This document shows positions 1-64,000 of a stretch of 64,000 nt of DNA, in pieces. This stretch comes from a virus. Its lineage: Duplodnaviria > Caudoviricetes. Positions within the stretch are counted from its first letter, which is position 1, and each line of letters begins with the position of its first letter. A program made the translations under genes and the position numbers. Location of the stretch: IMG/VR virus record IMGVR_UViG_3300021376_000006; one strand, given 5' to 3'. The notes beneath the pieces are model-generated. The model did not search any database, had not been told where the DNA came from, and worked only from the letters and a program-made list of their open reading frames with translations.

Positions 1-415
1 TAATACTCCATGTTTGTGTCGCATTGCGATTATCGTTAACACTGTTGAAACTGTAATCTAAAAAGTTACCATCAAACCATGCTCCAATTAGATCAGGTCG
101 TGGCGTAATTTGCGGACCGTTTATGTTACTTACAGCCATGCTAAAAGATCTATCTGCTACATTCCCGTTTGGATTGGTTGCTCTTACTGTAAATGTATTA
201 ACAGAAGTTTGATTTACCGAACTCAGTACTGTGGGAATTCCGCGTAATTCTCCTGTACGAGTAACATACATTCCTCCGGGCAACTGGCCACTAATAAAAC
301 TGTAAAATAACTGTTGCTCATCGCTGTCTACTGCTTCCAATTGAAAACTATAATATAAATTTTCTGGAACAGTGCCTAAATCACCTCTTGGTGTTACCCA
401 CGAAACCACGCTCAT
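1..415 (-). CDS. Virion structural protein with Ig-like repeats, 5' part only (runs off window)
   Basis: Manual translation from ATG 415: MSVVSWVTPRGDLGTVPE...SGQLPGGMYVTRTGELRGIP...FTVRATN; Ig/He_PIG-like pattern, follows tail-fibre genes. Confidence 0.6.
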   Translation of the reverse strand, partial: MSVVSWVTPRGDLGTVPENLYYSFQLEAVDSDEQQLFYSFISGQLPGGMYVTRTGELRGIPTVLSSVNQTSVNTFTVRATNPNGNVADRSFSMAVSNINGPQITPRPDLIGAWFDGNFLDYSFNSVNDNRNATQTWSI

Positions 416-416
416 A

Positions 417-2441
417 TTATATTATTACCGCTTCAATTATTTTACTGCCATTGCTGCCATTGGTAGTAAGACTTTTTGCAAACACTGCTGCACCATAGCT
501 GTTATTTTGTCCTATGCTTTGAGCAAATCCTGCTTGTTTAGATGTTACTAATAGATCACCTTTTGACACCGCACCTAACACTTGTACTGGAACTCGTCCT
601 CGCAATGCCACGGGTAAACCTGACGCTGCTGCATTCATGAGATAGGCCGGGTTACTGGAAATTACACCTGCTACACGTACATCAGCAAATGTTTCAGTAA
701 CAGTGATTTCCTGATCGCCACCAAATACCACAACAGTCCCGGGTGCATAGTTGGAATCAGCAATGTATTTTTCTGCAAGGTCGGCATATAAAGCCTGTAC
801 CGCCACACCATAAAAATTATTCCACCACGCTGTGTCGGATCCTAGGTTGTTTGTTACAGCAATGTTTGAACTTGGAACAATATTACCAGTGGCAACAATA
901 GCATATCCACCAGATCCTGCTATCCATAGATTACCAGTTGAAATTGCCACACCGCCTTGTACAACCAATTGCCCAGTAGTGGTCGACGTTGATGGCGTAT
1001 TACCATCAAATACCACATTGCCGGTTGTAGTAGTAATACTTCTACCACCGGCTCCTCCAATTTGGACTTGACCGGTAGCTACACCTAGGCCGCCTTGTAT
1101 TACTACCGCACCTGTTGTGGTACTGGTCGATTGCGTGTTACTGTCGAATTCTGTTGTGCCATCTGCGCCAATTCTTATCGTAGTTGCATTAGTGTTAAAC
1201 AATTCAGCCACTGCCGTATTGGTTGTTATTGCTGCTGCACCAGAGGTGTTGATAGCAATGTTGCCAGTATGAGTGCCGCCGGTACTATTCACTGTACCAC
1301 CAGTCATGGTGCCACTCATGTCTATGTCGAATACCCATAATTTTACAAATCTATCATTGGTAGCTGTGCCTAAAGAATAGGTGTTATTGGTATTGGGACT
1401 TATATCGTTGGTATTCAACTGTCCAGATAATGTTAGAGTGGTCAAAGTGCCTAAACTGGTTATTAATGGTTGTGCTGGCATGGTAACGTTACCAAAAATG
1501 TTACCTTGAACACCACCACCGGCAGGCACATAGATGTTGGCAGCATACAGATTGCCGCTTATACCTAGCCCTCCTGTAACAATCACTGCTCCAGTAATTG
1601 TGCTGGTAGAAGGAGTGGTACAAGCAAAAGTAGTGGTCAGCCCAACTGTGCCACCGTTGAATGAAGTTGCACTGGTCACCACCGGACTGCCATTTATATA
1701 AATGGTGTCGCCACCGGCAAAATTCATATTACCTACGTGATAACCAGTAACTGATAGGTTACCAACGTTGGCACGGGTAGCGTGCAAATTTCCAAGAATA
1801 CCAACACCGCCTTTTACTTGCAGAGCACCAGTGACATTACTTGTGGCGGCAGTAGTATTACTCAAAAGCAGTTGCCCAAATTGTACATTACCAAACGTAC
1901 CGTCTGTGATTACATTGGCAGTATCGGTGATATTGTCCATATAGACCAAACTCGCCGAACTGTTTTGCCAACCCAAAAAGGCATATCTATCTGAGGTTTT
2001 AAAGTATTGCCATTCTAAACCAATGTCTTTACCGTCATTGGTAGTATACGGTGCTGCATTGGAGTGAATCAAGATGATCGGTGCAGTAGAATTACTTGAC
2101 TGCGATGCCTGCTGTGACCCGGTTACATTTAAATTACCAACAATATTCACATTACCTACAATGTAGGCACCATTTTGACTTACGAAAAGATTACCGTTAC
2201 TGGTCACAGTGTTAGAAACTATGCTGCCGGCATTTACATATGTTGTGGCATAAACATAACTGTTAGAGTACAAATATCCACCAGTTACACTTACAGCACT
2301 TATAATTGATGATTCGGTGCCTGCAAACAATCCGCCTTGTACGAATTGAAAATTTTTGTTAACAGTGTCAAACGCGGTCCTAATTGGATTGCCTGTTCCA
2401 TCATTTGCTACTGCTCCAATATTGATTGTATTAATTGCCAT
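417..2441 (-). CDS. Tail fibre protein with gp9/gp10-like N-terminus and C-terminal intramolecular chaperone (peptidase G2/S74-like)
   Basis: N-term INIGAVANDGTGNPIRTAF; G/T/V-rich GAxxxxGG repeats; C-term YADLAEKY...VAGVISSNPAYLMN...VALRGRVPV. Confidence 0.8.
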   Translation of the reverse strand: MAINTINIGAVANDGTGNPIRTAFDTVNKNFQFVQGGLFAGTESSIISAVSVTGGYLYSNSYVYATTYVNAGSIVSNTVTSNGNLFVSQNGAYIVGNVNIVGNLNVTGSQQASQSSNSTAPIILIHSNAAPYTTNDGKDIGLEWQYFKTSDRYAFLGWQNSSASLVYMDNITDTANVITDGTFGNVQFGQLLLSNTTAATSNVTGALQVKGGVGILGNLHATRANVGNLSVTGYHVGNMNFAGGDTIYINGSPVVTSATSFNGGTVGLTTTFACTTPSTSTITGAVIVTGGLGISGNLYAANIYVPAGGGVQGNIFGNVTMPAQPLITSLGTLTTLTLSGQLNTNDISPNTNNTYSLGTATNDRFVKLWVFDIDMSGTMTGGTVNSTGGTHTGNIAINTSGAAAITTNTAVAELFNTNATTIRIGADGTTEFDSNTQSTSTTTGAVVIQGGLGVATGQVQIGGAGGRSITTTTGNVVFDGNTPSTSTTTGQLVVQGGVAISTGNLWIAGSGGYAIVATGNIVPSSNIAVTNNLGSDTAWWNNFYGVAVQALYADLAEKYIADSNYAPGTVVVFGGDQEITVTETFADVRVAGVISSNPAYLMNAAASGLPVALRGRVPVQVLGAVSKGDLLVTSKQAGFAQSIGQNNSYGAAVFAKSLTTNGSNGSKIIEAVII

Positions 2442-2458
2442 TTTTATTCCACTTGTAA

Positions 2459-4855
2459 TTAGCCACCTAAGGCTTGTAATCTAGCCGCCAATTGGTCCAA
2501 AGCCTGTTGAATGTTAGTAATTGTGCCGTTGTAATTTGCTGCATTGTTTGGTGTATAACTTGCATTACCCAGAATATTTGATTGGAACAATGCAAGTGCG
2601 CCAATATTGGCGAATAAATCCGGAACATCAGCAATTGCAGTGCTTTGTGTTGAGCCATCTATAAATGTTAGATTACAATTAAAAAGTTCAAAATTTCCGT
2701 CTTTATTGATACCAACCAACGAAGTATTAGCTACCAAGAACACATTACTGTTTGTTCTCACTATGGCGTTACCACCAATCACATTGAAATATCCATCGTA
2801 AGGAGCTTCATTTAAACCAGTATCTCCAGTTGGTGGCGCAAAATTTCCACTAAAATTACTTGAGTTTATACCTATGTTGAGATATTTGTCACTGTCGTTG
2901 CCATCATCGGCAGTGATTACAAAGTCTCCTGAGGCGCTTGATCCAGTATTAATGTTTTGTATGACCACCTGATAAATACTATCAACATTTCCTACAAACA
3001 CACCGCCCAGACCTGGGTAGTTGATAGGATTGACATTACCTACTTCAAGTGTGGATCCTATTTTGACGTTGGCATTGGCTAACAAAAACGCCGCTTGAAC
3101 ATTGCCGTTAAACACAGCACCACTAAGGTTGGCACTATTGTTGATATTGGTATTAGCGGCAATTAAATTAGCGTTTAACAAATTAATCTGAACTGCCTGA
3201 CTGGCAGCATTGCTTTGTAACGAGGAGACATTAGTATTTGTACTGCCCAAGTTGGCATCAATCAAGATTATTCTAGCATTAGCCGCAGAAATATTTGCGT
3301 CTGATGAAGCAACATTGCTGAGATACAAATTTATATTTGCATATAAATTTTGTATATCTAATGCCTGAACTGCTGCATTTGATGTCAATGTTGTGATATT
3401 CAAGTTGGCCGCTGTTAAATTTGCATTTAACAAATCTAGCTGTACAGCCTGACCGGCACTGTCAGCTGTCAAGGTTGTGATGTTGGTGTTTGCCGCCAAA
3501 ACATTTGCATTTATTACGTCAATCTGTGATGCTTGTGTGGTAGCATTTGATTGTAAAGAAATTATATTTCCTTGTTGTGCCTGAGCATTACTTTGTAAAT
3601 TATCTAATTCTAAAGCTTGGATAGAAGCATTAGCTAGTAATGAAGTTATGTTTACATTAGCTGCTGTTACATTGGCATTAATAGACGTAATTGTTGTGGA
3701 TTGAGTTGCAGCATTGGCATTAGCATAAATTTGGTACGCACCAATATTTGCGTTAATGGTATTGATAGCCACAGCCTGTGTGGCTGAATTAGCAACAAGA
3801 TCATTAATAGATGCGCCTTGAGTGGCAGCGTTGCCTAAGAGACTGTCCAAATCCAATGCTTGAGATGCTGCATTAGATTGAAGTGTAATTATGGCTGCAT
3901 TTGCAGCAGACACATTGGCATTGATAGCTGCCACACTAATGGAAGCAATTACAGCGTTGGCAGCAGTTATATTTGCTCTCAATGCATTTATTTCTACGTT
4001 GGCAGCAGCCACTCTGTTGGTATTAGTTACAATAGCGGTGTTTGCTGCAGAAACGTTGCTGTTGGTTGTGTCTATGTAAGCAGCTAATATACCAGTGTTA
4101 CTTTGTAAATTGGTTATCAGTGTAGATTTTGTACCAAGATTGGCATCAATTACCACAATGCGAGCGTTTGCGGCCATAACGTTGGCATTTATAGCATCAA
4201 CATTTGAAGTGTTTATCGCAGCTATCACCAAATTTGCCGCTGTAATGTTCGCTCTTAGTGCATTTATTTCTACGTTGGCAGCTGCCACTCTGTTGGTATT
4301 AGTTGCAATAGCCGCATTGGCAGCAGTAATATTAGCACGTAATGAATCGGTTATTGATCCTGTAACATTTGCAAGATTAGCAGATATGGCAGCATTGACA
4401 TAGGCTTTGCTGGCAGCCTCAGTGATATTGTTGACAGTGAGTGTAACATTGCCTGTTAAACCATTTACTCTAAGTACAGGAGCCACAGGCACACCCACAA
4501 CCGACACTGTAGCAATATTGCCCACAGTGACATTTGCTAGAGTAGTCACTGTTAGTAAAACATCATTTAATGGCGTTGTACCTCCCAGAACATTGCCTTG
4601 GATAACATACACATTGCCAACCGTTTGCCCGGTGCCCCGTAGCACAGGTGCTGCTGCATAACTTTCTGTGTAACGGCTAACATTAAAGGTGATTCCGCTG
4701 ACATTGCAAGCAACGTTACCGTAGGTCAAACCTTCGTTATCTACAGTGCTGTAAAGCTCATCAAAATTTTCATTAATTTTGGTGAATGCATCGCGTAACG
4801 GATCACCTGTGCCATCACTAGCAGCAGCGCCAACATCAATAACTTGTTGTACCAT
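2459..4855 (-). CDS. Long coiled-coil tail fibre protein with gp9/gp10-like N-terminus
   Basis: N-term DGTGDPLRDAFTKINENF; about 400 aa of A/N-rich heptads (ANVTAAN, LQSNAA repeats). Confidence 0.75.
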   Translation of the reverse strand: MVQQVIDVGAAASDGTGDPLRDAFTKINENFDELYSTVDNEGLTYGNVACNVSGITFNVSRYTESYAAAPVLRGTGQTVGNVYVIQGNVLGGTTPLNDVLLTVTTLANVTVGNIATVSVVGVPVAPVLRVNGLTGNVTLTVNNITEAASKAYVNAAISANLANVTGSITDSLRANITAANAAIATNTNRVAAANVEINALRANITAANLVIAAINTSNVDAINANVMAANARIVVIDANLGTKSTLITNLQSNTGILAAYIDTTNSNVSAANTAIVTNTNRVAAANVEINALRANITAANAVIASISVAAINANVSAANAAIITLQSNAASQALDLDSLLGNAATQGASINDLVANSATQAVAINTINANIGAYQIYANANAATQSTTITSINANVTAANVNITSLLANASIQALELDNLQSNAQAQQGNIISLQSNATTQASQIDVINANVLAANTNITTLTADSAGQAVQLDLLNANLTAANLNITTLTSNAAVQALDIQNLYANINLYLSNVASSDANISAANARIILIDANLGSTNTNVSSLQSNAASQAVQINLLNANLIAANTNINNSANLSGAVFNGNVQAAFLLANANVKIGSTLEVGNVNPINYPGLGGVFVGNVDSIYQVVIQNINTGSSASGDFVITADDGNDSDKYLNIGINSSNFSGNFAPPTGDTGLNEAPYDGYFNVIGGNAIVRTNSNVFLVANTSLVGINKDGNFELFNCNLTFIDGSTQSTAIADVPDLFANIGALALFQSNILGNASYTPNNAANYNGTITNIQQALDQLAARLQALGG
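3984..4311. repeat. Direct repeat inside tail fibre (two near-identical ~50-bp copies at 3984-4035 and 4260-4311)
   Basis: Both encode TNTNRVAAANVEINALRANITAAN. Confidence 0.85.
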
Positions 4856-4912
4856 AAATCATCCTATATACTAGGTATTTATGGCTTTTGTCTGGAATGG
4901 GGTTTTGGTAAT

Positions 4913-5239
4913 TTAGTAGGGTGAAAAACTACTGCCGCAACCGCAAGTGGTCTGAGCTTGAGGATTTTCTATGTTAAAGCTAGCACCCATGGCATCTTCG
5001 GTATATTTGATTCGGGCACCCTGCAAATATTGTGCGCTTATAGAATCCACAAGCAGACCTACACCACCAAATTCAAGATCAAAATCATCTTCGTTTTGTA
5101 TTTCATCAAAAGTAAATCCATACTGCATGCCTGAGCAGCCACCACCCTGTACAAATATACGCAGTTTAAGATCCGGATTGCCTTCTTCGGCAATGAGTTC
5201 TCGAAGTTTAATTACTGCACTTTCTTGTAAATCAATCAT
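4913..5239 (-). CDS. erpA: A-type Fe-S cluster insertion protein (ErpA/IscA, HesB family)
   Basis: [20 protein letters not shown] and C-terminal TCGCGSSF with three conserved Cys. Confidence 0.95.
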
Positions 5240-5787
5240 GCACGGTCTCCTGCATAAATTCGTCTATTGACATATTCCCAATTGATAATACGCCATATGT
5301 TTTTCAAATAACGTTTCTTATCCGTACCATAGTCAAGTACCCATGCATGTTCCCACCAATCAACCAGCAGTGCTATATCTGTGCGTATGGCATGATTTCG
5401 AATTGTTTTGATTTGACCGCTGCGGCTAAGGTAAATCCAGTTTGAGCCCTGCAGTTTCATTGCTTCCGCTTCAAAATCTTTTTTGAAGTCAGTAAAGTTT
5501 CCAAAGTGTCTGTTGATCAATGCCAAACTAGCACCGGTTGGGCTGTTGCCATTTCGCGGTGGCCGTAATTGCGGAAAGTATATATTGTGCAAATATGCGC
5601 CAGCCTCGTTAAAGCTGGCATCACCTTCGCCTTTGTTGTATCTATCAACATATCCACGTGCTAATTTTCCGTAGTGATTTTCTATAGTTGCTTTACTCTT
5701 AACCGGACTCAATGCAGTCATTGAGTAAGGAAGTTTTTTTAACTCTAGTTTTTTCTTTTCTTCAGTTAAGGAAATAAGGTCTCTCAT
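5236..5787 (-). CDS. Fe/Mn superoxide dismutase family protein
   Basis: [30 protein letters not shown]; the four metal ligands are present. Confidence 0.85.
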
Positions 5788-5795
5788 TATTATAT

Positions 5796-6494
5796 TTAGT
5801 AGCCCAATCTTTTTAAAGTTTTTCCATGCATGGTATGTACCGAGTTAGCCGGCACATCGCTTAATACACAACTGTTCACATAAACAATGGCATTATCGCC
5901 AATGATGGTGTATACTGATTTCCTGGGCAACACTATACAACCAACGCCTAGTCTTACATTGTTACCAATTATTGCATTGGCAGTAGTTGTGGTTGCACCA
6001 ACAATAGTGTTGTTGCCAATTGTGGTTCTAGTACCAATATTACAATCCCAATCAATTACACTGTAATCTCCTATTTGTATATGACTAGTAAATTTTGCAT
6101 GTCCTAAAATTAGAATTCCTTTTCCCAATACAACTGTATCAAATTTATGGAAAAATTTTGCGGTAGGATGTATTAGATTGGGAACATCTACCTGTGCCTG
6201 TTCTAAGACTTTGATTCTTTCCTTTCTTAAAACACCGCCATCTAATTTGTTACCACTAAGGTCCTGTTTCCCATCCCACCAATCAGCCAAGAAAAAAGAA
6301 CAGTTCTTCCATCGATTATGGGGATCTAGTAATTCTTCTTCGCTACCTATTACTGGTACATTATCTATTGACTCGGTATTTTTAAAATAATGTTTGTCAA
6401 GAATTCCTAAAACATTATACCCTAACTCTTGGGCAGTATAGGTAATATCAGTAAGGTTTGTTCTACTACCAACTAAAATTAAGTCTTTTTTCAT
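5796..6494 (-). CDS. NeuD/PglD-like sugar O-acetyltransferase (hexapeptide repeat)
   Basis: N-term Rossmann-like LILVG...YNVLGILD; NLIHPTA; IG-x-x-x-x hexapeptide repeats. Confidence 0.75.
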
Positions 6495-6709
6495 TTGTTT
6501 CGATAAACTATACGACCACGATGTAAATCGTATGGGCTCATTTCTATTTCAACTGAGTCGCCTACTGATATGCGTATATTATTTTGACGTAGCTTGCCTG
6601 CAATGGTAGCTATAATTTGATGATTGTTTTCTAATGTGACACGAAACATGGCGCTTGGCAGCAGTTCTTCTACCACGCCTGACAGCCTAATCAAATCTTC
6701 TTTACTCAC
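6491..6709 (-). CDS. infA: Translation initiation factor IF-1
   Basis: [58 protein letters not shown]. Confidence 0.97.
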
Positions 6710-6733
6710 AAAACCTCTTTATAAAGTACGTAT

Positions 6734-7222
6734 TTATTTGGCCCATTGCTCGGCATGGCATTGATGATCCCATAAATTATATCTAATGTTTTCTTTCGTA
6801 GGATTACGCGGCTTTCCTTGCTGGTCAAAATAAATTTTAATACTGTCATTAGCATTTTTGTACGGAGCATAAACTTTGTAAGGAATTCTAAAAAAGTAAT
6901 TTTTGTTAGTTTTTGGTTCATGTACCATAACACGCAGCATACCAATTTTGTGTTGAAGTCCGCCGATACAAGCGTAAGCAGATTTTCCGTAATAGGTCAC
7001 AGTCACATATTTGCTTTCAGAATTATCGTCAAAATCGCTACCTTTTTTACCTCTTTTATTCTGTTTTAATTTTTTTTTGCTTTTTCTAACAATAGCTTTT
7101 TCTGCAAGCTCGCCTACATTTATAATACCATCTTGCCAGAGAAATTGAATTGCTTCTTGCAATGAAAAGAGTTCTTTTCTAAAACTAAGAGGATATGCCA
7201 TATTGACCAGTTGTTGATTCAT
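6734..7222 (-). CDS. Hypothetical protein
   Basis: ORF in the gene-dense minus-strand run. Confidence 0.6.
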   Translation of the reverse strand: MNQQLVNMAYPLSFRKELFSLQEAIQFLWQDGIINVGELAEKAIVRKSKKKLKQNKRGKKGSDFDDNSESKYVTVTYYGKSAYACIGGLQHKIGMLRVMVHEPKTNKNYFFRIPYKVYAPYKNANDSIKIYFDQQGKPRNPTKENIRYNLWDHQCHAEQWAK

Positions 7223-7224
7223 AA

Positions 7225-7617
7225 TTATCTCCGCATAGATGAAATGTCTTTGGCTTCTTGATCGCTAAAGATAGGAACTGCATTACTTTTGTGCATGGTA
7301 CCAATACCTACAATGTTGTCGCCGGTATACTTTTGCGGCATACGAACATTGACTGCACCTTTGACACCGGTATCCAAACTGGGAATACGCGGCAGATCGG
7401 CATCACGACGTAGCGGCTTGGCTGGCACATAAGAGCTGCGACCCAGCTTGATCTTGGTCTTGGGTTCGTACTTGCTTTTGATAGCTTGCCACTCGGCCTC
7501 AAGAATTTCAGCCTGTCGCTTTTGTTCAGCAGACGCAAATTTTTTCTTGCCCTTGCGCTTGCCTGTTAAACTAAGCCAGGGACCTTCCATGTGCATACTC
7601 ATAACAACCTCATGCAA
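7225..7617 (-). CDS. Conserved phage hypothetical protein
   Basis: C-term IVGIGTMHKSNAVPIF...DISSMRR, a pattern recalled from T4-like phages. Confidence 0.7.
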   Translation of the reverse strand: MHEVVMSMHMEGPWLSLTGKRKGKKKFASAEQKRQAEILEAEWQAIKSKYEPKTKIKLGRSSYVPAKPLRRDADLPRIPSLDTGVKGAVNVRMPQKYTGDNIVGIGTMHKSNAVPIFSDQEAKDISSMRR

Positions 7618-7640
7618 GTTGACAGAATTGTATTATAACA

Positions 7641-7991
7641 CTAAATGGATTTTGCGTCAATGGGTTCAAGAATCTTGGTAATGGTTGCTTTTTCGTTAAC
7701 TATTACTATTTTGTGTCGCGGGTAATAGAGTTGAATATTTTTGGCTGCTTCGTCTTCGGTTAAACCTTGACCCAAAAACTTGTTGTTTTTACCATAAGCC
7801 AGTACCACTTTGTAGCCATTTTCTTCAATATGCTCGAATCTCAGAGCTATCACTGATTTTTCAACTGCTTCTACCATTTCAGCTTCGGCCACTGCATCAT
7901 TTATTTTGTGCTTGAGTGTTTGAACAAAAAGCCACGATTTTATCAACTGCCAAGCAAGATAAATGAAAACGATCCAGCCTAAAATTTCCAT
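7641..7991 (-). CDS. Hypothetical protein with N-terminal TM helix
   Basis: MEILGWIVFIYLAWQL. Confidence 0.65.
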   Translation of the reverse strand: MEILGWIVFIYLAWQLIKSWLFVQTLKHKINDAVAEAEMVEAVEKSVIALRFEHIEENGYKVVLAYGKNNKFLGQGLTEDEAAKNIQLYYPRHKIVIVNEKATITKILEPIDAKSI

Positions 7992-7992
7992 A

Positions 7993-8820
7993 TTAAGTCC
8001 AAAGTGATTCTCTGATTCGAATAAGACGAATCATCATTTCTTCGTCTTCCTTTTTATACTTATCCTCTATGGCCTGAGTAGCATCCAGTGCCTGCCTACT
8101 GGCTTCGCGCTCTTCGTCGGTGCGATCTTCAAAATCCAAAAAGTCACGACCTTTGTCTCTAAATTTAGCACAGTAGTCTGACCATCCACCTGCATCATGT
8201 GGATCTGGGCGATTGGGATACACTTCAGTCCACCACCGATACAGTTCAAGTATTTCTCTGGCAGTTTCTGCTTGCGGACTGGGCAAGTTACGCTCTGGAT
8301 GAACGTCGTCCAAATAGTCACGCTTGAGATTCATTTGCCACTCAAGATTGTCCAGTCCGGCTTGTGGACAACGCCAGGTGCGCCAACGCCACCAGCCAGT
8401 TGCCCAGAACGGGGGACGGTATTTCTTTCTCACTTCCGAACCTTCCCAGGCTATGTGCCACCAAGCGAGCTCCACTTCAACAAAGTCTCTAAGTTCATTA
8501 AAAAGACATGGCAGAAAACGGTTGCCAACATCACGCCACTCGCCGCGAGCAATGTCGCTTGGATGAGCAGTAAGAGCGTGGGTACAAGTGACCCAACGAT
8601 TGTTGATATAGTATTTGAGACCATAGATTTTGTCCGGTATGTAGTAAAAGAATCGTTGTAGATAGTCTAAGCCTTCTTCAGCCAGCCAGTAGCGAACAGG
8701 ATGAGCAGCTTCGGCTTGCTCACGCCATTCTCGCCAGCCGCGACTGGTTTCGGCTTTAGGGCTCGGTGTACCTCTAAGCCAATCTGCAAATGGTCCAATT
8801 GTCCAATAGTGGTTACGCAT
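7993..8820 (-). CDS. Trp-rich phage hypothetical protein
   Basis: 275-aa ORF abutting neighbours. Confidence 0.7.
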   Translation of the reverse strand: MRNHYWTIGPFADWLRGTPSPKAETSRGWREWREQAEAAHPVRYWLAEEGLDYLQRFFYYIPDKIYGLKYYINNRWVTCTHALTAHPSDIARGEWRDVGNRFLPCLFNELRDFVEVELAWWHIAWEGSEVRKKYRPPFWATGWWRWRTWRCPQAGLDNLEWQMNLKRDYLDDVHPERNLPSPQAETAREILELYRWWTEVYPNRPDPHDAGGWSDYCAKFRDKGRDFLDFEDRTDEEREASRQALDATQAIEDKYKKEDEEMMIRLIRIRESLWT

Positions 8821-9169
8821 CTTTTTTCTTTCGTTCGTTTCTAAAAGTTTCTACATCTATTATAGCATGTTCGAGAGTTTTTGCATAGTTCAATGCCTGT
8901 TGTCTGGACATAATAATACTTGCTTCGTATTCAACGTACCCTTGAGTTAGCAATGTCCAAATTTTTTGCCAACGGTTCATGCTCCACCATTTTGACTTTA
9001 CAGTTGTAAAAGTAGACACAGTGATGTTCACATCATCGGCTTCAACCCAAACATCATGGTTGTGTTCGTTTGATCCACAATCACAAGCGATCCTATACAC
9101 TTTTGAGTCGCCCCAATCGCTGATCCGCATTATGCCTTCGGCTGGTTGTTCAGGTTTCAATGATTTCAT
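8813..9169 (-). CDS. Hypothetical protein (CxC...H, possible Zn ribbon)
   Basis: YRIACDCGSNEHNH. Confidence 0.65.
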   Translation of the reverse strand: MKSLKPEQPAEGIMRISDWGDSKVYRIACDCGSNEHNHDVWVEADDVNITVSTFTTVKSKWWSMNRWQKIWTLLTQGYVEYEASIIMSRQQALNYAKTLEHAIIDVETFRNERKKKDA

Positions 9170-9365
9170 CGCCGAAATAATCCAGTGCTGACAATTTGTC
9201 TTCGTATTCGGCTATATGGCCAATTTCTGCTTCCATGGCCGCCATCCAATCTGTGTGATCATGTATGGCAATTGGATTGTTCAACATGATCTCCACATTC
9301 ATACGATGCTTTTCAATTTGGCTAGCAAAATGTGCTCTAGCTGCTGATAATAACTGTTCTCTCAT
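9150..9365 (-). CDS. Hypothetical protein (start reassigned to MREQLL)
   Basis: GGAGA RBS precedes ATG at 9365. Confidence 0.65.
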   Translation of the reverse strand: MREQLLSAARAHFASQIEKHRMNVEIMLNNPIAIHDHTDWMAAMEAEIGHIAEYEDKLSALDYFGDEIIET

Positions 9366-9528
9366 TTTAAGATCTCCAAAATTAGTATAAAACTTGGTAA
9401 TGTAAAACACAAGGCCAAGGCCCAAAACATACTGCTACGATACCAAGGAACATACTTGATATTTAACACTTGACAGATTTCCTGTTCTGTCATCTTGCTG
9501 ACATCGATATAATGCACTTTTCGTTCGT

Positions 9529-9771
9529 TCATTGTTCAACAACTCCGAAATGTTCTAGTACGGAAATGGCATAATGCGTAGGCGTTTGATTGATGTCCGG
9601 CGGAACTCGTCGTTCAATGGCATCATCATACATTACTTTGACACATTCTCTGACAATCAACTCGGCGAACTTTTCCAGTTTCTCGGGAGTAAATTCATAT
9701 ATCTGTGGATCACCACTGGCATGCCAGATGTAGCCTGTTTGTTTGGCAAGTTCTTGGATTCGTTCGTTCAT
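9529..9771 (-). CDS. Small phage protein, RIxEL...FAELIVxEC...HFGV family
   Basis: Shares motifs with 40260, 41250, 42114 ORFs. Confidence 0.7.
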   Translation of the reverse strand: MNERIQELAKQTGYIWHASGDPQIYEFTPEKLEKFAELIVRECVKVMYDDAIERRVPPDINQTPTHYAISVLEHFGVVEQ

Positions 9772-10680
9772 TTAAATCTCCACATATTTGAGTTTAAAAC
9801 GATCGGCTAGTTCTTCATAACCATCATAGCCTCTTGGATTGCACACAATTCTAGTGGTACCAATCCGATAATCAAAGTCTTCATGTGTATGACCGTGTGT
9901 CCACAATTTTATTTGTCTACGATCCAAAATAAAGTTGTCCAAGTTAGTGCTGTATGCACCGTTAGTTATAAACTCACTCTTATAACGAGGATGAGTTGAC
10001 GCCTTGCTGGGAGCATGATGCCCCACAACCACAATAGGCAAATCCGGATAGAGAGCAAGTACCTCATCCAGTCCTTTTAAGAAAGCCTTGTGATCTACCA
10101 CACTATCTTCGGGCGTGAAGTTGGCTGGCCGTTCTTTAAAAGCCCATGCTTCCGCATTGTTCTCATCAAATGTGGGCACACGATGCTGCACAGTTCGGGC
10201 GCTATTTCGAACTGCACGATAGTCATTCATCATGTAAGCAATTTCTCTTAGAGTCTTGGGATCTTCGCCGTTCATGTCAGTCCACAATGTGCCACCATAG
10301 AATAGCACGCCATTGATGATACGCCATTCTTTATCCAAGAAATGCACATTAGAAAACTCGTCAACCACCGTACGAATCACATTGGCAGTGGCAGCATAGT
10401 CGCCATGATAGTGTTCGTGATTGCCCATGATTAGAATCACCTGCGGGAATCGCTCACTGCAACGCTTCAAGAAGTTGTAGTAGCGTTCGCCACGAGCCAA
10501 CATGCTTGGTGTAGCAGCCATGATTTGTTCATCTACATAACTAAAATTTTTTACATCATCGGCCACAAGGATATCGCCGCCGAGTACAAGTACATCAGCA
10601 CCTTCTGTGTTGTCAAAATCCAAGTCTCCAAACTCAAGATGGAGATCACTGCAAACTGCGATTTTCATAATTACATCCAT
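9772..10680 (-). CDS. Calcineurin-like metallophosphoesterase
   Basis: SDLHLE, GGD, GNHEHY, GHHAP, HGHTH motifs. Confidence 0.9.
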   Translation of the reverse strand: MDVIMKIAVCSDLHLEFGDLDFDNTEGADVLVLGGDILVADDVKNFSYVDEQIMAATPSMLARGERYYNFLKRCSERFPQVILIMGNHEHYHGDYAATANVIRTVVDEFSNVHFLDKEWRIINGVLFYGGTLWTDMNGEDPKTLREIAYMMNDYRAVRNSARTVQHRVPTFDENNAEAWAFKERPANFTPEDSVVDHKAFLKGLDEVLALYPDLPIVVVGHHAPSKASTHPRYKSEFITNGAYSTNLDNFILDRRQIKLWTHGHTHEDFDYRIGTTRIVCNPRGYDGYEELADRFKLKYVEI

Positions 10681-10877
10681 TTCAAAATAAAAAGTTCTGC
10701 ATCTCGAGTATGTCGAAAATACAGATCCATGTAGTCAGCTTCGGTAACATAATGCCAATTTTTGTTGTCACCAGGTATGCCCAATTCCATCACACACCAG
10801 CGGGTCATATCTAACCATCGTTTCTCATTGCCTAACTCTGTCGTCCACGGTTTGCGAACGTGAATCACTACATCCAC
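10671..10877 (-). CDS. Small phage protein ending F...AxxFxLxW
   Basis: C-term FRHTRDAELFILKWM. Confidence 0.65.
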   Translation of the reverse strand: MDVVIHVRKPWTTELGNEKRWLDMTRWCVMELGIPGDNKNWHYVTEADYMDLYFRHTRDAELFILKWM

Positions 10878-11038
10878 CTAAGTGCAAAAAATGCTGCTTG
10901 GTCCGAGCATTCGAATCGGAACTCGTACATGTTGGCTGGAAAAGTGTGCTGGATCTGATAACCACCCGTGCCAAAATGTTCACTGGCCCAAAGTATGGCA
11001 TCATATGCTTTGCTGTGCGGTATAAGAATTTTAGTCAT
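10868..11038 (-). CDS. Small phage protein, tandem paralogue of 10671-10877 (56 aa, not in track)
   Basis: MTKILIPHSKAYDAILWASEHFGTGGY...FECSDQAAFFALRWM. Confidence 0.65.
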   Translation of the reverse strand: MTKILIPHSKAYDAILWASEHFGTGGYQIQHTFPANMYEFRFECSDQAAFFALRWM

Positions 11039-11095
11039 GCGTACATTGTAGCATAAAAGTCTATTTGTGTCTATAAATATCCAAAAAGGATTCCT

Positions 11096-11293
11096 ATGTG
11101 GTTGTTACTTATTATAGTTTTGAGTGCTGAATCTCCATACAACCATAGAGGTTCGGTGCAAAATTTCTATACGTCCGAAACTGAATGTAGATCCGAATTG
11201 GCTGCTGCGGTTAAAGCATTGTATCTAAAAGGCACACAAGTTTCGGGCACCTGTGAATTTAGACAATATCTAACACCTAAACGGACTTTTTGA
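11096..11293 (+). CDS. Small secreted/membrane protein of two-Cys family
   Basis: Hydrophobic N-term, FYTSETEC...C; TATAAATA at 11072-11079. Confidence 0.65.
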   Translation: MWLLLIIVLSAESPYNHRGSVQNFYTSETECRSELAAAVKALYLKGTQVSGTCEFRQYLTPKRTF

Positions 11294-11337
11294 GTATATC
11301 AAATACTCGTTGCTTTTCTAGTAACTCACGTTCTAGT

Positions 11338-11517
11338 TCATTTAATCTTGACCATGGTTTCTTTTCTAATCCAATTTACTCTACGATGCGGATCAGATTC
11401 ACGCCAAACACCGATGAAAGGTTCGCCGTCGATGAGCTTTTCGTAGACCGTGCTGGTAGTAAACACTTCGTTGGTACGAAGATTCTTTACTTGATAAATT
11501 TTTAAGGGTTTACGCAT
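11338..11517 (-). CDS. Hypothetical protein (59 aa, not in track)
   Basis: MRKPLKIYQVKNLRTNEVF...WIRKETMVKIK; GAGG RBS. Confidence 0.6.
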   Translation of the reverse strand: MRKPLKIYQVKNLRTNEVFTTSTVYEKLIDGEPFIGVWRESDPHRRVNWIRKETMVKIK

Positions 11518-11562
11518 ATAGACCTCACAATAAATTATATAAAAATTAAAACACTACGTCAA

Positions 11563-11593
11563 TAAAAAACGGGCACTGGCCCGTTTATTTTTT
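11563..11593. terminator. Bidirectional intrinsic terminator at the end of the tRNA array
   Basis: AAACGGGC-ACTG-GCCCGTTT flanked by A and T runs. Confidence 0.8.
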
Positions 11594-11743
11594 ACTCTGA
11601 TGTCGGTATTCTCGACGTAGCCACCATTTGTAACGATGCCAGTATTCCGATAATGTATATGGCAGTTCGTTGTGGTCTTCGTGTTCGCGGCAGTTTTCTA
11701 ACCAGATAATTCTTAACCAATTTCTAAAATGTGATTCTAACAT
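11585..11743 (-). CDS. Hypothetical protein (52 aa, not in track)
   Basis: MLESHFRNWLRIIWLENCREHEDHNELPYTLSEYWHRYKWWLRREYRHQSKK; GGAG RBS. Confidence 0.65.
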   Translation of the reverse strand: MLESHFRNWLRIIWLENCREHEDHNELPYTLSEYWHRYKWWLRREYRHQSKK

Positions 11744-11760
11744 ATCTGATCTCCCAAAAT

Positions 11761-11932
11761 TGGTGTTGGGCTACTGATCCTCATCAGCCCCCAACTGAGC
11801 AGTTACTCTGTCCACTGACGCTCCTTTTGGATAGTGCCAGCTTAACCTACGATTTTTCTTGCACCCAGGTAAACGGGTTCTGAGGCTGCGATCGTATGCG
11901 CCCTGGCGATGTGGTGAAGCCAACATACCCCC
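11761..11932 (-). ncRNA. Candidate ~170-nt structured RNA ending in CCA
   Basis: GC-rich, no ORF; 3' end GTTGGGGGCTGAT-GAGG-ATCAGTAGCCCAACACCA forms a stem with a CCA tail. Confidence 0.5.
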
Positions 11933-11960
11933 TTTAATAATGCAGAAGGGACTGCGAGGT

Positions 11961-12037
11961 TGGTTGCAGGAGTCAGATTCGAACTGACGATCTCCAGGTT
12001 ATGAGCCTAGCGGGATGACCATCTTCCCTATCCTGCG
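11961..12037 (-). tRNA. tRNA-fMet (CAT)
   Basis: Cloverleaf, C1:A72 mismatch, loop CTCATAA, CCA. Confidence 0.92.
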
Positions 12038-12039
12038 AT

Positions 12040-12175
12040 TGTTCTGTTGAATGTTATCCTCCCAGATGTCCGTAGATTGAACGCAGCGTCCCGCGTCCCG
12101 CGTCCTTCACTGGTAAATTCCAGCTATACCGTTTTGCTCGTTGCCTTGCAACATAGGGCCGGACTATTCTTTATT
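12040..12175 (-). ncRNA. Candidate structured RNA upstream of tRNA-fMet
   Basis: GC-rich, no start codon for the one open frame, contains (G)GGACGC x3 tandem. Confidence 0.3.
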
Positions 12176-12251
12176 TACTTGAAACGCTTTAACAGTTGCC
12201 GAAACTTCCACTTGATATAATAGGGTATTTCACGCAAGGGGATTGCAAACA

Positions 12252-12434
12252 TCACACGCTCCTGTTTAAACGAAAAGTAATATATTCATCATAGCTAATA
12301 GCTATCCAACCAAACAATGCTGTCACGTTAGCATAAAAAGCCGACATATTGTCTGACCCATATGCAGCCGTACCGTTAACAATAGATAACACAACTACCA
12401 AAAAAGGAATACCTACTCGAAAATATTTGATCAT
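12252..12434 (-). CDS. Small membrane protein
   Basis: Two hydrophobic segments; GGAG RBS. Confidence 0.6.
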   Translation of the reverse strand: MIKYFRVGIPFLVVVLSIVNGTAAYGSDNMSAFYANVTALFGWIAISYDEYITFRLNRSV

Positions 12435-12460
12435 GCTACACTCCTATAAAACGAAAAGCT

Positions 12461-12534
12461 TGGCTCCGGTGGAGAGAATCGAACCCCCACTAACGGTTTT
12501 GGAGACCGCCGCACTGCCATTATACTACACCGGA
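12461..12534 (-). tRNA. tRNA-Trp (CCA)
   Basis: Loop CTCCAAA, TTCGA T-arm, CCA. Confidence 0.95.
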
Positions 12535-12539
12535 ACTGA

Positions 12540-12797
12540 TTACTCAGGGTCCTTGACTACATTACTCAACATTGTTTCTCTACGTTCTTGCATCTCTCGA
12601 ACTTTTGCTTCAGTTTCGAGTTGACCAAGATTGATACTATAAACTACCCATACCATCCAGGCAACGAAAGCAAGTATAAACAAATTGAAAAGTGTTTCTG
12701 CATCTAGTTGAAACAACCCTACAACTGCCAACGGTACCAGTGTTGCAACAGCAAACATTCCGGCGGTACGACCAATTGCACGAACTCGAATATTCAT
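12540..12797 (-). CDS. Membrane protein (2 TM + coiled coil)
   Basis: Hydropathy; sigma70-like promoter upstream. Confidence 0.65.
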   Translation of the reverse strand: MNIRVRAIGRTAGMFAVATLVPLAVVGLFQLDAETLFNLFILAFVAWMVWVVYSINLGQLETEAKVREMQERRETMLSNVVKDPE

Positions 12798-12865
12798 TTT
12801 AACTCCTACTTAGTTAATATACTTTATATTTTACATGAACTTGCATTTTGTGTCAACAATTAGTT

Positions 12866-12955
12866 TGGCGGAAGCGGTGAGATTCGAACTCACGGATCCT
12901 TTCGGATCGTCTGTTTTCAAGACAGGTGCAATAAACCGTACTCTGCCACACTTCC
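12866..12955 (-). tRNA. tRNA-Ser (TGA)
   Basis: Loop CTTGAAA, long variable arm, CCA. Confidence 0.95.
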
Positions 12956-12962
12956 TTTAAAC

Positions 12963-13040
12963 TGGAGCACTGGGCTGGATTCGAACCAGCGGATCGAGAG
13001 TTTTGCAGACTCCGCCATTGGGCCACTCTGGTACCAGTGC
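12963..13040 (-). tRNA. tRNA-Cys (GCA)
   Basis: Loop CTGCAAA, CCA. Confidence 0.93.
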
Positions 13041-13043
13041 ATA

Positions 13044-13343
13044 TTAATCTTCTTCTGAATCTTCGTCGTCAAACTCTCCGGTGTTGTGAGCATAACCTCG
13101 TAGAGTGCCTATAACTAGTTCTTGGTCATTTACTACAAAAACATTGTATTCATCTCGACGAAACGGTTTCATTTTAGGTACCAACCGCCTTCCTGCTGTG
13201 TCGGACTTTACTGGTTCTACTTTAACGCTATACGAATTTTCAAATACTTGGATAATTCGACCCAAAATTATTCTGTTGTTATGACAAGTAATAACTGTGG
13301 AACCTACTTCAATTGGCGTACCCAATATGTCATTCAAATTCAC
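13044..13343 (-). CDS. Hypothetical protein (start reassigned to GTG 13343)
   Basis: GAGGAG RBS; the longer track ORF overlaps tRNA-Arg. Confidence 0.7.
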   Translation of the reverse strand: MNLNDILGTPIEVGSTVITCHNNRIILGRIIQVFENSYSVKVEPVKSDTAGRRLVPKMKPFRRDEYNVFVVNDQELVIGTLRGYAHNTGEFDDEDSEED

Positions 13344-13399
13344 AGTTGTCTCCTCAAATAAAACAACATTGTAACATAACAGTTGAATTTTGGTCAATC

Positions 13400-13474
13400 T
13401 GGTCCGGCGTGCAGGAATCGAACCCACATTAAGGGAGTAGAAATCCCCTGTATTATCCATTATACTAACGCCAG
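13400..13474 (-). tRNA. tRNA-Arg (TCT)
   Basis: Loop TTTCTAC, CCA. Confidence 0.92.
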
Positions 13475-13481
13475 TATAACT

Positions 13482-13558
13482 TGGTGGGCCGGGTGAGACT
13501 CGAACTCACTGTCCCCCGATTATGAGTCGGACGCTTATACCAATTAAGCTTCCGGCCC
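13482..13558 (-). tRNA. tRNA-Ile2 (CAT, probable lysidine type)
   Basis: Loop CTCATAA, GGGCC acceptor, anticodon arm resembles E. coli Ile2. Confidence 0.8.
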
Positions 13559-13564
13559 TGAAAC

Positions 13565-13650
13565 TGGTACCCGGGACCGGACTCGAACCGGTACGCCCTT
13601 TCGAACATCAAATTTTAAGTCTGAGGTGTCTACCATTCCACCACCCGGGC
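13565..13650 (-). tRNA. tRNA-Leu (TAA)
   Basis: Loop CTTAAAA, long variable arm, CCA. Confidence 0.95.
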
Positions 13651-13659
13651 ATTATAACT

Positions 13660-13736
13660 TGGTCGGAGTAGTAGGATTCAAACCTACGACCTTCCGCTCC
13701 CAAAGCGGATGCACTATCAGGCTGTGCTATACTCCG
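13660..13736 (-). tRNA. tRNA-Pro (TGG)
   Basis: CGGAGTA acceptor, loop TTTGGGA, CCA. Confidence 0.95.
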
Positions 13737-13966
13737 TTGTCTTCATCATCTTCATTTGAATTGATATAATCAATTACCCTACTGCGAGCTTCCGCTTCGG
13801 TCAAAGCCGGCAGCGTTATTGTTGCTACGCAATTTTTTATTCGAATGTCAAAAGGCACAACACCAGTAGGTAACCAACCTTCCTCCACAGGCACACTTAC
13901 GGTAAACTCCCGCAAGTTCATTAGCCTGTTGATTGTCTGTTCAGTTAGATCGCTAAATTGTGCCAT
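13727..13966 (-). CDS. Hypothetical protein (start reassigned to MAQFSDL)
   Basis: AAGGA RBS; the longer track ORF overlaps tRNA-Tyr. Confidence 0.65.
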   Translation of the reverse strand: MAQFSDLTEQTINRLMNLREFTVSVPVEEGWLPTGVVPFDIRIKNCVATITLPALTEAEARSRVIDYINSNEDDEDNGV

Positions 13967-13977
13967 AATATATCCTT

Positions 13978-14060
13978 TGGTGCTGGAGGTGAGACTCGAA
14001 CTCACGGAGGTTTCCCGACGGCTTACAAAACCGTTGCAATTGCCGCTATGCGACTCCAGC
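13978..14060 (-). tRNA. tRNA-Tyr (GTA)
   Basis: Loop TTGTAAG, long variable arm, CCA. Confidence 0.92.
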
Positions 14061-14069
14061 ATTAACACT

Positions 14070-14163
14070 TGGCGAAGAGTATTGGATTCGAACCAATGAT
14101 CCGGCTTTTGACCAGATGCCTTCTTAGCAGGAAGGTGCCTTCGACCAACTCGGCCAACTCTCC
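14070..14163 (-). tRNA. tRNA-Ser (GCT)
   Basis: Loop CTGCTAA, long variable arm, CCA. Confidence 0.95.
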
Positions 14164-14205
14164 ATTTGTTACTATTATATAGTTGAGCAATGGTCCTGTC
14201 AACAG

Positions 14206-14808
14206 TTACATCACAGGACCATTACCGTTCCGAAAGCCTATTGTACCACCTTCTGCTGTAATACGCTTGATCACATCTTCAAACAAGATAGGTGCAAAGT
14301 CTGTTTGTTCTACACAGACACAATGGTAGCGAGGATCAATACGCTCTCTGACTCCCCACTCCATAAATTCGGCTGTGCTACTGGCTCGCTGCATTACACG
14401 ATTGGCATGTAAGTGCCCGTGTATGTTAGTACCAAAACGACCCAAGCTATCTTCGTGAATGGGAATATGGCTCAGTATCATTCCGTTCATCACATGGTAT
14501 GCTCTGAGTTCACGGAAGTACTGTCTATATTCGTCATCGCGGAAGATGTCGTGATTGCCTCTTATAAGCACCTTGTCGCCGTTAAGACGTGCAAGTGTGC
14601 CAAGGCTTCGACGATTGATAACCACATCACCCAGGTGATATACTTTGTCGTTTGGTCGAACACGTTCGTTCCAGGCCTTGACCATAAACTCGTCCATTTC
14701 TGCAGGATCATCCCACGGACGCAGTTTGGTTACACCGTCATTACGCATGAAACGGCAAACGCCAGCATGCCCGAAGTGTGTGTCCGATACTAAAAATACT
14801 GCTGGCAT
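14206..14808 (-). CDS. Calcineurin-like phosphoesterase (phage type)
   Basis: SDTHFGH, YHLGD, GNHD, SHIP, HGHLH. Confidence 0.88.
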   Translation of the reverse strand: MPAVFLVSDTHFGHAGVCRFMRNDGVTKLRPWDDPAEMDEFMVKAWNERVRPNDKVYHLGDVVINRRSLGTLARLNGDKVLIRGNHDIFRDDEYRQYFRELRAYHVMNGMILSHIPIHEDSLGRFGTNIHGHLHANRVMQRASSTAEFMEWGVRERIDPRYHCVCVEQTDFAPILFEDVIKRITAEGGTIGFRNGNGPVM

Positions 14809-14822
14809 TGTATTCTCCTTAA

Positions 14823-14990
14823 TTATTTGTTAGCAGGTGTTAGCCTATCAGCATGCACCCAAGTATACCAGTTGAGGCCTAACACTCCAATCTTGACATA
14901 TTTTAGTCTTTTGCGTAGCACTTCCCCACGCAGAAATCCGTGAACACGATGCTTAAACAAAACCTGTTCACCTTTGTTATAAATTCTCAT
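14823..14990 (-). CDS. Hypothetical protein (55 aa, not in track)
   Basis: MRIYNKGEQVLFKHRVHGFLRGEVLRKRLKYVKIG...; AAGGA RBS. Confidence 0.55.
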   Translation of the reverse strand: MRIYNKGEQVLFKHRVHGFLRGEVLRKRLKYVKIGVLGLNWYTWVHADRLTPANK

Positions 14991-15002
14991 AAAATTTCCT
15001 TT

Positions 15003-15308
15003 CTATGCTACGAGCCACTCTTGTTTATCTCTATACTCGATGGATTCTGCTCCATCATACTCATGTATTTGAAATTCAGTACCTTGATCGATCCATTTAA
15101 TCACCAAATCGTCAAGGTCTCCAAAATACTCGTTAGGATATTTTAGTGCAAGATAATGTTCTATCTTGTCTATTTCCTCAGATTCGAGCCATTCGATTAT
15201 ACTAGGATCAAATAGTAATTCTTCGATCTGGTGCCACGAATACCACCCGGCTCCGTGCTCAGGGCTAAAAAGAACTGCTACTTTACCGTCGCGAACAAGT
15301 TTATTCAT
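15003..15308 (-). CDS. Conserved phage hypothetical protein
   Basis: DGKVAVLFSPEHGAGWYSW...EYDGAESI. Confidence 0.7.
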   Translation of the reverse strand: MNKLVRDGKVAVLFSPEHGAGWYSWHQIEELLFDPSIIEWLESEEIDKIEHYLALKYPNEYFGDLDDLVIKWIDQGTEFQIHEYDGAESIEYRDKQEWLVA

Positions 15309-15329
15309 TTTATCTCAACAATAGTAACT

Positions 15330-15500
15330 AACAAGGACCGTCGTTAGTTGAGTTTAGGGTCCGCCATTTCCATCCTGCGCTTTTCCTTGCCGGGATGCCA
15401 TGGTCAAGCTGCGGCTCTCTAACGCCGAGGGCTTGCCGTCTGCCCTCACTCACTGTCGCTAGTGTCACAGGGCACTATAGAGTCAGCCTGTGCTCTGACT
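15330..15500 (-). ncRNA. Candidate multi-hairpin ncRNA
   Basis: GC-rich intergenic; stems AGTCAG/CTGACT, GAGGGC/GCCCTC, CATCC/GGATG, GGACC/GGTCC. Confidence 0.45.
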
Positions 15501-15663
15501 ATGCTAGTTCTTCGTCCTCATCAAGGAAGAACTCATTGATGTGAGCCATGTCTGCTACATCATCCTCACTCATATACTTCAGGCAAGCCATAATAACAGT
15601 ATCACGATCTAAAAGACCGTCTTCAATCATGTCTAATAGTCGGTTAGTACATTGACGAGTCAT
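15499..15663 (-). CDS. Small conserved phage protein (start MTRQCT)
   Basis: AAGGAG RBS; LLDMIEDGLLDRD...CLKYMSEDDVADM. Confidence 0.7.
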   Translation of the reverse strand: MTRQCTNRLLDMIEDGLLDRDTVIMACLKYMSEDDVADMAHINEFFLDEDEELA

Positions 15664-15673
15664 TGTTATCTCC

Positions 15674-15988
15674 TTAGATAAATTGTAATTCTCTAGCCGG
15701 GTAATCAATGCGGCCATCAAACTCTAACTGATCACGCTCGAATTCAGTAAGGTAGTCATCGGCTACAATGTTAAAGTCAACAATGTGCTCACGGAAGTAC
15801 ACGCTGTCTTCTGCAATCTGGTCACGCAAAGCCATCACAGCCATAGTAACATCTTTACCTCGAAAATTCCGGACCACGTAATCGTTGCCGCCTTTGGACT
15901 TCCAATACTCAGGACACTCACCGGTACCGTCCCACGCATGGGCGCCATAGTTTTCGTAAACTTGGGTGGTGATTAGCAGCTTAGACAT
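15674..15988 (-). CDS. Conserved phage hypothetical protein (start MSKLL)
   Basis: GGAG RBS; ENYGAHAWDGTGECPEYWKSKGG. Confidence 0.7.
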   Translation of the reverse strand: MSKLLITTQVYENYGAHAWDGTGECPEYWKSKGGNDYVVRNFRGKDVTMAVMALRDQIAEDSVYFREHIVDFNIVADDYLTEFERDQLEFDGRIDYPARELQFI

Positions 15989-16017
15989 TTTGGCTCCTTG
16001 TTCTTCACTATACACAT

Positions 16018-16046
16018 ATTATAGCAAAATGGGCCATTATGGTCTA
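16018..16046 (-). promoter_or_regulatory. Sigma70-type early promoter
   Basis: TAGACC-17bp-TATAAT with TG extension; near-copy of 39774-39802. Confidence 0.75.
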
Positions 16047-16118
16047 CCAAAATAAAATGTTACAAGAATAGCAACACTTGTTGCTAGAATAATAATGTTG
16101 CTTTAGGGCAACAGAACG

Positions 16119-16192
16119 TGGAGCGGAGTAGGAGAATCGAACTCCTCGCTTTAGCTTGGAAGGCTAAGGTATTACCACTATACGAACTCCGC
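16119..16192 (-). tRNA. tRNA-Gly (TCC)
   Basis: Loop CTTCCAA, CCA. Confidence 0.95.
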
Positions 16193-16246
16193 AAATAATA
16201 GATACACAAAATTACAGTTTATAAATAAAATTACTTATTTTTATAT

Positions 16247-17026
16247 ATGCATACGGTCAATCATCAATTGTTTCAAAATTTTGATCATCTAGTAGATATC
16301 AAATCGCTAATAAAACTGAAACCTCTAGTTTCAGCTTTTATTGCCAAAAACTTTCAATACATTATACCAACAAAATTTGCTGCATGGTCATTTCCGCCGT
16401 CGCATCAGCACAAACAAGGTATAGCTGACGCTAACGCCAAATATATTAAAAATCTCAACGGTTTTAGCAGCCATTTGCAAAGTGTAATACAAAATCTAGC
16501 AGATACAGACTGCCTTGGATCTTTTTGCCTATTTGAAGAAGATGTAGTTTTATCTTCATTTAGTTTTAATGTGAGATACAACCTGCAAGGACTGCCTAAT
16601 AAACACCTTGCATCTTGCGTCGCTAAAAGATCGATTGACAGTGACTTTGATTTTTTTTACAACTGGTTAGATAATCAAAACATTTTTCAAGAATACGGTA
16701 GAGTGGTCTTTTTTATCAACTATCCCGGATCAAATCAGGTACCGCATTATGATCCTATTGACGATACACGTGACAATCAACCGGACGAATTTATATTAAT
16801 TAACTTCAATCCCAATCGTAAAAGATTATACTTGTTAGATGACACAAACAATAAAAAATACTATTCATATGGCTATGTAAATTGGTTCAATACTAACAAT
16901 TTCCATGGCGCAGACACTGTAGAATATGCATGTTACACGCTACGAATTGATGGCACTTTTTCCGATCAATTCAGACAAAAGTTTATGGCGGTCCCAAGGG
17001 GTAACGATCCCCTTCTTCAAGCGTGA
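16247..17026 (+). CDS. 2OG-Fe(II)/cupin-type oxygenase (Asp/Asn hydroxylase-like)
   Basis: HxD (PHYD), distal H (NFHGA), YTLRIDG; TATAAATA at 16220-16227. Confidence 0.6.
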   Translation: MHTVNHQLFQNFDHLVDIKSLIKLKPLVSAFIAKNFQYIIPTKFAAWSFPPSHQHKQGIADANAKYIKNLNGFSSHLQSVIQNLADTDCLGSFCLFEEDVVLSSFSFNVRYNLQGLPNKHLASCVAKRSIDSDFDFFYNWLDNQNIFQEYGRVVFFINYPGSNQVPHYDPIDDTRDNQPDEFILINFNPNRKRLYLLDDTNNKKYYSYGYVNWFNTNNFHGADTVEYACYTLRIDGTFSDQFRQKFMAVPRGNDPLLQA

Positions 17027-17060
17027 CAGGCTTGTGTGCGTCCATGAACACTTTGAGACC
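16986..17060 (-). tRNA. tRNA-Asp (GTC)
   Basis: Loop CTGTCAC, variant T-loop ATCGTTA, CCA. Confidence 0.9.
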
Positions 17061-17065
17061 TTGCA

Positions 17066-17142
17066 TGGCTGTCCAGGTAGGGATCGAACCTACGACACGG
17101 TGATTAACAGTCACCTGCTACTACCAACTGAGCTACTGGACA
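17066..17142 (-). tRNA. tRNA-Asn (GTT)
   Basis: Loop CTGTTAA, CCA. Confidence 0.95.
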
Positions 17143-17149
17143 ATAAAAC

Positions 17150-17225
17150 TGGTAGGAGGTGACGGGGTCGAACCGGCGACATCGGCCTTGTAAGGGCCGC
17201 GCTCTACCAACTGAGCTAACCTCCC
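17150..17225 (-). tRNA. tRNA-Val (TAC)
   Basis: Loop CTTACAA, CCA. Confidence 0.95.
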
Positions 17226-17227
17226 AA

Positions 17228-17512
17228 TTAAATATATCTATCAATATGTAGGCCTACAGCACTTGCTCGTTGAACCAATCTTTGTTCTCTAATACTTTCG
17301 CCAAATGCATACTGCCTTAAAAATTCTGTTTGTTTATTGTAGTCATAATTTCTTTGCAATCTTGCGGCTTCTTGTAAAGCTAACAAATTAGCCATTTCTC
17401 GCACTTTTTGCTCTTCGTTGTCCCTACGTTTATAATCATTGAGAACTTGAACACGCTGACCTATCATTTGATAGTCGTTTAAGTAAGCATGTGGTACACG
17501 ATATATAACCAT
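17228..17512 (-). CDS. Hypothetical protein
   Basis: ORF between tRNA and TauD-like gene. Confidence 0.6.
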   Translation of the reverse strand: MVIYRVPHAYLNDYQMIGQRVQVLNDYKRRDNEEQKVREMANLLALQEAARLQRNYDYNKQTEFLRQYAFGESIREQRLVQRASAVGLHIDRYI

Positions 17513-17520
17513 AATTTATA

Positions 17521-18390
17521 CTATAATTTACCTAAATTCACATTTGCAAAATCAAATGTGACTCTGTTCAATACTCGTTTGTTCATGCCTTCAAATTTCC
17601 AACGTTTATGAATACCCAACCACTGTTCGGCAATGACCACATCACCATCTTGCCAGTCGTGATGGTATATATATTTTTCTTGCAACACATGATCTCTTAG
17701 CGATTCTACAAGCTCACGACTTTGATCTTGTGTCATGCCAACAAAATTTCTAAATTGTAAAAAAGGAAAAAATAGTCCAGTTTGTTTACCTATATTGGTG
17801 TAGACCAGGTTAGGAGTGTAATGTTCATTAAAGTTTTCAGTAACCCCTGCTGCTTTACCAAAATCAAAATCACTGTAAGTGCCTTTTTTCCACCCACATA
17901 CCATCTTTAAATCTTTAATTTTATCAATCATTTGGTCATTAAGATCTTTGTAGGCCAAAATATTATTGGTCCAGCTGGTTCTTGAGCCGAACGTGGACTT
18001 GATACCACGCAACCATACCAATGGTTTACGATCGGGTTGAGCGGGTTGATTACAATGCCAGTCTAAATCGTCTACGTGTCCAAACAGTCCCGGTTCGCCA
18101 TGTTCATCAAGCTCACCTGTAACTCTTACCACTTTATAGTTAGTATCTTGAATAATTACATTTTTAAAAGGCGCTATGTCCTTAAGCGGAGTGAGGTCTT
18201 CTAACTCACCAAATCTACTGCATATATTTGCTTCATCTTGCGCTGTAAGATGATTTTGATTTTTGCATACCACTAAGGTATTTGTTGCCAACCAACGGGC
18301 AATTTGATTAATATCCGAATCTGACGCAGTTAAAAAATCAAAGTCATCTAAAATTACAGTCCATCCATTGTCATGTATTTTGTGTTTCAT
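17521..18390 (-). CDS. TauD/TfdA family dioxygenase-like protein
   Basis: LDWHCN, GSRTSW, HDWQDGDVVI, IHKR, LNRVT. Confidence 0.8.
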   Translation of the reverse strand: MKHKIHDNGWTVILDDFDFLTASDSDINQIARWLATNTLVVCKNQNHLTAQDEANICSRFGELEDLTPLKDIAPFKNVIIQDTNYKVVRVTGELDEHGEPGLFGHVDDLDWHCNQPAQPDRKPLVWLRGIKSTFGSRTSWTNNILAYKDLNDQMIDKIKDLKMVCGWKKGTYSDFDFGKAAGVTENFNEHYTPNLVYTNIGKQTGLFFPFLQFRNFVGMTQDQSRELVESLRDHVLQEKYIYHHDWQDGDVVIAEQWLGIHKRWKFEGMNKRVLNRVTFDFANVNLGKL

Positions 18391-18403
18391 AGTTTATCCA
18401 TAA

Positions 18404-18490
18404 TGGTGGGTGCTGATGGTAACGCTCCACGTGCCTTGACTTCCGTACCTTTAGCAATGGTTTTACAGACCACCGTACGGGGCAACACCC
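18404..18490 (-). tRNA. Atypical tRNA-like RNA, anticodon GTA, 8-bp acceptor, reduced D-arm
   Basis: GGGTGTTG/CAGCACCC-A-CCA; loop CTGTAAA; T-arm GTGG-AGCGTTA-CCAT. Confidence 0.65.
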
Positions 18491-18499
18491 ATTTAACAT

Positions 18500-18575
18500 T
18501 GGTGGAGATGACAGGACTCGAACCCGCTACCTATTGCTTGCAAAGCAACCGCTCTCCCAGCTGAGCTACATCCCC
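18500..18575 (-). tRNA. tRNA-Ala (TGC)
   Basis: GGGGATG acceptor with G3:U70, loop TTTGCAA, CCA. Confidence 0.95.
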
Positions 18576-20083
18576 AATATATATTTTCTACATTCTTCAA
18601 GTTCGGGTATATAATCACCCAACTTGCTGTTTCTTGCATGATCTAAAGCATCATTATACAAGAAAAAGTTTTTAAGTGCAACCAAATCGCACTCGGGTTT
18701 TTTGCTGTAATAATCGTATAATGAATCTATGGCTGTCTTATTTGATTTGCCATCTGTGTAATACGTTTTGGTTTGTTGACACTTGTTCATAGATTCAACT
18801 ACCATGTCATGATTGGGATGATTATACGCAGACTGAAAACCCACATGATTGATTTGCAAATAAATTCCAGCATGTGGAAATTCTTGGTCCAAGAATTCAA
18901 ATAACAAATGCAAATTTGTCACATTGTATATTCCTGGAACACAATTAATAGAAATAGTATGTCCATGTGATTCCAACAATTTGGTATTAGCAATCACAGT
19001 ATCCCAATCAGTACCCCAACGCCAATAATCATTGACTTGACCGTAGCCATCTAAACTGACACTGAAATTTAAATTTGTAAAGTGATTGGCCAAGGTCAAA
19101 AACTTTTTAGAAATTTTCACTGCATTTGTGCCCAAAGTAAAATCAAAATCAGTTTTACCTGCGTCAATACATTTCTGCATAAATTCATACACTTCGGGTA
19201 TTACAGTAGGTTCGCCTCCAGTAAGATATACTCTAACTTTTGGATTTAGAGTTTCTATGTCAATTCTGTCTAATTTGGAATACTTAAAGGTTTGCTCGCC
19301 TGGAAAAACTATATTAAATTTTTTAAATTCTCTATCAATCAAATGACTGTGTTCAGGTCTGCAACCGCGGCACATGATGTTACACTTGTTGCTCAATCTA
19401 ATTTCATAATAATACGGCTGTGTAATCTTCTCTAAATCTTCATAGGAATTTATATCCAGTTTTGCCAACCATTCTTTGGTTTCAAACTGCCTATAGCTTT
19501 CAATATTTTTGTCTTCGTAATAATAACAAGTCTCACAATTACTTTCTAATCTTTCTCCGCGAAGCATCTTTTCGCGCACTGCGACAAAATTAGGATCAGA
19601 TTTCCAATCAGTAAATTTGTCCCATGTGGTTACATGATCTCGCCCTCTTGAGCAGGTCAACATATAACCACTCTCTTCGGTAATTGCTATCCAAGGATAG
19701 ATACAAAAACTTTTGTTGTTTTCTATGCTGTTGAAAAATTCTAAAAAGTTTTTGACATTTTTGTTATTTCTAAAACTGGTATTATGACCCAATTTTTCTA
19801 ATTCCAACATAACCTTGTATGAAGATAGCAGCGGCTTCCAATGTGGCCATTGTTGTTTGGGTTGATCTAACAACACAATCAAATCAAATTGTTTTGCAAC
19901 GCTGACGATTTGTCCAAAAGACAAATCTAAAATACTGGTATGATAATACCCAGGTTCGGTTATTAAATCGTCGCTGGCGATCAGCCCGTTGTTTATACAC
20001 TTGTTTTGTTTGGCTAGAATTGTAGTTTTTTTATCTGTGTCATCAGAGTTAGTTCCGATGCACAATATTTTTTGATCAAACAT
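18566..20083 (-). CDS. Radical SAM protein with SPASM/twitch-like Cys cluster
   Basis: CNIMCRGC (CxxxCxxC), YLTGGEP, SVSLDG; upstream FCIYPW...C...CxxC. Confidence 0.88.
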   Translation of the reverse strand: MFDQKILCIGTNSDDTDKKTTILAKQNKCINNGLIASDDLITEPGYYHTSILDLSFGQIVSVAKQFDLIVLLDQPKQQWPHWKPLLSSYKVMLELEKLGHNTSFRNNKNVKNFLEFFNSIENNKSFCIYPWIAITEESGYMLTCSRGRDHVTTWDKFTDWKSDPNFVAVREKMLRGERLESNCETCYYYEDKNIESYRQFETKEWLAKLDINSYEDLEKITQPYYYEIRLSNKCNIMCRGCRPEHSHLIDREFKKFNIVFPGEQTFKYSKLDRIDIETLNPKVRVYLTGGEPTVIPEVYEFMQKCIDAGKTDFDFTLGTNAVKISKKFLTLANHFTNLNFSVSLDGYGQVNDYWRWGTDWDTVIANTKLLESHGHTISINCVPGIYNVTNLHLLFEFLDQEFPHAGIYLQINHVGFQSAYNHPNHDMVVESMNKCQQTKTYYTDGKSNKTAIDSLYDYYSKKPECDLVALKNFFLYNDALDHARNSKLGDYIPELEECRKYILGM

Positions 20084-20355
20084 TAATTTCCTAAATCTTT
20101 CGCATCAACACAAGTTCCGCCTTTAAAAACATATATGTCGGAATCTATGCGTATTTGTTCGAACACATGATTGTTTACACAGATATATGGATCCTTATGA
20201 TTTTCCATATAATAAAACGCACCATATCCTATACCCGCTAATACCATTAGTACGGGGATATATTTTAAATACTTCACAACTTCAGGCATAGCGCCTAAAA
20301 TTTGTGGCAAAAATTTGAGCAGGTCTTTCATGCTAGTATTTATTGGCACACCCAA
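20083..20355 (-). CDS. Small membrane protein
   Basis: One TM helix, two Cys in C-terminal part. Confidence 0.6.
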   Translation of the reverse strand: MGVPINTSMKDLLKFLPQILGAMPEVVKYLKYIPVLMVLAGIGYGAFYYMENHKDPYICVNNHVFEQIRIDSDIYVFKGGTCVDAKDLGN

Positions 20356-20419
20356 CCGGATTCGAACCGGTGTCGCCGCCGTGAAAGGGCGATGTCCTAG
20401 GCCTCTAGACGATGGGTGC
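20344..20419 (-). tRNA. tRNA-Glu (TTC)
   Basis: Loop CTTTCAC, CCA. Confidence 0.95.
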
Positions 20420-20421
20420 CT

Positions 20422-20583
20422 TTATTTTACTGCTCTACATTCTACTTGGATACGACTGTTTACTGCTCGTAATCTACGATCCCATGCCTGAGCAGATTCT
20501 GAAGATTTTTGCTGGGTGGCAAATTTTTCGTACACGGTAAAGTTTTCAGGGACTTGTATCCAGAATGCCAATATCCAAGGCAT
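20422..20583 (-). CDS. Small protein of two-Cys family (first Cys lost); start reassigned to MPWIL
   Basis: AGGAG RBS; hydrophobic N-term, FATQQKS...VEC. Confidence 0.55.
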   Translation of the reverse strand: MPWILAFWIQVPENFTVYEKFATQQKSSESAQAWDRRLRAVNSRIQVECRAVK

Positions 20584-20598
20584 AACAATCTCCTGTGA

Positions 20599-20673
20599 TG
20601 GTGCCTCTGGATGGAATCGAACCACCATCACAAGTTTCGTAGACTCGTATCCTATCCGTTGAACGACAGAGGC
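20599..20673 (-). tRNA. tRNA-Arg (ACG)
   Basis: Loop CTACGAA, CCA. Confidence 0.95.
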
Positions 20674-20675
20674 TG

Positions 20676-20834
20676 TATATTAGTAAGTGCTATAGGACCA
20701 ATTTAGACGTCCGGTGCTTCCGTGTCATAGCGTACAGTCGGTTATATCAGGACCTGTCCCACGCCGGTTAGGCCCGCATAGTGGCAGCGTCCTGCCACGA
20801 TACCCGCTTTTCATCTATAACACTTACTAATATA
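20676..20834 (-). ncRNA. Stem-clamped candidate ncRNA cassette
   Basis: 20-bp terminal inverted repeat (20676-20695/20815-20834); the only mismatch is G-U on the minus strand; GC-rich core. Confidence 0.6.
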
Positions 20835-21027
20835 TGCTTAGGCCACGCTTTTCCACGGTCGCCCCCAAGCTGGAGTTGTTGCCCTGTCCTTCCTGTTTAT
20901 TCTTCTGTCTGTGTGCAGTTAGGATTATGCCTATCAGAGTCTGAGGGCTTGCCTCGCTAACGGTCTTCTGCCACCGGATCTCTCTCGCTAATCAAACGCC
21001 ACTTTCAGGAAAGTGGTAACCGGAACC
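20835..21027 (-). ncRNA. Candidate structured ncRNA
   Basis: GC-rich, CCACTTTCCTGAAAGTGG hairpin; shares GGCAAGCCCTC and GGAAAAGCG with 15330-15500. Confidence 0.45.
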
Positions 21028-21291
21028 TTAACGAGCCCAAACAAGTGCAAACGCAACTGCTAGTCCGTTGTTAGCAAATCTATAAGTATCGCCTGAATCA
21101 AAATAATCATTGCCGCAGCGATATCCGTGATCCGAAAACCATTTTACAATAGCTTTATCTCTTTCTAACATTTTGTCGCGAACTTTTTATCTTGGAGCAC
21201 CAAATTCTGCTTCTTCTGCTTCCTTGACTAGATCAGCAAAAAATGGTTCACGATCTAACAAAACATTCAAATGAGGATATACTTGTTTCAC
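21028..21291 (-). pseudogene. 87-codon ORF with one in-frame TAA (21187-21189)
   Basis: GGAG RBS + GTG; MKQVYP...FGAPR*KVRDKMLERDK...YRFANNGLAVAFALVWAR. Confidence 0.5.
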
Positions 21292-21320
21292 GTGTACTCC
21301 TTGATCTACTATACGCAACT

Positions 21321-21444
21321 TTTATGAAACCGGAAATCAAATGCTAACAAGGAATTGCCTGTTACATGATACCGAAGGCAGTGCTGTATCAAACCCTTGC
21401 TTAACTCTATACAGAGACAGAACGCACATTTTCTGTTTTATAAA
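21321..21444 (-). ncRNA. Stem-clamped candidate ncRNA cassette
   Basis: TTTATGAAAC ... GTTTTATAAA, 9/10 inverted repeat. Confidence 0.35.
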
Positions 21445-21448
21445 CTGA

Positions 21449-21552
21449 TTATTTGTTAGTTGGTGCCCCTCAGTATCACCACCTTCCTAGGTTCCCGTGC
21501 GGGCTAGTTTGAGGTCAGTTATGTCTCACGAACAAGGTCGAATAACAAATAA
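21449..21552 (-). ncRNA. Stem-clamped candidate ncRNA cassette with internal ...GAGGGGCACCA
   Basis: Perfect 10-bp TTATTTGTTA/TAACAAATAA clamp. Confidence 0.45.
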
Positions 21553-21587
21553 AATTGTATAGTAGCACACTACTTCTTTTTGGTCTA

Positions 21588-21673
21588 CCATATTGAAACA
21601 CACTACCCTAGACAGCTACTTTGGGGCGGGCTGGCCGATACCGGGACACCGCTCGAAGTGTGCTTTAATATGG
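21588..21673 (-). ncRNA. Stem-clamped candidate ncRNA cassette fused to the CCA of tRNA-Leu
   Basis: CCATATTAAAGCACAC/GTGTGTTTCAATATGG 16-bp stem, GC-rich core. Confidence 0.55.
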
Positions 21674-21751
21674 TGCCCCAGGACGGACTCGAACCGTCAC
21701 CCGAAGACTGGCTTCTAAGACCAGCGTGTCTACCAGTTCCACCACCGGGGC
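21671..21751 (-). tRNA. tRNA-Leu (TAG)
   Basis: Loop CTTAGAA, variable arm, CCA. Confidence 0.93.
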
Positions 21752-21873
21752 ATTTGTTGTTAAATTTTTAATGATCGTTTACTGCACTATTTCATTATTA
21801 TACTTAATTGTTCTTTTTTGGTCAACTGTTTTATTATTGTTGCACAAATAGCAACTGTTGCTATTTTGTTAAC

Positions 21874-21948
21874 TGGTAGAAGCGGAGAGAGTTGAACCCG
21901 CACTGTACACCGTATGAAGGTGCTGCACTACCGTTATGCTACGCTTCC
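21874..21948 (-). tRNA. tRNA-Met elongator (CAT)
   Basis: Loop TTCATAC, CCA. Confidence 0.85.
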
Positions 21949-21949
21949 G

Positions 21950-22023
21950 TGATACCCGGAGGTGGGAACGATCCACTGTCGGTCGATTATCAATCGACTG
22001 CTCTACCACTGAGATATCCGGGT
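21950..22023 (-). tRNA. tRNA-Ile (GAT), encoded 3' end TCA
   Basis: Loop TTGATAA, variant T-loop ATCGTTC. Confidence 0.85.
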
Positions 22024-22033
22024 ATACAAACTT

Positions 22034-22108
22034 TGGCCGGTCCTGACAGATTCGAACTGCCGACAGCTGGTTTCGAAGACCAGAACTCTTCCACTGAGCT
22101 AAGGACCG
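22034..22108 (-). tRNA. tRNA-Arg (TCG)
   Basis: Loop CTTCGAA, CCA. Confidence 0.92.
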
Positions 22109-22875
22109 TATAAAAAATTGTTTACTCGTGCTGCAATATTTTTTTGAGTATTTTTCTTTGGTTCTGCTAACTCTGCGCCAAAATCAAGATTACGGTCATC
22201 AACTGTGTAAGTTTTGCGTAAATCTGTACAATCAATGTATTCATTAAGAAAATTCTCAAACTCAACATGATTGTTTTCACGGCACTGCCCAAATCTCACA
22301 ACAGCATAATCAATATTGTAGTTCTTTAATATTTTAATCAACAACTTAAAACTACGTCTATGAAACCGTGCATGCCACTTTCTGTCACGCAAAAAAGTTT
22401 TTTGCAGTGTTTCTTGTCTCAGTTTTTCTAGTGTTGGGTCTGAATTTGTCACGGTCAATGATTCAAAGTGATGTTTACGTCCTTGATACATTACAGAATA
22501 CGATAAGTGTGAAAATTCATAATCTGTAACTAATACTAAATCAGGCCTATTGTTAATTCTTAACCAATTAATCAATCTTCTACAATGACCAAAAAAATGT
22601 GCGCCGTTAAAAGATAAATTTGTTACATACCCGTTTATCATACTAGGCCAAGCCAATGACATTTCTTTGTGACGTACAAATTTCCATGCTTTAGATTCAA
22701 GAGAATCCAAATGTCCAACAAAATCATTTTGTTTTAAGCACCATTGTAGTGCAGGTTTAATTTGTTTATGATATCTTAAACTGAAAGTTCTAGGTTGTGT
22801 GTCGCCCATAATTTCATCAGACAAACAGTTATTGCCATTACTTTGGCAATCACCTAGTATCAAAATAGTTTTCAT
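22099..22875 (-). CDS. Hypothetical protein, weak SGNH-like N-terminus
   Basis: ILILGDCQSNG; late promoter TATAAATA at 22883-22890. Confidence 0.6.
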   Translation of the reverse strand: MKTILILGDCQSNGNNCLSDEIMGDTQPRTFSLRYHKQIKPALQWCLKQNDFVGHLDSLESKAWKFVRHKEMSLAWPSMINGYVTNLSFNGAHFFGHCRRLINWLRINNRPDLVLVTDYEFSHLSYSVMYQGRKHHFESLTVTNSDPTLEKLRQETLQKTFLRDRKWHARFHRRSFKLLIKILKNYNIDYAVVRFGQCRENNHVEFENFLNEYIDCTDLRKTYTVDDRNLDFGAELAEPKKNTQKNIAARVNNFLYGP

Positions 22876-22921
22876 GATTGAATATTTATAGAAATGTTAA
22901 ATTGCGCCAATAAATATCATC

Positions 22922-23437
22922 ATGTATTACACCAAAGTTCATATTGATAATCTTGAACAACTTCAACAATCAATATTAGATAAATTACCACCAGAAGCAC
23001 TGACTACTCATGGAGTTCTGCCAATGTGGTCTCAGCAGCTGATGCAGTTTGATGAGATAAAAAACATTATTCAAGAACTTGGTCTTGAATCTACTGCTTA
23101 CTGCGTTTGTATTGTCACAATGCAGCCTTGGTCAGAATTTCCAGTCCACATAGACAGCGGAAAAAGCCAGGCAGCGTTAAACATTCCTTTAGCAAATTGC
23201 AATAATACATTTACTCATTGGTACCAAAGTACACAGCCATTGATAGAATATCAACATCACGGTGATGGCAAATATTTAGGTGCTGATAAAAATCTATGCA
23301 CCAGAGTTGCTAGTTTAGAAATGACTGAACCTCATTTTATCAATATTGGTGCTTTACATAATGTTGATAACCCTAATAACAGTTGGCGTATACTTTTATC
23401 AATACGTCTTACCGATTACAACTTTAATTCACAATAA
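22922..23437 (+). CDS. 2OG-Fe(II)/cupin-type oxygenase (Asp/Asn hydroxylase-like)
   Basis: PVHIDSG, ALNIPL, LHNVDN, WRILLSIR; AATAAATA at 22909-22916. Confidence 0.65.
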   Translation: MYYTKVHIDNLEQLQQSILDKLPPEALTTHGVLPMWSQQLMQFDEIKNIIQELGLESTAYCVCIVTMQPWSEFPVHIDSGKSQAALNIPLANCNNTFTHWYQSTQPLIEYQHHGDGKYLGADKNLCTRVASLEMTEPHFINIGALHNVDNPNNSWRILLSIRLTDYNFNSQ

Positions 23438-23442
23438 TTTTG

Positions 23443-23518
23443 TGGTGCCAACTCTTGGGATCGAACCAGGTTCCATGCGTCTTCAGCGCACCGCAATGAC
23501 CACATTTGCTAAGTTGGC
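23443..23518 (-). tRNA. tRNA-Phe (GAA)
   Basis: Loop CTGAAGA, CCA. Confidence 0.92.
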
Positions 23519-23519
23519 T

Positions 23520-23594
23520 TGGGGTATCCGACCGGGATCGAACCGGTAATACAAGATCCACAATCTTGGGTGTTACCTCTACACTACGGACACC
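23520..23594 (-). tRNA. tRNA-His (GTG)
   Basis: Loop TTGTGGA, G-1:C73, CCA. Confidence 0.93.
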
Positions 23595-23600
23595 ATTTAA

Positions 23601-23675
23601 TGGTAGGGGATGAGGGATTCGAACCCCCGAATGACGGAATCAAAATCCGCTGTCTTACCACTTGACGAATCCCCA
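23601..23675 (-). tRNA. tRNA-Gln (TTG)
   Basis: Loop TTTTGAT, CCA. Confidence 0.93.
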
Positions 23676-23676
23676 A

Positions 23677-23826
23677 TTAACTTGGTATTACTTTTGGAAT
23701 GTATGGTACGTTCCTGGGCCCATGGCGCTGTTCAAACAACACGCGAGCTTCTTGCAAATCCTTTGCGTACACACGATCTTTAGTGTCACCTTGCGGTGTT
23801 CTTACTGTAGTTTCATACATTGGCAT
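23677..23826 (-). CDS. Hypothetical protein (49 aa, not in track)
   Basis: AAGGAG RBS; MPMYETTVRTPQGDTKDRVYAKDLQEARVLFEQRHG. Confidence 0.65.
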   Translation of the reverse strand: MPMYETTVRTPQGDTKDRVYAKDLQEARVLFEQRHGPRNVPYIPKVIPS

Positions 23827-23923
23827 ATCAATCTCCTTCAATCATATAGAAACACACTCAATACTATTATACGCCTGTGCCGTTTGAGTAAGCCATTAAT
23901 GTATAAGCGAATTTGTTTTCGTA

Positions 23924-23998
23924 TGGTAGGGGCACCAGGACTCGAACCTGGATAGATCGGTTAAAAGCCGACTATTCTAGCCTTTGAATTATACCCCC
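23924..23998 (-). tRNA. tRNA-Lys (TTT)
   Basis: Loop CTTTTAA, CCA. Confidence 0.95.
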
Positions 23999-24207
23999 AT
24001 TCTTACACCGTACAGTTGCCACATCATCGCTGCGAGCCGATGCTTGTTTTAAAATGTATAACCGTATCTTAATAAACCTATCTTATCACTCTTGTCACTA
24101 TCCATAACAGGATCTCCTATTTAAAATTTCTTTCTAACCACACCAACATACCAATAATGAATAATAATACAGTCACAGCCCCATTTTAGTCAACCTTTCA
24201 TAGTTAG

Positions 24208-24281
24208 TGGAGCGGGTAGCGAGAATCGAACTCGCAAATAATCCTTGGCAAGGATTCAGGTTACCTTTACATCATACCCGC
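24208..24281 (-). tRNA. tRNA-Gly (GCC)
   Basis: Loop TTGCCAA, CCA. Confidence 0.95.
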
Positions 24282-24287
24282 TCGGTT

Positions 24288-24382
24288 TGGTAGTAGGCCA
24301 GGGATTCGAACCCTGTCGTTCCAGCCCATCTGACCAGTCTCCACGGTTTATAAGTCCGCGCCGCATACCAATGCTGCCTACC
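24288..24382 (-). tRNA. Atypical tRNA, anticodon TAT (Ile), 4-nt D-loop, long variable arm
   Basis: GGTAGGC/GCCTACT-A-CCA; D-arm GCAT-TGGT-ATGC; loop CTTATAA; CAGGG-TTCGAAT-CCCTG. Confidence 0.75.
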
Positions 24383-24393
24383 ATAAAAATAGC

Positions 24394-24458
24394 GCATCCT
24401 TGTTCCTAAAATTATTAGGTAGGAATAGTTTACAAGACCTTCTGTTCATCAAGGATGC
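24394..24458 (-). ncRNA. Stem-clamped candidate cassette
   Basis: GCATCCTTG/CAAGGATGC 9-bp clamp with inner TTCCTA/TAGGAA hairpin. Confidence 0.35.
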
Positions 24459-24541
24459 ATGATAAAACACATTCTTGGGTGCCCGTAAAGACCATACCCA
24501 TGGCCTCGAGCGCCATTATGTGTTTGAATGTGCTTTATCAT
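24459..24541 (-). ncRNA. Stem-clamped candidate ncRNA cassette
   Basis: ATGATAAAGCACATTC/GAATGTGTTTTATCAT 16 bp with one G-U; clamp resembles 21588-21673. Confidence 0.55.
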
Positions 24542-24639
24542 TCCTATTTTACTCCTGCGTTTTCGCCGACAGTTTCATCCAGGGCTCCGCCCGTTTGGCA
24601 AGTTATAGTGTTGCCGCAGCCTCGTTCCGCATCACACTT

Positions 24640-24804
24640 TTAGCGTCGTTCAGTTAGACGTCGCATTCGTTCTGCATCTTCATTTTGTTGACGCAGCCTT
24701 TCAATTTTACCTTTAACTAATTGTTCAAGCAATCTATCGTTAAAAACAAAATTACGCTCTTCTAACTTTTTTTGAAACGACACGATTTCTTTTTTGTTCG
24801 TCAT
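24640..24804 (-). CDS. Basic coiled-coil peptide (54 aa, not in track), first ORF after the attenuator
   Basis: AAGGA RBS; MTNKKEIVSFQKKLEERNFVFNDRLLEQLVKGKIERLRQQNEDAERMRRLTERR. Confidence 0.6.
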   Translation of the reverse strand: MTNKKEIVSFQKKLEERNFVFNDRLLEQLVKGKIERLRQQNEDAERMRRLTERR

Positions 24805-24811
24805 CGGTTCC

Positions 24812-24852
24812 TTTATAAAACAAAACCCCAGGGTGTGTAGTCCTGGGGTTTT
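24812..24852 (-). terminator. Intrinsic terminator (attenuator 3:4 hairpin) upstream of the tRNA array
   Basis: AAAACCCCAGG-ACTACACAC-CCTGGGGTTTT-GTTTT. Confidence 0.85.
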
Positions 24853-24874
24853 ATAGAATTTGGTTAATTAAAAC

Positions 24875-24997
24875 TTAGGTTCTATAATCCCCCAGGACAC
24901 GATTACTAATATCGCGTGTAATCATACCCCAGTAGGCGGTTAGCCCACATTCGGGTTGTGATATAAACGATTTACATAATAGTGCTGAAATCATCAT
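24875..24997 (-). CDS. Putative 40-aa attenuation leader peptide
   Basis: MMISALLCKSFISQPECGLTAYWGMITRDISNRVLGDYRT; 3' end holds GTCCTGGGG, complementary to the terminator 5' arm. Confidence 0.65.
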   Translation of the reverse strand: MMISALLCKSFISQPECGLTAYWGMITRDISNRVLGDYRT

Positions 24998-25004
24998 AGT
25001 CTCT

Positions 25005-25033
25005 ATACTACATTTATTTATAATTGTTGTCAA
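25005..25033 (-). promoter_or_regulatory. Sigma70 promoter (with embedded TATAAATA) driving leader/tRNA array
   Basis: TTGACA-17bp-TAGTAT, 7 nt before the leader ATG; spacer contains TATAAATA. Confidence 0.75.
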
Positions 25034-25044
25034 CCTGTAAAATG

Positions 25045-25854
25045 TTAATTATTTGTTAATACTTGATTATTTATCAATTGATAATAATTGTCAAAGTCGC
25101 TATTGGGATAAAACAATGCATACAGTTTAAAAGTTTTCTTTAAAAAAATCAAATTAAATTGCTGATGCCAGCCATGATCATATATTAAATCCAAAAACCA
25201 TTTGCTTTTTTTACTAGTGCCGTTGTCCAGTGCGAAAAAATTTTTAACAAAGCCCAAACCAAAATATCTTAGTTCTGTCACTTGATTAATATAGTTATCT
25301 TGTTCTATTTTGATAGAACCGTGAAGTTTTTGATAAATTTTGAAAATATTGTTGTTATGATGCGATTCATCTACTAGTAAACGATGAAACATTTTTGCTG
25401 TTTGTTGATTTTGACAGGTTTTGTATAGCAAATAAAAACCAGTCCAAAGATAGCACTCACCTACGTAGTATCTGGTCAATAACTGTGTAAGATTACTGGT
25501 TTTAAATCTATCCTGCGCCTGCATTTCTGTGCTATTTAAATCATGCTGCGAAACATCTTTGTTAAAATTATTTTTAAAAAAATCTAATAGCATCTTGGCA
25601 TGCACTTCTTCATCATGTATCATTCTATCAAAATATTGACAAATCAAATTTTGGCTTTCGTACGTTAAATTGAGATCATGATAGTAATTTTGTTTAAAAT
25701 TGTTTCTAAGTGCAGGATATACTAGAGTAGTTTCATATTCCCCAAGATAGGTATTGTACAACCAATTACAAATAAATTCGTTTTCGAATTGATCATACTT
25801 TTGTCCGAGAGATTTGATCGCTCGATTAGAAAATATTGGAGTGTTAAATTGCAT
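25045..25854 (-). CDS. Ferritin-like di-iron protein
   Basis: Paired ExxH motifs (DEEVH, DESHH) with upstream E residues. Confidence 0.65.
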   Translation of the reverse strand: MQFNTPIFSNRAIKSLGQKYDQFENEFICNWLYNTYLGEYETTLVYPALRNNFKQNYYHDLNLTYESQNLICQYFDRMIHDEEVHAKMLLDFFKNNFNKDVSQHDLNSTEMQAQDRFKTSNLTQLLTRYYVGECYLWTGFYLLYKTCQNQQTAKMFHRLLVDESHHNNNIFKIYQKLHGSIKIEQDNYINQVTELRYFGLGFVKNFFALDNGTSKKSKWFLDLIYDHGWHQQFNLIFLKKTFKLYALFYPNSDFDNYYQLINNQVLTNN

Positions 25855-25886
25855 ACAAAGTATTTAACATTATTACTTTGATCATT

Positions 25887-25915
25887 AAAAAAGGGTCCTA
25901 AGCCCCTTTTTTTTT
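25887..25915 (-). terminator. Intrinsic terminator after pqqA
   Basis: AAAAAGGGGCTTAGGACCCTTTTTT. Confidence 0.7.
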
Positions 25916-25929
25916 ACTAAATCGTAAAA

Positions 25930-26004
25930 TTAACGATTTGCAATATACATAGTGATTTCAAAACCAAAACGCATATCTTGAGCTGCTGGTGTAGTCCATG
26001 CCAT
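25930..26004 (-). CDS. pqqA: Pyrroloquinoline quinone precursor peptide PqqA (24 aa, not in track)
   Basis: AAGGAG RBS; MAWTTPAAQDMRFGFEITMYIANR with ExxxY motif. Confidence 0.93.
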   Translation of the reverse strand: MAWTTPAAQDMRFGFEITMYIANR

Positions 26005-26123
26005 GTTATTTCTCCTTGATTAAAATTAACATACTGCAACAGTATGTATCAAGATTATAAGGCAATTTTTGGGTAAATTACATCCATACAGTCATGATTT
26101 TATGCTACGTAAATTTATTAGGT

Positions 26124-26384
26124 CTAGATAAAGTCCGGAGCAGGATAGTATCTCCGATTAGCCCATTGTTGTAATCTATGTTCATGCCAATAAATCATAA
26201 AATGATCTCTAGTTTCAAAATGTCTTTGGAATTCTTCAGTGACAGCCAAGCAACTGTTAAGATCTTGACCGCCCATTTCGCCTTTCATAAATGCAGTATC
26301 GCAATCCCAATAATACCGTTCTAGGTCTGCATAATTAAGATCCACTGCATTCAGTGCCACGGTTAATAAGAATATTTTGAGCAT
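26124..26384 (-). CDS. Secreted hypothetical protein, paralogue of 57684-57944
   Basis: Signal-like N-term; YYWDCDTAFMKGEMGGQDL. Confidence 0.7.
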   Translation of the reverse strand: MLKIFLLTVALNAVDLNYADLERYYWDCDTAFMKGEMGGQDLNSCLAVTEEFQRHFETRDHFMIYWHEHRLQQWANRRYYPAPDFI

Positions 26385-26405
26385 AGATGGCTCCTAAATT
26401 AATAT

Positions 26406-26588
26406 TTATAGGTCAACTTGCTTGCCCCAATTAATACGTAGCCATGCTCGTTCATGTACATAATGTAGTATGGTTAACACTATGTTTGCCATGATTGCTC
26501 CGGACCAACCAGCCCATATAGCAGTGACTAATGTTGCTATTATTCTCCATACCACTGCTCGTGCTATTGTTCTTTTATGCGTTTCCAA
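26406..26588 (-). CDS. DUF2061-like small membrane protein
   Basis: METHKRTIARAVVWRIIAT...YVHERAW. Confidence 0.75.
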   Translation of the reverse strand: METHKRTIARAVVWRIIATLVTAIWAGWSGAIMANIVLTILHYVHERAWLRINWGKQVDL

Positions 26589-26604
26589 TTATTTTTCAGT
26601 AAAA

Positions 26605-27012
26605 TTATCTAGTTTGATCTGCCAATATTTTGTAGCCCTTGTATGTGGGATGTACTCCGTCCCGACTAATATTATCTTCTGGTCTTGGAATTACAGTGTC
26701 TCCAAATTCCTCTGCTACCTGCCGTACTGCCTCCACCTGCCGAGGTTTCAGTTTGGCGCTTGGCAACAACCAAAATACTCTATCAGCTTGGGCATTAGTA
26801 CGCAATGATCTGACATGACCTTCGGTATTGATGCCACGATAATCGTTGGCACCTAGGCTGATGATCAAGTGTCGAGTTGGCTTTAGTTTGTGTAAATGCT
26901 TGGCTGTCCAATCATGTGAGTTAATACCGCTTTTGGCAATTGAGTGGCATTCGGGCCTTACTTGACTTACGCCCACTGCAATACTATCTCCTACAATTAA
27001 ACATTCAAGCAT
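26605..27012 (-). CDS. SGNH/GDSL hydrolase family protein
   Basis: GDSIAVG, ISLGAND, DGVHPT. Confidence 0.85.
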   Translation of the reverse strand: MLECLIVGDSIAVGVSQVRPECHSIAKSGINSHDWTAKHLHKLKPTRHLIISLGANDYRGINTEGHVRSLRTNAQADRVFWLLPSAKLKPRQVEAVRQVAEEFGDTVIPRPEDNISRDGVHPTYKGYKILADQTR

Positions 27013-27188
27013 TTACAATCTCCTTATAAAAATTTGTTGCATTATATTATATATCCTGACAATGTCTATTGTCAACGCAATTTTAATAGATTTTTACCAA
27101 ATATATTTTTATTACTCCAATAGAATAAATCTAAGTCTACATTGCTCAATAAATATTTGTGCTTAAGGCTTTCAATTATGGGTGGACA

Positions 27189-28862
27189 ATGAATCGATAC
27201 GACGAACTTGAAATACTAATTAAAAAATTTACACGACCAATACCAGACACCGAAGAATACAACTCAAGACTCGAAGAAGAATTAGAAATTATCGCAAAAC
27301 TAGGTTTTGCTAAACATTTTCTTCGTGTAAGAGAAATTTTAGATTTAACCCGAGACATACCACACATTACTAGAGGATCTGCAGGCTCAAGCCTGATATG
27401 CTATCTTATGGGTATCAGTGATGTGGATCCTATACTGGAACGTATACCACTGTCGCGCTTTATGAATCCCAGGCGCGATGACCTACCTGACATCGACCTA
27501 GACTTTCCGCACTGGCAGCAGGAAACTGTGATGAACAGAATATTCCGTAGATGGCCTGGGCAGAGTGCTAGAGTGTCAAACTATGTAATGTATAAAGAAA
27601 AGTCGGCTGTTCGTGAAGCTGCCAAACGCTACGGTGCCAAGGGCAGATTAAAACGCAATTTTAATTTGGCAGATGTGGTGCCAGCTGAATATGTGGGCGA
27701 AGCTGAACGCCTGGCAGACAAACTGTTGGGCAAAAAACGCTGTATCAGCAAACACTGCGGCGGCATATTGATATTTGATCGTAGTGTACCTAAAAGTCTA
27801 ATCAATGGCGAAAATCAAATATTACTAGACAAATATGAAATAGAAGATCTAGAACACTTTAAGATTGATATTCTAGCCAATCGCGGACTAAGCCAGCTAT
27901 GGGAAATAGATCAAAGAGATTTGTTAGATTATCCTGAAACAGATGCTGCCACCGCTGCATTACTAAGTAGAGGCGATGTGCTGGGTGTGACACAAGCCGA
28001 AAGTCCGGCCATGAAGCGACTGTTTAGAGCCATACGTCCACAAAGTCGTGCCGACTGTGTGCTGGGCACAGCACTGATTCGTCCAGTGGCCACACAAGGT
28101 CGTAGGCGTGCAAGTGCGTTTCAAGACTGGACCCGAGACAACTTGAGCGAGACTATCGTGTTTGAAGATGATGCTATAGAACTTATATCAGAAATACTAG
28201 GATGTGATCAGTATGAAGCAGACATGTGGCGTAGAGCATTTGCCAAGAAGAATGAAGAAAAGATGTTTGAGTTTATGCAACAAATTGGTGACCATCCTCG
28301 TCGAAATGACGTCCTGCTGGCCTTACGTGAACTGAGTCATTTTGGACTGTGTCGTGCTCATGCTATCAACTTGGGTAGATTGATCTGGGCACTAGCTTAT
28401 CAAAAAGCACACAATCCAGAACAGTTCTGGCAAGCGGCATTAAAACATTGCCAAGGCTCATACGCTAGATGGGTATACTGGCAAGAAGCCAAATTGGCCG
28501 GAGCCGTGCCTGCCGCGGGCGAAGGCGGTGAAGTGGCAGACTTGATACAGGATGGTCGTTGGCGTTCGGGTAGATTTATTCCTGTGTGCCAAGAAATTCG
28601 TAAGCCAGGACAAGTTGAATTCTGTGGCCTAGTTGCTAACTATCGTGTGTTTAAATCAGGACCAAAAGAATACATAACCTTTGCCACACTAGGCACTGGT
28701 AATGGTAGATATCTTGATGTTATATTGCCACATGCTACCAGTTTTCACGAGCAGCCCATACTATGGGGAACGGGCAAGTTGGGGTATAAAAATAATTCAG
28801 AATATGTTACAGTATATCGTAGCAAGAAAATGAAATTAACTGATATAGCACACATAACATGA
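27189..28862 (+). CDS. C-family DNA polymerase (DnaE alpha-subunit-like) lacking the PHP domain
   Basis: RGSAGSSL..Y..GI..VDP, RFMNPRR..LPDIDLDF, SKHCGG, FKIDIL, AESPAM, CRAHA; starts at the palm domain. Confidence 0.88.
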   Translation: MNRYDELEILIKKFTRPIPDTEEYNSRLEEELEIIAKLGFAKHFLRVREILDLTRDIPHITRGSAGSSLICYLMGISDVDPILERIPLSRFMNPRRDDLPDIDLDFPHWQQETVMNRIFRRWPGQSARVSNYVMYKEKSAVREAAKRYGAKGRLKRNFNLADVVPAEYVGEAERLADKLLGKKRCISKHCGGILIFDRSVPKSLINGENQILLDKYEIEDLEHFKIDILANRGLSQLWEIDQRDLLDYPETDAATAALLSRGDVLGVTQAESPAMKRLFRAIRPQSRADCVLGTALIRPVATQGRRRASAFQDWTRDNLSETIVFEDDAIELISEILGCDQYEADMWRRAFAKKNEEKMFEFMQQIGDHPRRNDVLLALRELSHFGLCRAHAINLGRLIWALAYQKAHNPEQFWQAALKHCQGSYARWVYWQEAKLAGAVPAAGEGGEVADLIQDGRWRSGRFIPVCQEIRKPGQVEFCGLVANYRVFKSGPKEYITFATLGTGNGRYLDVILPHATSFHEQPILWGTGKLGYKNNSEYVTVYRSKKMKLTDIAHIT

Positions 28863-29155
28863 AATCAAGAATACACCTTTATCCGCATACCGGTCCTGGC
28901 ACTAGAGGCTACATAGTTGCAGAACGAGCCGCACTTAAATCTCTAGCAAAACATCTTGAAGATGCCGCTCGAGGCATAGTGGGTTTCGATACCGTAAAAT
29001 GTTATGGTTCAGATGGCCACGAATATGAACTAGTAATAGTATGTGATGTAGCCGAAGATGAATGGCAGAACTTACCCGGACCCGGAGATCAAAAAGCAGA
29101 TCCCAGTAAGTTAGCAGTGGTTCAAACTTTTGACGAGCTTCGTAAATCTAATTAG
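28859..29155 (+). CDS. Hypothetical protein, translationally coupled to DnaE-like gene
   Basis: ATGA overlap. Confidence 0.65.
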   Translation: MKSRIHLYPHTGPGTRGYIVAERAALKSLAKHLEDAARGIVGFDTVKCYGSDGHEYELVIVCDVAEDEWQNLPGPGDQKADPSKLAVVQTFDELRKSN

Positions 29156-29352
29156 TTATTTCTTTAAGTAACTAGAACACATCATTTCAAAATCACGTTG
29201 TTTTGAATTTATCAACGCATGACTAGCATTTGGATTTCTGCTACGATAAGACTCCCTCTCTTGATCTATGCACTCATCATATTTACTACTACAACCTGCT
29301 AGCAATAATAAAAGTATCAAGTATCGCATATGATTCCTTAAAACTGTATTTA

Positions 29353-29592
29353 CTAGTTTTCGTCAAAGTTCATAGGAATAAAACCTTTGGCGGGAGTAAA
29401 TGCGGTCACTGCTTTCAATTTGGTGTCAAACACCACATCAAAACCGGCGAATCTGTCACCATCATACTTTGCTCTAATGTCTGATACCTGTCTTCCGGTT
29501 TGTCGTTCCACTGCGGCCACTACCATGTTGGAAACAGTTGTGGTACCAATTGTGGCTGTCATTTCAATGTCGATATCGTAAGTTTTTGGCAT
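29353..29592 (-). CDS. Hypothetical protein
   Basis: AAAGGA RBS. Confidence 0.6.
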   Translation of the reverse strand: MPKTYDIDIEMTATIGTTTVSNMVVAAVERQTGRQVSDIRAKYDGDRFAGFDVVFDTKLKAVTAFTPAKGFIPMNFDEN

Positions 29593-29602
29593 AAGTGTCC
29601 TT

Positions 29603-29678
29603 TTGTGCGCTAGACAGGAATTGAACCTGTTATTTTGAGCTTTAGAGACTCCGGCTCAACCATTTAGTTTCTAGCGGC
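29603..29678 (-). tRNA. Degenerate tRNA-like gene with amber anticodon CTA
   Basis: 76 nt; loop CTCTAAA; T-arm ACAGG-TTCAATT-CCTGT; bulged acceptor, weak D-stem, 3' end CAA not CCA. Confidence 0.6.
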
Positions 29679-29692
29679 ATGTGTGTATTATA

Positions 29693-30325
29693 TTATCTTG
29701 ACATCAGCTGGTCAACAAATTCGAGCAACAACTTATGATTGCCACCGTTCCAATGCTTACGCATCCAGGAATAATCATTATACCAATGTTGATCCGCTTC
29801 AAGATGACAACCAATTAAACCAATTCTGTTTTGTACGATTGCCATTGGAGCCGAGTTATAGTATTGAGATATGGTATTAAATTTGTATCCATCAAAAGTG
29901 CAACCATCGTAAAAATACATACCTAGCCGTTGACCATTCCAGGTAACGGGCATTTGTTTAGCGTGTGGCCTTCGTGTGCATGCAGTGGGATGCTTTATAT
30001 ATTGCTTGACTCTAACGCTGTCAAGTAATCCAAGATAATCAGTATCAGCCCAATAAGCACCCATACATATACCAAGATAATGACCTCCTGCTGCTACAAA
30101 GTTTCTAATGTGTTGTCCATTGTTACGCATTAAGTAATCAAAACTGTCGCTATCACCAACACCTCCGGGAACGGCTATGCAATCAACATCGTCAAAGAAA
30201 TCATCTTCTAGTTCGTGTTTTGTAAAGATTTTAAAACGGTAATTGCGCCCTAATGCCCTAATTATTCCGTTGACTGATTGTACAGAACATTTAGGCTGAT
30301 GAAGGAACAGAGCTATAGTTTTCAT
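29693..30325 (-). CDS. BPL_N-like class I glutamine amidotransferase-fold protein
   Basis: AVPGGVG, GGHYLGICMGAY, FYDG, GCHLE. Confidence 0.8.
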   Translation of the reverse strand: MKTIALFLHQPKCSVQSVNGIIRALGRNYRFKIFTKHELEDDFFDDVDCIAVPGGVGDSDSFDYLMRNNGQHIRNFVAAGGHYLGICMGAYWADTDYLGLLDSVRVKQYIKHPTACTRRPHAKQMPVTWNGQRLGMYFYDGCTFDGYKFNTISQYYNSAPMAIVQNRIGLIGCHLEADQHWYNDYSWMRKHWNGGNHKLLLEFVDQLMSR

Positions 30326-30564
30326 TGTGAACGATACTTTACACCAACCCAAGTTCCTGCAAATGCACCAATTACTGCAGGAATCAACAAATACGGATTA
30401 TAGGCCGACCCTATTAGGGCAGAAGCATATAATATGTATAGTATAGCAGCCCACGTAGACGCTTTCAATGCTCGACTTTGCTGAATAGCTTGTATGTAGT
30501 ATGCATTGAACACGTCAGTAAAAAACATAGCAAAAAATGCTGCCGGGTATTCCCAAAATTCCAT
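30322..30564 (-). CDS. Small membrane protein
   Basis: Three hydrophobic segments. Confidence 0.65.
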   Translation of the reverse strand: MEFWEYPAAFFAMFFTDVFNAYYIQAIQQSRALKASTWAAILYILYASALIGSAYNPYLLIPAVIGAFAGTWVGVKYRSQ

Positions 30565-30632
30565 TTGAAACTCAATATTTGCTATCTATTTATGTTAATA
30601 AAAAAGCCCTTTAGGGGCTTAGTTATATACTA

Positions 30633-31658
30633 TTATTTCCAAATTGGATTGTTGTCTGGACCACGGAACTCAGTTTTCCAAGTTTGTTGCACTAATCGAA
30701 TTACATCTTGTGGCATATGAACATATTCCAATTCAGTTGCCATCTGTCCGCCGTTCTTGTATGCCCAATCAAAGAACTTAAGAACTGCACGACCTGTTAG
30801 TGCGTCTGCTTGCTGTCGGTGCATTATAATAAAACTTGCACCTGTTGCTGGCCAAGCATCTTTCCCTGTTTGCCAGGTCAATAACAAATACATACCTGGT
30901 GCATTTGCCCAGTCTGCATTGGCTGTGGCTGCTTTGAATGTAGAATCATCAGGTGATACAAAGTTGCCATCACGGTTCTTCAGCTGTGCAAAGGCAATTT
31001 TATTGCGTTTGGCAAATGCATATTCCACATAACCAAAGGCACCTTTGATACGTTGTACCTGGGTGGCTACACCCTCGTTGCCTTTACCACCAACACCCAC
31101 CGGCCATTTCACAGCAGGACCTTCGCCAACTGCTTTAGCAAAATCAGCATTGGCTTTGCTTAAGAAGTTAGTCCAGATAAATGTTGTTCCAGAACCATCA
31201 GCACGATGTACTACCACGATTGGCAGTGCCGGAAGGTTGATACCAGGATTGATTTCAACAATCGCTCGATCGTTCCACTTGGAAATCTTACCCAGGTGAA
31301 TATTGGCAATGATATCTGGTGTGAGTCGTAGTTTGCCCGATTCAACACCATCTATGTTGTAGACTGGTACTACGCCGCCAATAATTGCTGGAAACTGAAC
31401 TAGCCCTTCTTTGTCTAATTCTTCTTTCTTGAGTGGCATGTCGCTGGCGCCAAAATCAACTGTTCGTGCCTTGATTTGGCGGATGCCGCCACCTGATCCA
31501 ATTGATTGATAGTTAAGACCTATGCCGGTTTGAGCTTTGTAAGCTTCTGCCCACTTGGCATAGATCGGGAATGGGAATGTTGCTCCCGCTCCGGTAAATT
31601 CTGCGGCGCTAGCATTGAGAGCCATAGCAGCAAAGAGTATTGCTAATAGTTTCTTCAT
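30633..31658 (-). CDS. pstS: Phosphate ABC transporter substrate-binding protein
   Basis: Signal peptide; GAGATFP..IYAKWA, YQSIGSGGG, DFGASD, RADGSGTT. Confidence 0.97.
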   Translation of the reverse strand: MKKLLAILFAAMALNASAAEFTGAGATFPFPIYAKWAEAYKAQTGIGLNYQSIGSGGGIRQIKARTVDFGASDMPLKKEELDKEGLVQFPAIIGGVVPVYNIDGVESGKLRLTPDIIANIHLGKISKWNDRAIVEINPGINLPALPIVVVHRADGSGTTFIWTNFLSKANADFAKAVGEGPAVKWPVGVGGKGNEGVATQVQRIKGAFGYVEYAFAKRNKIAFAQLKNRDGNFVSPDDSTFKAATANADWANAPGMYLLLTWQTGKDAWPATGASFIIMHRQQADALTGRAVLKFFDWAYKNGGQMATELEYVHMPQDVIRLVQQTWKTEFRGPDNNPIWK

Positions 31659-31710
31659 CTTGTAATCTCCATATTAGGTGCATTGCACGCTAATATTTAA
31701 ACATCGTAAG

Positions 31711-31728
31711 ATTACAAGCGTGTTACAA
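31711..31728 (-). promoter_or_regulatory. Putative Pho box upstream of pstS
   Basis: TTGTAAC-ACGC-TTGTAAT: 7-bp direct repeats at 11-bp spacing, similar to CTGTCAT consensus. Confidence 0.7.
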
Positions 31729-31745
31729 AATCCAGTTTTTTGAAT

Positions 31746-32099
31746 TTATTTTTCCGTAATTATTAACCAACCAATTCTCTCAAGATCAGTTTTGACCTCG
31801 GGTGCTATAAATCCTTCTTCATGGAAGCAATCATCATAATCACTTTTCCATGCACCCGAACAATACCATGTCATGTAATCGCCTTCGCCACGTATGTCGG
31901 CTACTAGACCTCCGGCGTACCGCCATGTGCAACTCCAACGAATGTTTTGCAGTAGACCCCACATGTCTTTGGGTGCAAATTCGTTGTTACAAAGTGCAGC
32001 GTATAAATTCTGTGCGTATATTTCCTTGCCTTGTACTTTTTCTACAAGCCACCATGTGGTACGCAAGTCACGCTCCATATTCCAGCTATGTCTTGGCAT
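31746..32099 (-). CDS. Conserved phage hypothetical protein
   Basis: YAQNLYAALCNN...WSCTWRYAGGLVAD...DYMTWYCSG. Confidence 0.7.
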   Translation of the reverse strand: MPRHSWNMERDLRTTWWLVEKVQGKEIYAQNLYAALCNNEFAPKDMWGLLQNIRWSCTWRYAGGLVADIRGEGDYMTWYCSGAWKSDYDDCFHEEGFIAPEVKTDLERIGWLIITEK

Positions 32100-32120
32100 A
32101 AAAATATTTATTAGGTCAAG

Positions 32121-32150
32121 AAAAAAGGCAGCATTGCGCTGCCTTTCTTA
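32121..32150 (-). terminator. Intrinsic terminator
   Basis: AAAGGCAGC-GCAAT-GCTGCCTTTTTT. Confidence 0.75.
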
Positions 32151-32165
32151 CTGAGTCAACTAGAA

Positions 32166-32435
32166 TTAGTCAACTAGACCCATTGCGATAGCTTTGTAAC
32201 CAGCTGCAACAATCTTACGGCTAGCTTTACCATGACGGTATTCAGTTACACGAACGCCATTACCTGCTTTACGGGTATTAGCATACACAGGAAAACCTGC
32301 GTAACGAATTTCGCTGATGGTAGCCGTTGGATTCTTGATTGAGAATCGCTTTGCAATTTGGCTAGCACTCAGTGTCTCACCGTCAATGACGAGAGCGCGG
32401 AACAACTTACCTTGCTTTGTGTTTAAATTAAACAT
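32166..32435 (-). CDS. Helix-turn-helix DNA-binding protein
   Basis: LSASQIAKRFSIKNPTATISEIRYAG. Confidence 0.7.
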   Translation of the reverse strand: MFNLNTKQGKLFRALVIDGETLSASQIAKRFSIKNPTATISEIRYAGFPVYANTRKAGNGVRVTEYRHGKASRKIVAAGYKAIAMGLVD

Positions 32436-32511
32436 CTAATATCTCCTAAATAAGATATGCTGTACTACAGCATTCAAGTATTATATGCGAATGTTTTGGA
32501 AAATGCAACTG

Positions 32512-32937
32512 TTATTTGTCTGTTTTTTCATCTTTTTTTACCAAACTCCACGATCCATTCTTGTTATCAATCCATTCAATGGTGTCACCTTCCTTCCAAC
32601 CTGCTTCTTGTAATATTTCATCAGTAAAAGGAAGCATAAGATCGCCAGTCTCAGGATCTTCTTCTAAAGTCACAGTCCAGGATTTGATCATTGGAGTTAC
32701 CTCCTGCACATTTGCTATTTTGAAACTTCGCCATTCATTTTTATCTGTACACCACACACTCAAGTTATTAATATTTGTTTTTCTTGTTTTGCCTTCTTGT
32801 ATGTTTTGTGTATCAATAATAGGTAATAGTTCACTTTTAAGCGTACACGGCATTGTTCGTAGTTCTCCATTTACTTTAGTAAAAGTGACTTCGCAGATAC
32901 CGGACTGCAACATTGTGATTATTTCATCTCTAGTCAT
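32512..32937 (-). CDS. Fusion of SH3-like (DUF2693/WYL_2-type) and AbrB/SpoVT-like domains; start reassigned to MTRDE
   Basis: VTFTKVNGELRTMPCTL...WRSFK; DLMLPFTDEILQEAGWKEGDTIEW. Confidence 0.65.
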   Translation of the reverse strand: MTRDEIITMLQSGICEVTFTKVNGELRTMPCTLKSELLPIIDTQNIQEGKTRKTNINNLSVWCTDKNEWRSFKIANVQEVTPMIKSWTVTLEEDPETGDLMLPFTDEILQEAGWKEGDTIEWIDNKNGSWSLVKKDEKTDK

Positions 32938-33548
32938 TAAATACCTCTTCCCATAATTGTTCCATATACTGGTTGTTCTTCGGTTTGTAAAATTTTGTAT
33001 CCATTTGCTAACAAGTAAGGCACCACTGCACCACCTTTGCCTGAATAGTGACCCCACCATTTATTATACCAGGTATCGTCTAGGACCACAACACTTTGTT
33101 TGGCCATATACGGTAAAGCAGCTATCATTTGTTCAAGATGAGCACGTTGACTGTTTACATTGGTCATTTCAAAACCCAGTTTTCGATATCGAGCCTGCTG
33201 TTCAACAACAAATGATTCGGTATTTTCCGGATGCCAGTCCCAGTCAAAATTGTCAAGATAAAGAAAACTGATTTGACCAAGATGTGGGGACCATGTTTTG
33301 AAAAACAGTTCACCCGTGCCCAGCCAAGTTTTTAGATTGGGAATCTTTAATTTAGAAACAAAACCAAGATTCTCGCTATCAACATCCACAGTGTATAATT
33401 CGCGGCCGTAGTGTTGTGCCCATTCTGCAATAGTCCGTGTGCTGCCATCGTCACCATTACGGCTGGTGCCTATTTCCACAAACCATTCAATATTGGCAGG
33501 AGCAATTTGGTCTAGATACTGTTCGGCTCTACGAAATATCTGACCCAT
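32937..33548 (-). CDS. Class I SAM-dependent methyltransferase-like protein
   Basis: FVEIGTSR, YTVD, FLYLD, VVLDDT...GKG. Confidence 0.75.
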   Translation of the reverse strand: MGQIFRRAEQYLDQIAPANIEWFVEIGTSRNGDDGSTRTIAEWAQHYGRELYTVDVDSENLGFVSKLKIPNLKTWLGTGELFFKTWSPHLGQISFLYLDNFDWDWHPENTESFVVEQQARYRKLGFEMTNVNSQRAHLEQMIAALPYMAKQSVVVLDDTWYNKWWGHYSGKGGAVVPYLLANGYKILQTEEQPVYGTIMGRGI

Positions 33549-33698
33549 GTACTCGTTCAAATTCTTTTTTGACAGTGCAATATTGATCAACAATATACAA
33601 TATACTAGATTTTATTATTTTGTAAGTGACAGCTACAAAAAAATACGCAACATATACAAAAGGAAAGATTACTGCAAATAAGAATTCAAAAAGCAGTT

Positions 33699-33932
33699 TC
33701 ATGATTTTAACTCCTTGAGTACCATTTCTTGGGCACGTTGATCTAGTTCTGCATTTTCCGCATCAGTTATATATGCAGCTATTTCATGCACCAACTCTTG
33801 TACTGCAATTTTGCCAGGTTCGATGAACGAGCTAAATTGTCGTCCGGTACTGCTTCGATGATAATAACGACTGTTATTCATTATTTCTTTGACACCGCCG
33901 TACATGAGTTCTTTGATTGCTTGTTTTTCAAT
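33699..33932 (-). CDS. Hypothetical protein (start uncertain; track N-terminus overlaps ligase)
   Basis: KELMYGGVKEIMNNSRYY...DQRAQEMVLKELKS. Confidence 0.55.
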   Translation of the reverse strand: MEKQAIKELMYGGVKEIMNNSRYYHRSSTGRQFSSFIEPGKIAVQELVHEIAAYITDAENAELDQRAQEMVLKELKS

Positions 33933-33942
33933 GACCAGTCCT

Positions 33943-35259
33943 TTACATTTTTTCGCCTGCTCTAAATCCTCTAAACCGTAGGAAACGCGGAAACCGTAAA
34001 GAGTAAGTGCCATCTTGGTTTTGAGTAACAGCATCGGCACGTACTTCGGCAATGGTGCCCATAATCGTTTCACGACCCAACCAATAATCATCACGATTGG
34101 CATCACTAAAACCAGAACCCACATGTACACGTATTCTACGACCATCGTCCTCACCCTCACATATAATAGCACCCAGCCTGCCGGCATTACGACCGGTTCC
34201 TTGTTCAAAATCCACTACAGTCAAACTGACTTCAATAAATGGTTTGAGTTTGAGCCAGGCAGTGCTACGCTTGCACTCGTAGGGAGCAGCTGGATCCTTG
34301 ATCATGATGCCTTCGTACCCGCCTGCAATGGCACGTTGATTGATCTCACGAAATTGATCTTGACCTACCGCAGTATCTAAATCAATTGCTTCATAACTCA
34401 GCACCGTGACATTAGGCAAGGCATCTTGTACGGTGGCATACCATTCTTGCAACATAACACTACGATGTTCTTGTTGTGCAGAACTTGCACCACCGTTATT
34501 GAATTGTTCTAGTGTAAGGTAATCAAACAAGTTTAGAATAGCATCACCAGCAGCCACATTGTCCTTGCGATGTACCTGCTTCATGAGATCCTGAAAACTG
34601 CTGCTCATAATCTCACCATCTAGCACCATAGGTTCATTGAACCCGTGTGCTACTGCTGCCAGCTGTTCTTTGACATGTTCAAAGTTTACCAGCTCTTTGC
34701 CATTCCGGCTAAATTGAAGAACACGACCATCTGGCCAAACAATAGTAATAACACGCACACCATCCAACTTGACTTCAACAAGTTTTTGTCCTTGAAGTTT
34801 TCCTTCATGATTAGCACTATCGTGAGCAAGCTGGCAAGCGAAAGTAGGTACAATGTAATCTGCATTAATTTTCTCCACTGCTTTGTTGATGGTTTTTTCG
34901 CTAACACCACAGCGAAGATCTTTGATTAGAATACGTCGACACCATGAGTTCCATTCCGCTGGTGTAGCCATAGCCATGGCTCTCTGAACCAAATCTCTGG
35001 CATTGTTGCCTGTCGCTATCCTGCTGTTCAGTTGTGTACACAGTTCAAGGAACAGTTCGCGGCCTAGACCATCGCCTGTTGTATCTTTCTTTTCTGGAAC
35101 TTGTTTAAGCCCAAAAGTAATCATTGGATCCAGTGCCAATCTACAGCCTTCAAAAAACTCGTCGTGGCCTTGTACTGCAACTATAGCGATTACGGTTTCT
35201 TTGGCCAAGCGGCTATTATCTCGTTCTAGTTCTTGAACGATTTCCCATGGTTTACGCAT
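33943..35259 (-). CDS. ATP-dependent DNA ligase (start reassigned to MRKPWE)
   Basis: KLDGVR adenylation motif, LDGEI, EGIMIK, WLKLK, SLRFPRF. Confidence 0.95.
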   Translation of the reverse strand: MRKPWEIVQELERDNSRLAKETVIAIVAVQGHDEFFEGCRLALDPMITFGLKQVPEKKDTTGDGLGRELFLELCTQLNSRIATGNNARDLVQRAMAMATPAEWNSWCRRILIKDLRCGVSEKTINKAVEKINADYIVPTFACQLAHDSANHEGKLQGQKLVEVKLDGVRVITIVWPDGRVLQFSRNGKELVNFEHVKEQLAAVAHGFNEPMVLDGEIMSSSFQDLMKQVHRKDNVAAGDAILNLFDYLTLEQFNNGGASSAQQEHRSVMLQEWYATVQDALPNVTVLSYEAIDLDTAVGQDQFREINQRAIAGGYEGIMIKDPAAPYECKRSTAWLKLKPFIEVSLTVVDFEQGTGRNAGRLGAIICEGEDDGRRIRVHVGSGFSDANRDDYWLGRETIMGTIAEVRADAVTQNQDGTYSLRFPRFLRFRGFRAGEKM

Positions 35260-35659
35260 CTTGTAACTCCTTGATGTGGCGGCACGATTTACGAAATTGG
35301 AATCCTGGGCAAGTGCAGGTCCATGTGTTCTTGTTACGAATAACATTGTATCGGGATCCACGACTTCCGTCAACTGTCCAAACTTGGGTATCATCTTTCA
35401 CCGCTTGTTGCCTAGCTGTACGACCATCTGCGTATTCTACATTAGTAACCCGAGATAACGGAATTTCCCTGATACGTACAGGGCTGTCAAAATCTGTTAC
35501 GATTCTAACAAAATCTGGAGGAGTAAATTTTGTTGCTTTTTCAACAATACCAGTGATTGTTGTTTTGTTAACTGTTGCACTTCCTATAACATAGCTAGGA
35601 AATTCAAAAGTAATAGCAATTGTGCAACCCGCATCTGGAATAGAGAATTGTGTATTCAT
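35252..35659 (-). CDS. SWIM zinc-finger protein
   Basis: WTCTCPGFQFRKSCRH. Confidence 0.8.
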   Translation of the reverse strand: MNTQFSIPDAGCTIAITFEFPSYVIGSATVNKTTITGIVEKATKFTPPDFVRIVTDFDSPVRIREIPLSRVTNVEYADGRTARQQAVKDDTQVWTVDGSRGSRYNVIRNKNTWTCTCPGFQFRKSCRHIKELQDA

Positions 35660-35715
35660 GCTCTGATTATAGCAAAGAGCTGAATTATGGTCAAGTTATC
35701 CTAATTGCAATATTG

Positions 35716-36039
35716 TTAATCTATTAACACTAAGCTGTCCCCGCCGGTTTCAGAATTGTATCTATCCAACCAGTAAATAAATTCGGGATATATGGTAGTA
35801 GTGGGCGCGAAAGTAATCTTTTCACCGACTTTAACCTCAATATTGCTTTCTAATAGAGTACTGTAACAGGTTTCGAGAATATCTTCTGAAGTATATAATT
35901 GTTGCTGTTCATAACTTTGCCATAGCTGAATATTTTTTTCATGTGCTGCGTTAAACTGCTGAAGTTCTTGAGCATTAAGAGTGTCATCTGCCCATTTTTG
36001 TATGTCTGTATTAGATAGTTTTCTAAGGTATGTAGTCAT
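35716..36039 (-). CDS. Hypothetical protein
   Basis: AAGGA RBS. Confidence 0.6.
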   Translation of the reverse strand: MTTYLRKLSNTDIQKWADDTLNAQELQQFNAAHEKNIQLWQSYEQQQLYTSEDILETCYSTLLESNIEVKVGEKITFAPTTTIYPEFIYWLDRYNSETGGDSLVLID

Positions 36040-36050
36040 TATTAATTCCT

Positions 36051-36407
36051 TTAACCAATTATTTCTCTAGGATAGTAAATTACATCTGGATCTTCAGACA
36101 GACATTGTAACCAATAATCAAATCTTGGATGATAAACAAAATCTTCCACAATTTGATACAAATAACCAACGTCAATTGTAACGGTAGTGCCATCTGACAT
36201 TGTAAATGTTTCTGTCAGATTTGGCATCTGTACTAAACGATTAAGTTGTACTTGTTCTTCTTGGTAAGCTTGAATATTTGTTAGATCTGACATAAATTCT
36301 TGAAATCGGTCAGGCGATAACCTAGTTTTTGCCCAAAAATCAAAATCAGCGCAATATTTTTTACCGTCTTTTATAAGTAGAGAATGAAGTAATCTAACAG
36401 TTATCAT
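36051..36407 (-). CDS. Hypothetical protein
   Basis: ORF downstream of tmRNA. Confidence 0.6.
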   Translation of the reverse strand: MITVRLLHSLLIKDGKKYCADFDFWAKTRLSPDRFQEFMSDLTNIQAYQEEQVQLNRLVQMPNLTETFTMSDGTTVTIDVGYLYQIVEDFVYHPRFDYWLQCLSEDPDVIYYPREIIG

Positions 36408-36454
36408 GTGTTTAATCCAATAATGATTATCACAGTATTTAGTTCAATTTTGAC

Positions 36455-36830
36455 ATCCAGCCACTTCTGTTACCGAGCAGGCTGGGTCCATCTCTGAGTC
36501 TTAGTTTAGCTTAGGCAGCTAAACGAACCTCAAACAGCTCATCATTGGCTGCATTTATGGTTTTGCTTCTTTTACGGAGATCGCCTACCGTGTTGTCCAT
36601 ATCCTTACTTATTGCCCTGTCGAAACCAAATTCAGGCCCATCAAAAAGCATTTTCAAGGTGTCCCTCTCCGATACAACGAGGAATCGCTAACCTTGTCTG
36701 CCTTCCCCACTCTTATCAGCTTCCTCATACTTACCGTGGTGGGTCGTTATATCATCGGGCAAAATGCTTTTTGGTGGACCTGCCCGGGGTCGAACCGGGG
36801 TCCAGAACACCTTTCATTCAACTTCATACA
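36455..36830 (-). ncRNA. ssrA: Circularly permuted (two-piece) tmRNA
   Basis: Acceptor piece ...GGTTCGACCCCGGGCAGGTCCACCA (CCA 36772-36774) precedes coding piece GGGCCTG..GGTTTCGAC (from 36639); tag AANDELFEVRLAA* at 36552-36511; outer ends approximate. Confidence 0.9.
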
Positions 36831-36960
36831 ACAATTTTAATCTTTATTTTCTTTGACCCATTTGTAATAGATCAGTACGCATGCTAGTGTTATGGAACCT
36901 ATTAATAATACGCCCAATAAAAAACCAACTATAAAGTAAAGCTGCTCGGTTCCAATTTAC

Positions 36961-37638
36961 TCACTTACGGTCTCCAAATAGTTGTAGGAGACTTAGAAAT
37001 ATATTTATAAAGTCAAGATACAGGGTTAAAGCACCACGAATTTCTGCTGTACCGTTATCAGTGTCGTAGCTGACTTCTTCACGGATTTTTTGAGTATCAT
37101 AAGCTGTTAAAACAGTAAAAATAATTATTGCCAGCGCACTTATTACCATTTGCATCACGCTGTTCTGAAGCCAAATATTAATTATACTGGCGATAATTAC
37201 AGTAATTAGACCAATCATGAAAAACTGTCCAATTGTGTCCAATGACCTTCGAGTAAAATATCCGTAAATGCTCATTACAGCGAACAGAATGCTTGCGCCA
37301 AAAAACGCTGAAGTGATACTACCTAGAGTGTAAACAACAAATATAGCACTAAAACTTAAACCCATTAATGCTGCAAATCCATGCAGCATAGCTATGGCCG
37401 CAGGTTTGGGTGGATTTTTAGCCAAAGCAAAACTGATTGCAAAAATTGCCGCCAAAGGTGCAAAAATTACCAACCATTTTACAGGTGTCCCGAACAAAAA
37501 TGTCATGGCAGCATGATTGTATCCAACCAATGCACTTACCATCATGCTTGTAATCACAGCCATGGCCATATGACCATACACAGCCAACATGGCATCATTA
37601 ATTTGAGTAGCACTACGAACAATTCTATTACTGTACAT
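36961..37638 (-). CDS. Bax inhibitor-1/YccA family membrane protein
   Basis: Seven TM; TAYDTQKI...GALTLYLDFINIFLSLL. Confidence 0.92.
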   Translation of the reverse strand: MYSNRIVRSATQINDAMLAVYGHMAMAVITSMMVSALVGYNHAAMTFLFGTPVKWLVIFAPLAAIFAISFALAKNPPKPAAIAMLHGFAALMGLSFSAIFVVYTLGSITSAFFGASILFAVMSIYGYFTRRSLDTIGQFFMIGLITVIIASIINIWLQNSVMQMVISALAIIIFTVLTAYDTQKIREEVSYDTDNGTAEIRGALTLYLDFINIFLSLLQLFGDRK

Positions 37639-37687
37639 ATTTTTTCCTTGAATATATTTGCCTACTTATTTAAAACTTAATAGATGT

Positions 37688-37713
37688 AAAAAAAAGGACC
37701 CTAAGGTCCTTTT
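37688..37713 (-). terminator. Intrinsic terminator
   Basis: AAAAGGACC-TTAG-GGTCCTTTT. Confidence 0.75.
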
Positions 37714-37731
37714 GGGCTTAGCCGTATGGTG

Positions 37732-38055
37732 TTAGGCTGGCTGCTTGTTGCTGGCGCGGGCCTTGATAGCATCCATGCTAGGCTTGGCGCCTTTAACCTT
37801 AACGGTGCCAACACTATTGTACTTGGCATCCGCTGCATCAATTGCAGCAGCAAACTCAGGATTTGTATACAGATCCGTAGTTTTAAGATGGGACACCAGC
37901 TCACCCTTGGTCATTGCACGAGGCAGTTCGACCAGGTTGATATCGGTATCAGTTTTGGCTAGAATCTTGACGCGAGTCATGTCACCGGCAAAGCGAACCT
38001 TGTACTGGCCCTTAGTTTTAGAAACACCACCTACCATAAAAGTTTTGTCAGTCAT
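37732..38055 (-). CDS. Hypothetical basic protein
   Basis: GGAG RBS; GGVSKTKGQYKVRFA. Confidence 0.7.
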   Translation of the reverse strand: MTDKTFMVGGVSKTKGQYKVRFAGDMTRVKILAKTDTDINLVELPRAMTKGELVSHLKTTDLYTNPEFAAAIDAADAKYNSVGTVKVKGAKPSMDAIKARASNKQPA

Positions 38056-38169
38056 TTGTTACTCTCCACAAGTAAAGTTGAAATTAGATTGCATGCTGCA
38101 ACCATACCACTATTGTACTGCCTTTCGAATTAGAGGTCAACCTCTTTTTGGTCGGCAGTTTAACCAAAA

Positions 38170-38298
38170 TCATCTGCTTAGTTCGGTTGCGGTTTCTTTG
38201 GTTTTGTCCACCGCTTTGTCCATGATACGAGCGATGCCCGTAAAGCCAATGGTAGCCACAACTATACCAAAAATGATACCGTACACAAAGGTTCTCAT
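38170..38298 (-). CDS. Small TM peptide (42 aa, not in track)
   Basis: MRTFVYGIIFGIVVATIGFTGIARIMDKAVDKTKET. Confidence 0.6.
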   Translation of the reverse strand: MRTFVYGIIFGIVVATIGFTGIARIMDKAVDKTKETATELSR

Positions 38299-38402
38299 TT
38301 CGCTTTCTCCAATTTGATAGGATTAATCAAAACATTGAGTCGGTCCGTTGGCAGCTTCTAGCTGTTTGGATTATAATTCACCCGACAACGATTGCGGTTG
38401 CA

Positions 38403-38567
38403 TTAGTTATAACCAACCTCGTAGTCTTCGGGCTCTAACATGTCAGCTTCAAGTACAGCGTCATGATAGTCAGTGGCATTGAGCAAGATCACTTGTCCTT
38501 CAGCAAAGCAGGCCATATAACCGCCTGATACTGGATCAAGTTCCACACTGATTAGAAAATTACCCAT
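38403..38567 (-). CDS. Small acidic protein (not in track)
   Basis: AAGGAG RBS; MGNFLISVELDPVSGGYMACF. Confidence 0.6.
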   Translation of the reverse strand: MGNFLISVELDPVSGGYMACFAEGQVILLNATDYHDAVLEADMLEPEDYEVGYN

Positions 38568-38727
38568 GTTCGATCTCCTTGTCTTTATAAAAGAATGCTG
38601 CGCCCAATTGCGTTTCTAGTACATCGGCTCTGGTAGGATAATCCTCTACCAAGATTTGGGCCAGCTGCATCATGCTAGTGTTGCTCAGCATGGCCAATTC
38701 GTTAGCAAGAGTTTCTAGTCGGTTCAT
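38560..38727 (-). CDS. Small protein (not in track)
   Basis: MNRLETLANELAMLSN; overlaps neighbours. Confidence 0.55.
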   Translation of the reverse strand: MNRLETLANELAMLSNTSMMQLAQILVEDYPTRADVLETQLGAAFFYKDKEIEHG

Positions 38728-38900
38728 AGCTCGTCCAAGTTGATATCACTAAGTTCTTTGGGTTTGGCTTGCGGTCGTCCCCAGGCACCGGCACCTGCGT
38801 CGGGCGAACTCTTGCCAGCCGGTATCTGTTGAATTTCTCCACCATTTGCAAGAAATTCTGCAATGGCCTGTTCGTATTCTGCTTGAGCTTCTTTGTTCAA
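38724..38900 (-). CDS. Small protein (TTG start, not in track)
   Basis: IAEFLANGGEIQQIPAGKS. Confidence 0.55.
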   Translation of the reverse strand: MNKEAQAEYEQAIAEFLANGGEIQQIPAGKSSPDAGAGAWGRPQAKPKELSDINLDEL

Positions 38901-39095
38901 TTATACACTCCCATAATGTTCTGCATCCAGATCGGCTGCAATGTCTGCGTAAGTATACATGTCATCGTCAATTTGGTCAAGTATGGTCGACACCTGCTGA
39001 ACATTAAGACCCACACGATCCGCTATCTCCGACAAAGGTACACCATCAAAATCCAGTTCACAAATTTCCATTTCCAGGCTTGTAAAGTAAGTCAT
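38901..39095 (-). CDS. Small HTH-like protein (start reassigned)
   Basis: LSEIADRVGLNVQQVSTIL. Confidence 0.6.
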   Translation of the reverse strand: MTYFTSLEMEICELDFDGVPLSEIADRVGLNVQQVSTILDQIDDDMYTYADIAADLDAEHYGSV

Positions 39096-39096
39096 A

Positions 39097-39348
39097 TCAA
39101 CTCCAGTTCTTTTTGTCACCGTATTCTTCGTTGTAGTCGTAGCCAGCGTCGTATTCTTCACGTTCGGCCTCGGTAAGATAAACTATCCTGGCTCCGATCC
39201 CGGTGCCATGTGGATACCAATGCGGACCACGTGGCCGATTATAATAACTGTCTGCACTACCGCGATCAAACAAGCTGCCGTGGCGAGCACGATCAAACTG
39301 CGGCAGTTCGGACAAAATCTTAAACACTTTTTCTTTTTCTGCTTGCAT
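39097..39348 (-). CDS. Conserved phage hypothetical protein (start MQAEKE)
   Basis: RHGSLFDRGSADSYY.R...PH...Y.AGY. Confidence 0.7.
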   Translation of the reverse strand: MQAEKEKVFKILSELPQFDRARHGSLFDRGSADSYYNRPRGPHWYPHGTGIGARIVYLTEAEREEYDAGYDYNEEYGDKKNWS

Positions 39349-39411
39349 CTTTTGCTCCTTATCAATTACTATATTCGTATTATAACAAATAGGGTCTTTT
39401 TGGTCTACCAT

Positions 39412-39741
39412 TTATTTTTTAGGGATACGATAGATAATGCCCTGGGCAGTTGTTCTTTTAACAACACCGGCAGCAGCCCATTCAGTTTCCATCAGCGCAA
39501 GATTTTTGCGGTCCACTACAGCAGGACGATCCAACTTGATTGCAATAAAGCGATCGCGGAAGTTAACATGAAATGCTCTAGCCGAATACATCATTTCCAA
39601 CACCAGCTTCATGCGTTCGGCAGCAACCTTTTGTTTTTCGGTGTAGTGAGTGCTGGCAGCGTACGAGCGTTGAGCTGCATCACGAGCAGCGGCATAAGCA
39701 AAATAACCAGCGTTTTTGACATCCAATTCGCGCTCTTGCAT
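39412..39741 (-). CDS. Hypothetical early protein
   Basis: AAGGAG RBS, sigma70 promoter upstream. Confidence 0.7.
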   Translation of the reverse strand: MQERELDVKNAGYFAYAAARDAAQRSYAASTHYTEKQKVAAERMKLVLEMMYSARAFHVNFRDRFIAIKLDRPAVVDRKNLALMETEWAAAGVVKRTTAQGIIYRIPKK

Positions 39742-39773
39742 GTTTGCTACTCCTTATTAGTTACTATACCAAT

Positions 39774-39802
39774 ATTATAGCAAAATGGTGAATTTGGGTC
39801 AA
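39774..39802 (-). promoter_or_regulatory. Sigma70-type early promoter
   Basis: TTGACC-17bp-TATAAT with TG extension. Confidence 0.8.
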
Positions 39803-39858
39803 CCAAAATACCAGTGTTGTAAAACAACAACAAAAGTTGCAGATCTTGTAACAGTTGC

Positions 39859-40260
39859 TTAGTTAGCAACCAGGCCTAGCTTGCGTAGTTCAACAGTAAA
39901 AGTGGGGCGGATCGTGGGATCTACTTCCAGTACTTCTGATCCGGCCATGTCCAATCGATCAGCAATATCTTTAGCTTCTTTGAGGCCGAGCCGTCTGCGA
40001 TCATAGGTACGAATACACTTGATCACAGCAAATTTGTCCCCCAGCTTGTTCACAAACGGATTCTTGACATTTATCTTGTCTCTGCGATAGTTGCCGGTCA
40101 ACATGGCCATAAATATCTCGCCTTTGAGATCCGGGTCAATGGTATCCGCAATCGTGGTCCACAATTCCATACCTTTATCAGCGCCATAGATATCAGCAAT
40201 GGTCTGCATGAATCCAATACCAGCGCCTACAAGATCTTCTCGGTGTTTTTCGGGTAGCAT
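39859..40260 (-). CDS. Protein with ribosomal L7/L12 C-terminal-like domain
   Basis: KFAVIKCIRTY...LGLKEAKDIAD. Confidence 0.65.
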   Translation of the reverse strand: MLPEKHREDLVGAGIGFMQTIADIYGADKGMELWTTIADTIDPDLKGEIFMAMLTGNYRRDKINVKNPFVNKLGDKFAVIKCIRTYDRRRLGLKEAKDIADRLDMAGSEVLEVDPTIRPTFTVELRKLGLVAN

Positions 40261-40532
40261 TACTTGGGTATATTATAATCTCTATCGTATTGCGAGGTTA
40301 TACTCCAGTGTGCTTCTGGTCCTGGATATTTTATATTACTCTCTACCGGTAAGCCAAACCGTTTTAGAATGTTTTTACGATCCGCTTGCGAACCACAGCA
40401 TTGAGCACATTCCTGCACGATCAATTCGCACAGGCGTATAACAGCTTCTTGATCATACTTGTCCATTTGATCCAAACAGCCTTGTGCTGTTATACCCGCT
40501 TCGTACATCAAATTGTCAAAATGTTCGTTCAT
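40260..40532 (-). CDS. Small phage protein, LIVxEC family variant
   Basis: RLCELIVQECAQCC...ILKRFG. Confidence 0.65.
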   Translation of the reverse strand: MNEHFDNLMYEAGITAQGCLDQMDKYDQEAVIRLCELIVQECAQCCGSQADRKNILKRFGLPVESNIKYPGPEAHWSITSQYDRDYNIPK

Positions 40533-40692
40533 GATTTTTTCTTTACACAAAAGGTTTGAATTTCAGATTGCCGTTGTTGAACAAATTCAGCCTGCTTGAG
40601 GCAGGCTGCTTGACCTACAGTTTCTAAATAAGGATTATAAAGTATTCGATCGGGACCGAGAACTGTTATAACCACAAGGATCCAAATATCCA

Positions 40693-41253
40693 TTAGTTTT
40701 TGTAGTACAAATCAACGCGACGATTCTGCGCCCAGGCAGCTTCATTGGATCCTATTGCTCGAGGCTTTTCACTACCATACGAATAAGCTTCTACTTGATT
40801 TTGTCTGGCACCGTAAAATATCAATAACATTCGTACTGCATTGGCTCTTTTCTGTCCTAGCGCCAAATTATATTCTGCACCACCACGTTCGTCTGTGTGT
40901 CCTTCAACAAAAACCAATTGATCAGGATTTTTTAAAAGAAATTCCGCATGCTGTTTTATTACCGGTACAAAATTATCTTTCACGGTGTATTCGTCAAGAT
41001 CAAAATACACACTACTATTTTCAAACAAAGTGTTTGGATCTGTACTGTGTATTTTTATGCTAGTGATTTCAGCATTGGGATCAGCTACTTTGTCCACAAT
41101 TACTGTTGCAGTGCTATTGGTATTAGACTTGGGTGTGGTTCTATTACTTTTGTTTTCAACTGGGGGCGGATCTTTTGTGTTGACTGTGTCTTGCAAACTG
41201 GACATCGAACAGGCTGCAAGCGATAACACGATTGTATAAGCAAAAACTTTCAT
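40693..41253 (-). CDS. pal: Peptidoglycan-associated lipoprotein (OmpA-like domain)
   Basis: Lipobox LAAC; VYFDLD, EGHTDERG..EYNLALGQKRA, SYGSEKP, NRRV. Confidence 0.92.
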   Translation of the reverse strand: MKVFAYTIVLSLAACSMSSLQDTVNTKDPPPVENKSNRTTPKSNTNSTATVIVDKVADPNAEITSIKIHSTDPNTLFENSSVYFDLDEYTVKDNFVPVIKQHAEFLLKNPDQLVFVEGHTDERGGAEYNLALGQKRANAVRMLLIFYGARQNQVEAYSYGSEKPRAIGSNEAAWAQNRRVDLYYKN

Positions 41254-41510
41254 TTTTCAACTCCAAAATGTTTCTTTACATCCTTTACCGCCAAGTCCGC
41301 CGGTCTGGTTTGCAGTTCAACAAACACCTCACAACATTCTTTTACAATCAACTCGGCGAACTTACGGCCAGTGCCGCGCCAAATATTACTATGATACACA
41401 TTGAAATTGGCTTCGGCGGCCAACTGTTCAAATCTGTCAGTGGGGTCTTTAATCAGCGCATTTTGATATGCTTGATCAAATTCCGGAAAGTTGCTAGCGA
41501 GTCGGGTCAT
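41250..41510 (-). CDS. Small phage protein, FAELIVxEC...HFGV family
   Basis: RKFAELIVKECC...KKHFGVEK. Confidence 0.65.
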   Translation of the reverse strand: MTRLASNFPEFDQAYQNALIKDPTDRFEQLAAEANFNVYHSNIWRGTGRKFAELIVKECCEVFVELQTRPADLAVKDVKKHFGVEK

Positions 41511-41692
41511 TGTGAGCCATACCCTATCAAGGCTATCGTGAAATAGATACCAAACGCAAAACAACCTGTGGCATTGGCATACAACTTCCACGAGCTAGGT
41601 TTGTGCTCGGCTCTATTTGTTAGTATGACACTGGTCAGCATGCCACTCATTAAGAAATGGAATGCCAAAAATATTATATATAATCCGGTCAT
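41507..41692 (-). CDS. Small membrane protein
   Basis: Two TM segments. Confidence 0.55.
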   Translation of the reverse strand: MTGLYIIFLAFHFLMSGMLTSVILTNRAEHKPSSWKLYANATGCFAFGIYFTIALIGYGSQ

Positions 41693-41895
41693 TATCTTGA
41701 TAGCATCCTTGCAAGAGTGGCATGCAGTTCAGCAACCTCGTCGTTGGGCACATAAAAATCGGTAGTAGGATCCCAATATTCTCCAGCTTTGCGATCATAG
41801 TATAACACACGACCCGTGGCAAAGTAAAACGGTCCTTCTAGACCCGGGCGTGGTTGCCAACGATTATTGCGTTCACATAGAATAGAGTATGGCAT
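41692..41895 (-). CDS. Conserved phage hypothetical protein
   Basis: PRPGLEGPFYF..GRVLYYD.KAGEYWDPTTDFY. Confidence 0.7.
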   Translation of the reverse strand: MPYSILCERNNRWQPRPGLEGPFYFATGRVLYYDRKAGEYWDPTTDFYVPNDEVAELHATLARMLSR

Positions 41896-41913
41896 TATTT
41901 GATATCAAAAATT

Positions 41914-42117
41914 TTAGCAACTATATGCACCGCACGGCTTGCTCTGATCCTCTATGTCGTCTGCGACTGCATCGCTGTAGAGTTCAGCCAAGGTTCGCCA
42001 GGTGGCATCCGTGACACCTGAGTGTTCGCGATGCCGGGTATAAGATTCTTTAAACCACAAGTCGTCCCCGCGGGACTCACAGTACTGTTCTGCACGTCTT
42101 AGAAAATCATAACTCAT
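41914..42117 (-). CDS. Hypothetical protein
   Basis: ORF coupled to neighbour. Confidence 0.55.
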   Translation of the reverse strand: MSYDFLRRAEQYCESRGDDLWFKESYTRHREHSGVTDATWRTLAELYSDAVADDIEDQSKPCGAYSC

Positions 42118-42344
42118 AAAGCAACTCCAAAATGTTGTTTAATTGCCAATTGGTGTTGGTCTACACCTTTTGAATACACGAAACCAGCTGGTATCCTTTC
42201 TTGTTCATGCATTATTTTAACACAATCATCAATTATCAATCTAGCGAAAATTTGGTTGTAATGTGCGATCCAGGCATCGGGCGGAATACCCTTTGGCACC
42301 ATTACTCGAGCTTGATCAGATAGTTGTTGAATTCTGGTTGTCAT
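42114..42344 (-). CDS. Small phage protein, RIxxL...FAxLI...HFGV family (start MTTRIQ)
   Basis: FARLIIDDC...IKQHFGV. Confidence 0.65.
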   Translation of the reverse strand: MTTRIQQLSDQARVMVPKGIPPDAWIAHYNQIFARLIIDDCVKIMHEQERIPAGFVYSKGVDQHQLAIKQHFGVAL

Positions 42345-42548
42345 AATATTATATAGTGCTTCCTCTCTGCGGCGGTAATTATAGTGCCTCCGGCTCTCGA
42401 TTGCCTTCACAGACACCTTCCACCCGCTCCTCGACCAGAGAGGATTCTCGTATAGCCAACGCTGTTTGCACCAAACAGTAAGGTCCTGGCCTACCATGGC
42501 CTTCTTATCCTCCGGACCAGAGTAGGGGGTGGCGCCCCCACGTCCTAA

Positions 42549-42779
42549 TTATCCTTTAACTTCAAATCTGGCAGCGGCTTCGGCTGCTAATCGTTTAATA
42601 GCACGACCAGCAGCCTCTTTACTGTTAGTAAATGCATAATCGTCACTAAGACTATTAAAGCCGTGATACAGTTCCCAGTTACCGCCAACTTGCCATTCAA
42701 CCTTTATATCATAGGCAGTATCAAATGGTGAACCATCATGTACAATACGAACCAAGCCAAAATCATGTGCTACTCTCAT
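42549..42779 (-). CDS. Hypothetical protein
   Basis: AAGGAG RBS. Confidence 0.65.
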   Translation of the reverse strand: MRVAHDFGLVRIVHDGSPFDTAYDIKVEWQVGGNWELYHGFNSLSDDYAFTNSKEAAGRAIKRLAAEAAARFEVKG

Positions 42780-42788
42780 ACGATCTCC

Positions 42789-43130
42789 TTAATCTAATCT
42801 GGACCCTGCGTAGGCAGTGAATCCATATTTTTCAAAGACCTTTGCGGCGGCTCGGGCACCTTCTTCCAGTGTATCAATGTTCTGCACAGGATAGCCTGCA
42901 GGATTCCATAACTGAAACGCTTTTGTATAGTCTTGACGCACACCCGCGGCCTTAAGCATTCGGCCTAACTTGGTATTGCCTTTAACCTTGTAGATATTTA
43001 CCCATGCAAACCCACAGGCGTATTGATCCACGCCGCCCAATTTAACACGGAAAAATTCATCCGCAGCAGCCCAACCAGCATCGCGGGCTTCGCGCACAAT
43101 GGCATTAACCTGTTCTTGAGTAAAGTTCAT
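42789..43130 (-). CDS. Conserved phage hypothetical protein
   Basis: CGFAWVNI...Q....KE.GA.A.A..L...G..AYAGSRLD pattern. Confidence 0.7.
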   Translation of the reverse strand: MNFTQEQVNAIVREARDAGWAAADEFFRVKLGGVDQYACGFAWVNIYKVKGNTKLGRMLKAAGVRQDYTKAFQLWNPAGYPVQNIDTLEEGARAAAKVFEKYGFTAYAGSRLD

Positions 43131-43294
43131 TACGCTGCCTCCCTTGCCACATAACCTTCAACAATACCAAACAAATTTTCACGCTGCCATGCCCATAAAT
43201 CAGTTATTTTATTAAACACAGGGCCGAACTGGTAACCGGTTTCAACTACACAGGTTTGCCAACCACCTGCTACATTTTTGCATTGAATTTTCAT
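43130..43294 (-). CDS. Small protein (start reassigned to MKIQCK)
   Basis: GAGGA RBS; GPVFNKITDLWAWQ. Confidence 0.6.
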   Translation of the reverse strand: MKIQCKNVAGGWQTCVVETGYQFGPVFNKITDLWAWQRENLFGIVEGYVAREAA

Positions 43295-43304
43295 GTCATT
43301 GTCC

Positions 43305-43460
43305 TCAATCGGCCGGTTCGTATTTGGCAAATACTTCTTTAACTTCATCAAATCCAACTTGTAGTTCTGAGGCAACATAATCCACGGTGTCCTCATAATA
43401 ACCCAGCGGGTCGCCTACGTTTTCGGCCAGTTTCAATACTTGTATACGAAAGTCTTTCAT
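43305..43460 (-). CDS. Small protein (51 aa, not in track)
   Basis: AAGGAG RBS; MKDFRIQVLKLAENVGDPLGYYEDTVDYVASEL. Confidence 0.55.
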   Translation of the reverse strand: MKDFRIQVLKLAENVGDPLGYYEDTVDYVASELQVGFDEVKEVFAKYEPAD

Positions 43461-43474
43461 TTCTATCTCCTTAA

Positions 43475-43768
43475 TTACATACTGTGGTAAGTTTCACTGG
43501 ATGGCGAGCAGAAGTACGGAGTGTCATAACGCTCTTGGAACTCTTTACCCGTTACAAGATTCTTACGGGTTACAAAAGTTTCGTACACACGGACAACAAA
43601 ACCTTCGGTACGGAAACTTTCGGCCACATTCCAAACCTTGCTATAGTCAGTGTTTAAATCTACAACCTTGACAAAACGCAGGCCTTTTTTGTTACGGCCA
43701 AAACGCTCGTCTTTTCGGATACGCCGGTCTTCCTTGTAAACTTCTACGGTGTATGCAGTCTTAGTCAT
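43475..43768 (-). CDS. Conserved phage hypothetical protein (start MTKTAY)
   Basis: GGAG RBS; ETFVTRKNL..GKEFQERYDTPYFCSPSSETYHSM. Confidence 0.7.
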   Translation of the reverse strand: MTKTAYTVEVYKEDRRIRKDERFGRNKKGLRFVKVVDLNTDYSKVWNVAESFRTEGFVVRVYETFVTRKNLVTGKEFQERYDTPYFCSPSSETYHSM

Positions 43769-43859
43769 TTGGTACGCTCCTACTATACCCATATTATACA
43801 GAAATGGGTCATTATGGTCTACCATAATCGTTTGTTGCAAAAATTGCAACACCAGTTGC

Positions 43860-44147
43860 TTATTCAGCAACAGTTAGCAAATTAGCAGGCACATTCCAGG
43901 TTGTAATGCCTTCGCGAACCTTGATGTTTTTTATGTTAATTTTAACAACATTTCCTTGGTGTGTGCGTCCGGTACGCGGATGTGTAAATTTAACAACATC
44001 GCCCAGCATCAATGCTCGTTTTGTTTCTTTAGTAAGTTGACTGCGACGGAATTTGACCGCAGCAAGAATGCTGTTTAGTTGCTCATTTGTAAACGAACCA
44101 AACATGATTTGGCTATTAACTTGTTCGATAGTAGTAAGTTGTTCCAT
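43860..44147 (-). CDS. SH3-like phage protein
   Basis: LMLGDVVKF..GNVVKINIKNIKV...WNVPANLL. Confidence 0.7.
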   Translation of the reverse strand: MEQLTTIEQVNSQIMFGSFTNEQLNSILAAVKFRRSQLTKETKRALMLGDVVKFTHPRTGRTHQGNVVKINIKNIKVREGITTWNVPANLLTVAE

Positions 44148-44214
44148 TGCCGACTCCTAATTAATTTACAGTTCTAAGAGTATAACAAAATGGTAAATTA
44201 AAGTCAACAGTTGC

Positions 44215-45711
44215 TTAAATGCTAAGTTTTTTGTATTTGTATTGGTTCACTATTTGATATTTGAAATCTTGCGCCTGTTTTAATTGATCATGTGTAGTGG
44301 TATTCAGCAATGCATGATCTATAGTTCTTTTTGGAAAAATGTAATCGTCTAAAGTGAGATTACCAATGTTTGAGTTTGGCCAATTTTCATTTAATGAAGT
44401 GCAAATGTTTAAAGCATGTTGAAAGGAAAAATCTTTGTTTTCCCAGTTGACCCATTTGGATCCAAAATGATCAAATGTGCCCAAAGACCTATAATTGAAT
44501 TTTGTGAGATTTGATCCAATGATAGACATCTGATCGTTTATTCCGTTGACCAATGAATCTGAGCTTGGTATGTAAAGTGCGTTCCAAATGCAATGCTGAT
44601 CATGCCAATATTTTTTATGCCAATTAATGCTTTGCTGTACTGATTCCGGCGTTTCATAAGGAAGACCAACTATCATGGAGGTGGATCCTCGATAAATTTT
44701 TCTATTGTGTGTTTGGAAAAAATTTTTAATATCAACCAGGCCTTGTTTGAGTTTTTCTGAATACATTCCTTTCCCAATTGTTTTAGCAGTTTTGTCTTTA
44801 AAACTTTCAATTCCGTAATAGTGTCCTACAAAATTCATACGTAATAAATGCTGCCTGTCTTCTAGTCTGTTTATTAAAAGATCGGCACGTATAAAACCAG
44901 AAAAAAATGGAGTAAAAGACATTTTTTCAACTTGATCTGCATACTTGGATATTTTTGCTGTGCTATCATTGAATGTTTCATCAACCACATAGTAATTTGT
45001 TATTCCATATCTGTCAAAATTTTGTTGCAGATTAATTCTAAATGATTCTGCATCTTGTGTGTAATCTCCTTTGACTCCCAGAACTGGATATGAACAAAAT
45101 TTACATTTGAATATACAGCCGCGACTCAATTCAATATGACCCCATTCTTCTGGTAATAAAAAGTCTCGGTCTTCAAACAAGATTGACAACTTGTGCAATG
45201 GAAATGCCGGACAGGTTTTGTCTGCACTTATAACTTTTTTGTTAGTAAATCTTGAATCAAAAATTACCTTCTGTGCCAATGCGTTTCCTGAAATTACTTT
45301 TAACAAGTTTAGTACCGCAATTTCACCATAACCGGTAATATAGTAGTCTATTGCACTTGTTTGTTCAGGAATTATATATCCGCCGCCCCAAATCGTTACA
45401 ATATTAGGATAACGGTTTTTCAACCATGAGGCAAGTTTATCTATAACACTTGGCCACGATTGAAAAATACAGCTGAATGCAATAAATTTAGTTTTTGAAC
45501 TAATTCTACTTTGACACAATTCTTGCAATTCCTCAAGAGAAAACATCGCAGCAAAATCTACTACCTCAATATCCCAGTTGTGGTCACGTAAAAAATTTGC
45601 TATTCTATGTCCGCCAGCTCTGCGTCTATGGAATTTGTTGTCTTGATCTTTAACACTGTCGAGCCGTGTCTCATACACTTGAAAAACAAGTCCGTGATGT
45701 GTTTTTGTCAT
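44215..45711 (-). CDS. B12-binding-domain radical SAM protein
   Basis: IWGG, GYGE, ELSRGCIFKCKFC, DETFND, GIESF, IVGLPYET. Confidence 0.88.
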   Translation of the reverse strand: MTKTHHGLVFQVYETRLDSVKDQDNKFHRRRAGGHRIANFLRDHNWDIEVVDFAAMFSLEELQELCQSRISSKTKFIAFSCIFQSWPSVIDKLASWLKNRYPNIVTIWGGGYIIPEQTSAIDYYITGYGEIAVLNLLKVISGNALAQKVIFDSRFTNKKVISADKTCPAFPLHKLSILFEDRDFLLPEEWGHIELSRGCIFKCKFCSYPVLGVKGDYTQDAESFRINLQQNFDRYGITNYYVVDETFNDSTAKISKYADQVEKMSFTPFFSGFIRADLLINRLEDRQHLLRMNFVGHYYGIESFKDKTAKTIGKGMYSEKLKQGLVDIKNFFQTHNRKIYRGSTSMIVGLPYETPESVQQSINWHKKYWHDQHCIWNALYIPSSDSLVNGINDQMSIIGSNLTKFNYRSLGTFDHFGSKWVNWENKDFSFQHALNICTSLNENWPNSNIGNLTLDDYIFPKRTIDHALLNTTTHDQLKQAQDFKYQIVNQYKYKKLSI

Positions 45712-45717
45712 TGAATT

Positions 45718-46083
45718 TTAAATTGCTATACGTTGTTGTCCGGCACGCCGCATTTCGCCGCGCATGATTGTTTTCATTACCAATGTGTCATTTATTTTGG
45801 CAACAGGCACTGTGATATCTGTTTCTAAATCAACCACATGAATTGCTACACCTTCGGGTAAATCTTTTAAAAATTTATGCCTTTTCAACAACAGCTTGCT
45901 AAAAAAATCTGCAACCTCGGCAATGCCGATAGGTTCGGTGTTTCTGGGATCGTTAATACGATCAACAAAATGTGTGGTAATTTTTACCGGTATATTGTAT
46001 GGTACGTATCTGGTGTTTAACACCTGGGTATAGTGCTTGGCCAGTTCAGCGTTGTTTTCTGTGAGAAATTCTTGCAAACGCAT
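45718..46083 (-). CDS. Putative internal head protein (CTS-like N-terminus)
   Basis: MRLQEFLTE; HFVDRINDPRN. Confidence 0.6.
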   Translation of the reverse strand: MRLQEFLTENNAELAKHYTQVLNTRYVPYNIPVKITTHFVDRINDPRNTEPIGIAEVADFFSKLLLKRHKFLKDLPEGVAIHVVDLETDITVPVAKINDTLVMKTIMRGEMRRAGQQRIAI

Positions 46084-48200
46084 TATGTTTTAATAATGAA
46101 GTTGATAGCCAGGTACGGAGGTAAGTTTTGATTTGTGCCGCTGACACCTGCAGAGTTTATTGTTACGCCGGTGCTGGCATAATCAGTCCAATTATAAAAA
46201 CTAGCATCTGTACCGGCGTCTGGACCTTCCCCAATCCATGGTTCATTTGGTCTAGCTTGATTAGGGGTGTTGCTAAGAACGGTGGTACTAGTTGGATTGC
46301 GTTCCCATGCTGCCGGTACCTCTGGGTCACCAGCATTAAGATAATCATTTATACCATAAAACAGAGCCCCACTCACAGGATCTCTTAATTGATGACGATG
46401 TGTAGGATCAGTGGTATTGTGACTGTGACTTACCACTACTGCATCTTTTGTGCCACCTGTGTTACCTATAGCATACAATGTGCCTGCGCCAACTGGCATT
46501 CTATTTCTGTAATCGGGCAGGTTAAATGTATTAACTCCGTCTCCGTTGCCAAAGGTGCTGCCAAGTATGGCAAACAATGCAGCATAGGTGGTTCTTGACA
46601 CTGCAAGGCCATTGCATAACAAGAATCCTGTAGGTGCAGACACTGTGGGCCACATCATCAAGCTGCCAGTAGGTACACTGTTGTTTTGTACAAAAGCAGT
46701 TGTAGCAACTGCGGTGTTAGATGTTCCCGGAGGCATAGTAGGAGTAAATATTTGTCCTCCTACGTGTAAATTTCCACCAAGACCTATACCTCCAGTAACA
46801 ACCAATGCACCGGTTGATGTTGATATAGCTGCTCTCGACGAACCTACAACTAGGTTGCCAGTCACTGCTAAATTTGCCGCGACCGAAGAATTGCCCGATA
46901 CAGTTAAATTGCCGCCCACTGAAGCAGTTAAACCAACATCCAATCTACCAGTTAAAGATACTGAATTGGCATGCATGGTATTCAACCGCATTCCTTGACT
47001 ACCAACATTTGAACTGATATTGGCGGTTGGGATCAAATCAGCACCCAAGTATATTGTTGCCACATTACTAACAGTAACAAAAGTATTTGCAGCATTTACA
47101 TTGCCTACTAAAATACTTTCTGAAAAAATGTTTTTAAAACGGTTAGTTGTATTTCCTAAGGTAAAAGTTACGTTTGCACTTGGGATAATATGGCCAAAGA
47201 AATTAGCAGTACCATTAACTAAACCCGACAGAATATCTACGTAATTTTTTGTAGCAAAAGTCAAAGCCGGAGATGAATTTGTTGGTTGTGCATATGCTTC
47301 GGCTAATCCTGTTTGATAATTGCCTCGTAAAAACGGTGTTTGCGTTCCGCCTGTTTTGAGACTTAATATAAAGTCGCGATTGTTAGTTTGATTGTGCAGC
47401 GTGACTGTGCCGCTAGTGACATTTGCAACAAAATCACTGGCTGCACCAAAAGTCAGGCCACCATCGTTTGTCAATGATAAAGATCCGTTAATAGATCCTG
47501 ACATGTTATTTCTTACGAATGTGTTACCAAACACAGCAACGTTGTTTACATATATAGATTGGGCAACTTCACTGTTACCCCAGAAAGTGTGTCCCAGTGT
47601 GCTGTTGAGATTGAGTCCCTTTTTTATAGTAGCAAAACCAGCTGTATCAGATGCAAAAGGACCGTCTTTGCTCCAGATACCCACTAATATATTGTCGATA
47701 AAAAATTTAATTACAACATAGGTAGTTGACGGTGGGGCATCTGTTACTGTGTCCGGGATAGCCCCTGAATTACCAGTGGCAAGTCTTGACAGAGGTCCTA
47801 CCAAGCGCCATTCAGTACCTGTATATATTTTAAGCTGTCCATTTGTAGTATCATACCACTGTTCACCAGTGTATGAGTTGGTCGGAGTTGATGCACTCAG
47901 AGTCATACCAGCCAAGGTTTTCCAAATGGCGTTGCCCGAGCCTTTAGTAGCAGCAACGTTAACACTTAAAAGTTTTGTAGTGCTGTTAAACCATAACTGT
48001 CCAGGAATAGGTGCAGACGGTTCTGTGGTTTTGGCAAAGTTTTCCATGAGTCTTACAAAGTTTTGATTTAAGAATAAACCATAACCTTTGTAATTTTTTC
48101 CTAATAGAACCAAGCTGGTATTGGCACTATCTGCGGTATTATCCAGCAAACCGCCCGCAATTAGATCTTCTCCGTTACTTAATGTAATATTATATGGCAT
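46083..48200 (-). CDS. Tail fibre/baseplate protein with phage tail collar domain
   Basis: N-term NFVRLMENFA...GQLWFN; C-term PTGSLMMW...GFLLCNG.AVSRTTYAALF...FNLPD. Confidence 0.85.
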   Translation of the reverse strand: MPYNITLSNGEDLIAGGLLDNTADSANTSLVLLGKNYKGYGLFLNQNFVRLMENFAKTTEPSAPIPGQLWFNSTTKLLSVNVAATKGSGNAIWKTLAGMTLSASTPTNSYTGEQWYDTTNGQLKIYTGTEWRLVGPLSRLATGNSGAIPDTVTDAPPSTTYVVIKFFIDNILVGIWSKDGPFASDTAGFATIKKGLNLNSTLGHTFWGNSEVAQSIYVNNVAVFGNTFVRNNMSGSINGSLSLTNDGGLTFGAASDFVANVTSGTVTLHNQTNNRDFILSLKTGGTQTPFLRGNYQTGLAEAYAQPTNSSPALTFATKNYVDILSGLVNGTANFFGHIIPSANVTFTLGNTTNRFKNIFSESILVGNVNAANTFVTVSNVATIYLGADLIPTANISSNVGSQGMRLNTMHANSVSLTGRLDVGLTASVGGNLTVSGNSSVAANLAVTGNLVVGSSRAAISTSTGALVVTGGIGLGGNLHVGGQIFTPTMPPGTSNTAVATTAFVQNNSVPTGSLMMWPTVSAPTGFLLCNGLAVSRTTYAALFAILGSTFGNGDGVNTFNLPDYRNRMPVGAGTLYAIGNTGGTKDAVVVSHSHNTTDPTHRHQLRDPVSGALFYGINDYLNAGDPEVPAAWERNPTSTTVLSNTPNQARPNEPWIGEGPDAGTDASFYNWTDYASTGVTINSAGVSGTNQNLPPYLAINFIIKT

Positions 48201-48251
48201 TTTTTGTTCTCACACCCTTTATTTATGCTATTTTTACTGGGTATCAAGCAG

Positions 48252-50360
48252 TTACTTTTTACGCCCACTTTTCATATTTGCACACCAGTGGTACATTCGA
48301 CCACGCTCACCACCGGATTTTTTAGCTTTTTGACGCAAACTGGTCACTGATCCTGAACAACTAGCACCGGCACGTTTGACTCTACCCGGACGACTTTGGC
48401 CCTTGACTTTGCCATCGGCAAAGTTTTCATCTATTTGTTGGTTTAAAAACTGTTGTACAGCTTGCAAATGATCGCTGCCAGCTACGTATACACCTTGTTT
48501 TCTTGAGGCCAAAAACTTATCACGCAGGTCGTTAACAGACTTAGCCACACGACCCGCCCGGTTAGGATATTCTGCCCAGTTGTTGGGCCACATCAGTCGT
48601 TCGCCTAGCTCAAAAAACTGTCGCACATTGCGTTCTGTGGCTGGTGCTTGACTCATTCTAACAAAGTCATATTCACCTTCACTCACAGCCTGTAAAAACT
48701 TTGTCAGCGTTTCAGCATCAAACTTTCTGTCAGGGAAATAGTTGGTGCTGGGTTGTGTGCCGAGTATGCGATTAAAAATAGACACACTGGGGTCCGACCC
48801 AATCTTACCTTTTACAGTATCATTTTCTTTTATGTTAGAGAACAGAACATATAAGAATGCGGCCGGATAACCTTTGATTTTGTGCGATAGCAAATCATCA
48901 TCCCAACTACCTTGATAGCTATCAATGATTCCCGCAGTAAGTTTGCGATCCATACCGTTGCCCTCGTACCAGGCGCCGTGCTGTTTGGCAATTGCCTTTA
49001 CTCGTTCGGTATCAGAATCTGATAACTGTAACCGCTTGCCGTGTTCTTGTCCGACAATAGCAGTATCATTGCCTATGAAAAGCACCCGGCTGGTTTTGGC
49101 TTCTGTAACAGATTCTCCGCCGCCTCCATCACCTCCACTATCACCAGATTCCGAACCGTGAGCACCACTGCCGTAATAACCATAGCCAGGATACCAATAA
49201 CCGCCAAAATACCTGTTGCGGCGTCGACGCTTTTTGCCTTCCGCCATGTCTTGTTTGTTTTTGATATGACTGTATACCCGGCGTAGTTGTTCTGCGTCAA
49301 GATCGTCAAGATGCTTGTGCCCAGTGAGTTTTTCTGTCATACGCAAGAAACTGGGTTCATTGTCCCAGGCTATGCCACGACGGTTAGCAAGATCGTGTAT
49401 CATCTTCTTGGTTATTTTGCCTTCCGTCACACCCGGCTTCAATCGTGTCAGTTCATACACCACTTGATCGCCATGGTCTTCACTGTAGTCATCATAGCCC
49501 CATGCGGCCGCATATCTTTGAACCAACCTGTCATATAATTTTGCTCTACTCTCACTGTTTTGTCCCGGATCAACATCTTTTTTGGCTGAAAAAATCAAAC
49601 GCCATGGTTCGTGTTCTTTGACGAATTTTTGTATGGCATTTAAAACCGTGGCAAATATTCTTTGTGCATCACCTTCACCAGTAATTTCTTGACTGTTGTT
49701 TCTATAAAACTCAACTTGCCATTCGTTGTTCCCTTCGTGATTGAACATGATGCTTAGGTACTTACCATCCGGCAATCGTACTAATGTGTCGTAATCGCCA
49801 AACTCACTTTTCTGCTCGATTTCATGTGGGTAGGGCTGATTAAACGCTTCGTCTAGATCATCCTGGTATTCAGGATTACGAGCAAGTTTAACCGCTCTCT
49901 TATTACCTAACACCCCAGGATTGAACCATACTGTACTTTCAACATCCCAAGCTCGCATTATGGTGTCTTGCCAATTATTCTCTGCAGTATAATGTACAGC
50001 ATCATAGTCCTGGCCAATTGCTGCCCAAGGCATTTTGGTCAGCAACTCTATAGGATTCTTAAATTGTGCCCCGTATTGTTGTGCAACAGCAACAGCATCA
50101 CGGTCTGACCTGATAGTTAGTATCTTTGCCGCGGGAGCGACATCAAACAAAAATCCTGTATCTCCAATCCATTCGGGCATTTCTGCATCACACCAACGCA
50201 CCCATTCGCTGGTTATTCCTTCAGGAGTTTTGATAGCGGTGCTGGTCCATACTTTGACTTGTGGCTTTAATCCTAAGGACTCATTGACAGTGTTAGGATG
50301 CGGTGCATATAGCTGTGTGCCTAATCCTGCTGCCTCGGTTATAAACTCGTAAGCTCTCAT
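48252..50360 (-). CDS. Modular putative internal head polyprotein
   Basis: [10 protein letters not shown]-term; unrelated modules each starting after (L/V/I/M)xE. Confidence 0.65.
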
Positions 50361-51277
50361 TTTTTATTTTTATGTTTTTCTGCATAAGCCAGTACACCCT
50401 CACGCACCCAAGCACCATCTATATGTGCCTGTGCCCTGGTGTGCAGTCTTTGTTTATTCAATGGACCATCACCATTCACATTCTGCCAAAACTCTGTCCA
50501 ATCTATCTCACCAAAGTCATAGTGACCACGATCATCATTCCACTTGAGATCAGGATCTGGTAACTGGACACCAAGGTATTCAGCCTGCGGCACAGTGGCA
50601 TCCACGAACTTCTGACGCAGTTCATCATTGGTGTGACGCTTGATGCCCCAGGCCATGGTCTTTTCTGTGTTAACACTCTCAGCGTCAGGTGGGCCAAACA
50701 TGGCTAGAGTTTTCCACCACCAGCGATCCACAGCCGCCTGCACCATGTCTCGTTGCTCATCAGTACCCTTCATCATGACCATAAGCTGATCATAGCCCTG
50801 GCGCTGATGAAAACTTTCTTCTTTACAGATGCGTATCATGGCACGGGCATATGGACCATAACTGCAACGACACAGGGGAATCTGATTCATGATGGCCGCA
50901 CCATCTACCAACCAACCTATCACTGCTTGATCAGCCCAGGTCACGGCAGGATAATTAAATATGCTGCTGTATTTGGCTTGTCCTGTGTGCAGTTCCGCTA
51001 ACATTTCTTCACGACTGATTCCCAAAGTCTCTGCGGCGCTATACAAATATATACCATGCCCGCCTTCATCCTGTACTTTGGCCAGTAGAATGGCCTTGCG
51101 TTTCAGTGTTGGTGCTCGAGTGATCCAACCGCCTTCTGGCAGCATGCCTACGATTTCACTGTGAGCATGTTGACTAATTTGTCTTATAAGAGTCTTGCGA
51201 TAGGCATCAGGCATCCAGTCCTGAGGTTCTATTTTAATTTCATTGGCAATCTTATAATCAAATTTTTCTTGGCTCAT
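50357..51277 (-). CDS. paaA: 1,2-phenylacetyl-CoA epoxidase catalytic subunit A
   Basis: [63 protein letters not shown]. Confidence 0.95.
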
Positions 51278-51453
51278 TTTACTATCTTAAATCGTGTACA
51301 TTTTGACTGAAATGGATACTCATTGTAAAATTCTGCCCAATTTCTACAATCTTCTAATGTATTATACTGTTTTTTTACAAATAACACAGGAGGGTCACTT
51401 GATAAAATATACACAGTTAAGATATACACAAACATCTCAAATGTGCTCCTTGT

Positions 51454-51645
51454 TCAAGTGGTAGGTGGGGGTTCATAATTTTCTACCCATGTACACCTTA
51501 ACGTGGCCACTTTAGGCTGTTCAAGCAAATGGGTGGCTTCCGCCCAGCATTCCTGCATGGTAGGAAAACCACCCATTTCAACTGATTCGAGTCCAGGTGT
51601 GCCTGTGTTCAGCGTGATAAAAAAGTAGACATATAGTACATACAT
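51454..51645 (-). CDS. Small secreted protein of two-Cys family
   Basis: MYVLYVYFFI...GGFPTMQEC...P.V..LRC. Confidence 0.65.
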   Translation of the reverse strand: MYVLYVYFFITLNTGTPGLESVEMGGFPTMQECWAEATHLLEQPKVATLRCTWVENYEPPPTT

Positions 51646-51800
51646 GCCTATATTTATCAGAAATAGCGTTTGTAATTAGTTCAAACCAATCACTCCTTTA
51701 CCCCAGTGCATCTGGTACTAATTTTTGTGTAAAATATATGTAAAACATATGGCCATACCCAGCACTAAAAATATCATGGCTTTTTTTAATTCACTCATTG

Positions 51801-51983
51801 TTATTCCTTTGTTTCAAAACATATCATGTATTGTGTGCCGCAGTATGGACAACTGGCCATACCGTTTTCGTTAAAATCTAAAAATACCTTGGGATGCGCG
51901 GACCAAAATTCCATAGCAGGGTTTGGACAAAACGCAGGAAGTTTTTTTTGGTTTATTTGGACAGGCTTGGCAGGCGGTTTCAT
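51801..51983 (-). CDS. Zinc-finger (zf-CHCC) protein
   Basis: CPNP...HPKVFL...CPYCG. Confidence 0.85.
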   Translation of the reverse strand: MKPPAKPVQINQKKLPAFCPNPAMEFWSAHPKVFLDFNENGMASCPYCGTQYMICFETKE

Positions 51984-52399
51984 TAAGTATCATCTGTTTT
52001 GTCATGGCTGGGATAGTTATGGCTGGCGTATCTTATCAAGACCACACTGAAAGTGATTACAAGTGTAGATCCCGCGACTGCAATCATTTGCCAAATGTCA
52101 ATGGCAGCGTGACTCATGATATCTACCATGTGGCGAGTGAGTGCTGTAATTGCTATGTATAATAAAAATCTTACGGGCATATGATTGGTATTAAAATAAA
52201 TTCCAACCATAGCTCCAATTTCCAAGTATATAAACAATAAAAGCAAATCACTTACACCAGCATGATGTTTAGAAAACAGTTCAAAAAAAGTCCACGATGC
52301 TGCCCACACTGTGGCAGCACCAATTCCAAACAGTGCCAGCTTATGGAAAGTTGCTACCAGTGTGTTGGCAACATGATTGATTTTTTCACTGTCAACCAT
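51983..52399 (-). CDS. Phosphate-starvation-inducible PsiE family membrane protein
   Basis: DLLLLFIYLEIGAMVGIYF.T.HMPVRFLLYIAITALTR. Confidence 0.85.
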   Translation of the reverse strand: MVDSEKINHVANTLVATFHKLALFGIGAATVWAASWTFFELFSKHHAGVSDLLLLFIYLEIGAMVGIYFNTNHMPVRFLLYIAITALTRHMVDIMSHAAIDIWQMIAVAGSTLVITFSVVLIRYASHNYPSHDKTDDT

Positions 52400-52408
52400 A
52401 CGTGCTTA

Positions 52409-52882
52409 TCACCACATGTCACGAATTTGTTTTTTCTTGCGCTCGGCCACTACCCAGTTTCCACGCAGAGCAAAATACAAACCGCCAACCCAGAGAGAGA
52501 AATGTAAATAATCCGTCAGCATAAAAGTTATCAAACTCTCGGGTTTCAACACAACCCAAATTACACCAGTGGCCACACAACACATCACAATGCCGCTGAA
52601 TCTGGTCAGTGCATCACCGAACTCTGCAGCATAGGGCCAGTCACGGATTTTGTACAATGTGGCTGCACCACCCACTAGCAGTCCCACTCCTGCCAGTACT
52701 TCACCATAAGCAACAAACCACCACACCAAGGGACCAAGTCCAAATGCTGCTCCGCCTGCGGGATCAAAGGGCAGTTTGCTCAAGCCCTGTGTGATAAAGA
52801 TCAAGGCCAGAGGAATCCTTAACAACAGATTGCTCCAAGCAAAGTCAGGAAGCATGTGCCAATAATTTTTTACCGATATCAT
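52409..52882 (-). CDS. DoxX-like membrane protein
   Basis: LLLRIPLALIFITQGLSK...EVLAGVGLLVG. Confidence 0.7.
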   Translation of the reverse strand: MISVKNYWHMLPDFAWSNLLLRIPLALIFITQGLSKLPFDPAGGAAFGLGPLVWWFVAYGEVLAGVGLLVGGAATLYKIRDWPYAAEFGDALTRFSGIVMCCVATGVIWVVLKPESLITFMLTDYLHFSLWVGGLYFALRGNWVVAERKKKQIRDMW

Positions 52883-52893
52883 ATATTACTCCA

Positions 52894-53064
52894 TTAGTTT
52901 TGTGTAAAAGCTGAATTTGTTACTAGTGTGCAACGAACTGATTTTACTCTTGGATCCTTCAATGCCTCAACTTTAACTGCTTCACACTGTTCCTGTAGCG
53001 CATAGGCAGCTACCCTGTGATCATTGCCTGGATTGAACAGCCACGCAATGTACATTATCCACAT
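52894..53064 (-). CDS. Small secreted protein of two-Cys family (56 aa, not in track)
   Basis: MWIMYIAWLF...YALQEQC...DPRVKSVRC. Confidence 0.65.
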   Translation of the reverse strand: MWIMYIAWLFNPGNDHRVAAYALQEQCEAVKVEALKDPRVKSVRCTLVTNSAFTQN

Positions 53065-53364
53065 TTATTTCACAGTCATTATGTATTGTGCCAGCAGTTT
53101 TGCATCTGCCTCTGACACATGGGGTTGCTTGGGCATGGCCATGGCGCCCCAGACTCCACCGCCACCATTTCGAATTTTTCCAGCGAGATACTCTACTGCA
53201 TCTTTTCTATCTTTGTATTTGGCTGCTACTTCTTTCAAAGATGGACCTACTACCCTGTTCTGTGCCTGATGACAACCAATACAACCAGACTTTCTAAACA
53301 ATGCGTCATCTGCCTGAACAGGCATTGATAATATAAATAATACTGTAAACATTACATTTTTCAT
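53065..53364 (-). CDS. Class I c-type cytochrome (c551/c552-like)
   Basis: Signal peptide, CIGCH, VGPSLKEVA, GVWG..MP (Met ligand). Confidence 0.93.
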   Translation of the reverse strand: MKNVMFTVLFILSMPVQADDALFRKSGCIGCHQAQNRVVGPSLKEVAAKYKDRKDAVEYLAGKIRNGGGGVWGAMAMPKQPHVSEADAKLLAQYIMTVK

Positions 53365-53393
53365 GAACTTCCTTTCACATTAAAAATTTAAAC

Positions 53394-53576
53394 ATGCGTT
53401 TTTTATATCTAATTTTATCACTGTTACCTGCTCCATTATTTTTACTACTTGGTATCTTCAACCTCTTTCATTCACCCTCTCATTGTGGTTCATTTCAATA
53501 TGAAATGACTACGATGTGGTTTGTCATGTTTTTTGCACATCTTTTACCTTGGTTAAAAAAAATCAAAACTTCATAG
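53394..53576 (+). CDS. Small membrane protein
   Basis: Two TM; YEMTTMWFVMFFAH. Confidence 0.55.
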   Translation: MRFLYLILSLLPAPLFLLLGIFNLFHSPSHCGSFQYEMTTMWFVMFFAHLLPWLKKIKTS

Positions 53577-54096
53577 CAATTTTTACAGCCGCTTTTGATC
53601 CAGCGTGAACCAATTTACACCATAATTTTAATGCACGACCTGGTACAACTATAACATCGCCCAAAGCATCTTGTCTATGACGGATTTCATCAAAACGCAG
53701 TTTTTTCAAAATATCAATCAACTGCTGCTGATTGTTAACTGTGATACCAGCGAGGTCCGCATCATACACGGATAAAAATTCTATCTGCTCCAAATAATGC
53801 TGATCAACAAAAGTTTCTACTGTGGCAATGGTGTGTTTAATCCAGTTAGGTCCCATGACAGCAGGAATGAATCCAGTTATGAAACCAGCAACTGCCCACA
53901 GTGGCACAAGCAGGCTGTGCTTGGATCTAGGCAAAATGGCATTGACCTCAGCCAGATGCTGTGATTCTTGAGCTAAATGTTCTTGCATAAGATCGGCCGT
54001 TGCTGAATCATGGCGGAACAATTGCATGGCTCGATAGATCCAGACTGCACCTGTCTCTCCAGCCTGATCAGATCTAAGTGCTTGTACTAGATCCAT
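53563..54096 (-). CDS. coq7: Demethoxyubiquinone hydroxylase family di-iron protein
   Basis: LRSDQAGETGAVWIY, ESQH, VETFVDQHY, DEIRH. Confidence 0.88.
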   Translation of the reverse strand: MDLVQALRSDQAGETGAVWIYRAMQLFRHDSATADLMQEHLAQESQHLAEVNAILPRSKHSLLVPLWAVAGFITGFIPAVMGPNWIKHTIATVETFVDQHYLEQIEFLSVYDADLAGITVNNQQQLIDILKKLRFDEIRHRQDALGDVIVVPGRALKLWCKLVHAGSKAAVKIAMKF

Positions 54097-54745
54097 TGCT
54101 TATTTTTTCTTTGTGATAGTCACAGAGGTCTGTAAACATGCATTCATTGCATCTAGGACCCCGTGCTCGACAAACATACTTACCATACTCTATAAGCCAT
54201 TCATGTGCGCCCCAACGATATTGATCTGGAGTTCGTTGCTCAAGAACTTCTGCTGTTTTGTGTTCTGCCTTGGTCTTGGCAATGCCTAGCCTATTAACAA
54301 TGCGATGCACATGGGTATCCACTGCAATCGCAGGTTCATTGAATACAAAACGCATCATAATGTCTGTGCTTTTGCGTCCTACCCCTGCCAACTGCATCAA
54401 CTGTTTTCTATCGTTGGGCACAATGCCGGCGTGACGCTCTAACAATTGTTGGCTCATTAATTTGAGATTCTTGGCCTTGTTGTTGTACATGCCTGCAGGC
54501 CGAATCAATAGTTTTAGTTCATCTATGTCTAGAGCCAAAATCTCCTCAGCAGTTCTAGCTCGGGCAAACAGATTACGGCAGGCTTCTGCGGTTCTTTCGT
54601 CTTTGGTCTGAGCAGACAATGTCACACCAACCAGGCTCTTGAATGCGTTATTGTATATCTTTTCTTTGGGCGGTCTATTAGGTTTAGGATTACGAGCATG
54701 AAACCTTTCATAAACAGTGATCAGTTTTGTTTTAACCATTGTCAA
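54074..54745 (-). CDS. nth: Endonuclease III (HhH-GPD, 4Fe-4S)
   Basis: LSAQTKD, LAGVGRK, AVDTHV, CRARGPRCNEC...C. Confidence 0.95.
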   Translation of the reverse strand: MTMVKTKLITVYERFHARNPKPNRPPKEKIYNNAFKSLVGVTLSAQTKDERTAEACRNLFARARTAEEILALDIDELKLLIRPAGMYNNKAKNLKLMSQQLLERHAGIVPNDRKQLMQLAGVGRKSTDIMMRFVFNEPAIAVDTHVHRIVNRLGIAKTKAEHKTAEVLEQRTPDQYRWGAHEWLIEYGKYVCRARGPRCNECMFTDLCDYHKEKISNGSSTST

Positions 54746-55905
54746 ACCACCACACTAGACGGTGTGGTGTATCCAATCAAGATATCGTTGCCCACATCGT
54801 TAATGTCTCTGTGTCCGGTCAATGCCATAGTAGTATCTAGTTCACTATGGATAATTTCCAAACATTTTGTAACTCCTTGTTCGCCCATAGCACCAAGGCC
54901 ATGTAAAAATGCTCGGCCTATCATAGTGCCACGAGCACCTAATGCCCATGCTTTCAAAACATCTTGCCCGGATCTAATACCACTGTCCAACCATACTTCA
55001 CAATCTTTGCCCACCGCCGCTACAACACTTGGCAATGCCATGATAGTGGACACAGCACCATCCAACTGTCTGCCACCGTGATTGGACACTACTATAGCAT
55101 CTGCTCCTGTATCTCTAGCCAATTTTGCATCATCTCTGTGTAGTATGCCTTTCAGCACCAGTGGCCCGCCCCAGCGTTTTTTGATCCATTCTATGTCATG
55201 CCAGGTCATGGTGGTATCAAATTGTTCTGCGGTCCACGCAGCCAAGGATCCCATGTCTGTGACTGATTCTGTATGACCAATAATATTACCAAAGTTACGG
55301 CGTTTGGTACGCAGCATGTTCCAACACCATTTGGGTTTGGTCATCATGTTAAAAACATTTTTGGCAGTGAGTTTGGGTGGAGCACTCAGTCCATTATGGA
55401 TGTCTTTGTGACGCTGCCCCATGACTTGTAGGTCCAGTGTAAGCACAAGAGCACTGCATCCTGCCACTTTGGCTCTATCAATCAGTCTTCCAATAAAGGT
55501 TCGATCCTTCATCACATACAGTTGAAACCAAAAAGGTTTAGTGGTATGTGCAGCAACATCTTCTATAGAACAAATACTCATGGTAGACAGGCAGAAAGGC
55601 ACTCCAAATTTTTCTGCTGCTCTGGCAGCTAATATTTCACCGTCAGCGTGTTGCATGCCTGCAAACCCTGTGGGTGAAAGTGCCACAGGCATTGTGACCT
55701 TGCGGCCCAGCATGGCAGTGATCAATTTTCTATCACTGACATTTTTGGCCACACGCTGATGCAGTTTTATCTTGTCAAAATCCGTTGTGTTGGCTCTATA
55801 GGTAGACTCTGTCCAAGACCCACTGTCGCAGTAGTCATAGAACATGCGAGGTGTGCGTGATTCATGCAAACGCCGTAGATCTTCAATGCAGGTTACCACT
55901 GTCAT
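54742..55905 (-). CDS. FMN-dependent alpha-hydroxy acid oxidase/dehydrogenase (LldD/glycolate oxidase family)
   Basis: YCDSGS, PVALSPTG, WFQLY, VLKGI, VSNHGGRQLD, DSGIRSGQDV. Confidence 0.95.
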   Translation of the reverse strand: MTVVTCIEDLRRLHESRTPRMFYDYCDSGSWTESTYRANTTDFDKIKLHQRVAKNVSDRKLITAMLGRKVTMPVALSPTGFAGMQHADGEILAARAAEKFGVPFCLSTMSICSIEDVAAHTTKPFWFQLYVMKDRTFIGRLIDRAKVAGCSALVLTLDLQVMGQRHKDIHNGLSAPPKLTAKNVFNMMTKPKWCWNMLRTKRRNFGNIIGHTESVTDMGSLAAWTAEQFDTTMTWHDIEWIKKRWGGPLVLKGILHRDDAKLARDTGADAIVVSNHGGRQLDGAVSTIMALPSVVAAVGKDCEVWLDSGIRSGQDVLKAWALGARGTMIGRAFLHGLGAMGEQGVTKCLEIIHSELDTTMALTGHRDINDVGNDILIGYTTPSSVVV

Positions 55906-55906
55906 G

Positions 55907-56284
55907 CTATTTTATTCCTTTTGGCCAGGGCCATTTTTCGTCGTCGCTGAGTTCTTGATCACGTGGACTGCGATCAGGTTGTCTAAACTGTTCGTCAGTG
56001 GGACGATCAGGATATTCTTTTTGCACTGTACGCACCACTAACCATGTGACAAAAGCCATGCTGACAATAGCCAAATGACCAAACACATTATAGCCAAGGT
56101 ACATTATTTCGCCAGTGTATAAACTAAATGCCAACGCCCAAAAACAGGCCAGCCACACACTGATAATATATTTCATCTGTGCAGGTGCGTTTTTTAGTCC
56201 GTTTTTATTAGGATCTAGAAGATGATAAAAATTCCTAGCCAGGAAGAATAAAAATTTGAATAAGCTGTACATAGGGCCTTTCAA
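55907..56284 (-). CDS. Membrane hypothetical protein
   Basis: LLDPNKNGLKNAP...two TM. Confidence 0.65.
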   Translation of the reverse strand: MKGPMYSLFKFLFFLARNFYHLLDPNKNGLKNAPAQMKYIISVWLACFWALAFSLYTGEIMYLGYNVFGHLAIVSMAFVTWLVVRTVQKEYPDRPTDEQFRQPDRSPRDQELSDDEKWPWPKGIK

Positions 56285-56369
56285 AAAAAAATTTTAAAAT
56301 GATTTTTACAACACCAATAAATTGTACGATAATAATTGAATTAGGTCAAGCAATCTGGCTGTTCTTTGA

Positions 56370-57113
56370 TTATTCTATCATATAATGGTTGAAACTAAAC
56401 CATCCTTGCCATTCTGATCCCATGATAGAATATGATTGTTCGGCAACCTCTGAAGAAATTCGTTGTTTCATTCGATTGTGTGACGCCGATTCAATCATAA
56501 GTTGAACTTGACAGCTTCTTTCCATAGTTATGAACCACCAAGCAGCAGCATCTACTGTGCTACCAACAGTAAGTAAACCATGATTTTGCAGTATCGCTGC
56601 TTTGTTATTGCCCAATGCTTTGGCTATCCTTTGTCCCTCTTCCAGTTCAACTGCAACTCCACCAAAATCATGATACACAGAATGGTCATTGAAAAAAGCA
56701 CAAGCATCCTGTGTGACTATATCTAAACGTCGACCAAACACGCTCCAAGCGCGACCATAAATGCTGTGTGTATGTGCTGCTGCCATCACATCAGGTCTGG
56801 CATGGTGAACTGCATTGTGAATAGAAAATCCTGCCAGATTAATCTGTCCATTGCCATTGATAACTGAACCAGTTTCGTCAACCTGTATGAGATTACTCAC
56901 ACACACTTGACTGAAGTGACAGCCAAAAGGATTCATCCAAAATGTATTTGGAAATTCAGGATCTCGAGCAGTTATATGACCAGCCACGCCTTCATCAAAT
57001 CCAAACTTACTAAAAAGTCTAAATGCTGCGGCCAAACGCTGTTTTATATGCGATCGATGTTGATCAACATCAGAAAATACTGGTGGATTAGGCAAGTTCA
57101 TAAGATTGCTCAT
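56370..57113 (-). CDS. Class II aldolase/adducin family protein
   Basis: EGVAGHITARDP, HTHS, LQNHGLLT. Confidence 0.92.
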   Translation of the reverse strand: MSNLMNLPNPPVFSDVDQHRSHIKQRLAAAFRLFSKFGFDEGVAGHITARDPEFPNTFWMNPFGCHFSQVCVSNLIQVDETGSVINGNGQINLAGFSIHNAVHHARPDVMAAAHTHSIYGRAWSVFGRRLDIVTQDACAFFNDHSVYHDFGGVAVELEEGQRIAKALGNNKAAILQNHGLLTVGSTVDAAAWWFITMERSCQVQLMIESASHNRMKQRISSEVAEQSYSIMGSEWQGWFSFNHYMIE

Positions 57114-57149
57114 GGATTTAAACCTTTACAATTTTTTTTTACATAAAAC

Positions 57150-57377
57150 TTAACTTTGACCAAATATTCGTCTTATTACATAATTTGTATGACGATTGTC
57201 TTGGTCAAGATAACAGATTTCACACAATGCTAATTTCGGCCCATTATGCCCATCAAGAAATTTATGACAGGCAGCACAGTGAATAAACTTTTCGACAATT
57301 TGCCAGGCTTCTGTGTGCTGTGGTACTAGTTGCCAATCTTTATTCTCATGCAGCCAATAGCTCATGCACCGCCCCAT
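57150..57377 (-). CDS. Small Cys-rich protein
   Basis: CAAC...CEIC. Confidence 0.55.
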   Translation of the reverse strand: MGRCMSYWLHENKDWQLVPQHTEAWQIVEKFIHCAACHKFLDGHNGPKLALCEICYLDQDNRHTNYVIRRIFGQS

Positions 57378-57628
57378 TCATTTTTAGCCACCTCACTTGC
57401 TTTAGGTGTGTCTAATCTAGAATTTGAATTTGGTCTAATTTTTTTAAGATTTTTTTGAAATTGTTTTTTACGCCTGCGTTTTTCTAATGTGTCTATTACA
57501 AATCCGGGTAACACATGCAACACTATGTACACTCCAAACAGTATGCCCAGCACTGGTCCCCAAAATGCCATGAACGCCCATTTCAGTTTATCTATCAAAA
57601 AATATGTCTCCAACAAAAGGTATGACAA
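57362..57628 (-). CDS. Small membrane protein
   Basis: One TM plus basic tail. Confidence 0.55.
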   Translation of the reverse strand: MSYLLLETYFLIDKLKWAFMAFWGPVLGILFGVYIVLHVLPGFVIDTLEKRRRKKQFQKNLKKIRPNSNSRLDTPKASEVAKNEWGGA

Positions 57629-57683
57629 TCATTAGGCCAATGACAGTGCCAAAAAAACCAAGTATTTCAATCATAAGTTAATC

Positions 57684-57944
57684 TCAATATGTTTCAGCAT
57701 TCGGATTATACCCACGCATGTTCCATTGATACAGCTTTTGTTCGTGCCAATAAGTCTTAAAAGCTTCTTTTGTTTTAAACTTTTTCTGAAACTCCTCTGT
57801 CACAGATAAACAACTCCACAAGTCTTGACCACCCATTTCACCTTTCATGAACAAAGTGTCACAGTCCCAATAGTATTTTTCAAGTTGTTTATATGGCAAC
57901 TTAGCAGCATTCAAAGCAAGAGCAAGAGTTATTGATAGTAACAT
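57684..57944 (-). CDS. Secreted hypothetical protein, paralogue of 26124-26384
   Basis: YYWDCDTLFMKGEMGGQDL. Confidence 0.7.
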   Translation of the reverse strand: MLLSITLALALNAAKLPYKQLEKYYWDCDTLFMKGEMGGQDLWSCLSVTEEFQKKFKTKEAFKTYWHEQKLYQWNMRGYNPNAETY

Positions 57945-57959
57945 ATAACTTATTTTCTG

Positions 57960-58145
57960 TCAAGTTTTATTTTGATATCCGTCTTTCCAAGTGCATAGAA
58001 TATCCGAAACATTAGGATTTTTCATTTGTATTCGAGATTCTGCCAAGCATTCTGACGTGGTAGGATATCCTGCAATGGTCACAGGTTTCAACCCTACCAA
58101 ACCAGAATTAGTGGTGATCAACATATACACGATCAACACATACAT
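57960..58145 (-). CDS. Small secreted protein of two-Cys family (start reassigned to MYVLIV)
   Basis: Clear paralogue of 51454-51645; the track N-terminus overlaps FDH. Confidence 0.7.
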   Translation of the reverse strand: MYVLIVYMLITTNSGLVGLKPVTIAGYPTTSECLAESRIQMKNPNVSDILCTWKDGYQNKT

Positions 58146-58149
58146 GACC

Positions 58150-59349
58150 TTATCTCTTGAACTTGGCCGCTTCTTCTGACCCGCCTGTGGCATTGCCCTT
58201 GCTGTAGCTATGAGCACCCACACCTGCCAGTTGACCATTCTGCACCACCAGATATTCATTGCGTATTGGGCGACCTTCAAAATGGCATTCTAACACTTCA
58301 CGCACACCTGCGGCATAGCGTGTTTGTGCTGACAAACTGGTGCCAGAAATATGCGGTGTCATGCCATGCCAGGGCATTGAACGCCAGGGATGATCCTGTG
58401 GTGCGGGCTGCGGGAACCATACATCGCCAGCATAACCTGCTAGATGTCCACTTTCCAATGCACGGGCCACAGCATCACGATCGCATACCTTGCCACGTGC
58501 AGTGTTCACAATATAGCTGCCACGCTTCATCTTGGCAATCATGGCATCATTAAACAAGTGTTCTGTTTCTGGATGAAGTGGGCAGTTGATGGTCACAACA
58601 TCCACCACACGAACCATGCTTTCTACGCTGTCATGCCAGGTAAGGTTTAGTTCTTGTTCAACATGTGCAGGCAAACGATGACGATCAAAATAGTGTAGAT
58701 GCACATCAAATGGTTTGAGTAATCTCAATGCTCGTAATCCAATACGACCTGCTGCCACTGTGCCTACATGCATGCCTTCGATATCATAACTGCGACTTAC
58801 ACAGTCAGCAATGTTCCAGCCACCATCTACAACCTGTTTGTAACTGGGAATGTAATTGCGTACCAGACTCAACATCTGCATCACAATGTGTTCTGCCACA
58901 CTATTACTATTACAGTATGTGATTTCTGCTACAGTAATGCCACGATCCATGGCTGCTTGTAAGTCCACATGATCTGAACCAATGCCTGCTGTGAGTGCCA
59001 GTTTAAGTTTTGGTGCTCGGGCAATTCTTTCTGCTGTAAGATAAGCTGGCCAGAACGGCTGACTGATAATCACTTCAGCATCATGTAGATTGTTCTCCAA
59101 TCTACTGTTGGGTCCATCTTTGTCTGAAGTCACAACAAATTCATGACCTAAATTTTCTAAAAATTTTCTTAGACCTAAACCACCTGTAACACTGCCCAGT
59201 AGTTCACCTGGAGAGAAATCCACAGCATGTGGACTTGGAACGGTCTGTCCATCTGGGTAGTGCGTGATTGTGGGAATGCTGTCTCTTGCGTAACTTGTTG
59301 GATGACCATTTACCGGATCATCATATAAAACACATAGAACTTTAGCCAT
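58150..59349 (-). CDS. fdh: NAD-dependent formate dehydrogenase (Pseudomonas sp. 101 type)
   Basis: MAKVLCVLYDDP, ISQPFWPAY, AGIGSDH, AAGRIG, YFDRH, NTARG, PHISG. Confidence 0.97.
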   Translation of the reverse strand: MAKVLCVLYDDPVNGHPTSYARDSIPTITHYPDGQTVPSPHAVDFSPGELLGSVTGGLGLRKFLENLGHEFVVTSDKDGPNSRLENNLHDAEVIISQPFWPAYLTAERIARAPKLKLALTAGIGSDHVDLQAAMDRGITVAEITYCNSNSVAEHIVMQMLSLVRNYIPSYKQVVDGGWNIADCVSRSYDIEGMHVGTVAAGRIGLRALRLLKPFDVHLHYFDRHRLPAHVEQELNLTWHDSVESMVRVVDVVTINCPLHPETEHLFNDAMIAKMKRGSYIVNTARGKVCDRDAVARALESGHLAGYAGDVWFPQPAPQDHPWRSMPWHGMTPHISGTSLSAQTRYAAGVREVLECHFEGRPIRNEYLVVQNGQLAGVGAHSYSKGNATGGSEEAAKFKR

Positions 59350-59397
59350 TGAGCCTCCTTGAATAGATTTATTATACTATTTAATCTATTATATGAT

Positions 59398-60078
59398 CTA
59401 CAAATTTCTTTCCCAGATCACAAAAGGATCATTGACCACAATAGTGCCGTCGGGTCTGGCCATGTAATTGCCACTATGTAGATCCACTGAAAAATTGTGT
59501 TTGCGAGCAAATCTTGAAACTTCGTATACTGTCTTTAGTAGGCCATCTGCTCGTTCGGGCCCACCCAATAGGTCAATGACTTCTTGTACATCTTCAAAAT
59601 ACTTGGGATTGTAACCTGGTGAGTAATAATCTTCGGCACTGGCAAACTCAGCATAACTTTTTATTTTGTTATACGCTGCTTGTAAATTGCCTCGGCCTAT
59701 CTGTTTGGTCACTTGATCAATCTGTGCTACTAAATCTCTAACAGTGTTGGGTAATTCTTCTAGTGTTTCCATTCTGGCCTGAATATATCTTTTACCTTGA
59801 AATTCAAAACTTTCAAATCCTGAGAATCTGGGCAAGTGCGGATTGTTGCGATGCTTGTTGCAATAGTTAATCCAATCGACAAACATTCGTTGATCGGGAC
59901 TGAAATCTTGTACACCTTTACGATAACCAAACACAATATACACTTGACCGTTGGGTTCTAAATATGCATGTTTGTCTATACCACCGCCTAAATAAGTATA
60001 ACCTTTATCTGCTAATACATTTGAGATGCCTCTATGTATTGATCCGGCCATTTCTGTGGTGAAGTCCGCTGCTCTCAT
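59398..60078 (-). CDS. Protein-kinase-like fold protein with CTS-like N-terminus
   Basis: MRAADFTTE; LGGGIDKHAY (Gly loop), METL, DLHSGN, VVNDP. Confidence 0.7.
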   Translation of the reverse strand: MRAADFTTEMAGSIHRGISNVLADKGYTYLGGGIDKHAYLEPNGQVYIVFGYRKGVQDFSPDQRMFVDWINYCNKHRNNPHLPRFSGFESFEFQGKRYIQARMETLEELPNTVRDLVAQIDQVTKQIGRGNLQAAYNKIKSYAEFASAEDYYSPGYNPKYFEDVQEVIDLLGGPERADGLLKTVYEVSRFARKHNFSVDLHSGNYMARPDGTIVVNDPFVIWERNL

Positions 60079-62597
60079 CTTGCCGGCACCACCATAAATT
60101 CTCCACTGCCTAATAGGCCGTTCTGTCTCAACCAATTGGCTGCATACTGATTGGCTTCGCCTTGATTGCTACGACCAACGAAACTGTAAACTTCACGGTC
60201 GTTACGATCTAATACCAACCAGCGTGTATTACCTGGTGGTAGGCTTTCTGTGCCTTGTACCTGTTGTCTTGCCTGCATTCTTGGTCTGACATAGATAGGA
60301 TCATCAAATCCAGTTTGCTGTTGCCATCTGGCTGCATGTCTTTCAGCATCTGCTACCGCATTACCAATACCACTAACCACACCGACAACCTCGCCGGTGT
60401 TTCTACTGACGAATTCCCAAACTCCGGTAAACTCTTGATCACGGCTGGGTGTGGATCCTATATCCACAGTCTCTGGTGGATCTGGCAGTCTTGACCTTGC
60501 TACAGGTTCGGCTTCAATTCTATAAACCGTATATCCGGCCCGTTGTAAATTAGTTCTCATTACATCCACGGCAGCATCTGCATTACGGGCTGGAACAGTA
60601 ACAGCGTCATTTCTAACTTCGCCGTCGTAGGTCGCTGTGTAAGACACTCTAAAATTCTGTACTTGCGTCTGACCAGGTGGTTCTCTCCCTACAGGTTCAG
60701 GTTCGCCTAGTCTTGCTCTCACCGTAGAGGGCATTGTTTCTCTGCCGGTGTAGTCAGGATCAAGAGCCACGTTGATATCTTCGCTGGCCGCGTTGGCAAA
60801 TATGTCAGGGTGTCTTCGCATGGCCACTTGTTTGGCTTGAAACTCACTCATGGCTTTTACATATACATATACACCTTGCGAATTTCCTTCAACATACACA
60901 CGATAAAACTTATCACTTAACTCGTTCATATCTGCCGTAGTAGCAGCTCGTAAGGGCTGTGCCCGCCAACCATGTTCTTGTGCCCATTCTTCTATGCTAT
61001 AACTACCAATGCTCAATTGCCATTTTTTAATGGCTTCTACAAATGCATCCAACTGAGTCTTGCCTATCACTTCCGTGCCTTGACTTTGATATGGACTCGA
61101 AGCACTGCCGGTAACTTTCCAGACCAATAATATATCTTTGGCACCTTTGGTAAGTTTTTCAACACCACGCTTGCCCTGTATCTGTCTAACAAATGCTTTT
61201 AATGCGCTTTGTGGCAATTCGCCTGCTGCATATTTTGCAAAGTATTGAATAGTATCGTTGTCTTGGCCTTGTGATAGTGTTTTGTATAACTTTTTGTAGT
61301 ATTCTTGTTTGAATTCCTCGGGCTTGGTGGCCACATCTAAGGCCACTACTGCACGCAACATAGTGTTCTTTACATCGTCAAGATTGTCTCGTCCCAACCA
61401 GTCGCCGCCGGGACTACGGAATTCAACCCAATCACCTCTGTTGTTGATACTCGAATATTTTTGTGTTTCGCCGGTGTGCAAGATCTTGCTGGCAATATCA
61501 CTTAGTCCATTTTGAAACTGACGCATCATTTCAGACACACGCTCAGGCTCATTACGGCCTTTTTGTATGATATTTTTCAATATGCTTTTGCAGTAGGTGT
61601 TGCCTTCACGGCCAAATTGTTCTAGAATGTAGTTGTCTCCTAAGAACATGGCCAATTTAACAAAGTCTAATTTGTCTTGGTTAGGCACACTCACATTCAT
61701 ATGCAGTCCGGTACTGCTGTTGGTATATGCACCTGTGCGTTCGGCCCATTGAGCCACAGAATCAATGTCATCTAACATTTCTGATATAGTTAATGGAGGG
61801 CTAACAAATTCTAATCCGCCATCACCGGGTTCGTCGCCGTGTAGGCTTGAATCAGGTTCCACTACATAATGTCCTGGTCGTCTAGTGGCACCGTGATAAC
61901 TAGAGCTGGCATTCACAGGACGACCAATGGCATTGCTAAAATCGCCGGCAACATCGTCGATACTGACACTGCCCCTTCTACCACCGTAATCTGGTTCAGT
62001 CCAGTATGGCCATTCTAAATTATATTCATTGCCAAAGTCAGACATTGAATTGATACCTTGCCGATCTAACCATTCTTCAAACTTTGAGTCAAGGTCTTCG
62101 TTGTATTCGTCAATTATTTGATCGCGTATGCTATCTTGGTTTTCATCAAGATAATCTTCCAAAGCTTTTCTTAGTTCCTCAGGAGAATCGTAATCATCTT
62201 GATTGATATTATCAAGAGCTATTTCTCGTGCTCTTGCTACTCCGTCGGCCGAGTTTATAAAATTACCTTGATCTTCGTCGACCCAGGTGTAAAAATCATC
62301 ATTCAAGTTATCAATGGCTCTTTGTATTTCTCTTGTGCTGCTGCCCATTTCGCCGCCACGGAAGAAATCCATGATATCTCTTGTCCAACCTTGCCCGGTA
62401 GGAAACCTTTCGTCGGCATCGTAGTCAGGTTCTGATTCAAATTCATCTTCGTCATCTGTATCTGCGTTGGGTACAATCAATTCAAATTCCATGCCCACTC
62501 TGGCATCAATATTCTTGGACATCTTGGCCAGATTGCCTGGGCTCATATTGAGCTCAAACAATTCATCTTCGGTCAGTTCAAATTCTCTGGCTCTCAT
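60075..62597 (-). CDS. Putative amidoligase (COOH-NH2 ligase-like) multidomain protein with CTS-like N-terminus
   Basis: MRAREFELTE; VGMEFE, EPDSSL, GLEFVSPP, STGLHMNVS, KYSSIN, EFRSPGG. Confidence 0.7.
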   Translation of the reverse strand: MRAREFELTEDELFELNMSPGNLAKMSKNIDARVGMEFELIVPNADTDDEDEFESEPDYDADERFPTGQGWTRDIMDFFRGGEMGSSTREIQRAIDNLNDDFYTWVDEDQGNFINSADGVARAREIALDNINQDDYDSPEELRKALEDYLDENQDSIRDQIIDEYNEDLDSKFEEWLDRQGINSMSDFGNEYNLEWPYWTEPDYGGRRGSVSIDDVAGDFSNAIGRPVNASSSYHGATRRPGHYVVEPDSSLHGDEPGDGGLEFVSPPLTISEMLDDIDSVAQWAERTGAYTNSSTGLHMNVSVPNQDKLDFVKLAMFLGDNYILEQFGREGNTYCKSILKNIIQKGRNEPERVSEMMRQFQNGLSDIASKILHTGETQKYSSINNRGDWVEFRSPGGDWLGRDNLDDVKNTMLRAVVALDVATKPEEFKQEYYKKLYKTLSQGQDNDTIQYFAKYAAGELPQSALKAFVRQIQGKRGVEKLTKGAKDILLVWKVTGSASSPYQSQGTEVIGKTQLDAFVEAIKKWQLSIGSYSIEEWAQEHGWRAQPLRAATTADMNELSDKFYRVYVEGNSQGVYVYVKAMSEFQAKQVAMRRHPDIFANAASEDINVALDPDYTGRETMPSTVRARLGEPEPVGREPPGQTQVQNFRVSYTATYDGEVRNDAVTVPARNADAAVDVMRTNLQRAGYTVYRIEAEPVARSRLPDPPETVDIGSTPSRDQEFTGVWEFVSRNTGEVVGVVSGIGNAVADAERHAARWQQQTGFDDPIYVRPRMQARQQVQGTESLPPGNTRWLVLDRNDREVYSFVGRSNQGEANQYAANWLRQNGLLGSGEFMVVPAR

Positions 62598-63838
62598 TCA
62601 ATGATCTCCGGATTGTCTTTGCCATACAATTTCATAAGGTAGCCGGCCACTGCATCTGCTTCCTGTTCAATGGGAGATCCTGGATATGCTTGATCACCGT
62701 GTACTCTATTGTCTTCGTGTTGTTTTCTATGCACCAATTCATGTGCCACAGTACGCATGATATCAATCAAATTCCTATTACCAGTGTATACCCACATGAT
62801 GTCATCATTGTCGTCGTAGTATCCGGTTCTGTGTTGATCTGGACCTTCTTTGGCATCTTGGAATCTAATTCGTGGTAATTCTTGTTCAATGTTCAATTTA
62901 CGCACACACCATTGGATAAAATCACGCAGTTGATCTTCGTGTTCTTGATAGGTGCTTTCATTTAATGACAATAAATTATAATCCTGTTCAATTTTAGTCA
63001 AGCAAAATATTGCATCATCCACAGTGGCACCTACTCTATACATAAAATCTGGACCTGTATCAAAATAGGGACGACCATCTTCAATGCTGCCTTGTTTGAC
63101 TAGAACATCGCTATTAGTAATTGGAACGAACATAATCGCATCTAGTGTATTTTCATCTCTTTTTCTGGTGCATCCAAAACCGCCTTTTAGATTTGGAAGT
63201 GGTTTAGTCTTGAATCCTAACTTTGCTAGTTCAGTGGTTATGATTTTCCGAAACTTAAAAAAATCACCTGATGGTGTTGATTCTGACCCATCGTCATCAC
63301 CAGCCGGGCCTACAAATTCTTTTAAAGATTTATCGCCATCACCAGTTACTGATTTTTTTTGTATCAAGTGACTGCGGTGTAGATCATTGTTGGCTCCTAA
63401 TTTTTGAGCAATGTGTTGCCAGGCTCCGCCGCTGGCATCATCTTGTACAGTCAATGTTCTTACCGTGGGTTGATCTCTAAATTGATCTTCGAGCCTTTTA
63501 TAAATTTCATCGAGCATCTTGGTTACGATGCCAGAAAATTTGCCTGCATGAGCATCCAATACATTGATTACTAGTTCGGGTAAATCATATCCAACACTGA
63601 CTTGTAAGTAGAAGTGACCCTTGGGATCTGCTAGGCCATCATAATATTCTTGATTCTTGACATACTGACGCTTGGTGCTGGCAAACACAGGATTGTATCC
63701 ATAACTGTCGCCGGTGTACAATCTTGCCTTTGGATAGGCCGAGGACCATACATTCTCAATTATCCGTTTAACTATACCTGTGCTGTATTCTCCAGCAGTT
63801 TGTTCGGTATTTTCAGTTATAAAATCTCTAGCTCGCAT
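62594..63838 (-). CDS. Modular putative head protein with C-terminal HExxH metallopeptidase-like domain
   Basis: MRARDFITE; TVAHELVHRKQ...EQEADAVAG. Confidence 0.7.
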   Translation of the reverse strand: MRARDFITENTEQTAGEYSTGIVKRIIENVWSSAYPKARLYTGDSYGYNPVFASTKRQYVKNQEYYDGLADPKGHFYLQVSVGYDLPELVINVLDAHAGKFSGIVTKMLDEIYKRLEDQFRDQPTVRTLTVQDDASGGAWQHIAQKLGANNDLHRSHLIQKKSVTGDGDKSLKEFVGPAGDDDGSESTPSGDFFKFRKIITTELAKLGFKTKPLPNLKGGFGCTRKRDENTLDAIMFVPITNSDVLVKQGSIEDGRPYFDTGPDFMYRVGATVDDAIFCLTKIEQDYNLLSLNESTYQEHEDQLRDFIQWCVRKLNIEQELPRIRFQDAKEGPDQHRTGYYDDNDDIMWVYTGNRNLIDIMRTVAHELVHRKQHEDNRVHGDQAYPGSPIEQEADAVAGYLMKLYGKDNPEIIE

Positions 63839-64000
63839 CTTTGTTGTCCTGTGGTCCGGCAATCATTCGACCACGGTCCCGGCTCTGTATGTTTTGTGGC
63901 GTATGCTCACGCCGACCTTTGACAATTTCAAAAGCTCTACGCAATCCCTTCGCAACCACGTCTAAGCTATCTTCATCGGCTTGATACTTGATACCAATTC
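63828..64000 (-). CDS. 3' end of a CDS entering from the right (possibly HAD 5'-deoxyribonucleotidase-like)
   Basis: IGIKYQADEDSLDVV...DNKDAS*. Confidence 0.45.
   Translation of the reverse strand, partial: IGIKYQADEDSLDVVAKGLRRAFEIVKGRREHTPQNIQSRDRGRMIAGPQDNKDAS

Follow-up and report, generated by a model that had tools for sequence, protein, structure and literature searches.

A stand-alone pqqA cassette in a lineage of huge freshwater phages, probably a precursor-only auxiliary metabolic gene

The window analysed here, a stretch of 64,000 nucleotides from the Caudoviricetes record IMGVR_UViG_3300021376_000006, carries a real, intact pqqA gene of a genuine phage. The gene (25930–26004, minus strand) consists of 24 codons followed by a TAA stop and encodes the peptide MAWTTPAAQDMRFGFEITMYIANR, which matches the full profile of each of the two curated PqqA models, namely Pfam PF08042 (38.8 bits against a cut-off of 21.1, profile positions 1–19 of 19) and the NCBIfam equivalog TIGR02107 (39.1 bits against a cut-off of 20, profile positions 1–21 of 21). 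At 24 aa, the peptide falls within the length of about 20–40 aa typical of PqqA, carries the Glu-X3-Tyr motif as E16-I-T-M-Y20, in which Glu16 and Tyr20 form the predicted cross-link pair, and retains W3, P6 and G14. The original prediction, made from the letters of the DNA, had read this small ORF as a phage-encoded PqqA with an AAGGAG ribosome-binding site, an upstream palindrome and a terminator of its own; the profile searches bear out the identity, and all four elements are present where they had been placed. As judged from its sequence, pqqA is probably a precursor-only auxiliary gene in a self-contained expression unit, which is the best of the readings weighed below.

Phage genes lie on either side of pqqA, in synteny with phage contigs from IMG/VR, and the window encodes tail-fibre, baseplate and collar proteins, a DnaE-like polymerase and an ATP-dependent ligase, with a G+C content of about 41% throughout. 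The nearest GenBank relative of the DnaE-like protein belongs to an uncultured 484-kb phage (37% identity), and the baseplate-like protein (798 aa) had no match in a tblastn search of the phage collection. The window further contains a permuted two-piece tmRNA of betaproteobacterial type and 27 tRNAs, of which 26 were found by ARAGORN and one (29606–29677, minus strand), missing from the ARAGORN output, by Rfam (38.2 bits). Two radical SAM proteins, a TauD-like protein and a PstS-like protein are also encoded, as is a redox block comprising a formate-dehydrogenase-like 2-hydroxyacid dehydrogenase, an FMN dehydrogenase, cytochrome c, Coq7, DoxX and PaaA; by its Pfam domains, the formate-dehydrogenase-like protein is an NAD-dependent 2-hydroxyacid dehydrogenase domain protein. 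The region recurs in the environment, with at least 22 lake-water metagenome runs containing more than half of the sampled words from 24400–28900. A contig of 1913 nt, corresponding to 24753–26665 with zero differences, is present in each of two independent lake metagenomes and spans pqqA with its flanks, and a 1897-nt contig from a third independent lake metagenome (25786–27682) links pqqA to the flanking phage genes. Because these independent contigs bridge both junctions, the pqqA locus is not a chimera with host DNA, a concern that had been raised together with the original prediction.

Just upstream of the cassette lies an ORF of 86 aa (26124–26384, minus strand) with a paralogue in the redox block (57684–57944, minus strand); the two are 67% identical across 64 aa, and no family model matches either of them. 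Also close to pqqA are genes for a DUF2061 membrane mini-protein (26406–26588, minus strand) and a GDSL/SGNH-like protein (26605–27012, minus strand), which recur beside pqqA in several otherwise different viral contigs (L060 and L076; L005, L086, L102 and L109).

The form of the peptide had been likened to PqqA of Burkholderiales, and the comparison with cellular homologues agrees. Among the matches listed, the nearest cellular PqqA sequences are those of a Rhodoferax MAG and a Burkholderiales MAG, with 22 of 25 positions shared (stop included), followed by Limnobacter and then by Caballeronia/Paraburkholderia. One matching Rhodoferax MAG encodes a PQQ alcohol dehydrogenase scoring above the cut-off and has ORFs of pqqBCDE size after its pqqA. 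The identical peptide core was absent from all 185,579 species genomes searched. On sequence grounds, the phage lineage has a PqqA type of its own, nearest to that of Burkholderiales and new here.

The gene is embedded in a compact cassette which, on the minus strand, reads TATAAT, 7 nt, a stem-loop, an A/T-rich spacer, AAGGAG, 7 nt and ATG. TATAAT (26054–26059, minus strand) is a predicted −10-like box located 7 nt upstream of the stem-loop, and the position of this box is constant in related cassettes, where it appears as TATAAT, TAAAAT or TACAAT. No good −35 element was found upstream of pqqA (TGTAAT occurs at 26077–26082), and TATAAT is missing from the list of the consensus promoter scan because of the poor −35. 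The stem-loop, CATACTG-TTG-CAGTATG (26030–26046, minus strand), folds as an 8-bp hairpin. Given that it follows the −10 box by 7 nt, it would sit at the extreme 5′ end of the mRNA, probably beginning within a few nucleotides of the transcript start. The original prediction had recorded this element as a palindrome; the palindrome stands, and the description can be refined to that of a 5′-terminal RNA stem-loop, given the compensatory changes in its stem, from CATACT/AGTATG to CATATG/CATATG in one related cassette (L003) and to CATACC/GGTATG in another (L037), and given its bacterial counterpart, namely the short hairpin that pqqA leaders of bacteria likewise bear before the Shine-Dalgarno sequence. 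Stems in more distant phage cassettes are unrelated in sequence and occupy the same location, and among the matches listed (116 viral and 122 bacterial pqqA), the leaders fold more stably than their shuffled versions, with a mean z of about −1.15. The palindrome does not occur a second time within the window. It is probably an RNA stem-loop, a likely role of which would be to stabilise a short, abundant mRNA. As a separate candidate for the identity of the leader, we considered the Rfam freshwater-2 motif (RF02980), the model consensus of which terminates in AAGGAG...AUG. The match of the leader (26002–26080, minus strand) is full-length and scores 20.9 bits against a threshold of 49.9, and no gathering-level match was obtained in 34 other pqqA loci, so that this sub-threshold assignment was rejected.

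The Shine-Dalgarno sequence AAGGAG (26012–26017, minus strand) is located 7 nt ahead of the ATG, and a motif of this kind precedes 115 of 120 viral and 119 of 125 bacterial pqqA genes among the matches listed. A terminator-like hairpin (25887–25915, minus strand), composed of an A-tract, GGG, an 8-nt loop, CCC and a T-run, starts 14 nt past the pqqA stop codon and is folded by ViennaRNA with a 9-bp stem. The consensus terminator scan did not report it because it has only three G-C pairs, making it the weakest element of the cassette. Related phages have a G+C hairpin and a T-run in this place after the stop as well, non-homologous to that of the window and stronger; as the hairpin of each relative differs, it appears that the terminator function was retained and the sequence was not. 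Overall, the features pointing to an independent transcription unit are the −10 box and the T-run hairpin, both conserved in position among relatives, with no −35 element and a weak terminator in the window itself.

PqqA is a ribosomally made substrate, in which PqqD and PqqE cross-link the Glu and Tyr residues, followed by trimming, hydroxylation by PqqB and oxidation by PqqC. None of these enzymes appears to be encoded near the phage gene. In tblastn searches, Limnobacter PqqB–E had zero matches in the window or in about 120–125 viral pqqA loci among the matches listed; as a positive control, the same queries matched 30–39 of 120 bacterial pqqA loci, and the earlier statement that the window lacks pqqBCDE is confirmed by a search that works. 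A PQQ dehydrogenase was also absent among the large ORFs of the window scanned with Pfam, and none turned up beside the other viral pqqA loci (about 120). The analysis also covered two related IMG/VR records of 192 kb and 100 kb, which share the identical first 41 nt of pqqA and represent relatives with different genomes: at the DNA level, the alignment is limited to the 135-bp cassette and some tRNAs, and several flanking proteins are 67–93% identical in a shuffled order. No PqqB, PqqC, PqqD, PqqE or PQQ alcohol dehydrogenase was found in either record; the highest-scoring radical SAM match had 25.6 bits, where the cut-off for PqqE is 381. An association of phage pqqA with pqqBCDE was thus seen neither in the window, nor in the two related records, nor in the other viral loci. 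This does not disqualify the gene, because most bacterial loci with the core motif are orphans too, with 81–90 of 120 among the matches listed lacking pqqB–E within 8 kb.

Virus-encoded PqqA has been reported as an auxiliary metabolic gene from methylotroph viruses of Lake Baikal (Coutinho et al., 2020, Microbiome 8:163; PMC7678222), and a 2026 study of a reservoir includes PqqA among virus-encoded genes (PMC13188868), so that the novelty initially attached to a viral pqqA was overstated. New in the window are the huge-phage lineage itself, the peptide type peculiar to it, a highly conserved cassette and a recurrent oxygenase neighbour. The closest precedent is the Baikal viral population VP_266, likewise an uncultured freshwater phage with pqqA, the gene being interpreted there as supporting PQQ-dependent methanol oxidation (PMC7678222). 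However, VP_266 encodes a methanol dehydrogenase and was assigned to Methylophilaceae hosts, whereas no PQQ dehydrogenase was found in the phage described here, which is also much larger (the related records are fragments of 100–192 kb) and has a PqqA nearer to those of Rhodoferax and Limnobacter than to those of Methylophilaceae; the two are set apart by description.

To assess how widespread such genes are, we surveyed contigs with a degenerate DNA pattern for MRFGFE[IV]TMY. The core motif is present in at least 120 IMG/VR contigs and in at least 120 bacterial contigs, the latter mostly from Methylophilaceae, other Burkholderiales and Methylophaga. The viral copies listed are mostly of the Methylophilaceae type and often the same as the host copies. 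A tblastn search of GenBank phages matched 12 records, 10 of them real phages: four Melnitz records, Venkman, MEP301, MEP401, MEP402, P19250A and ctXG6705, in all of which pqqA is intact and unannotated, as expected from the earlier suggestion that gene callers overlook genes this small. Some of these copies are overlaid by a spurious antisense ORF; for instance, a 'hypothetical protein' is annotated opposite the real pqqA at 76100–76195 in Melnitz and at 2067–2195 in ctXG6705. Other named Methylophilales phages are missing from the matches, so that no claim for pqqA is made here for the group as a whole. The two contigs of 'Acinetobacter phage MD-2021a', which derive from one assembly, were excluded, as CAKLQF020000010.1 is bacterial DNA, carrying a chromosomal ppk-pqqABCDE region filed as phage. 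Neither the Melnitz paper nor the MEP401/402 paper mentions the phage pqqA. Viral copies of pqqA are thus widespread and mostly unannotated. The Methylophilales/Methylophilaceae phages and the podovirus ctXG6705 resemble the window in having an intact pqqA of 23–24 codons with a Shine-Dalgarno sequence and no pqqB–E nearby, often on the strand opposite to the neighbouring genes as a unit of its own. By contrast, their peptides are of the Methylophilaceae type (...EMRFGFEVTMYVMNK), often the same as that of the host, whereas the window peptide ends in ...DMRFGFEITMYIANR.

A similar arrangement is known from bacteria. The orphan pqqA genes of Methylovorus MP688, Methylobacillus and Methylorubrum extorquens are likewise small monocistronic units located away from pqqBCDE, with a leader hairpin, a Shine-Dalgarno sequence and a terminator, and the extra copies increase precursor supply; these orphan copies are chromosomal and cellular, whereas the window copy is viral and its peptide is found in no cellular species genome searched. 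One PqqA peptide is consumed per PQQ, and orphan pqqA copies are strongly expressed in a PQQ over-producer (PMC9851590). For Methylovorus MP688, which has five pqqA copies, PqqA availability is given as rate-determining for PQQ (Ge et al., 2015, as cited in PMC11317620). The infecting phage would supply the consumable precursor peptide alone, translated from a self-contained unit with a −10 box, a 5′ stem-loop, a strong Shine-Dalgarno sequence, 24 codons and a T-run hairpin. The PqqD/PqqE, protease, PqqB and PqqC of the host would then turn phage PqqA into PQQ, and periplasmic PQQ-dependent alcohol/methanol dehydrogenases, and hence the energy supply, could be sustained as host transcription declines. 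The logic would be the same as for psbA of cyanophages, whereby the phage replaces only that component of the energy system of the host which is consumed or has the fastest turnover, although D1, the psbA product, is a subunit of a protein whose expression in infected cells has been measured, whereas PqqA is a substrate peptide.

The C1 and redox genes of the same phage, including the formate-dehydrogenase-like gene, cytochrome c and Coq7, count in favour of precursor supply. Several points count against it: PQQ and its holoenzymes are stable, and new PQQ may not be required in the course of a single infection; unlike in VP_266, no phage PQQ dehydrogenase that would create extra demand was found; and the terminator is weak and the promoter has a −10 box only. 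Homologues of the phage formate-dehydrogenase-like gene with 67–76% identity are present in three genomes, which does not single out a host, and the tmRNA gave no match above the cut-off in five genomes (two of Rhodoferax and one each of Methylopumilus, Limnobacter and Methylophilus). On balance, we consider precursor supply the probable function of the phage gene.

An alternative of a different kind is prompted by the gene downstream of pqqA, which encodes a ferritin-like di-iron oxygenase of 269 aa (25045–25854, minus strand; Pfam Rubrerythrin, 44 bits), although the reading of pqqA does not depend on this neighbour. The ligands of the oxygenase, E39, D81-E82-x-x-H85, E133 and D162-E163-x-x-H166, are invariant. 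An alignment-based AF2 model of the protein reached a pLDDT of 93 (a single-sequence AlphaFold model, with a pLDDT of 38, was unusable), and the nearest folds, all of them generic, are those of aldehyde-deformylating oxygenase, CmlI/AurF, R2lox and RNR R2, at a TM of about 0.5; a PDB sequence search with the di-iron protein returned nothing meaningful. The family is rare, with 14 clusters at 90% identity and 55 representatives (50% identity) among 1.84 billion clusters. The oxygenase gene has no Shine-Dalgarno sequence and is preceded, 6 nt before its ATG, by a TTAAATA box (25861–25867, minus strand) resembling the T4 late promoter TATAAATA, a likeness from which a promoter function may be proposed. 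The motif (T/A)TAAATA is located 3–7 nt before the oxygenase start in all seven loci compared (window, L005, L262, L264, L265, L267/268 and L269), and the combination of this box with the missing Shine-Dalgarno sequence suggests a late-promoter-driven, nearly leaderless oxygenase mRNA. As a separate observation, a peroxiredoxin (AhpC-TSA) gene is located near the GDSL-pqqA-di-iron block in L262, L264 and L266, together with a thioredoxin-reductase-like flavoprotein in L264 and a CMD/AhpD-like protein in L262 and L266; this small oxidative-stress gene set is absent from the corresponding place in the window.

The oxygenase gene lies 55–85 nt downstream of pqqA in six lineages (window, L005, L262, L264/265, L267/268 and L269), among which PqqA is the same or differs by two residues and the oxygenases are about 44–86% identical. 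Persistence of the adjacency despite such divergence of the oxygenase raises the possibility that the two genes form a functional pair, in which the oxygenase acts on PqqA or an intermediate derived from it, for example by using O2 to hydroxylate or oxidise the Tyr ring. A module of this kind in huge freshwater phages, combining a precursor with a tailoring oxidase, might accelerate or circumvent the slow PqqB/PqqC stages of PQQ synthesis, which depend on O2, or yield another Tyr-derived quinone, a proposal that we hold to be as doubtful as the pairing itself. The rarity of the family and the invariance of its di-iron ligands favour the pairing, as do the presence of both genes 3 kb apart on one contig in L266 and the fact that the fold neighbours include oxidisers of aromatic rings or tyrosines, such as CmlI/AurF and R2lox. 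However, the flanks are collinear (GDSL-like gene, small ORF, pqqA, di-iron gene, 54-aa ORF), and the adjacency may be inherited synteny. The same pqqA type also occurs without the di-iron gene in G001, G002 and L013/L052, about 110 viral pqqA loci of the Methylophilaceae type listed lack it, and pqqA is missing from the position just upstream of the gene in L270, a more distant member of the family. Furthermore, a terminator lies between the two genes, and the oxygenase has its own conserved TAAATA box. A functional pairing is thus unlikely.

It is very unlikely that the peptide serves as a decoy or modulator, occupying PqqD/PqqE of the host or a PqqA-sensing regulator and thereby altering PQQ synthesis. 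A peptide type not identical to any cellular PqqA in the species genomes searched would suit such a role, and a cassette designed for high output would serve a competitor as well as a substrate. Yet, the peptide keeps every position conserved in PqqA, the W, P and G residues, Glu16 and Tyr20 among them, and matches both HMMs in full, and it looks like a competent substrate. In addition, the peptides of many other phages are the same as that of the host type, which fits supply better than interference.

The pattern of substitutions bears on whether the peptide or the nucleic acid is the object of selection. Between the window and four close relatives, there are eight variable coding sites, seven of which are third-position, synonymous changes, the eighth being Ala7Ser, in the variable N-terminal part of the peptide; this bias indicates that the peptide is under purifying selection. 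The locus L005, an unbiased sample because it was found via the neighbouring gene, differs from the window pqqA by two synonymous and no non-synonymous changes, and its adjacent proteins are 70–85% identical to those of the window. The PqqA peptide is identical in phages in which the neighbouring protein is 45–54% identical. Synonymous bias, together with the same peptide across diverged lineages, shows that the gene is maintained in viruses.

Conservation extends beyond the amino acid sequence. The pqqA coding sequence differs among lineages by 2–4 synonymous nucleotides of 75, and the leader (−45 to −1) by 0–1 nt where the neighbouring protein is about 33–54% identical; in L266, the leader is equally conserved despite four peptide substitutions. 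The 135-bp cassette (25926–26060) has nearly invariant synonymous sites and a nearly invariant 45-nt leader in L262, L264, L266 and L268. Near-identity at silent and leader sites could mean that co-infecting phages swap the cassette or that the mRNA is itself under selection; one metagenome contig, which matches the cassette up to a point of divergence at 25945, fits the former. The same observations, with that contig presenting the cassette in another context, could be taken to mean that the cassette works primarily as RNA or DNA, for instance by serving as a regulatory RNA, as a sponge for a leader-binding host factor or as a recombination hotspot, the peptide being secondary. Substitutions are overwhelmingly synonymous, however, and every locus has kept its start codon and reading frame, and nearly every one its Shine-Dalgarno motif, pointing to selection on the peptide and rendering a primarily nucleic acid-level role highly improbable. 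That pqqA is a passenger, that is, recently captured host DNA without a role or an assembly artefact, as the tiny size and host origin of the gene and the bacterial pqqABCDE DNA filed under MD-2021a might lead one to suspect, is largely refuted by the independent contigs across both junctions, the recurrence of the cassette under purifying selection in many diverged phage lineages and the absence of an identical core from all cellular genomes searched.

PQQ-dependent dehydrogenases are the point at which bacteria that are abundant in fresh and marine waters take methanol and other alcohols into their metabolism. If precursor supply is indeed the function of the phage gene, providing PqqA alone would be a very cheap way of sustaining this entry point during infection. 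The wide occurrence of unannotated viral copies implies that current surveys of auxiliary metabolic genes undercount pqqA. The window contributes a clear case with well-defined boundaries, from a lineage of huge phages that is new, along with a testable lead in the form of the conserved neighbouring oxygenase.

Follow-up and report, generated by a model that had tools for sequence, protein, structure and literature searches.

A Redox Gene Island in a Giant Lake-Water Phage and Its Possible Support of Host Respiration

What might a phage gain from carrying a formate dehydrogenase, a hydroxy-acid dehydrogenase, a cytochrome c, and several small membrane proteins side by side? The question is raised by a lake-water phage with a giant genome of at least 338 kb, from which we analyzed a stretch of 64,000 nucleotides (the window). 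A first-pass annotation had described about 9 kb of it (50357-59349) as a dense island of co-oriented redox genes. Pfam and NCBIfam scans bore this out: every gene that had been named was found with its frame intact, and all lie on the minus strand. The features of the island and its flank are as follows (scores are given against model cut-offs where two values appear).

46083-48200, island flank: tail-fibre/collar protein, a phage gene
50357..51277, minus: PaaA, catalytic subunit of 1,2-phenylacetyl-CoA epoxidase, orphan (TIGR02156, 516 bits vs 280)
51274..51645, minus: two Cys-x-Cys mini-proteins, 53 and 63 aa (translation and pattern scan)
51801..51983, minus: zf-CHCC zinc-finger protein, 60 aa (PF10276, 36.9 bits vs 27)
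51983..52399, minus: PsiE-family membrane protein (PF06146, 68.7 bits)
52409..52882, minus: DoxX-family membrane protein, 157 aa, module anchor (PF07681, 28.9 bits vs 23.6, a marginal pass)
52894..53064, minus: Cys-x-Cys mini-protein, paralogue 2 (translation and pattern scan)
53065..53364, minus: periplasmic class I cytochrome c, c551/c552 type, 99 aa, with signal peptide (Cytochrom_C, 40 bits)
53563..54096, minus: COQ7-family di-iron protein, divergent subfamily, 177 aa (Pfam COQ7, 130 bits)
54074..54745, minus: endonuclease III-like DNA glycosylase, Nth (HhH-GPD, 89.5 bits)
54742..55905, minus: FMN-dependent alpha-hydroxy-acid dehydrogenase, LldD/MdlB type, 387 aa (PF01070, FMN_dh, 458 bits)
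55907..56272, minus: TM125, small membrane protein, 121 aa from ATG (homologues beside cytochrome c and DoxX)
56370..57113, minus: class II aldolase-fold protein, PRK06208 subfamily, NovR/TqaM-like (NF004855, 379 bits vs 255)
57150..57944, minus: three short ORFs (also in loci L097 and L134-136)
57960..58145, minus: Cys-x15-17-Cys mini-protein, 61 aa, paralogue 1 of 4 (translation and pattern scan; a 61-aa gene in the independent assembly L134)
58150..59349, minus: NAD+-dependent formate dehydrogenase (FDH), 399 aa (NF005750, 697.5 bits vs 329)

Continuity of the island with the phage genome

One explanation for such a locus is artefact, whether an assembly chimera, bacterial contamination of the viral bin, or decaying passenger genes. 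In keeping with this view, Logan contigs have a small number of joints and loose ends where genes meet inside the island, which mis-joins or variants could explain. Nevertheless, the order 840-aa ORF, FDH, PaaA, tail fibre is collinear in contigs of five other JGI samples, and on either side these assemblies run on into phage genes, the tail fibre among them. Because the gene order recurs in those samples at 98.7 to 99.99% identity, the island is not a chimera. Read continuity also holds, with even depth over 47 to 63 kb in contigs from three lake-metagenome runs. At least 57% of sampled words were present in 22 lake-water metagenome runs (2018), and 34 to 41% were present in two freshwater runs (2021). 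Furthermore, in GC and GC3 the island matches the phage genes at its flanks, its reading frames and conserved motifs are kept, and both FDH (dN/dS of 0.02 to 0.06 within its clade) and PaaA (0.03 to 0.07) are under purifying selection. The artefact explanation is already largely refuted, and we regard the chance that it holds as negligible.

Elsewhere, the window contains phage genes (a DNA polymerase fragment, a DNA ligase, and 26 tRNAs) along with others on the same redox theme, namely, ErpA, an Fe/Mn superoxide dismutase (SOD), a rubrerythrin-like protein, and PqqA. The island itself is interspersed with small ORFs, namely, the four Cys-x-Cys mini-ORFs and several further ones. Among the latter, the three at 57150..57944 matched no Pfam family above cut-off; one (86 aa) has a signal-like N-terminus, one (69 to 88 aa) has a transmembrane stretch, and one (75 aa) has CxxCH and CxxC motifs. 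At the family level, the zf-CHCC protein is predicted to be an NDUFS6-type zinc finger. A solved structure could be aligned with each of FDH, the flavoenzyme, PaaA, the COQ7-like protein, the cytochrome, and the aldolase-fold protein, and their ligand and catalytic motifs are conserved.

A conserved module anchored by DoxX

The island genes are of two kinds, a conserved phage module and independently acquired enzymes. The module, the core of this region, is found in many lake phages and was seen in 18 IMG/VR contigs. It combines two membrane proteins, TM125 and DoxX, with a small c-type cytochrome of the periplasm and, in some copies, a COQ7-like protein; PsiE, Nth, or a class II aldolase may be added. 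DoxX had 1613 relatives at E values up to 1e-5; those in the 18 IMG/VR loci are 68 to 81% identical, and cellular homologues are 62 to 72% identical. In 16 of the 18 loci the cytochrome gene is followed immediately by DoxX or by COQ7-like plus DoxX; a contig end cuts the remaining two. Of the 18 loci, 14 contain TM125, six a short class II aldolase, five the COQ7-like protein, four PsiE, and three Nth, directly downstream. TM125 had no Pfam or NCBIfam match, and its nearest Atlas clusters are 75 to 85% viral. Orthologues of PsiE (70 to 74% identical) adjoin the module in loci L114, L115, L117, and L124, while those of Nth (82 to 84% identical) immediately follow DoxX in L107, L110, L111, and L132. 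The window Nth falls slightly under the cut-off of TIGR01083 (191 against 211.7); its translation displays the C-x6-C-x2-C-x5-C cluster motif together with the Lys and Asp residues.

Two members of the module had been given more specific roles in the first-pass annotation. The cytochrome was proposed as an acceptor for PQQ dehydrogenases. Its translation has CIGCH and a downstream Met, and the single-domain PDB structures that it matches best are those of Nitrosomonas c-552 (1A56, 98 bits) and Pseudomonas c-551; neither of the methanol-dehydrogenase partners, cL and XoxG, is among 20 PDB matches, which speaks against that proposal. Likewise, the name Coq7 was an over-call, and its implied role in making ubiquinone is not supported. 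The protein aligns with human COQ7 (7SSP) and conserves the ligands E, ExxH, E, ExxH, but it scores 40.9 against the cut-off of 180 for the equivalog DMQ_monoox_COQ7, and a cellular homologue scores equally low. Its homologues immediately precede DoxX in six loci (L107, L110, L111, L117, L122, and L131). Since the COQ7-like proteins carry no signal peptide, they cannot take up electrons directly from the periplasmic cytochrome.

The neighbors of the module can be read in more than one way. A 287-kb contig has, in order, TM125, cytochrome c, COQ7-like, DoxX, COX2, and COX1, with DoxX overlapping the start of COX2. Only this one contig shows the adjacency to COX2-COX1; a PHROGs match for 2 of 10 ORFs does no more than suggest that it is viral, and its COX1 had no relative in IMG/VR. 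Among cellular genomes, TM125 homologues adjoin DoxX in loci L128 and L129, and another genome has DoxX close to a COQ7-like gene and HiPIP. A partial cellular counterpart on a betaproteobacterial MAG contig comprises aldolase II, DUF2237, DoxX, and a TM125 homologue, directly beside AhpC, a pyridine-nucleotide disulfide reductase, and a LysR regulator.

This last neighborhood favors a view of the region as mainly a kit for oxidative stress and redox homeostasis. DoxX and its partners would detoxify radicals or keep thiols and quinones reduced, Nth would repair oxidized pyrimidines, and SOD, ErpA, and the rubrerythrin-like protein would guard iron enzymes, the phage ribonucleotide reductase among them, in lake water that is sunlit and rich in peroxide. 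The presence of the last three genes in the window is consistent with this view, as are the fusion of Nth to the module in several phages and loci L118-L120, where the module stands with SOD and ErpA between nrdA and nrdB. Yet it leaves FDH, the LldD-like enzyme, PaaA, and the COX2-COX1 adjacency unexplained. As the main function of the region we consider it unlikely, and it does not exclude a respiratory role.

Enzymes with separate histories

The first-pass call of an intact NAD-type FDH with catalytic motifs was confirmed. FDH aligns over its full length with the Moraxella enzyme (2GSD, 747 bits), conserves the motifs NSVAEH, TARG, PQP, TPHISG, and YFDRH, and is preceded by an AAGGAGG ribosome-binding site and a TATAAT-like box. 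It falls within a phage-specific clade of 58 sequences (SH-aLRT 97), which is old and long retained. Its named cellular relatives are methylotrophs: Methylophilaceae (82%), Methylobacter and Methylomicrobium (about 80 to 82%), and Paracoccus (79 to 80%). Moreover, FDH was present in 15 of 251 sampled Methylophilaceae-family genomes versus only 4 of 401 in a sample of the order as a whole, and a 7.6-kb contig with a phage-clade FDH (85 to 89% identity) was binned with a 1.1-Mb Methylophilaceae genome.

These affinities favor a dedicated C1 chain, from methanol through formaldehyde and formate to CO2 and respiration, in a facultatively methylotrophic betaproteobacterial host. FDH would be the final step, PqqA would serve a PQQ methanol dehydrogenase, and the cytochrome would be its electron acceptor. 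The pqqA gene is indeed present, and phage-type DoxX occurs in 8 of the 251 Methylophilaceae, seven of them with genomes of 1.2 to 1.7 Mb. Nevertheless, the window has no methanol- or formaldehyde-oxidation gene, the cytochrome is of the c551/c552 type, the LldD-like gene indicates a Polynucleobacter-like member of the Burkholderiaceae, and neither that gene nor FDH was found in five small DoxX-carrying Methylophilaceae genomes. In addition, the island neighbors were absent from all nine other FDH-carrying phage contigs examined. We therefore judge this chain distinctly unlikely. As for the host proposed in the first-pass annotation, betaproteobacterial is supported by a beta-type tmRNA (beta_tmRNA match) and best hits, methylotrophy and a specific link to methanol or C1 compounds are plausible but unproven, and no result bears on "facultative."

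The flavoenzyme had been called a lactate/glycolate oxidase, which is now doubtful. It passes the subfamily model NF008398 (439 bits vs 376), misses the strict LldD model NF033901 (387 vs 550), and aligns end to end with the membrane-bound (S)-mandelate dehydrogenase 6BFG, including an insert of about 60 residues that soluble oxidases lack. By these features it looks like a membrane-bound dehydrogenase rather than an oxidase. Its nearest cellular relatives (73 to 77% identical) are in Burkholderiaceae and Polynucleobacter, and it probably comes from a Polynucleobacter-like source in that family. The class II aldolase was present as claimed, and its subfamily can now be given as PRK06208, with 4XXF, the decarboxylase NovR (9RYG), and TqaM as best PDB matches and aligned metal-binding His motifs. 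Its length differs through a 1-nt indel near 56390, at the 3' end (247 aa here, 253 aa in other assemblies and most read contigs). Phage relatives (loci L104-106) are 75% identical, and the best cellular matches, in Oxalobacteraceae, Ralstonia, and Cupriavidus, are 68% identical. PaaA matches 4IIT over its full length (464 bits) and occurs on five IMG/VR phage contigs at 64 to 81% identity. Neither the scanned ORFs of the window nor the surroundings of paaA in loci L013 and L015 contained paaB, -C, -D, or -E, so that PaaA appears to be an orphan here as in other phages.

Together, these three enzymes could act on aryl-C2 acids, with 4-hydroxyphenylpyruvate, mandelate, or phenylacetyl-CoA as substrates. 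NovR/CloR chemistry and a 4-hydroxymandelate route to the CoQ ring are known, and a product such as 4-hydroxybenzoate, the ubiquinone ring precursor, would link them to the COQ7-like protein. The NovR and TqaM relationship, the presence of 4-hydroxymandelate oxidase as well as (S)-mandelate dehydrogenase among the top matches of the flavoenzyme, and the bona fide nature of PaaA as an epoxidase subunit all fit. However, identity to characterized enzymes is 30 to 45%, at which a substrate cannot be read, and those of PaaA and the NovR-like enzyme are uncertain. Moreover, other phages do not have the three genes linked, the COQ7-like protein scores below the equivalog cut-off, and no UbiA- or UbiC-type gene was seen. 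We consider this pathway very unlikely.

Proposed support of host aerobic respiration

The best reading, to which we give about an even chance, is that the island supports aerobic electron transport and redox balance in the host. The stretch would be a hyperplastic, or accessory, part of the genome of a giant T4-like freshwater phage, where host-derived genes are collected, and these would sustain the electron transport and redox state of the infected cell while the phage replicates. On the cytochrome c and terminal-oxidase side of the respiratory chain, a soluble electron carrier of the periplasm may have as its partner a membrane unit made up of DoxX and TM125. FDH would convert formate to CO2 and NADH, and the flavoenzyme may pass electrons from 2-hydroxy acids to quinone. 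We infer that the genes are expressed during infection, which substrates their products use, that the membrane proteins act as partners, and that the phage benefits. The electron-transfer role of the module is likewise suggested by its neighbors only, with DoxX, TM125, PsiE, and the COQ7-like subfamily being of predicted function. If the reading is correct, intact bacterial-type genes of the phage yield NADH from formate, feed and carry respiratory electrons, and repair oxidized DNA.

Some observations weigh against it, the lack of a signal peptide in the COQ7-like proteins among them. AhpC beside the cellular DoxX cluster and SOD and ErpA beside several phage copies fit an oxidative-stress role as well, and in other phages the soluble enzymes of the island are not co-inherited with the module. 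Accordingly, what stands of the oxidation-to-respiration chain put forward at first pass is its theme, at the family level (NADH from FDH, the LldD/MdlB-type enzyme, a c551/c552 cytochrome, and an NDUFS6-type zf-CHCC protein), and not a single co-inherited chain, given the differing histories of its genes.

We found no published description of the module, but its parts can be set beside known systems. T4-like phages with genes for methanol dehydrogenase, PqqA, and a class II aldolase have been published, with Methylophilaceae as predicted hosts (PMC7678222), a precedent that favors the C1 chain. DoxX belongs to a membrane-associated oxidoreductase complex with SodA in M. tuberculosis (PMC6930017). 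This mycobacterial DoxX-SodA-SseA complex is the model for a stress kit, yet its known parts do not include a dedicated cytochrome c. In the phage module, the cytochrome is of the c551/c552 type in the window and of the c554/c4 type in the other IMG/VR loci; the subfamilies differ, and therefore the carrier has been kept while its type was swapped.

The island in its phage context

Every open reading frame (ORF) between positions 50357 and 59349, whatever its size, lies on the minus strand. The first-pass annotation had listed a set of redox genes over this interval, and that inventory was correct, the named genes being identified by Pfam and NCBIfam models.

Genes of the island from its upstream to its downstream end, with the matching model and its score; where two scores are given, the second is the cut-off.

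58150-59349, minus strand: NAD-formate dehydrogenase (FDH); NF005750, 697.5 bits against 329
57150-57944, minus strand: three short ORFs without a family
56370-57113, minus strand: class II aldolase-fold protein; NF004855, 379 bits against 255
55907-56272, minus strand: TM125, a 121-aa membrane protein without a family
54742-55905, minus strand: FMN-dependent 2-hydroxy-acid dehydrogenase (LldD-like); PF01070, 458 bits
54074-54745, minus strand: endonuclease III-like glycosylase (Nth-like); TIGR01083, 191.3 bits against 211.7
53563-54096, minus strand: COQ7-family protein; Pfam COQ7, 130 bits
53065-53364, minus strand: class I cytochrome c; Cytochrom_C, 40 bits
52409-52882, minus strand: DoxX; PF07681, 28.9 bits against 23.6
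51983-52399, minus strand: PsiE; PF06146, 68.7 bits
51801-51983, minus strand: zf-CHCC; PF10276, 36.9 bits against 27
50357-51277, minus strand: PaaA; TIGR02156, 516 bits against 280

Interleaved with these genes are four paralogous mini-proteins (51274-51435, 51454-51645, 52894-53064, and 57960-58145), and a fifth lies at 40529-40693. Members of the family are 53 to 63 aa long, with a hydrophobic N-terminus and two cysteines 15 to 17 residues apart, and the island copies are present in all independent assemblies. A 75-aa ORF at 57150-57377 contains CAACH and a second CxxC. It is probably not a cytochrome, since it lacks a signal peptide and its Pfam score is 17.7 where 27 is required; a zinc ribbon is more likely.

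The surrounding sequence is that of a phage. Tail-fibre and collar proteins, a DNA polymerase fragment, and an ATP-dependent ligase are encoded in the window, together with radical SAM genes, 26 tRNA genes (11964-29677), and a permuted tmRNA (36501-36884) that exceeds the gathering scores of two Rfam models, RF04321 and the betaproteobacterial RF01850. The exact island proteins are encoded by a JGI contig that is 337,915 bp long. Furthermore, the complete gene order (an 840-aa ORF, FDH through PaaA, a 702-aa ORF, a tail fibre, and a radical SAM gene) was re-assembled in five other JGI samples at 98.7-99.99% identity, and the island genes, with a GC content of 0.39-0.48, agree in GC and GC3 with the flanking phage genes. 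At least 57% of sampled words occurred in 22 lake-water metagenome runs from 2018, and 34-41% in two freshwater runs from 2021. Over 47-63 kb, contigs from three runs give even coverage, which bears out the read continuity that the first-pass annotation had wished to see confirmed. Given re-assembly in five samples, even depth, and phage-like composition, assembly chimera and host contamination are therefore excluded for practical purposes.

By megablast, the island had no match among GenBank phages. No mobile-element borders emerged from a search for repeats in 45-64 kb, and the T4-late TATAAATA motif was absent from the coding strand inside the island. Sigma-70-like and terminator-like matches barely exceeded those in shuffled sequence. 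Some variation was apparent in and around the island. Logan contigs from lake metagenomes contain joints at gene borders that skip whole genes or blocks (51662/52893, 53066/58150, 56273/57149, and 51270/57450), as well as loose ends at the FDH start (59349-59369). These joints may represent cassette-level variants in co-occurring strains; with matching sides of only 20-30 letters, we did not accept them as real deletions. In the 840-aa ORF (60075-62597), another assembly of the same phage (L097) aligns to the window with an overlap of about 166 bases at 61567-61733, and the counterpart of the gene in L097 is split into two called ORFs (339 and 541 aa). These observations suggest that this MRxxEFxTE-type protein varies in repeat length or by an indel. 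The counterpart has a weak Amidoligase_2 match in L097 and one not so marked in a further assembly, L134.

Enzymes of the island and their histories

The FDH satisfies the NF005750 equivalog model over residues 1-385 of 399 and aligns end to end with the enzymes of Moraxella sp. C-1 (2GSD, 747 bits) and Pseudomonas sp. 101 (2NAC/2NAD, 704 bits). The motifs NSNSVAEH, NTARGK, FPQPAP, TPHISG, and YFDRH (YTDRH in 2GSD) are kept relative to 2GSD; we take these to hold the catalytic Asn, Arg, Gln, and His and the Asp that sets NAD+ preference. With all of its catalytic and NAD-specificity motifs present, the enzyme is predicted to be of the NAD+ type. It resembles the Moraxella and Pseudomonas enzymes in its full length, its motifs, and its NF005750 membership, but differs from bacterial FDHs in being phage encoded and in falling within a clade apart, with 58 members from metagenomes and viruses. 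In a maximum-likelihood tree, this clade (SH-aLRT 97) united the window, all seven of the seven viral-contig rows placed, and 50 metagenomic clusters, apart from the cellular enzymes of Methylococcales, Methylophilaceae, and Paracoccus. Within it, dN/dS was 0.02-0.06 and synonymous sites were saturated. Together, the phage clade, the saturation, and the low dN/dS suggest that FDH is an old, selected phage gene.

Nine IMG/VR contigs carry FDH at 85-88% identity and none of the other island genes, yet share with the window other genes, located at 5-37 kb; they thus appear to be related phages with shuffled accessory regions. Among 50,697 GenBank phage records, FDH, the LldD-like enzyme, and the aldolase had no relative above 60% identity, and protein searches of GenBank phages returned matches that were only distant or in host-contaminated records. 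A passage on a deep pelagimyophage mentions an FDH in passing (PMC7029224). A single-subunit FDH, predicted to generate NADH, is kept under strong purifying selection across a whole clade of lake phages. Because that clade is absent from the 50,697 records and under such selection, it suggests that phages may be using formate, which arises in lakes by photochemistry and from methylotrophs, as a fuel. On a 6.9-kb contig (C28, GC 0.36) of a 1.2-Mb Methylophilaceae-family genome (G592), an FDH (71% identical) directly precedes a DoxX-like gene (L144:1097-2857), itself 53% identical to a MAG DoxX; this is the sole FDH/DoxX adjacency observed outside the window.

The flavoenzyme had been described as an FMN lactate/glycolate oxidase. 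Its FMN_dh family is intact, with the motifs QLY, GQR, LKGI, and SNHGGRQ in the translation, but the oxidase part of the description is doubtful. Residues 7-376 align with 6BFG, a membrane-bound (S)-mandelate dehydrogenase and the only kind of enzyme that aligns full-length; soluble lactate oxidases align in two pieces, leaving residues 175-234 unmatched. From this we infer a membrane-associated, probably quinone-reducing dehydrogenase rather than an oxidase. The enzyme shares with LldD of E. coli and MdlB of P. putida (6BFG) the FMN_dh fold, the segment absent from soluble oxidases, and a passing score on the broader model NF008398 (439 bits against 376). It differs in falling below the strict LldD model NF033901 (386.6 bits against 550) and in being 73-77% identical to uncharacterized proteins of Burkholderiaceae/Polynucleobacter, among which it branches on a long stem. 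Just two close relatives were found, at 96-100% identity.

The aldolase scores above the PRK06208 subfamily cut-off, and its HTH and NHG metal-binding His motifs align with 4XXF. Solved PRK06208 relatives include the decarboxylase NovR and TqaM, and a role as a sugar-phosphate aldolase cannot be assumed. Its relatives are found in phages (75% identity) and in Oxalobacteraceae, Ralstonia, and Cupriavidus (68%). A 1-nt indel polymorphism at 56390-56391, at the 3' end of the gene, gives a protein of 247 aa in the window and 253 aa in three other assemblies and most read contigs, the shared 237 residues being identical. PaaA is orthologous over its full length to the catalytic subunit known from E. 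coli and Klebsiella (4IIT and 3PVR, 462-464 bits). PaaB, PaaC, PaaD, and PaaE were absent from the scanned ORFs of the window and from the ORFs adjoining PaaA in two other phage contigs (L013 and L015). PaaA itself occurs on five viral contigs at 64-81% identity, with dN/dS of 0.03-0.07 where measurable. A comparison of PaaA with representatives clustered at 50% identity, a level at which the family collapses, named no donor. In another giant phage (L015:6453-7922, on a 281-kb IMG/VR contig), the orphan PaaA is adjoined by a tyrosinase-domain protein, an M50 peptidase, and an NT5C nucleotidase. Finally, the Nth-like protein, just under its TIGR01083 cut-off, matches HhH-GPD at 89.5 bits and contains the pattern Cys-x6-Cys-x2-Cys-x5-Cys and the motifs GVGRK/VDTH.

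The first-pass annotation had tied these genes into a single oxidation-to-respiration chain and proposed phylogenies as a check on it. The electron-transport theme stands at the level of protein families. A shared origin does not, given the nine FDH phages without other island genes and the separate gene histories: FDH traces to the old phage clade and the LldD-like gene to Burkholderiaceae/Polynucleobacter. Within a single accessory region, the island combines a long-established phage gene with a conserved module and a recent, host-specific acquisition.

The cytochrome c-DoxX module

The conserved module comprises TM125, cytochrome c, in some cases the COQ7-like protein, and DoxX. To read the phage Coq7 as a maker of ubiquinone is to overstate the case: COQ7 fold and ligand motifs are present, the di-iron ligands (E, ExxH, E, ExxH) being kept relative to human COQ7 (7SSP), but on NF033656, the equivalog of true DMQ mono-oxygenases, the protein scores 40.9 bits against 180. 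Homologs score likewise low (40 bits in a phage, L102; 51 bits in a cellular locus, L125), and the protein belongs to a distinct subfamily. The cytochrome has a CIGCH heme site, an MPK Met, and a hydrophobic N-terminus, and its best solved matches are 1A56 (97.8 bits) and Pseudomonas c-551 (60-75 bits). These features indicate a class I cytochrome of c551/c552 (c8) type, with scores far under the cut-offs of the NCBIfam c550 and c551 models. DoxX passes PF07681 marginally, over residues 19-72 only; its relatives carry precomputed PF07681 assignments. The AlphaFold model of TM125 is a three-helix bundle (pLDDT 66), too simple and uncertain for a fold search. A TM125 profile was blank in 401 sampled Burkholderiales genomes, in a further cellular genome (G405), and in five small Methylophilaceae, blanks that are uninformative without a positive control.

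We gathered 18 IMG/VR contigs by searching first with the COQ7-like protein and next with an alignment of DoxX, and mapped all window proteins on them.

Features of the 18 IMG/VR module loci, which include near-duplicates and represent about ten distinct arrangements.

Cytochrome c (98-112 aa) directly before DoxX, or before COQ7-like plus DoxX: 16 of 18 (the other two end at a contig edge)
TM125 nearby: 14 of 18
Short class II aldolase: 6 of 18
Block between nrdA and nrdB, some also with ErpA and SOD: 6 of 18
COQ7-like protein: 5 of 18
PsiE: 4 of 18
Nth directly after DoxX: 3 of 18

The cytochrome is of c554/c4 type in the other module phages and of c551/c552 type in the window. Similarly, the short module aldolase of other phages was rejected as an ortholog of the window aldolase, having no BLASTP match at 1e-3; the aldolase is thus conserved as a superfamily only. 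Across loci it is a set of functions that is conserved, not each gene. In loci L117-L122, the cytochrome c-DoxX module lies between nrdA and nrdB together with an aldolase and, in some of them, ErpA and SOD; this gap may be a favored site for accessory genes.

Cellular and giant-contig relatives extend these associations. On a betaproteobacterial MAG contig with additional genes for rhodopsin and carotenoids, aldolase II, DUF2237, DoxX, and a TM125 homolog adjoin AhpC and a LysR regulator, and in a 2-Mb genome DoxX lies close to a COQ7-like gene and HiPIP. On a 287,404-bp contig (L131:7639-11779; JGI 3300045434), the order is TM125, cytochrome c, COQ7-like, DoxX, COX2, COX1. There the DoxX stop overlaps the COX2 start, the COQ7-like gene is in two frames and possibly frameshifted, and an aminotransferase and SHMT follow COX1. 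This contig is probably viral: it has genes in common with viral contigs, at 83-86% identity, and 2 of the 10 ORFs tested match PHROGs. Its COX1 had no relative in the IMG/VR scan and no PHROG family, and we know of no report of a phage-encoded heme-copper oxidase. Our literature search returned no paper describing either a clade of phage FDHs or a module of cytochrome c and DoxX in phages, and the combination of DoxX and phage was likewise blank.

The module's neighbors point to the cytochrome c/oxidase segment or to oxidative-stress control, and the recurrent cluster of DoxX with a small membrane protein provides a concrete handle on the function of both. Tentatively, and with doubt outweighing belief, we propose a virus-borne auxiliary electron-transfer module in which a DoxX/TM125 membrane unit would pair with whichever soluble periplasmic carrier the phage holds and plug into the host's cytochrome c oxidase branch. 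If so, at least one giant phage-like contig may add its own COX2-COX1 to the module.

Proposed role, host, and comparison with known systems

The genes of the island suggest successive levels of aerobic electron transport, and we therefore favor respiratory and redox support of the infected cell, a reading we would back about as readily as doubt. FDH would supply NADH, and the LldD-like enzyme would reduce quinone directly; the COQ7-like protein might, more tentatively, belong at the quinone level. The zf-CHCC protein, presumably akin to NDUFS6, would represent a complex I-type zinc-finger subunit, and the phage cytochrome c would serve the cytochrome c pool. Last would come the DoxX/TM125 unit, coupled to a heme-copper oxidase in one relative. 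The parts assigned to DoxX, TM125, PsiE, and the COQ7-like protein are drawn from their neighbors. The main rival to this scheme, with which it overlaps, is a kit against oxidative stress. AhpC, SOD, and ErpA neighborhoods are in its favor, as are Nth and the DoxX-SodA association in M. tuberculosis, for which a passage in PMC6930017 cites a DoxX-containing, membrane-associated oxidoreductase complex with SodA and SseA. We consider it unlikely as the full account, though not negligible.

A betaproteobacterial host, as the first-pass annotation had proposed, is supported by the phage tmRNA, which scores 98 on the Rfam beta_tmRNA model against a gathering score of 84, and by the best cellular matches, all of which are betaproteobacterial (taxa from source annotations). 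We estimate the chance of a Methylophilaceae host at a little under half, that of Burkholderiaceae at about a third, and that of any other at about a fifth. The same annotation had seen a facultative methylotroph, and part of the evidence leans that way: the named cellular relatives of FDH are methylotrophs; FDH occurred in 15 of 251 sampled Methylophilaceae-family genomes versus 4 of 401 sampled across the order; a phage-clade FDH is on a contig binned with a 1.1-Mb Methylophilaceae genome; phage-type DoxX occurred in 8 of the 251 Methylophilaceae genomes, 7 of these small; and a 24-aa PqqA with an E-x-x-x-Y motif lies at 25930-26004. However, the LldD-like gene points to a Polynucleobacter-like member of the Burkholderiaceae, and five small DoxX-carrying Methylophilaceae genomes have neither FDH nor an LldD-like gene. 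A strictly C1 function strikes us as quite improbable, and we retain the broader respiratory and redox reading.

Published precedent for a methylotroph host comes from Lake Baikal, where T4-like phages (populations VP_139 and VP_266, with methanol dehydrogenase and 35% GC) are predicted to infect Methylophilaceae, and metabolic islands with PqqA and class II aldolase were already described in freshwater T4-like phages (Coutinho et al. 2020, PMC7678222). That paper's passages on formate, lactate, methanol, methylotrophs, and Polynucleobacter mention neither FDH nor the LldD-like enzyme for the Baikal phages. Like them, the window has pqqA, several radical SAM genes, a class II aldolase, and phage tail-fibre genes; it differs in its GC content of 41% and in having no methanol dehydrogenase, the PQQ-dehydrogenase family as a whole being absent from the scanned window ORFs.

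The DoxD/DoxA thiosulfate:quinone oxidoreductase reportedly first co-purified with the Acidianus terminal oxidase. The phage module resembles the Dox systems of M. tuberculosis and Acidianus in combining a DoxX-family membrane protein with soluble redox partners, in the SOD gene near the module in several phages, and in the oxidase adjoining DoxX on L131. It differs in that no SseA-like or DoxA-like partner was detected, the phage partners being the 121-aa protein and cytochrome c.

Phage auxiliary metabolic genes have been studied in depth where they concern photosynthesis, sulfur, nitrogen, and the oxidation of methane or methanol; those that concern the ordinary aerobic respiration of freshwater heterotrophs and methylotrophs have had much less attention. 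Our findings leave major paradigms unchanged. Cyanophages carry auxiliary genes for electron transport, including plastocyanin (petE), ferredoxin (petF), and the plastoquinol terminal oxidase PTOX. The island would be similar in supplying a soluble carrier and redox enzymes that plug into the membrane electron chain of the host. It differs from the cyanophage systems in its proteins (cytochrome c, DoxX, TM125, and the COQ7-like protein) and in serving, by our reading, the respiration of a heterotrophic or methylotrophic betaproteobacterium rather than photosynthesis.

Follow-up and report, generated by a model that had tools for sequence, protein, structure and literature searches.

Five genes with a shared N-terminal leader

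The window analyzed here is a stretch of 64,000 nucleotides from an uncultured giant phage of a lake (virus record IMGVR_UViG_3300021376_000006; Duplodnaviria; Caudoviricetes). Five of its genes, all on the minus strand, encode proteins that begin with variants of one short leader. These genes and their neighbours are:

45718..46083, minus strand: 121-aa gene, leader MRLQEFLTE followed by one module, directly after the tail-fibre gene
46083..48200, minus strand: tail-collar fibre gene between the 702-aa and 121-aa leader genes (Pfam Collar, E 1.8e-21; tail PHROGs)
48252-50360, minus strand: 702-aa protein, a 9-aa leader (MRAYEFITE) followed by six modules, M1-M6
59398..60078, minus strand: 226-aa gene, leader MRAADFTTE followed by a T7 gp0.7-kinase-like module (phrog_15752, E 5e-8)
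60075..62597, minus strand: 840-aa gene, leader MRAREFELTE(DELFE), an Amidoligase_2 domain (Pfam PF12224) and small C-terminal repeats
62594..63838, minus strand: 414-aa gene, leader MRARDFITE and modules A (residues 10-174), B (175-294) and C (295-414, HExxH zincin-like)
63828..64000, minus strand: C-terminal part of another gene, whose upstream remainder lies outside the window; in a relative (L002:2570-3571) this part is fused to the HExxH module

A preliminary description had reported the motif on five open reading frames, and a six-frame re-check found all five as quoted. The observation holds, but the positions given for the genes (45718, 48252, 59398, 60075 and 62594) are their low ends, not their starts, which lie at 46083 (121 aa), 50360 (702 aa), 60078 (226 aa), 62597 (840 aa) and 63838 (414 aa). 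Five matches to the strict pattern MRxx[ED]Fx{1,2}TE were found in approximately 128,000 six-frame residues, all at the starts of minus-strand genes and each 1-31 residues from an upstream stop. Because all five matches are on one strand and close after a stop, the probability that the pattern arose by chance is negligible. ORF calling stretches two of the five genes to upstream TTG codons; in independent gene calls from metagenomes, however, the 226-aa gene begins at the MRA codon. The leader codons vary synonymously between the five copies in the window and among relatives, indicating that conservation is at the level of protein.

The leader is also found outside the window. The pattern M[RK]xx[ED][FILVM]xxE starts 84 of 149 relatives, with the consensus M-R-A-x-[ED]-F-[ILV]-x-E, and related jumbo-phage contigs have 3-6 strict copies each, compared to 0-1 for a reversed-pattern control. 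Among cultured relatives, Atu_ph07, RsoM2USA and nt-1 showed no enrichment of the leader DNA pattern. Leader genes are scattered among metabolic genes and also adjoin the tail-fibre gene, and neighbouring leader genes in the window share a 4-nt overlap. One relative (P0087) retains a whole leader inside a polyprotein, at residue 460. This internal leader and the 4-nt overlaps both fit an origin of polyproteins by fusion and fission of genes.

The bodies that follow the leader are of several kinds. The 121-aa protein matches PHROG 14518 and 23027, both without assigned function, and has leader-bearing homologs at L003:17068-17436 and L005:17080-17448. The homology of the 226-aa protein to L002:7829-8731 starts at E9|M10, corresponding to E90|M91 in L002, where an extra module precedes it; there was no tblastn match to the 226-aa protein in cultured phages, and Pfam matches to its body were at chance level only (E 0.11). 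The 840-aa protein scored 39.2 bits against PF12224 (gathering cut-off 22) over residues 213-360, and its homologs in L002-L006 bear the same leader. Module C of the 414-aa protein, which has weak, sub-threshold matches to DUF3920 and Peptidase_M78, occurs alone behind the leader in L003 and L004, and fused behind a different module in L002:2570-3571. The LNE junction noted earlier in the 414-aa protein was confirmed, as homology to a stand-alone leader protein (90% identity) begins exactly at E294; the LKE junction, at residue 174, is a putative border. The 702-aa and 414-aa proteins are strings of unrelated modules, whereas the 121-aa and 226-aa proteins are each a leader and one module. The 840-aa protein has the leader, but it looks like one enzyme with C-terminal repeats.

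Modules and joints of the 702-aa protein

We divided the 702-aa protein into the following parts (fold names are predictions):

50334..50360, minus strand: leader MRAYEFITE, residues 1-9 (pLDDT <50 at residues 1-5)
49848..50333, minus strand: M1, residues 10-171, ART/RES-superfamily-like fold, ends ...DDLDE171
49422..49847, minus strand: M2, residues 172-313, DUF6934-like, GNAT-like fold, ends ...KPGVTE313
49239..49421, minus strand: M3, residues 314-374, small, basic, no assigned function, ends ...QDMAE374
49101..49238, minus strand: M4, residues 375-420, a Lys/Arg run and then a Gly/Tyr-rich segment, predicted disordered, ends ...ESVTE420
48426..49100, minus strand: M5, residues 421-645, folded, with two GxxH motifs that are invariant, ends ...NQQIDE645
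48255..48425, minus strand: M6, residues 646-702, very basic C-terminal tail (pI 11.4; 16 K+R, 2 Cys, 1 His), starts NFADGK

The protein had been described as a string of unrelated modules beginning after LDE171, VTE313, MAE374, VTE420 and IDE645, and we found that the modules indeed have separate sets of homologs and separate folds. BLAST breakpoints in 120-149 relatives cluster at residues 166-171, 313-316, 369-376, 416-427 and 641-645. These clusters show that the module borders are real. M3 had no separate homologs among the matches, and its N-terminal border is set solely by the end of M2 homology. We used per-module alignments, and the mixed-module MAFFT alignments (A3 and A4), which were misaligned, were left out.

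Shuffling of modules among relatives, which the preliminary description had predicted, was seen across approximately 1000 metagenomic relatives, whose modules also include a nucleotidyltransferase and NUDIX. Every module tested was found directly behind the leader in some relative. M1 occurs in stand-alone proteins consisting of leader and M1 (P0153-P0156 and L002:7124-7693), and M4 behind the leader opens a 112-aa gene (L003:14638-14976). An M2 homolog in ORF252 of Vibrio phage nt-1 is placed after LTE.

The residue before M2, M4 and M6 was Glu in all 178 distinct junction contexts (background 6.2%), and [LIVM]-x-E preceded these modules in 95%, 100% and 85% of contexts, respectively (background 1.7%), whatever was upstream. 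There were 77 contexts for M2 (Glu at P1 in all; 18 directly behind the leader), 20 for M4 (all [LIV]xE; eight directly behind the leader) and 81 for M6 (Glu at P1 in all; 85% [LIVM]xE). Where M2 or M4 directly follows the leader, the last Glu of the leader doubles as the junction Glu, and in the comparisons of the HExxH module and of the kinase-like module, homology starts exactly at the Glu. Judged from these alignments, agreement of the joints with the L/I-x-E rule greatly exceeds chance. The invariant junction Glu could in part be the conserved first residue of each module and not a cut site. The structure models cover two of the joints, M1|M2 and M5|M6; both, and all of M4, have pLDDT mostly <50 and lie between confident domains, the M5|M6 joint being in a low-confidence stretch at model residues 278-292.

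HMM and structure searches for each module, suggested earlier as a check, gave ART/RES-like matches for M1 and GNAT-like matches for M2, all middling or weak. For M1 (model pLDDT 81), 20 of the top 21 VIA-align rows were ART or RES proteins: Z was 7.3 for MbcT, 6.4 for a diphtheria-toxin homolog, 6.3 for NatT and 5.9 for ParT, and even the best value (rmsd 4.7, 131 aligned residues) is below the safe level. Matches of M1 to AFDB clusters reached E 1e-7 for uncharacterised proteins, and there were matches to DUF3990 and to proteins named ART-PolyVal-like or 'large polyvalent protein associated' (E 5e-3 to 8e-3). The motifs WTST and WDVEST are invariant in M1, and His21 is mostly conserved. M2 has a weak Pfam match to DUF6934, and in the atlas it gave DUF6934 clusters and TM 0.55-0.59 to GNATs. 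In M5, G72/H75, E101 and G263/H266 are invariant (alignment A6, 50 sequences). The M5 model has pLDDT mostly 75-98 over model residues of about 58-277. It gave many weak AFDB rows to TraB, GumN and ChaN proteins (E 0.02-0.4, TM <0.3), with Z 4.2 for ChaN, and on this basis M5 is a possible member of the TraB/GumN/ChaN (Tiki) superfamily. Foldseek against the PDB found nothing at E <= 0.001 for either model (best E for M1, 0.02). No Pfam match at E <= 1 was obtained for the 121-aa protein, for modules A and B of the 414-aa protein or for M1, M3 and M5, nor was there any match in NCBIfam. The ART/RES-like, GNAT-like and Tiki-like assignments, with Z no higher than 7.3, are of middling quality; they concern predicted folds and do not imply activity.

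Head protease and virion proteins of related phages

Cutting at the joints by a head protease would require such an enzyme, and we found candidates in related jumbo phages. Peptidase_S77 above the Pfam cut-off and Gp23 were present in four of five related near-complete contigs (285-525 kb), in the T4 order 68-21-22-23. The tally covers these five contigs, counted apart from the genome of the window, the 368-kb JGI relative (L002) and the small IMG/VR relatives. The protease profile of the relatives matches the structure of T4 gp21 (5JBL) with E 1.8e-16, and LxE sites occur in the N-terminal propeptide region of their capsid protein. The fifth contig (G006, 343 kb), which has leaders and a homolog of the 840-aa protein, gave no match to gp21 or Gp23. 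In T4, gp21 cuts after L/I-x-E, and residues 4 and 7 of the capsid-targeting sequence (CTS) act in targeting and residues 8 and 10 in processing (PMC9026906).

One relative of a leader protein has been detected in virions. The gp196 protein of Agrobacterium phage Atu_ph07 (AUZ94978.1) is a homolog of the 840-aa protein over its amidoligase part, at 30% identity (E 3e-23); we recognised gp196 by its mass (57.93 kDa) and by the location of its gene, two genes ahead of the portal gene. ESI-MS/MS of purified virions detected gp196 through 14 unique peptides that cover 30% of the sequence (PMC6102473 Table S5). It was most abundant in gel band 2, one of the upper bands, with proteins of about 60-120 kDa (PMC6102473), which speaks against extensive internal cleavage in this family. 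A hydrophobic-x-E motif directly precedes the conserved L(K/N)M with which the body begins in gp196 (LTE), in RsoM2USA_26 (LSE) and in the 840-aa protein (LFE15). Unlike the 840-aa protein, gp196 begins with MRWQDISSKKLTE in place of the MRAxEFxxE leader and is without C-terminal repeats. Since none of Atu_ph07, RsoM2USA and nt-1 is enriched in the leader, the protein seen in virions is one that begins differently.

Proposed packaging and processing of the leader proteins

We propose, with a probability of roughly 0.6, that the five leader genes encode cargo of the phage head that is targeted there, cut by a gp21-type protease and delivered with the DNA. The leader (consensus MRAx[E/D]F[I/L/V]xE, 9-10 residues) would act like a CTS and dock the protein on the scaffolding core during prohead assembly. 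A prohead serine protease of the T4 gp21 type would then clip the leader after its final Glu and, in the 702-aa and 414-aa proteins, would also cut after every hydrophobic-x-Glu joint. Such cuts would free separate folded enzymes (ART/RES-like, GNAT-like, possibly Tiki/TraB-like and HExxH zincin-like) and the small, very basic peptides M4 and M6. The pieces would stay beside the packaged DNA, and some or all of them may enter the host along with it. Neighbouring leader genes would fuse into polyproteins, which fission would break up again, and a leader left inside would decay to a minimal cut site. The types of module match types reported to be packaged in the heads of myoviruses (PMC9503650). 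The modules may have an anti-defence or host take-over role. The earlier reading of these proteins as packaged polyproteins is plausible and partly supported: the likeness of the leader, the joints, the shuffling, the protease of relatives and the presence of gp196 in virions speak for it, but the 840-aa protein, apparently one enzyme, limits its reach.

It is possible, but unlikely, that the leader sends the proteins into the head and is at most itself removed, leaving intact 'polyvalent' effectors in which the Glu joints are linker ends, relics of fusion. The position of gp196 (57.9 kDa) in the gel would fit this, and the relict leader in P0087 shows that joints derive from fused leaders. 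Polyvalent proteins of phages were proposed to be packaged, some of them being delivered unprocessed (PMC5512222). However, relic joints should decay at P3 and P1, and we found Glu in 178/178 contexts and [LIVM] at P3 in 85-100%; in addition, the joints are in exposed, low-confidence linkers, which an L/I-x-E protease in the same prohead is expected to cut. Alternatively, the joints could be cut, perhaps after injection, by a protease of the host or of the cargo itself, either the HExxH module in which the 414-aa protein ends or the possible Tiki/TraB-like M5, in which two GxxH motifs are invariant and the fold weakly matches TraB/ChaN. Autoprocessing by a zincin-like MPTase is the model proposed for polyvalent proteins (PMC5512222). 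We consider this very improbable here, because in many relatives proteins with Glu joints contain neither M5 nor a zincin module, the motif at the joints is that of gp21-type specificity, with the enzyme in four of five related genomes, and the same motif ends the leader, which is a gp21 site in T4.

It is also conceivable that the leader is not a capsid address but a translation-initiation or stability element, a tag for some other location or for a chaperone, or a recombination linker favouring the shuffling of genes, and that its likeness to the T4 CTS is coincidental. The absence of the leader from the cultured T4-like jumbo phages checked would be consistent with this, as would the scattering of leader genes among metabolic genes as well as beside the tail-fibre gene, and the presence of leaders in G006, with no detected gp21 or Gp23. 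On the other hand, conservation of amino acids and not of nucleotides speaks against a recombination site or an element acting as RNA or DNA, and the leader is without signal-peptide character. A start-of-gene signal would not explain why the last three residues of the leader recur at every internal module border, and the conserved positions are those that matter in the T4 CTS. A role other than addressing therefore seems quite improbable.

If the leader proteins are head cargo, the closest known parallel is in T4, where the CTS is MKTYQEFIAE (PMC8442874). As in T4 IPI, IPII, IPIII and Alt, the leader is approximately 10 residues long, with a Phe and an I/L-x-E end (here MRAYEFITE); it keeps the Phe of the T4 CTS, I/L/V at P3 and Glu at P1. 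As in T4 cargo, diverse unrelated bodies follow one shared leader, and a gp21-type protease is present in related genomes. The predicted ART-like fold of M1 may parallel Alt, an ADP-ribosyltransferase packaged in the T4 head. In contrast to T4 cargo, which consists of single bodies cut once (Alt at both ends), one gene here can string together as many as six unrelated modules, each joint bearing a cut-site motif. Unlike in T4, the modules are shuffled across approximately 1000 relatives; they have no sequence homology to the bodies of T4 internal proteins. The arrangement is plausibly an elaboration of the T4 CTS/gp21 system, and we found no description of CTS-led polyproteins in the literature searched.

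Two other systems share some of these properties. Polyvalent proteins of phages and conjugative elements likewise join two to fifteen unrelated conflict-type domains in one polypeptide (here six modules in the 702-aa protein, three in the 414-aa protein) and were predicted to be packaged and injected (Iyer et al. 2017, PMC5512222). Their ART, GNAT, zincin-like peptidase, nucleotidyltransferase and NUDIX domains have apparent counterparts in the leader proteins and their relatives. They are often far larger, are processed, if at all, by their own MPTase, and are without a CTS-type leader and uniform Glu joints (PMC5512222), whereas here the head protease is the predicted processor and each module has its own cut site. 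No Pfam polyvalent-domain model was above cut-off for the leader proteins of the window. In phiKZ, 201phi2-1 and SPN3US, many head proteins are cut after Glu by a diverged gp21 homolog and some are ejected (PMC9026906), as predicted here. Those phages are of the chimallivirus lineage, and their proteases are of the gp175/gp245 type, with the motif S/A-x-E in contrast to hydrophobic-x-E here; their propeptides are longer, with no shared 9-mer, and polyproteins of unrelated enzymes are not described.

A broader proposal is more tentative, with odds somewhat short of even. T4-like jumbo phages of fresh water, forming a large uncultured clade, may use the head protease for polyprotein processing, with a short address peptide and a three-residue joint making up a shufflable cargo cassette, and with fusion and fission as its evolutionary engine. 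The capsid would deliver ART-like, GNAT-like, kinase-like, amidoligase, nucleotidyltransferase, NUDIX, SOD and lysozyme enzymes together with basic Cys/His peptides, which may be DNA counter-ions. Proteolytic polyprotein processing is a hallmark of RNA viruses; if the proposal is true, tailed phages too use it, to build an arsenal of injected enzymes. [quoted passage not shown] With the leader and the hydrophobic-x-Glu rule, virion cargo could then be predicted for hundreds of jumbo phages not yet cultured, and dozens of modules without assigned function would be flagged as candidates for early host modification or counter-defence. Natural leaders and joints could also be used to load several proteins into phage capsids.

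Scans for sigma-70 promoters and terminators gave no meaningful excess over shuffles, and the T4 late-promoter boxes TATAAATA and ATAAATA were no commoner than in shuffles; the absence of a late-promoter signal above chance counts against the cargo proposal. Two copies of ATAAATA, not evidence by themselves, are located 20 nt before the start of the tail-fibre gene and at 51651-51657, upstream of the co-oriented run of genes that includes the gene for the 702-aa protein.

A leader peptide shared by five genes

Six-frame translation of the whole window gave exactly five matches to the pattern MRxx[E/D]Fx(1-2)TE, all on the minus strand and each heading an open frame, which bears out the five N-termini singled out in the preliminary description. 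The pattern is confirmed and exceeds chance expectation by a wide margin. The leader genes encode proteins of 121, 702, 226, 840 and 414 aa and have their true starts, in that order, at 46083, 50360 (the 702-aa gene), 60078, 62597 and 63838; the MRA start of the 226-aa gene was also used by independent metagenome gene calls. Besides the 702-aa gene, three of these genes had domain matches, and one further gene has a looser leader that ends in L-T-E and falls outside the strict pattern:

226-aa gene: T7 gp0.7-kinase-like protein (PHROG)
840-aa gene: Amidoligase_2 enzyme with C-terminal repeats (Pfam)
414-aa gene: three modules, the last HExxH zincin-like (weak Pfam matches)
5236-5787, minus strand: Fe/Mn-SOD-like gene, 183 aa, with the start MRDLISLTE/EKKK

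From its sequence, the Fe/Mn-SOD-like gene may be a further candidate cargo gene in the window. Among relatives, the form M[RK]xx[ED][FILVM]xxE opens 84 of 149 proteins, with the consensus M-R-A-x-[ED]-F-[ILV]-x-E. Because the codons of the motif vary both among the five copies and among related genomes, the conserved entity is the peptide and not a DNA or RNA element.

Module borders and the triplet that precedes them

We searched 5.8 billion proteins and found about 1000 relatives of the 702-aa protein; they come from metagenomes of lakes and other sources, and their contigs reach 368 kb. BLAST breakpoints against these relatives clustered at residues 166-171, 313-316, 369-376, 416-427 and 641-645, which are the Glu joints LDE171, VTE313, MAE374, VTE420 and IDE645. 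The protein is thus modular, with its borders where the preliminary description had placed them, and we named the modules M1 (residues 10-171), M2 (172-313), M3 (314-374), M4 (375-420), M5 (421-645) and M6 (646-702). The module shuffling that had been proposed as a check was seen: in relatives, these modules are joined to GNAT, nucleotidyltransferase, Cu-SOD, NUDIX, deaminase, GH19 lysozyme, M23, ParB and HD/RelA domains.

Joint statistics were computed over all distinct sequence contexts before M2, M4 and M6 in 149 relatives. Glu directly preceded the module in every context (77/77 for M2, 20/20 for M4 and 81/81 for M6; background 6.2%), and the triplet [LIVM]-x-E was present in 95%, 100% and 85% of them, respectively (background 1.7%), while the residues upstream of the triplet varied freely. 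The nine-residue leader itself immediately precedes M2 in 18 contexts and M4 in 8, so the last Glu of the leader is the junction Glu. At internal joints, hydrophobic-x-Glu is all that survives of the leader, and this is the strongest indication from sequence that the triplet is functional.

Some modules also occur alone. M1 is a stand-alone leader protein in four metagenomic relatives (P0153-P0156) and in a 368-kb JGI relative (L002:7124-7693). The C-terminal HExxH module of the 414-aa protein forms a leader gene of its own at two related loci (L003 and L004), and its homology begins exactly at E294/S295 in the window protein and E9/S10 in the relative, with 90% identity. In the 226-aa protein the kinase-like body comes after E9, and its L002 counterpart comes after E90, with an extra module inserted there. 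One neighboring gene is separate here and fused in the relative:

63828-64000, minus strand: gene running off the window end; its homolog (L002:2570-3571) is fused to the HExxH module through IKE/ST

The L002 region 2570-11812, partly syntenic with window 59398-64000, holds eight consecutive genes starting MR, six of them with the full leader; their products include a GH19 lysozyme, a nucleotidyltransferase-like protein and the stand-alone M1. A 1005-aa metagenomic polyprotein (P0087) contains a complete internal leader, MAGAMRAKEFITE/AFDQPY, at residue ~460, which suggests that two leader genes fused recently. Because of this internal leader and a 4-base overlap between leader genes in the window, fusion and fission of neighboring leader genes is the likely source of the polyproteins.

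AlphaFold2 models of the M1 region and of residues 366-702, made with per-module alignments, covered the joints M1/M2, M4/M5 and M5/M6. For M1 the model shows a confidently predicted domain (mean pLDDT 81); values were low at residues 1-5 and 166-175, around LDE171. In the second model, M4 was disordered, M5 a confident domain and M6 a helical tail; around IDE645 (model residues 278-292) confidence dipped, and MAE374 fell in the disordered N-terminal stretch. Because pLDDT is low there, the three modelled joints probably lie in exposed linkers.

Prohead protease in relatives, virion residence of a homolog and competing explanations

In T4, the 10-residue capsid-targeting sequence (CTS) MKTYQEFIAE suffices to load proteins into the prohead; its residues 4 and 7 serve targeting and residues 8 and 10 processing, the prohead protease gp21 cleaves after L/I-x-E, and the internal proteins and Alt are ejected (PMC8442874, PMC9026906, PMC3012670). 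The window leader retains the Phe, the hydrophobic P3 and the Glu at P1.

We read the head genes in relatives of the window phage. Peptidase_S77 above the Pfam cut-off, together with Gp23, was found in four of five M2-carrying IMG/VR contigs (285-525 kb). Head genes of the related contigs are in T4 order (acidic core protein, protease, scaffold, capsid), the protease profile matched the T4 gp21 structure 5JBL (E 1.8e-16), and the capsid protein, a match to T4 gp23, carries LxE sites within the N-terminal propeptide region. Metagenomes contain more than 580 related protease loci, one on a contig of the same JGI series (Ga01941xx) as the contigs with the identical 702-aa protein. In the related jumbo contigs L087-L090 the protease itself starts MALYLKE/H and the scaffold proteins have the C-terminus RLAGL; these motifs may serve in self-processing and docking. 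One of the five contigs, G006 (IMGVR_UViG_3300032268_000986; 342,865 bp, near-complete by CheckV), has three leader genes and a 1378-aa open frame that contains a homolog of the 840-aa protein; HMM searches of it gave no Gp23 or Peptidase_S77, and a protein search with the capsid protein of the relatives also found nothing.

The 840-aa protein has homologs of its amidoligase part in three cultured jumbo phages, Atu_ph07 (which has 16 T4 core proteins), RsoM2USA and SCTP-2; the leader MRAxEFxxE was not enriched in Atu_ph07, RsoM2USA or Vibrio phage nt-1. By its calculated mass (57.93 kDa) and its position, two genes ahead of the portal gene, the Atu_ph07 homolog AUZ94978.1 is gp196. The published proteome of the virion lists gp196 at 57.94 kDa, with 14 unique peptides and a coverage of 30.2% (PMC6102473 Table S5). 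This places the amidoligase family in the virions of a jumbo phage related to T4, a result that concerns residence and not processing. Ahead of the conserved L(K/N)M body start stand LTE in the Atu_ph07 protein, LSE in RsoM2USA_26 and LFE15 in the window protein.

The best explanation, to which we give a probability of about 0.6, is T4-type capsid targeting and prohead-protease processing, extended to shufflable polyproteins. The joints would be cleaved, the five leader proteins packaged in the head and ejected, and the products might act against host defenses. The idea of injected multi-domain effectors is covered by work on polyvalent proteins (PMC5512222) and by a survey of head-packaged NAD-utilizing enzymes (PMC9503650), neither of which describes a CTS leader or uniform protease joints. 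The 702-aa protein could be such a polyvalent protein and act uncleaved; we consider this unlikely. It is less probable still that the leader, for all its likeness to the CTS, has another role, and processing by the proteins themselves or by the host, rather than by a phage protease of the kind found in relatives, seems the least probable. In phiKZ-like phages, many head proteins are cleaved behind S/A-x-E (PMC9026906), whereas the joints here are hydrophobic-x-E. We found no published description of CTS-led polyproteins in the literature searched.

Module identities and other window features

Per-module searches, also suggested beforehand, gave matches of varying strength for M2, M1 and M5. 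M2 is assigned to the virus-dominated family DUF6934, with a GNAT-like fold, and also occurs after LTE in KVP40-like Vibrio phages. In Vibrio phage nt-1 (L001 1922-3432), ORF253 begins MIEFLTE and the adjacent ORF252 has a DUF6934-like module directly after LTE, so KVP40-like phages may use the same joint logic. For M1, 20 of the 21 top VIA-align rows were ART or RES proteins, the best being MbcT (Z 7.3), a diphtheria-toxin homolog (6.4), NatT (6.3) and ParT (5.9), followed by PARPs; AFDB clusters gave uncharacterized proteins (E 1e-7) and DUF3990, ART-PolyVal-like and polyvalent-associated rows. Because these Z values are middling, we regard M1 as a probable ART-superfamily fold and not as a proven enzyme. 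In M5, two GxxH motifs and a Glu are invariant, and the module's many weak TraB/GumN/ChaN rows are a lead only. M4 and M6 are basic, M6 with a pI of 11.4 and two Cys.

The window is part of an uncultured jumbo phage, and nearly all of its genes are on the minus strand. The window also holds a DnaE-like polymerase fragment, PstS, an ATP-dependent ligase, radical-SAM genes and a block of redox genes. The ATAAATA box, which could point to late expression, was not enriched across the whole window; two copies and other features are as follows:

Within the window: tail-collar fiber gene (Pfam and PHROG matches)
48220-48226, minus strand: ATAAATA box, 20 nt ahead of the tail-fiber start
51651-51657, minus strand: ATAAATA box preceding small ORFs, a PaaA-like gene and the 702-aa gene
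11961-24281 and 36420-36864, all minus strand: array of 26 tRNA genes, plus one tmRNA gene (tag AANDELFEVRLAA)
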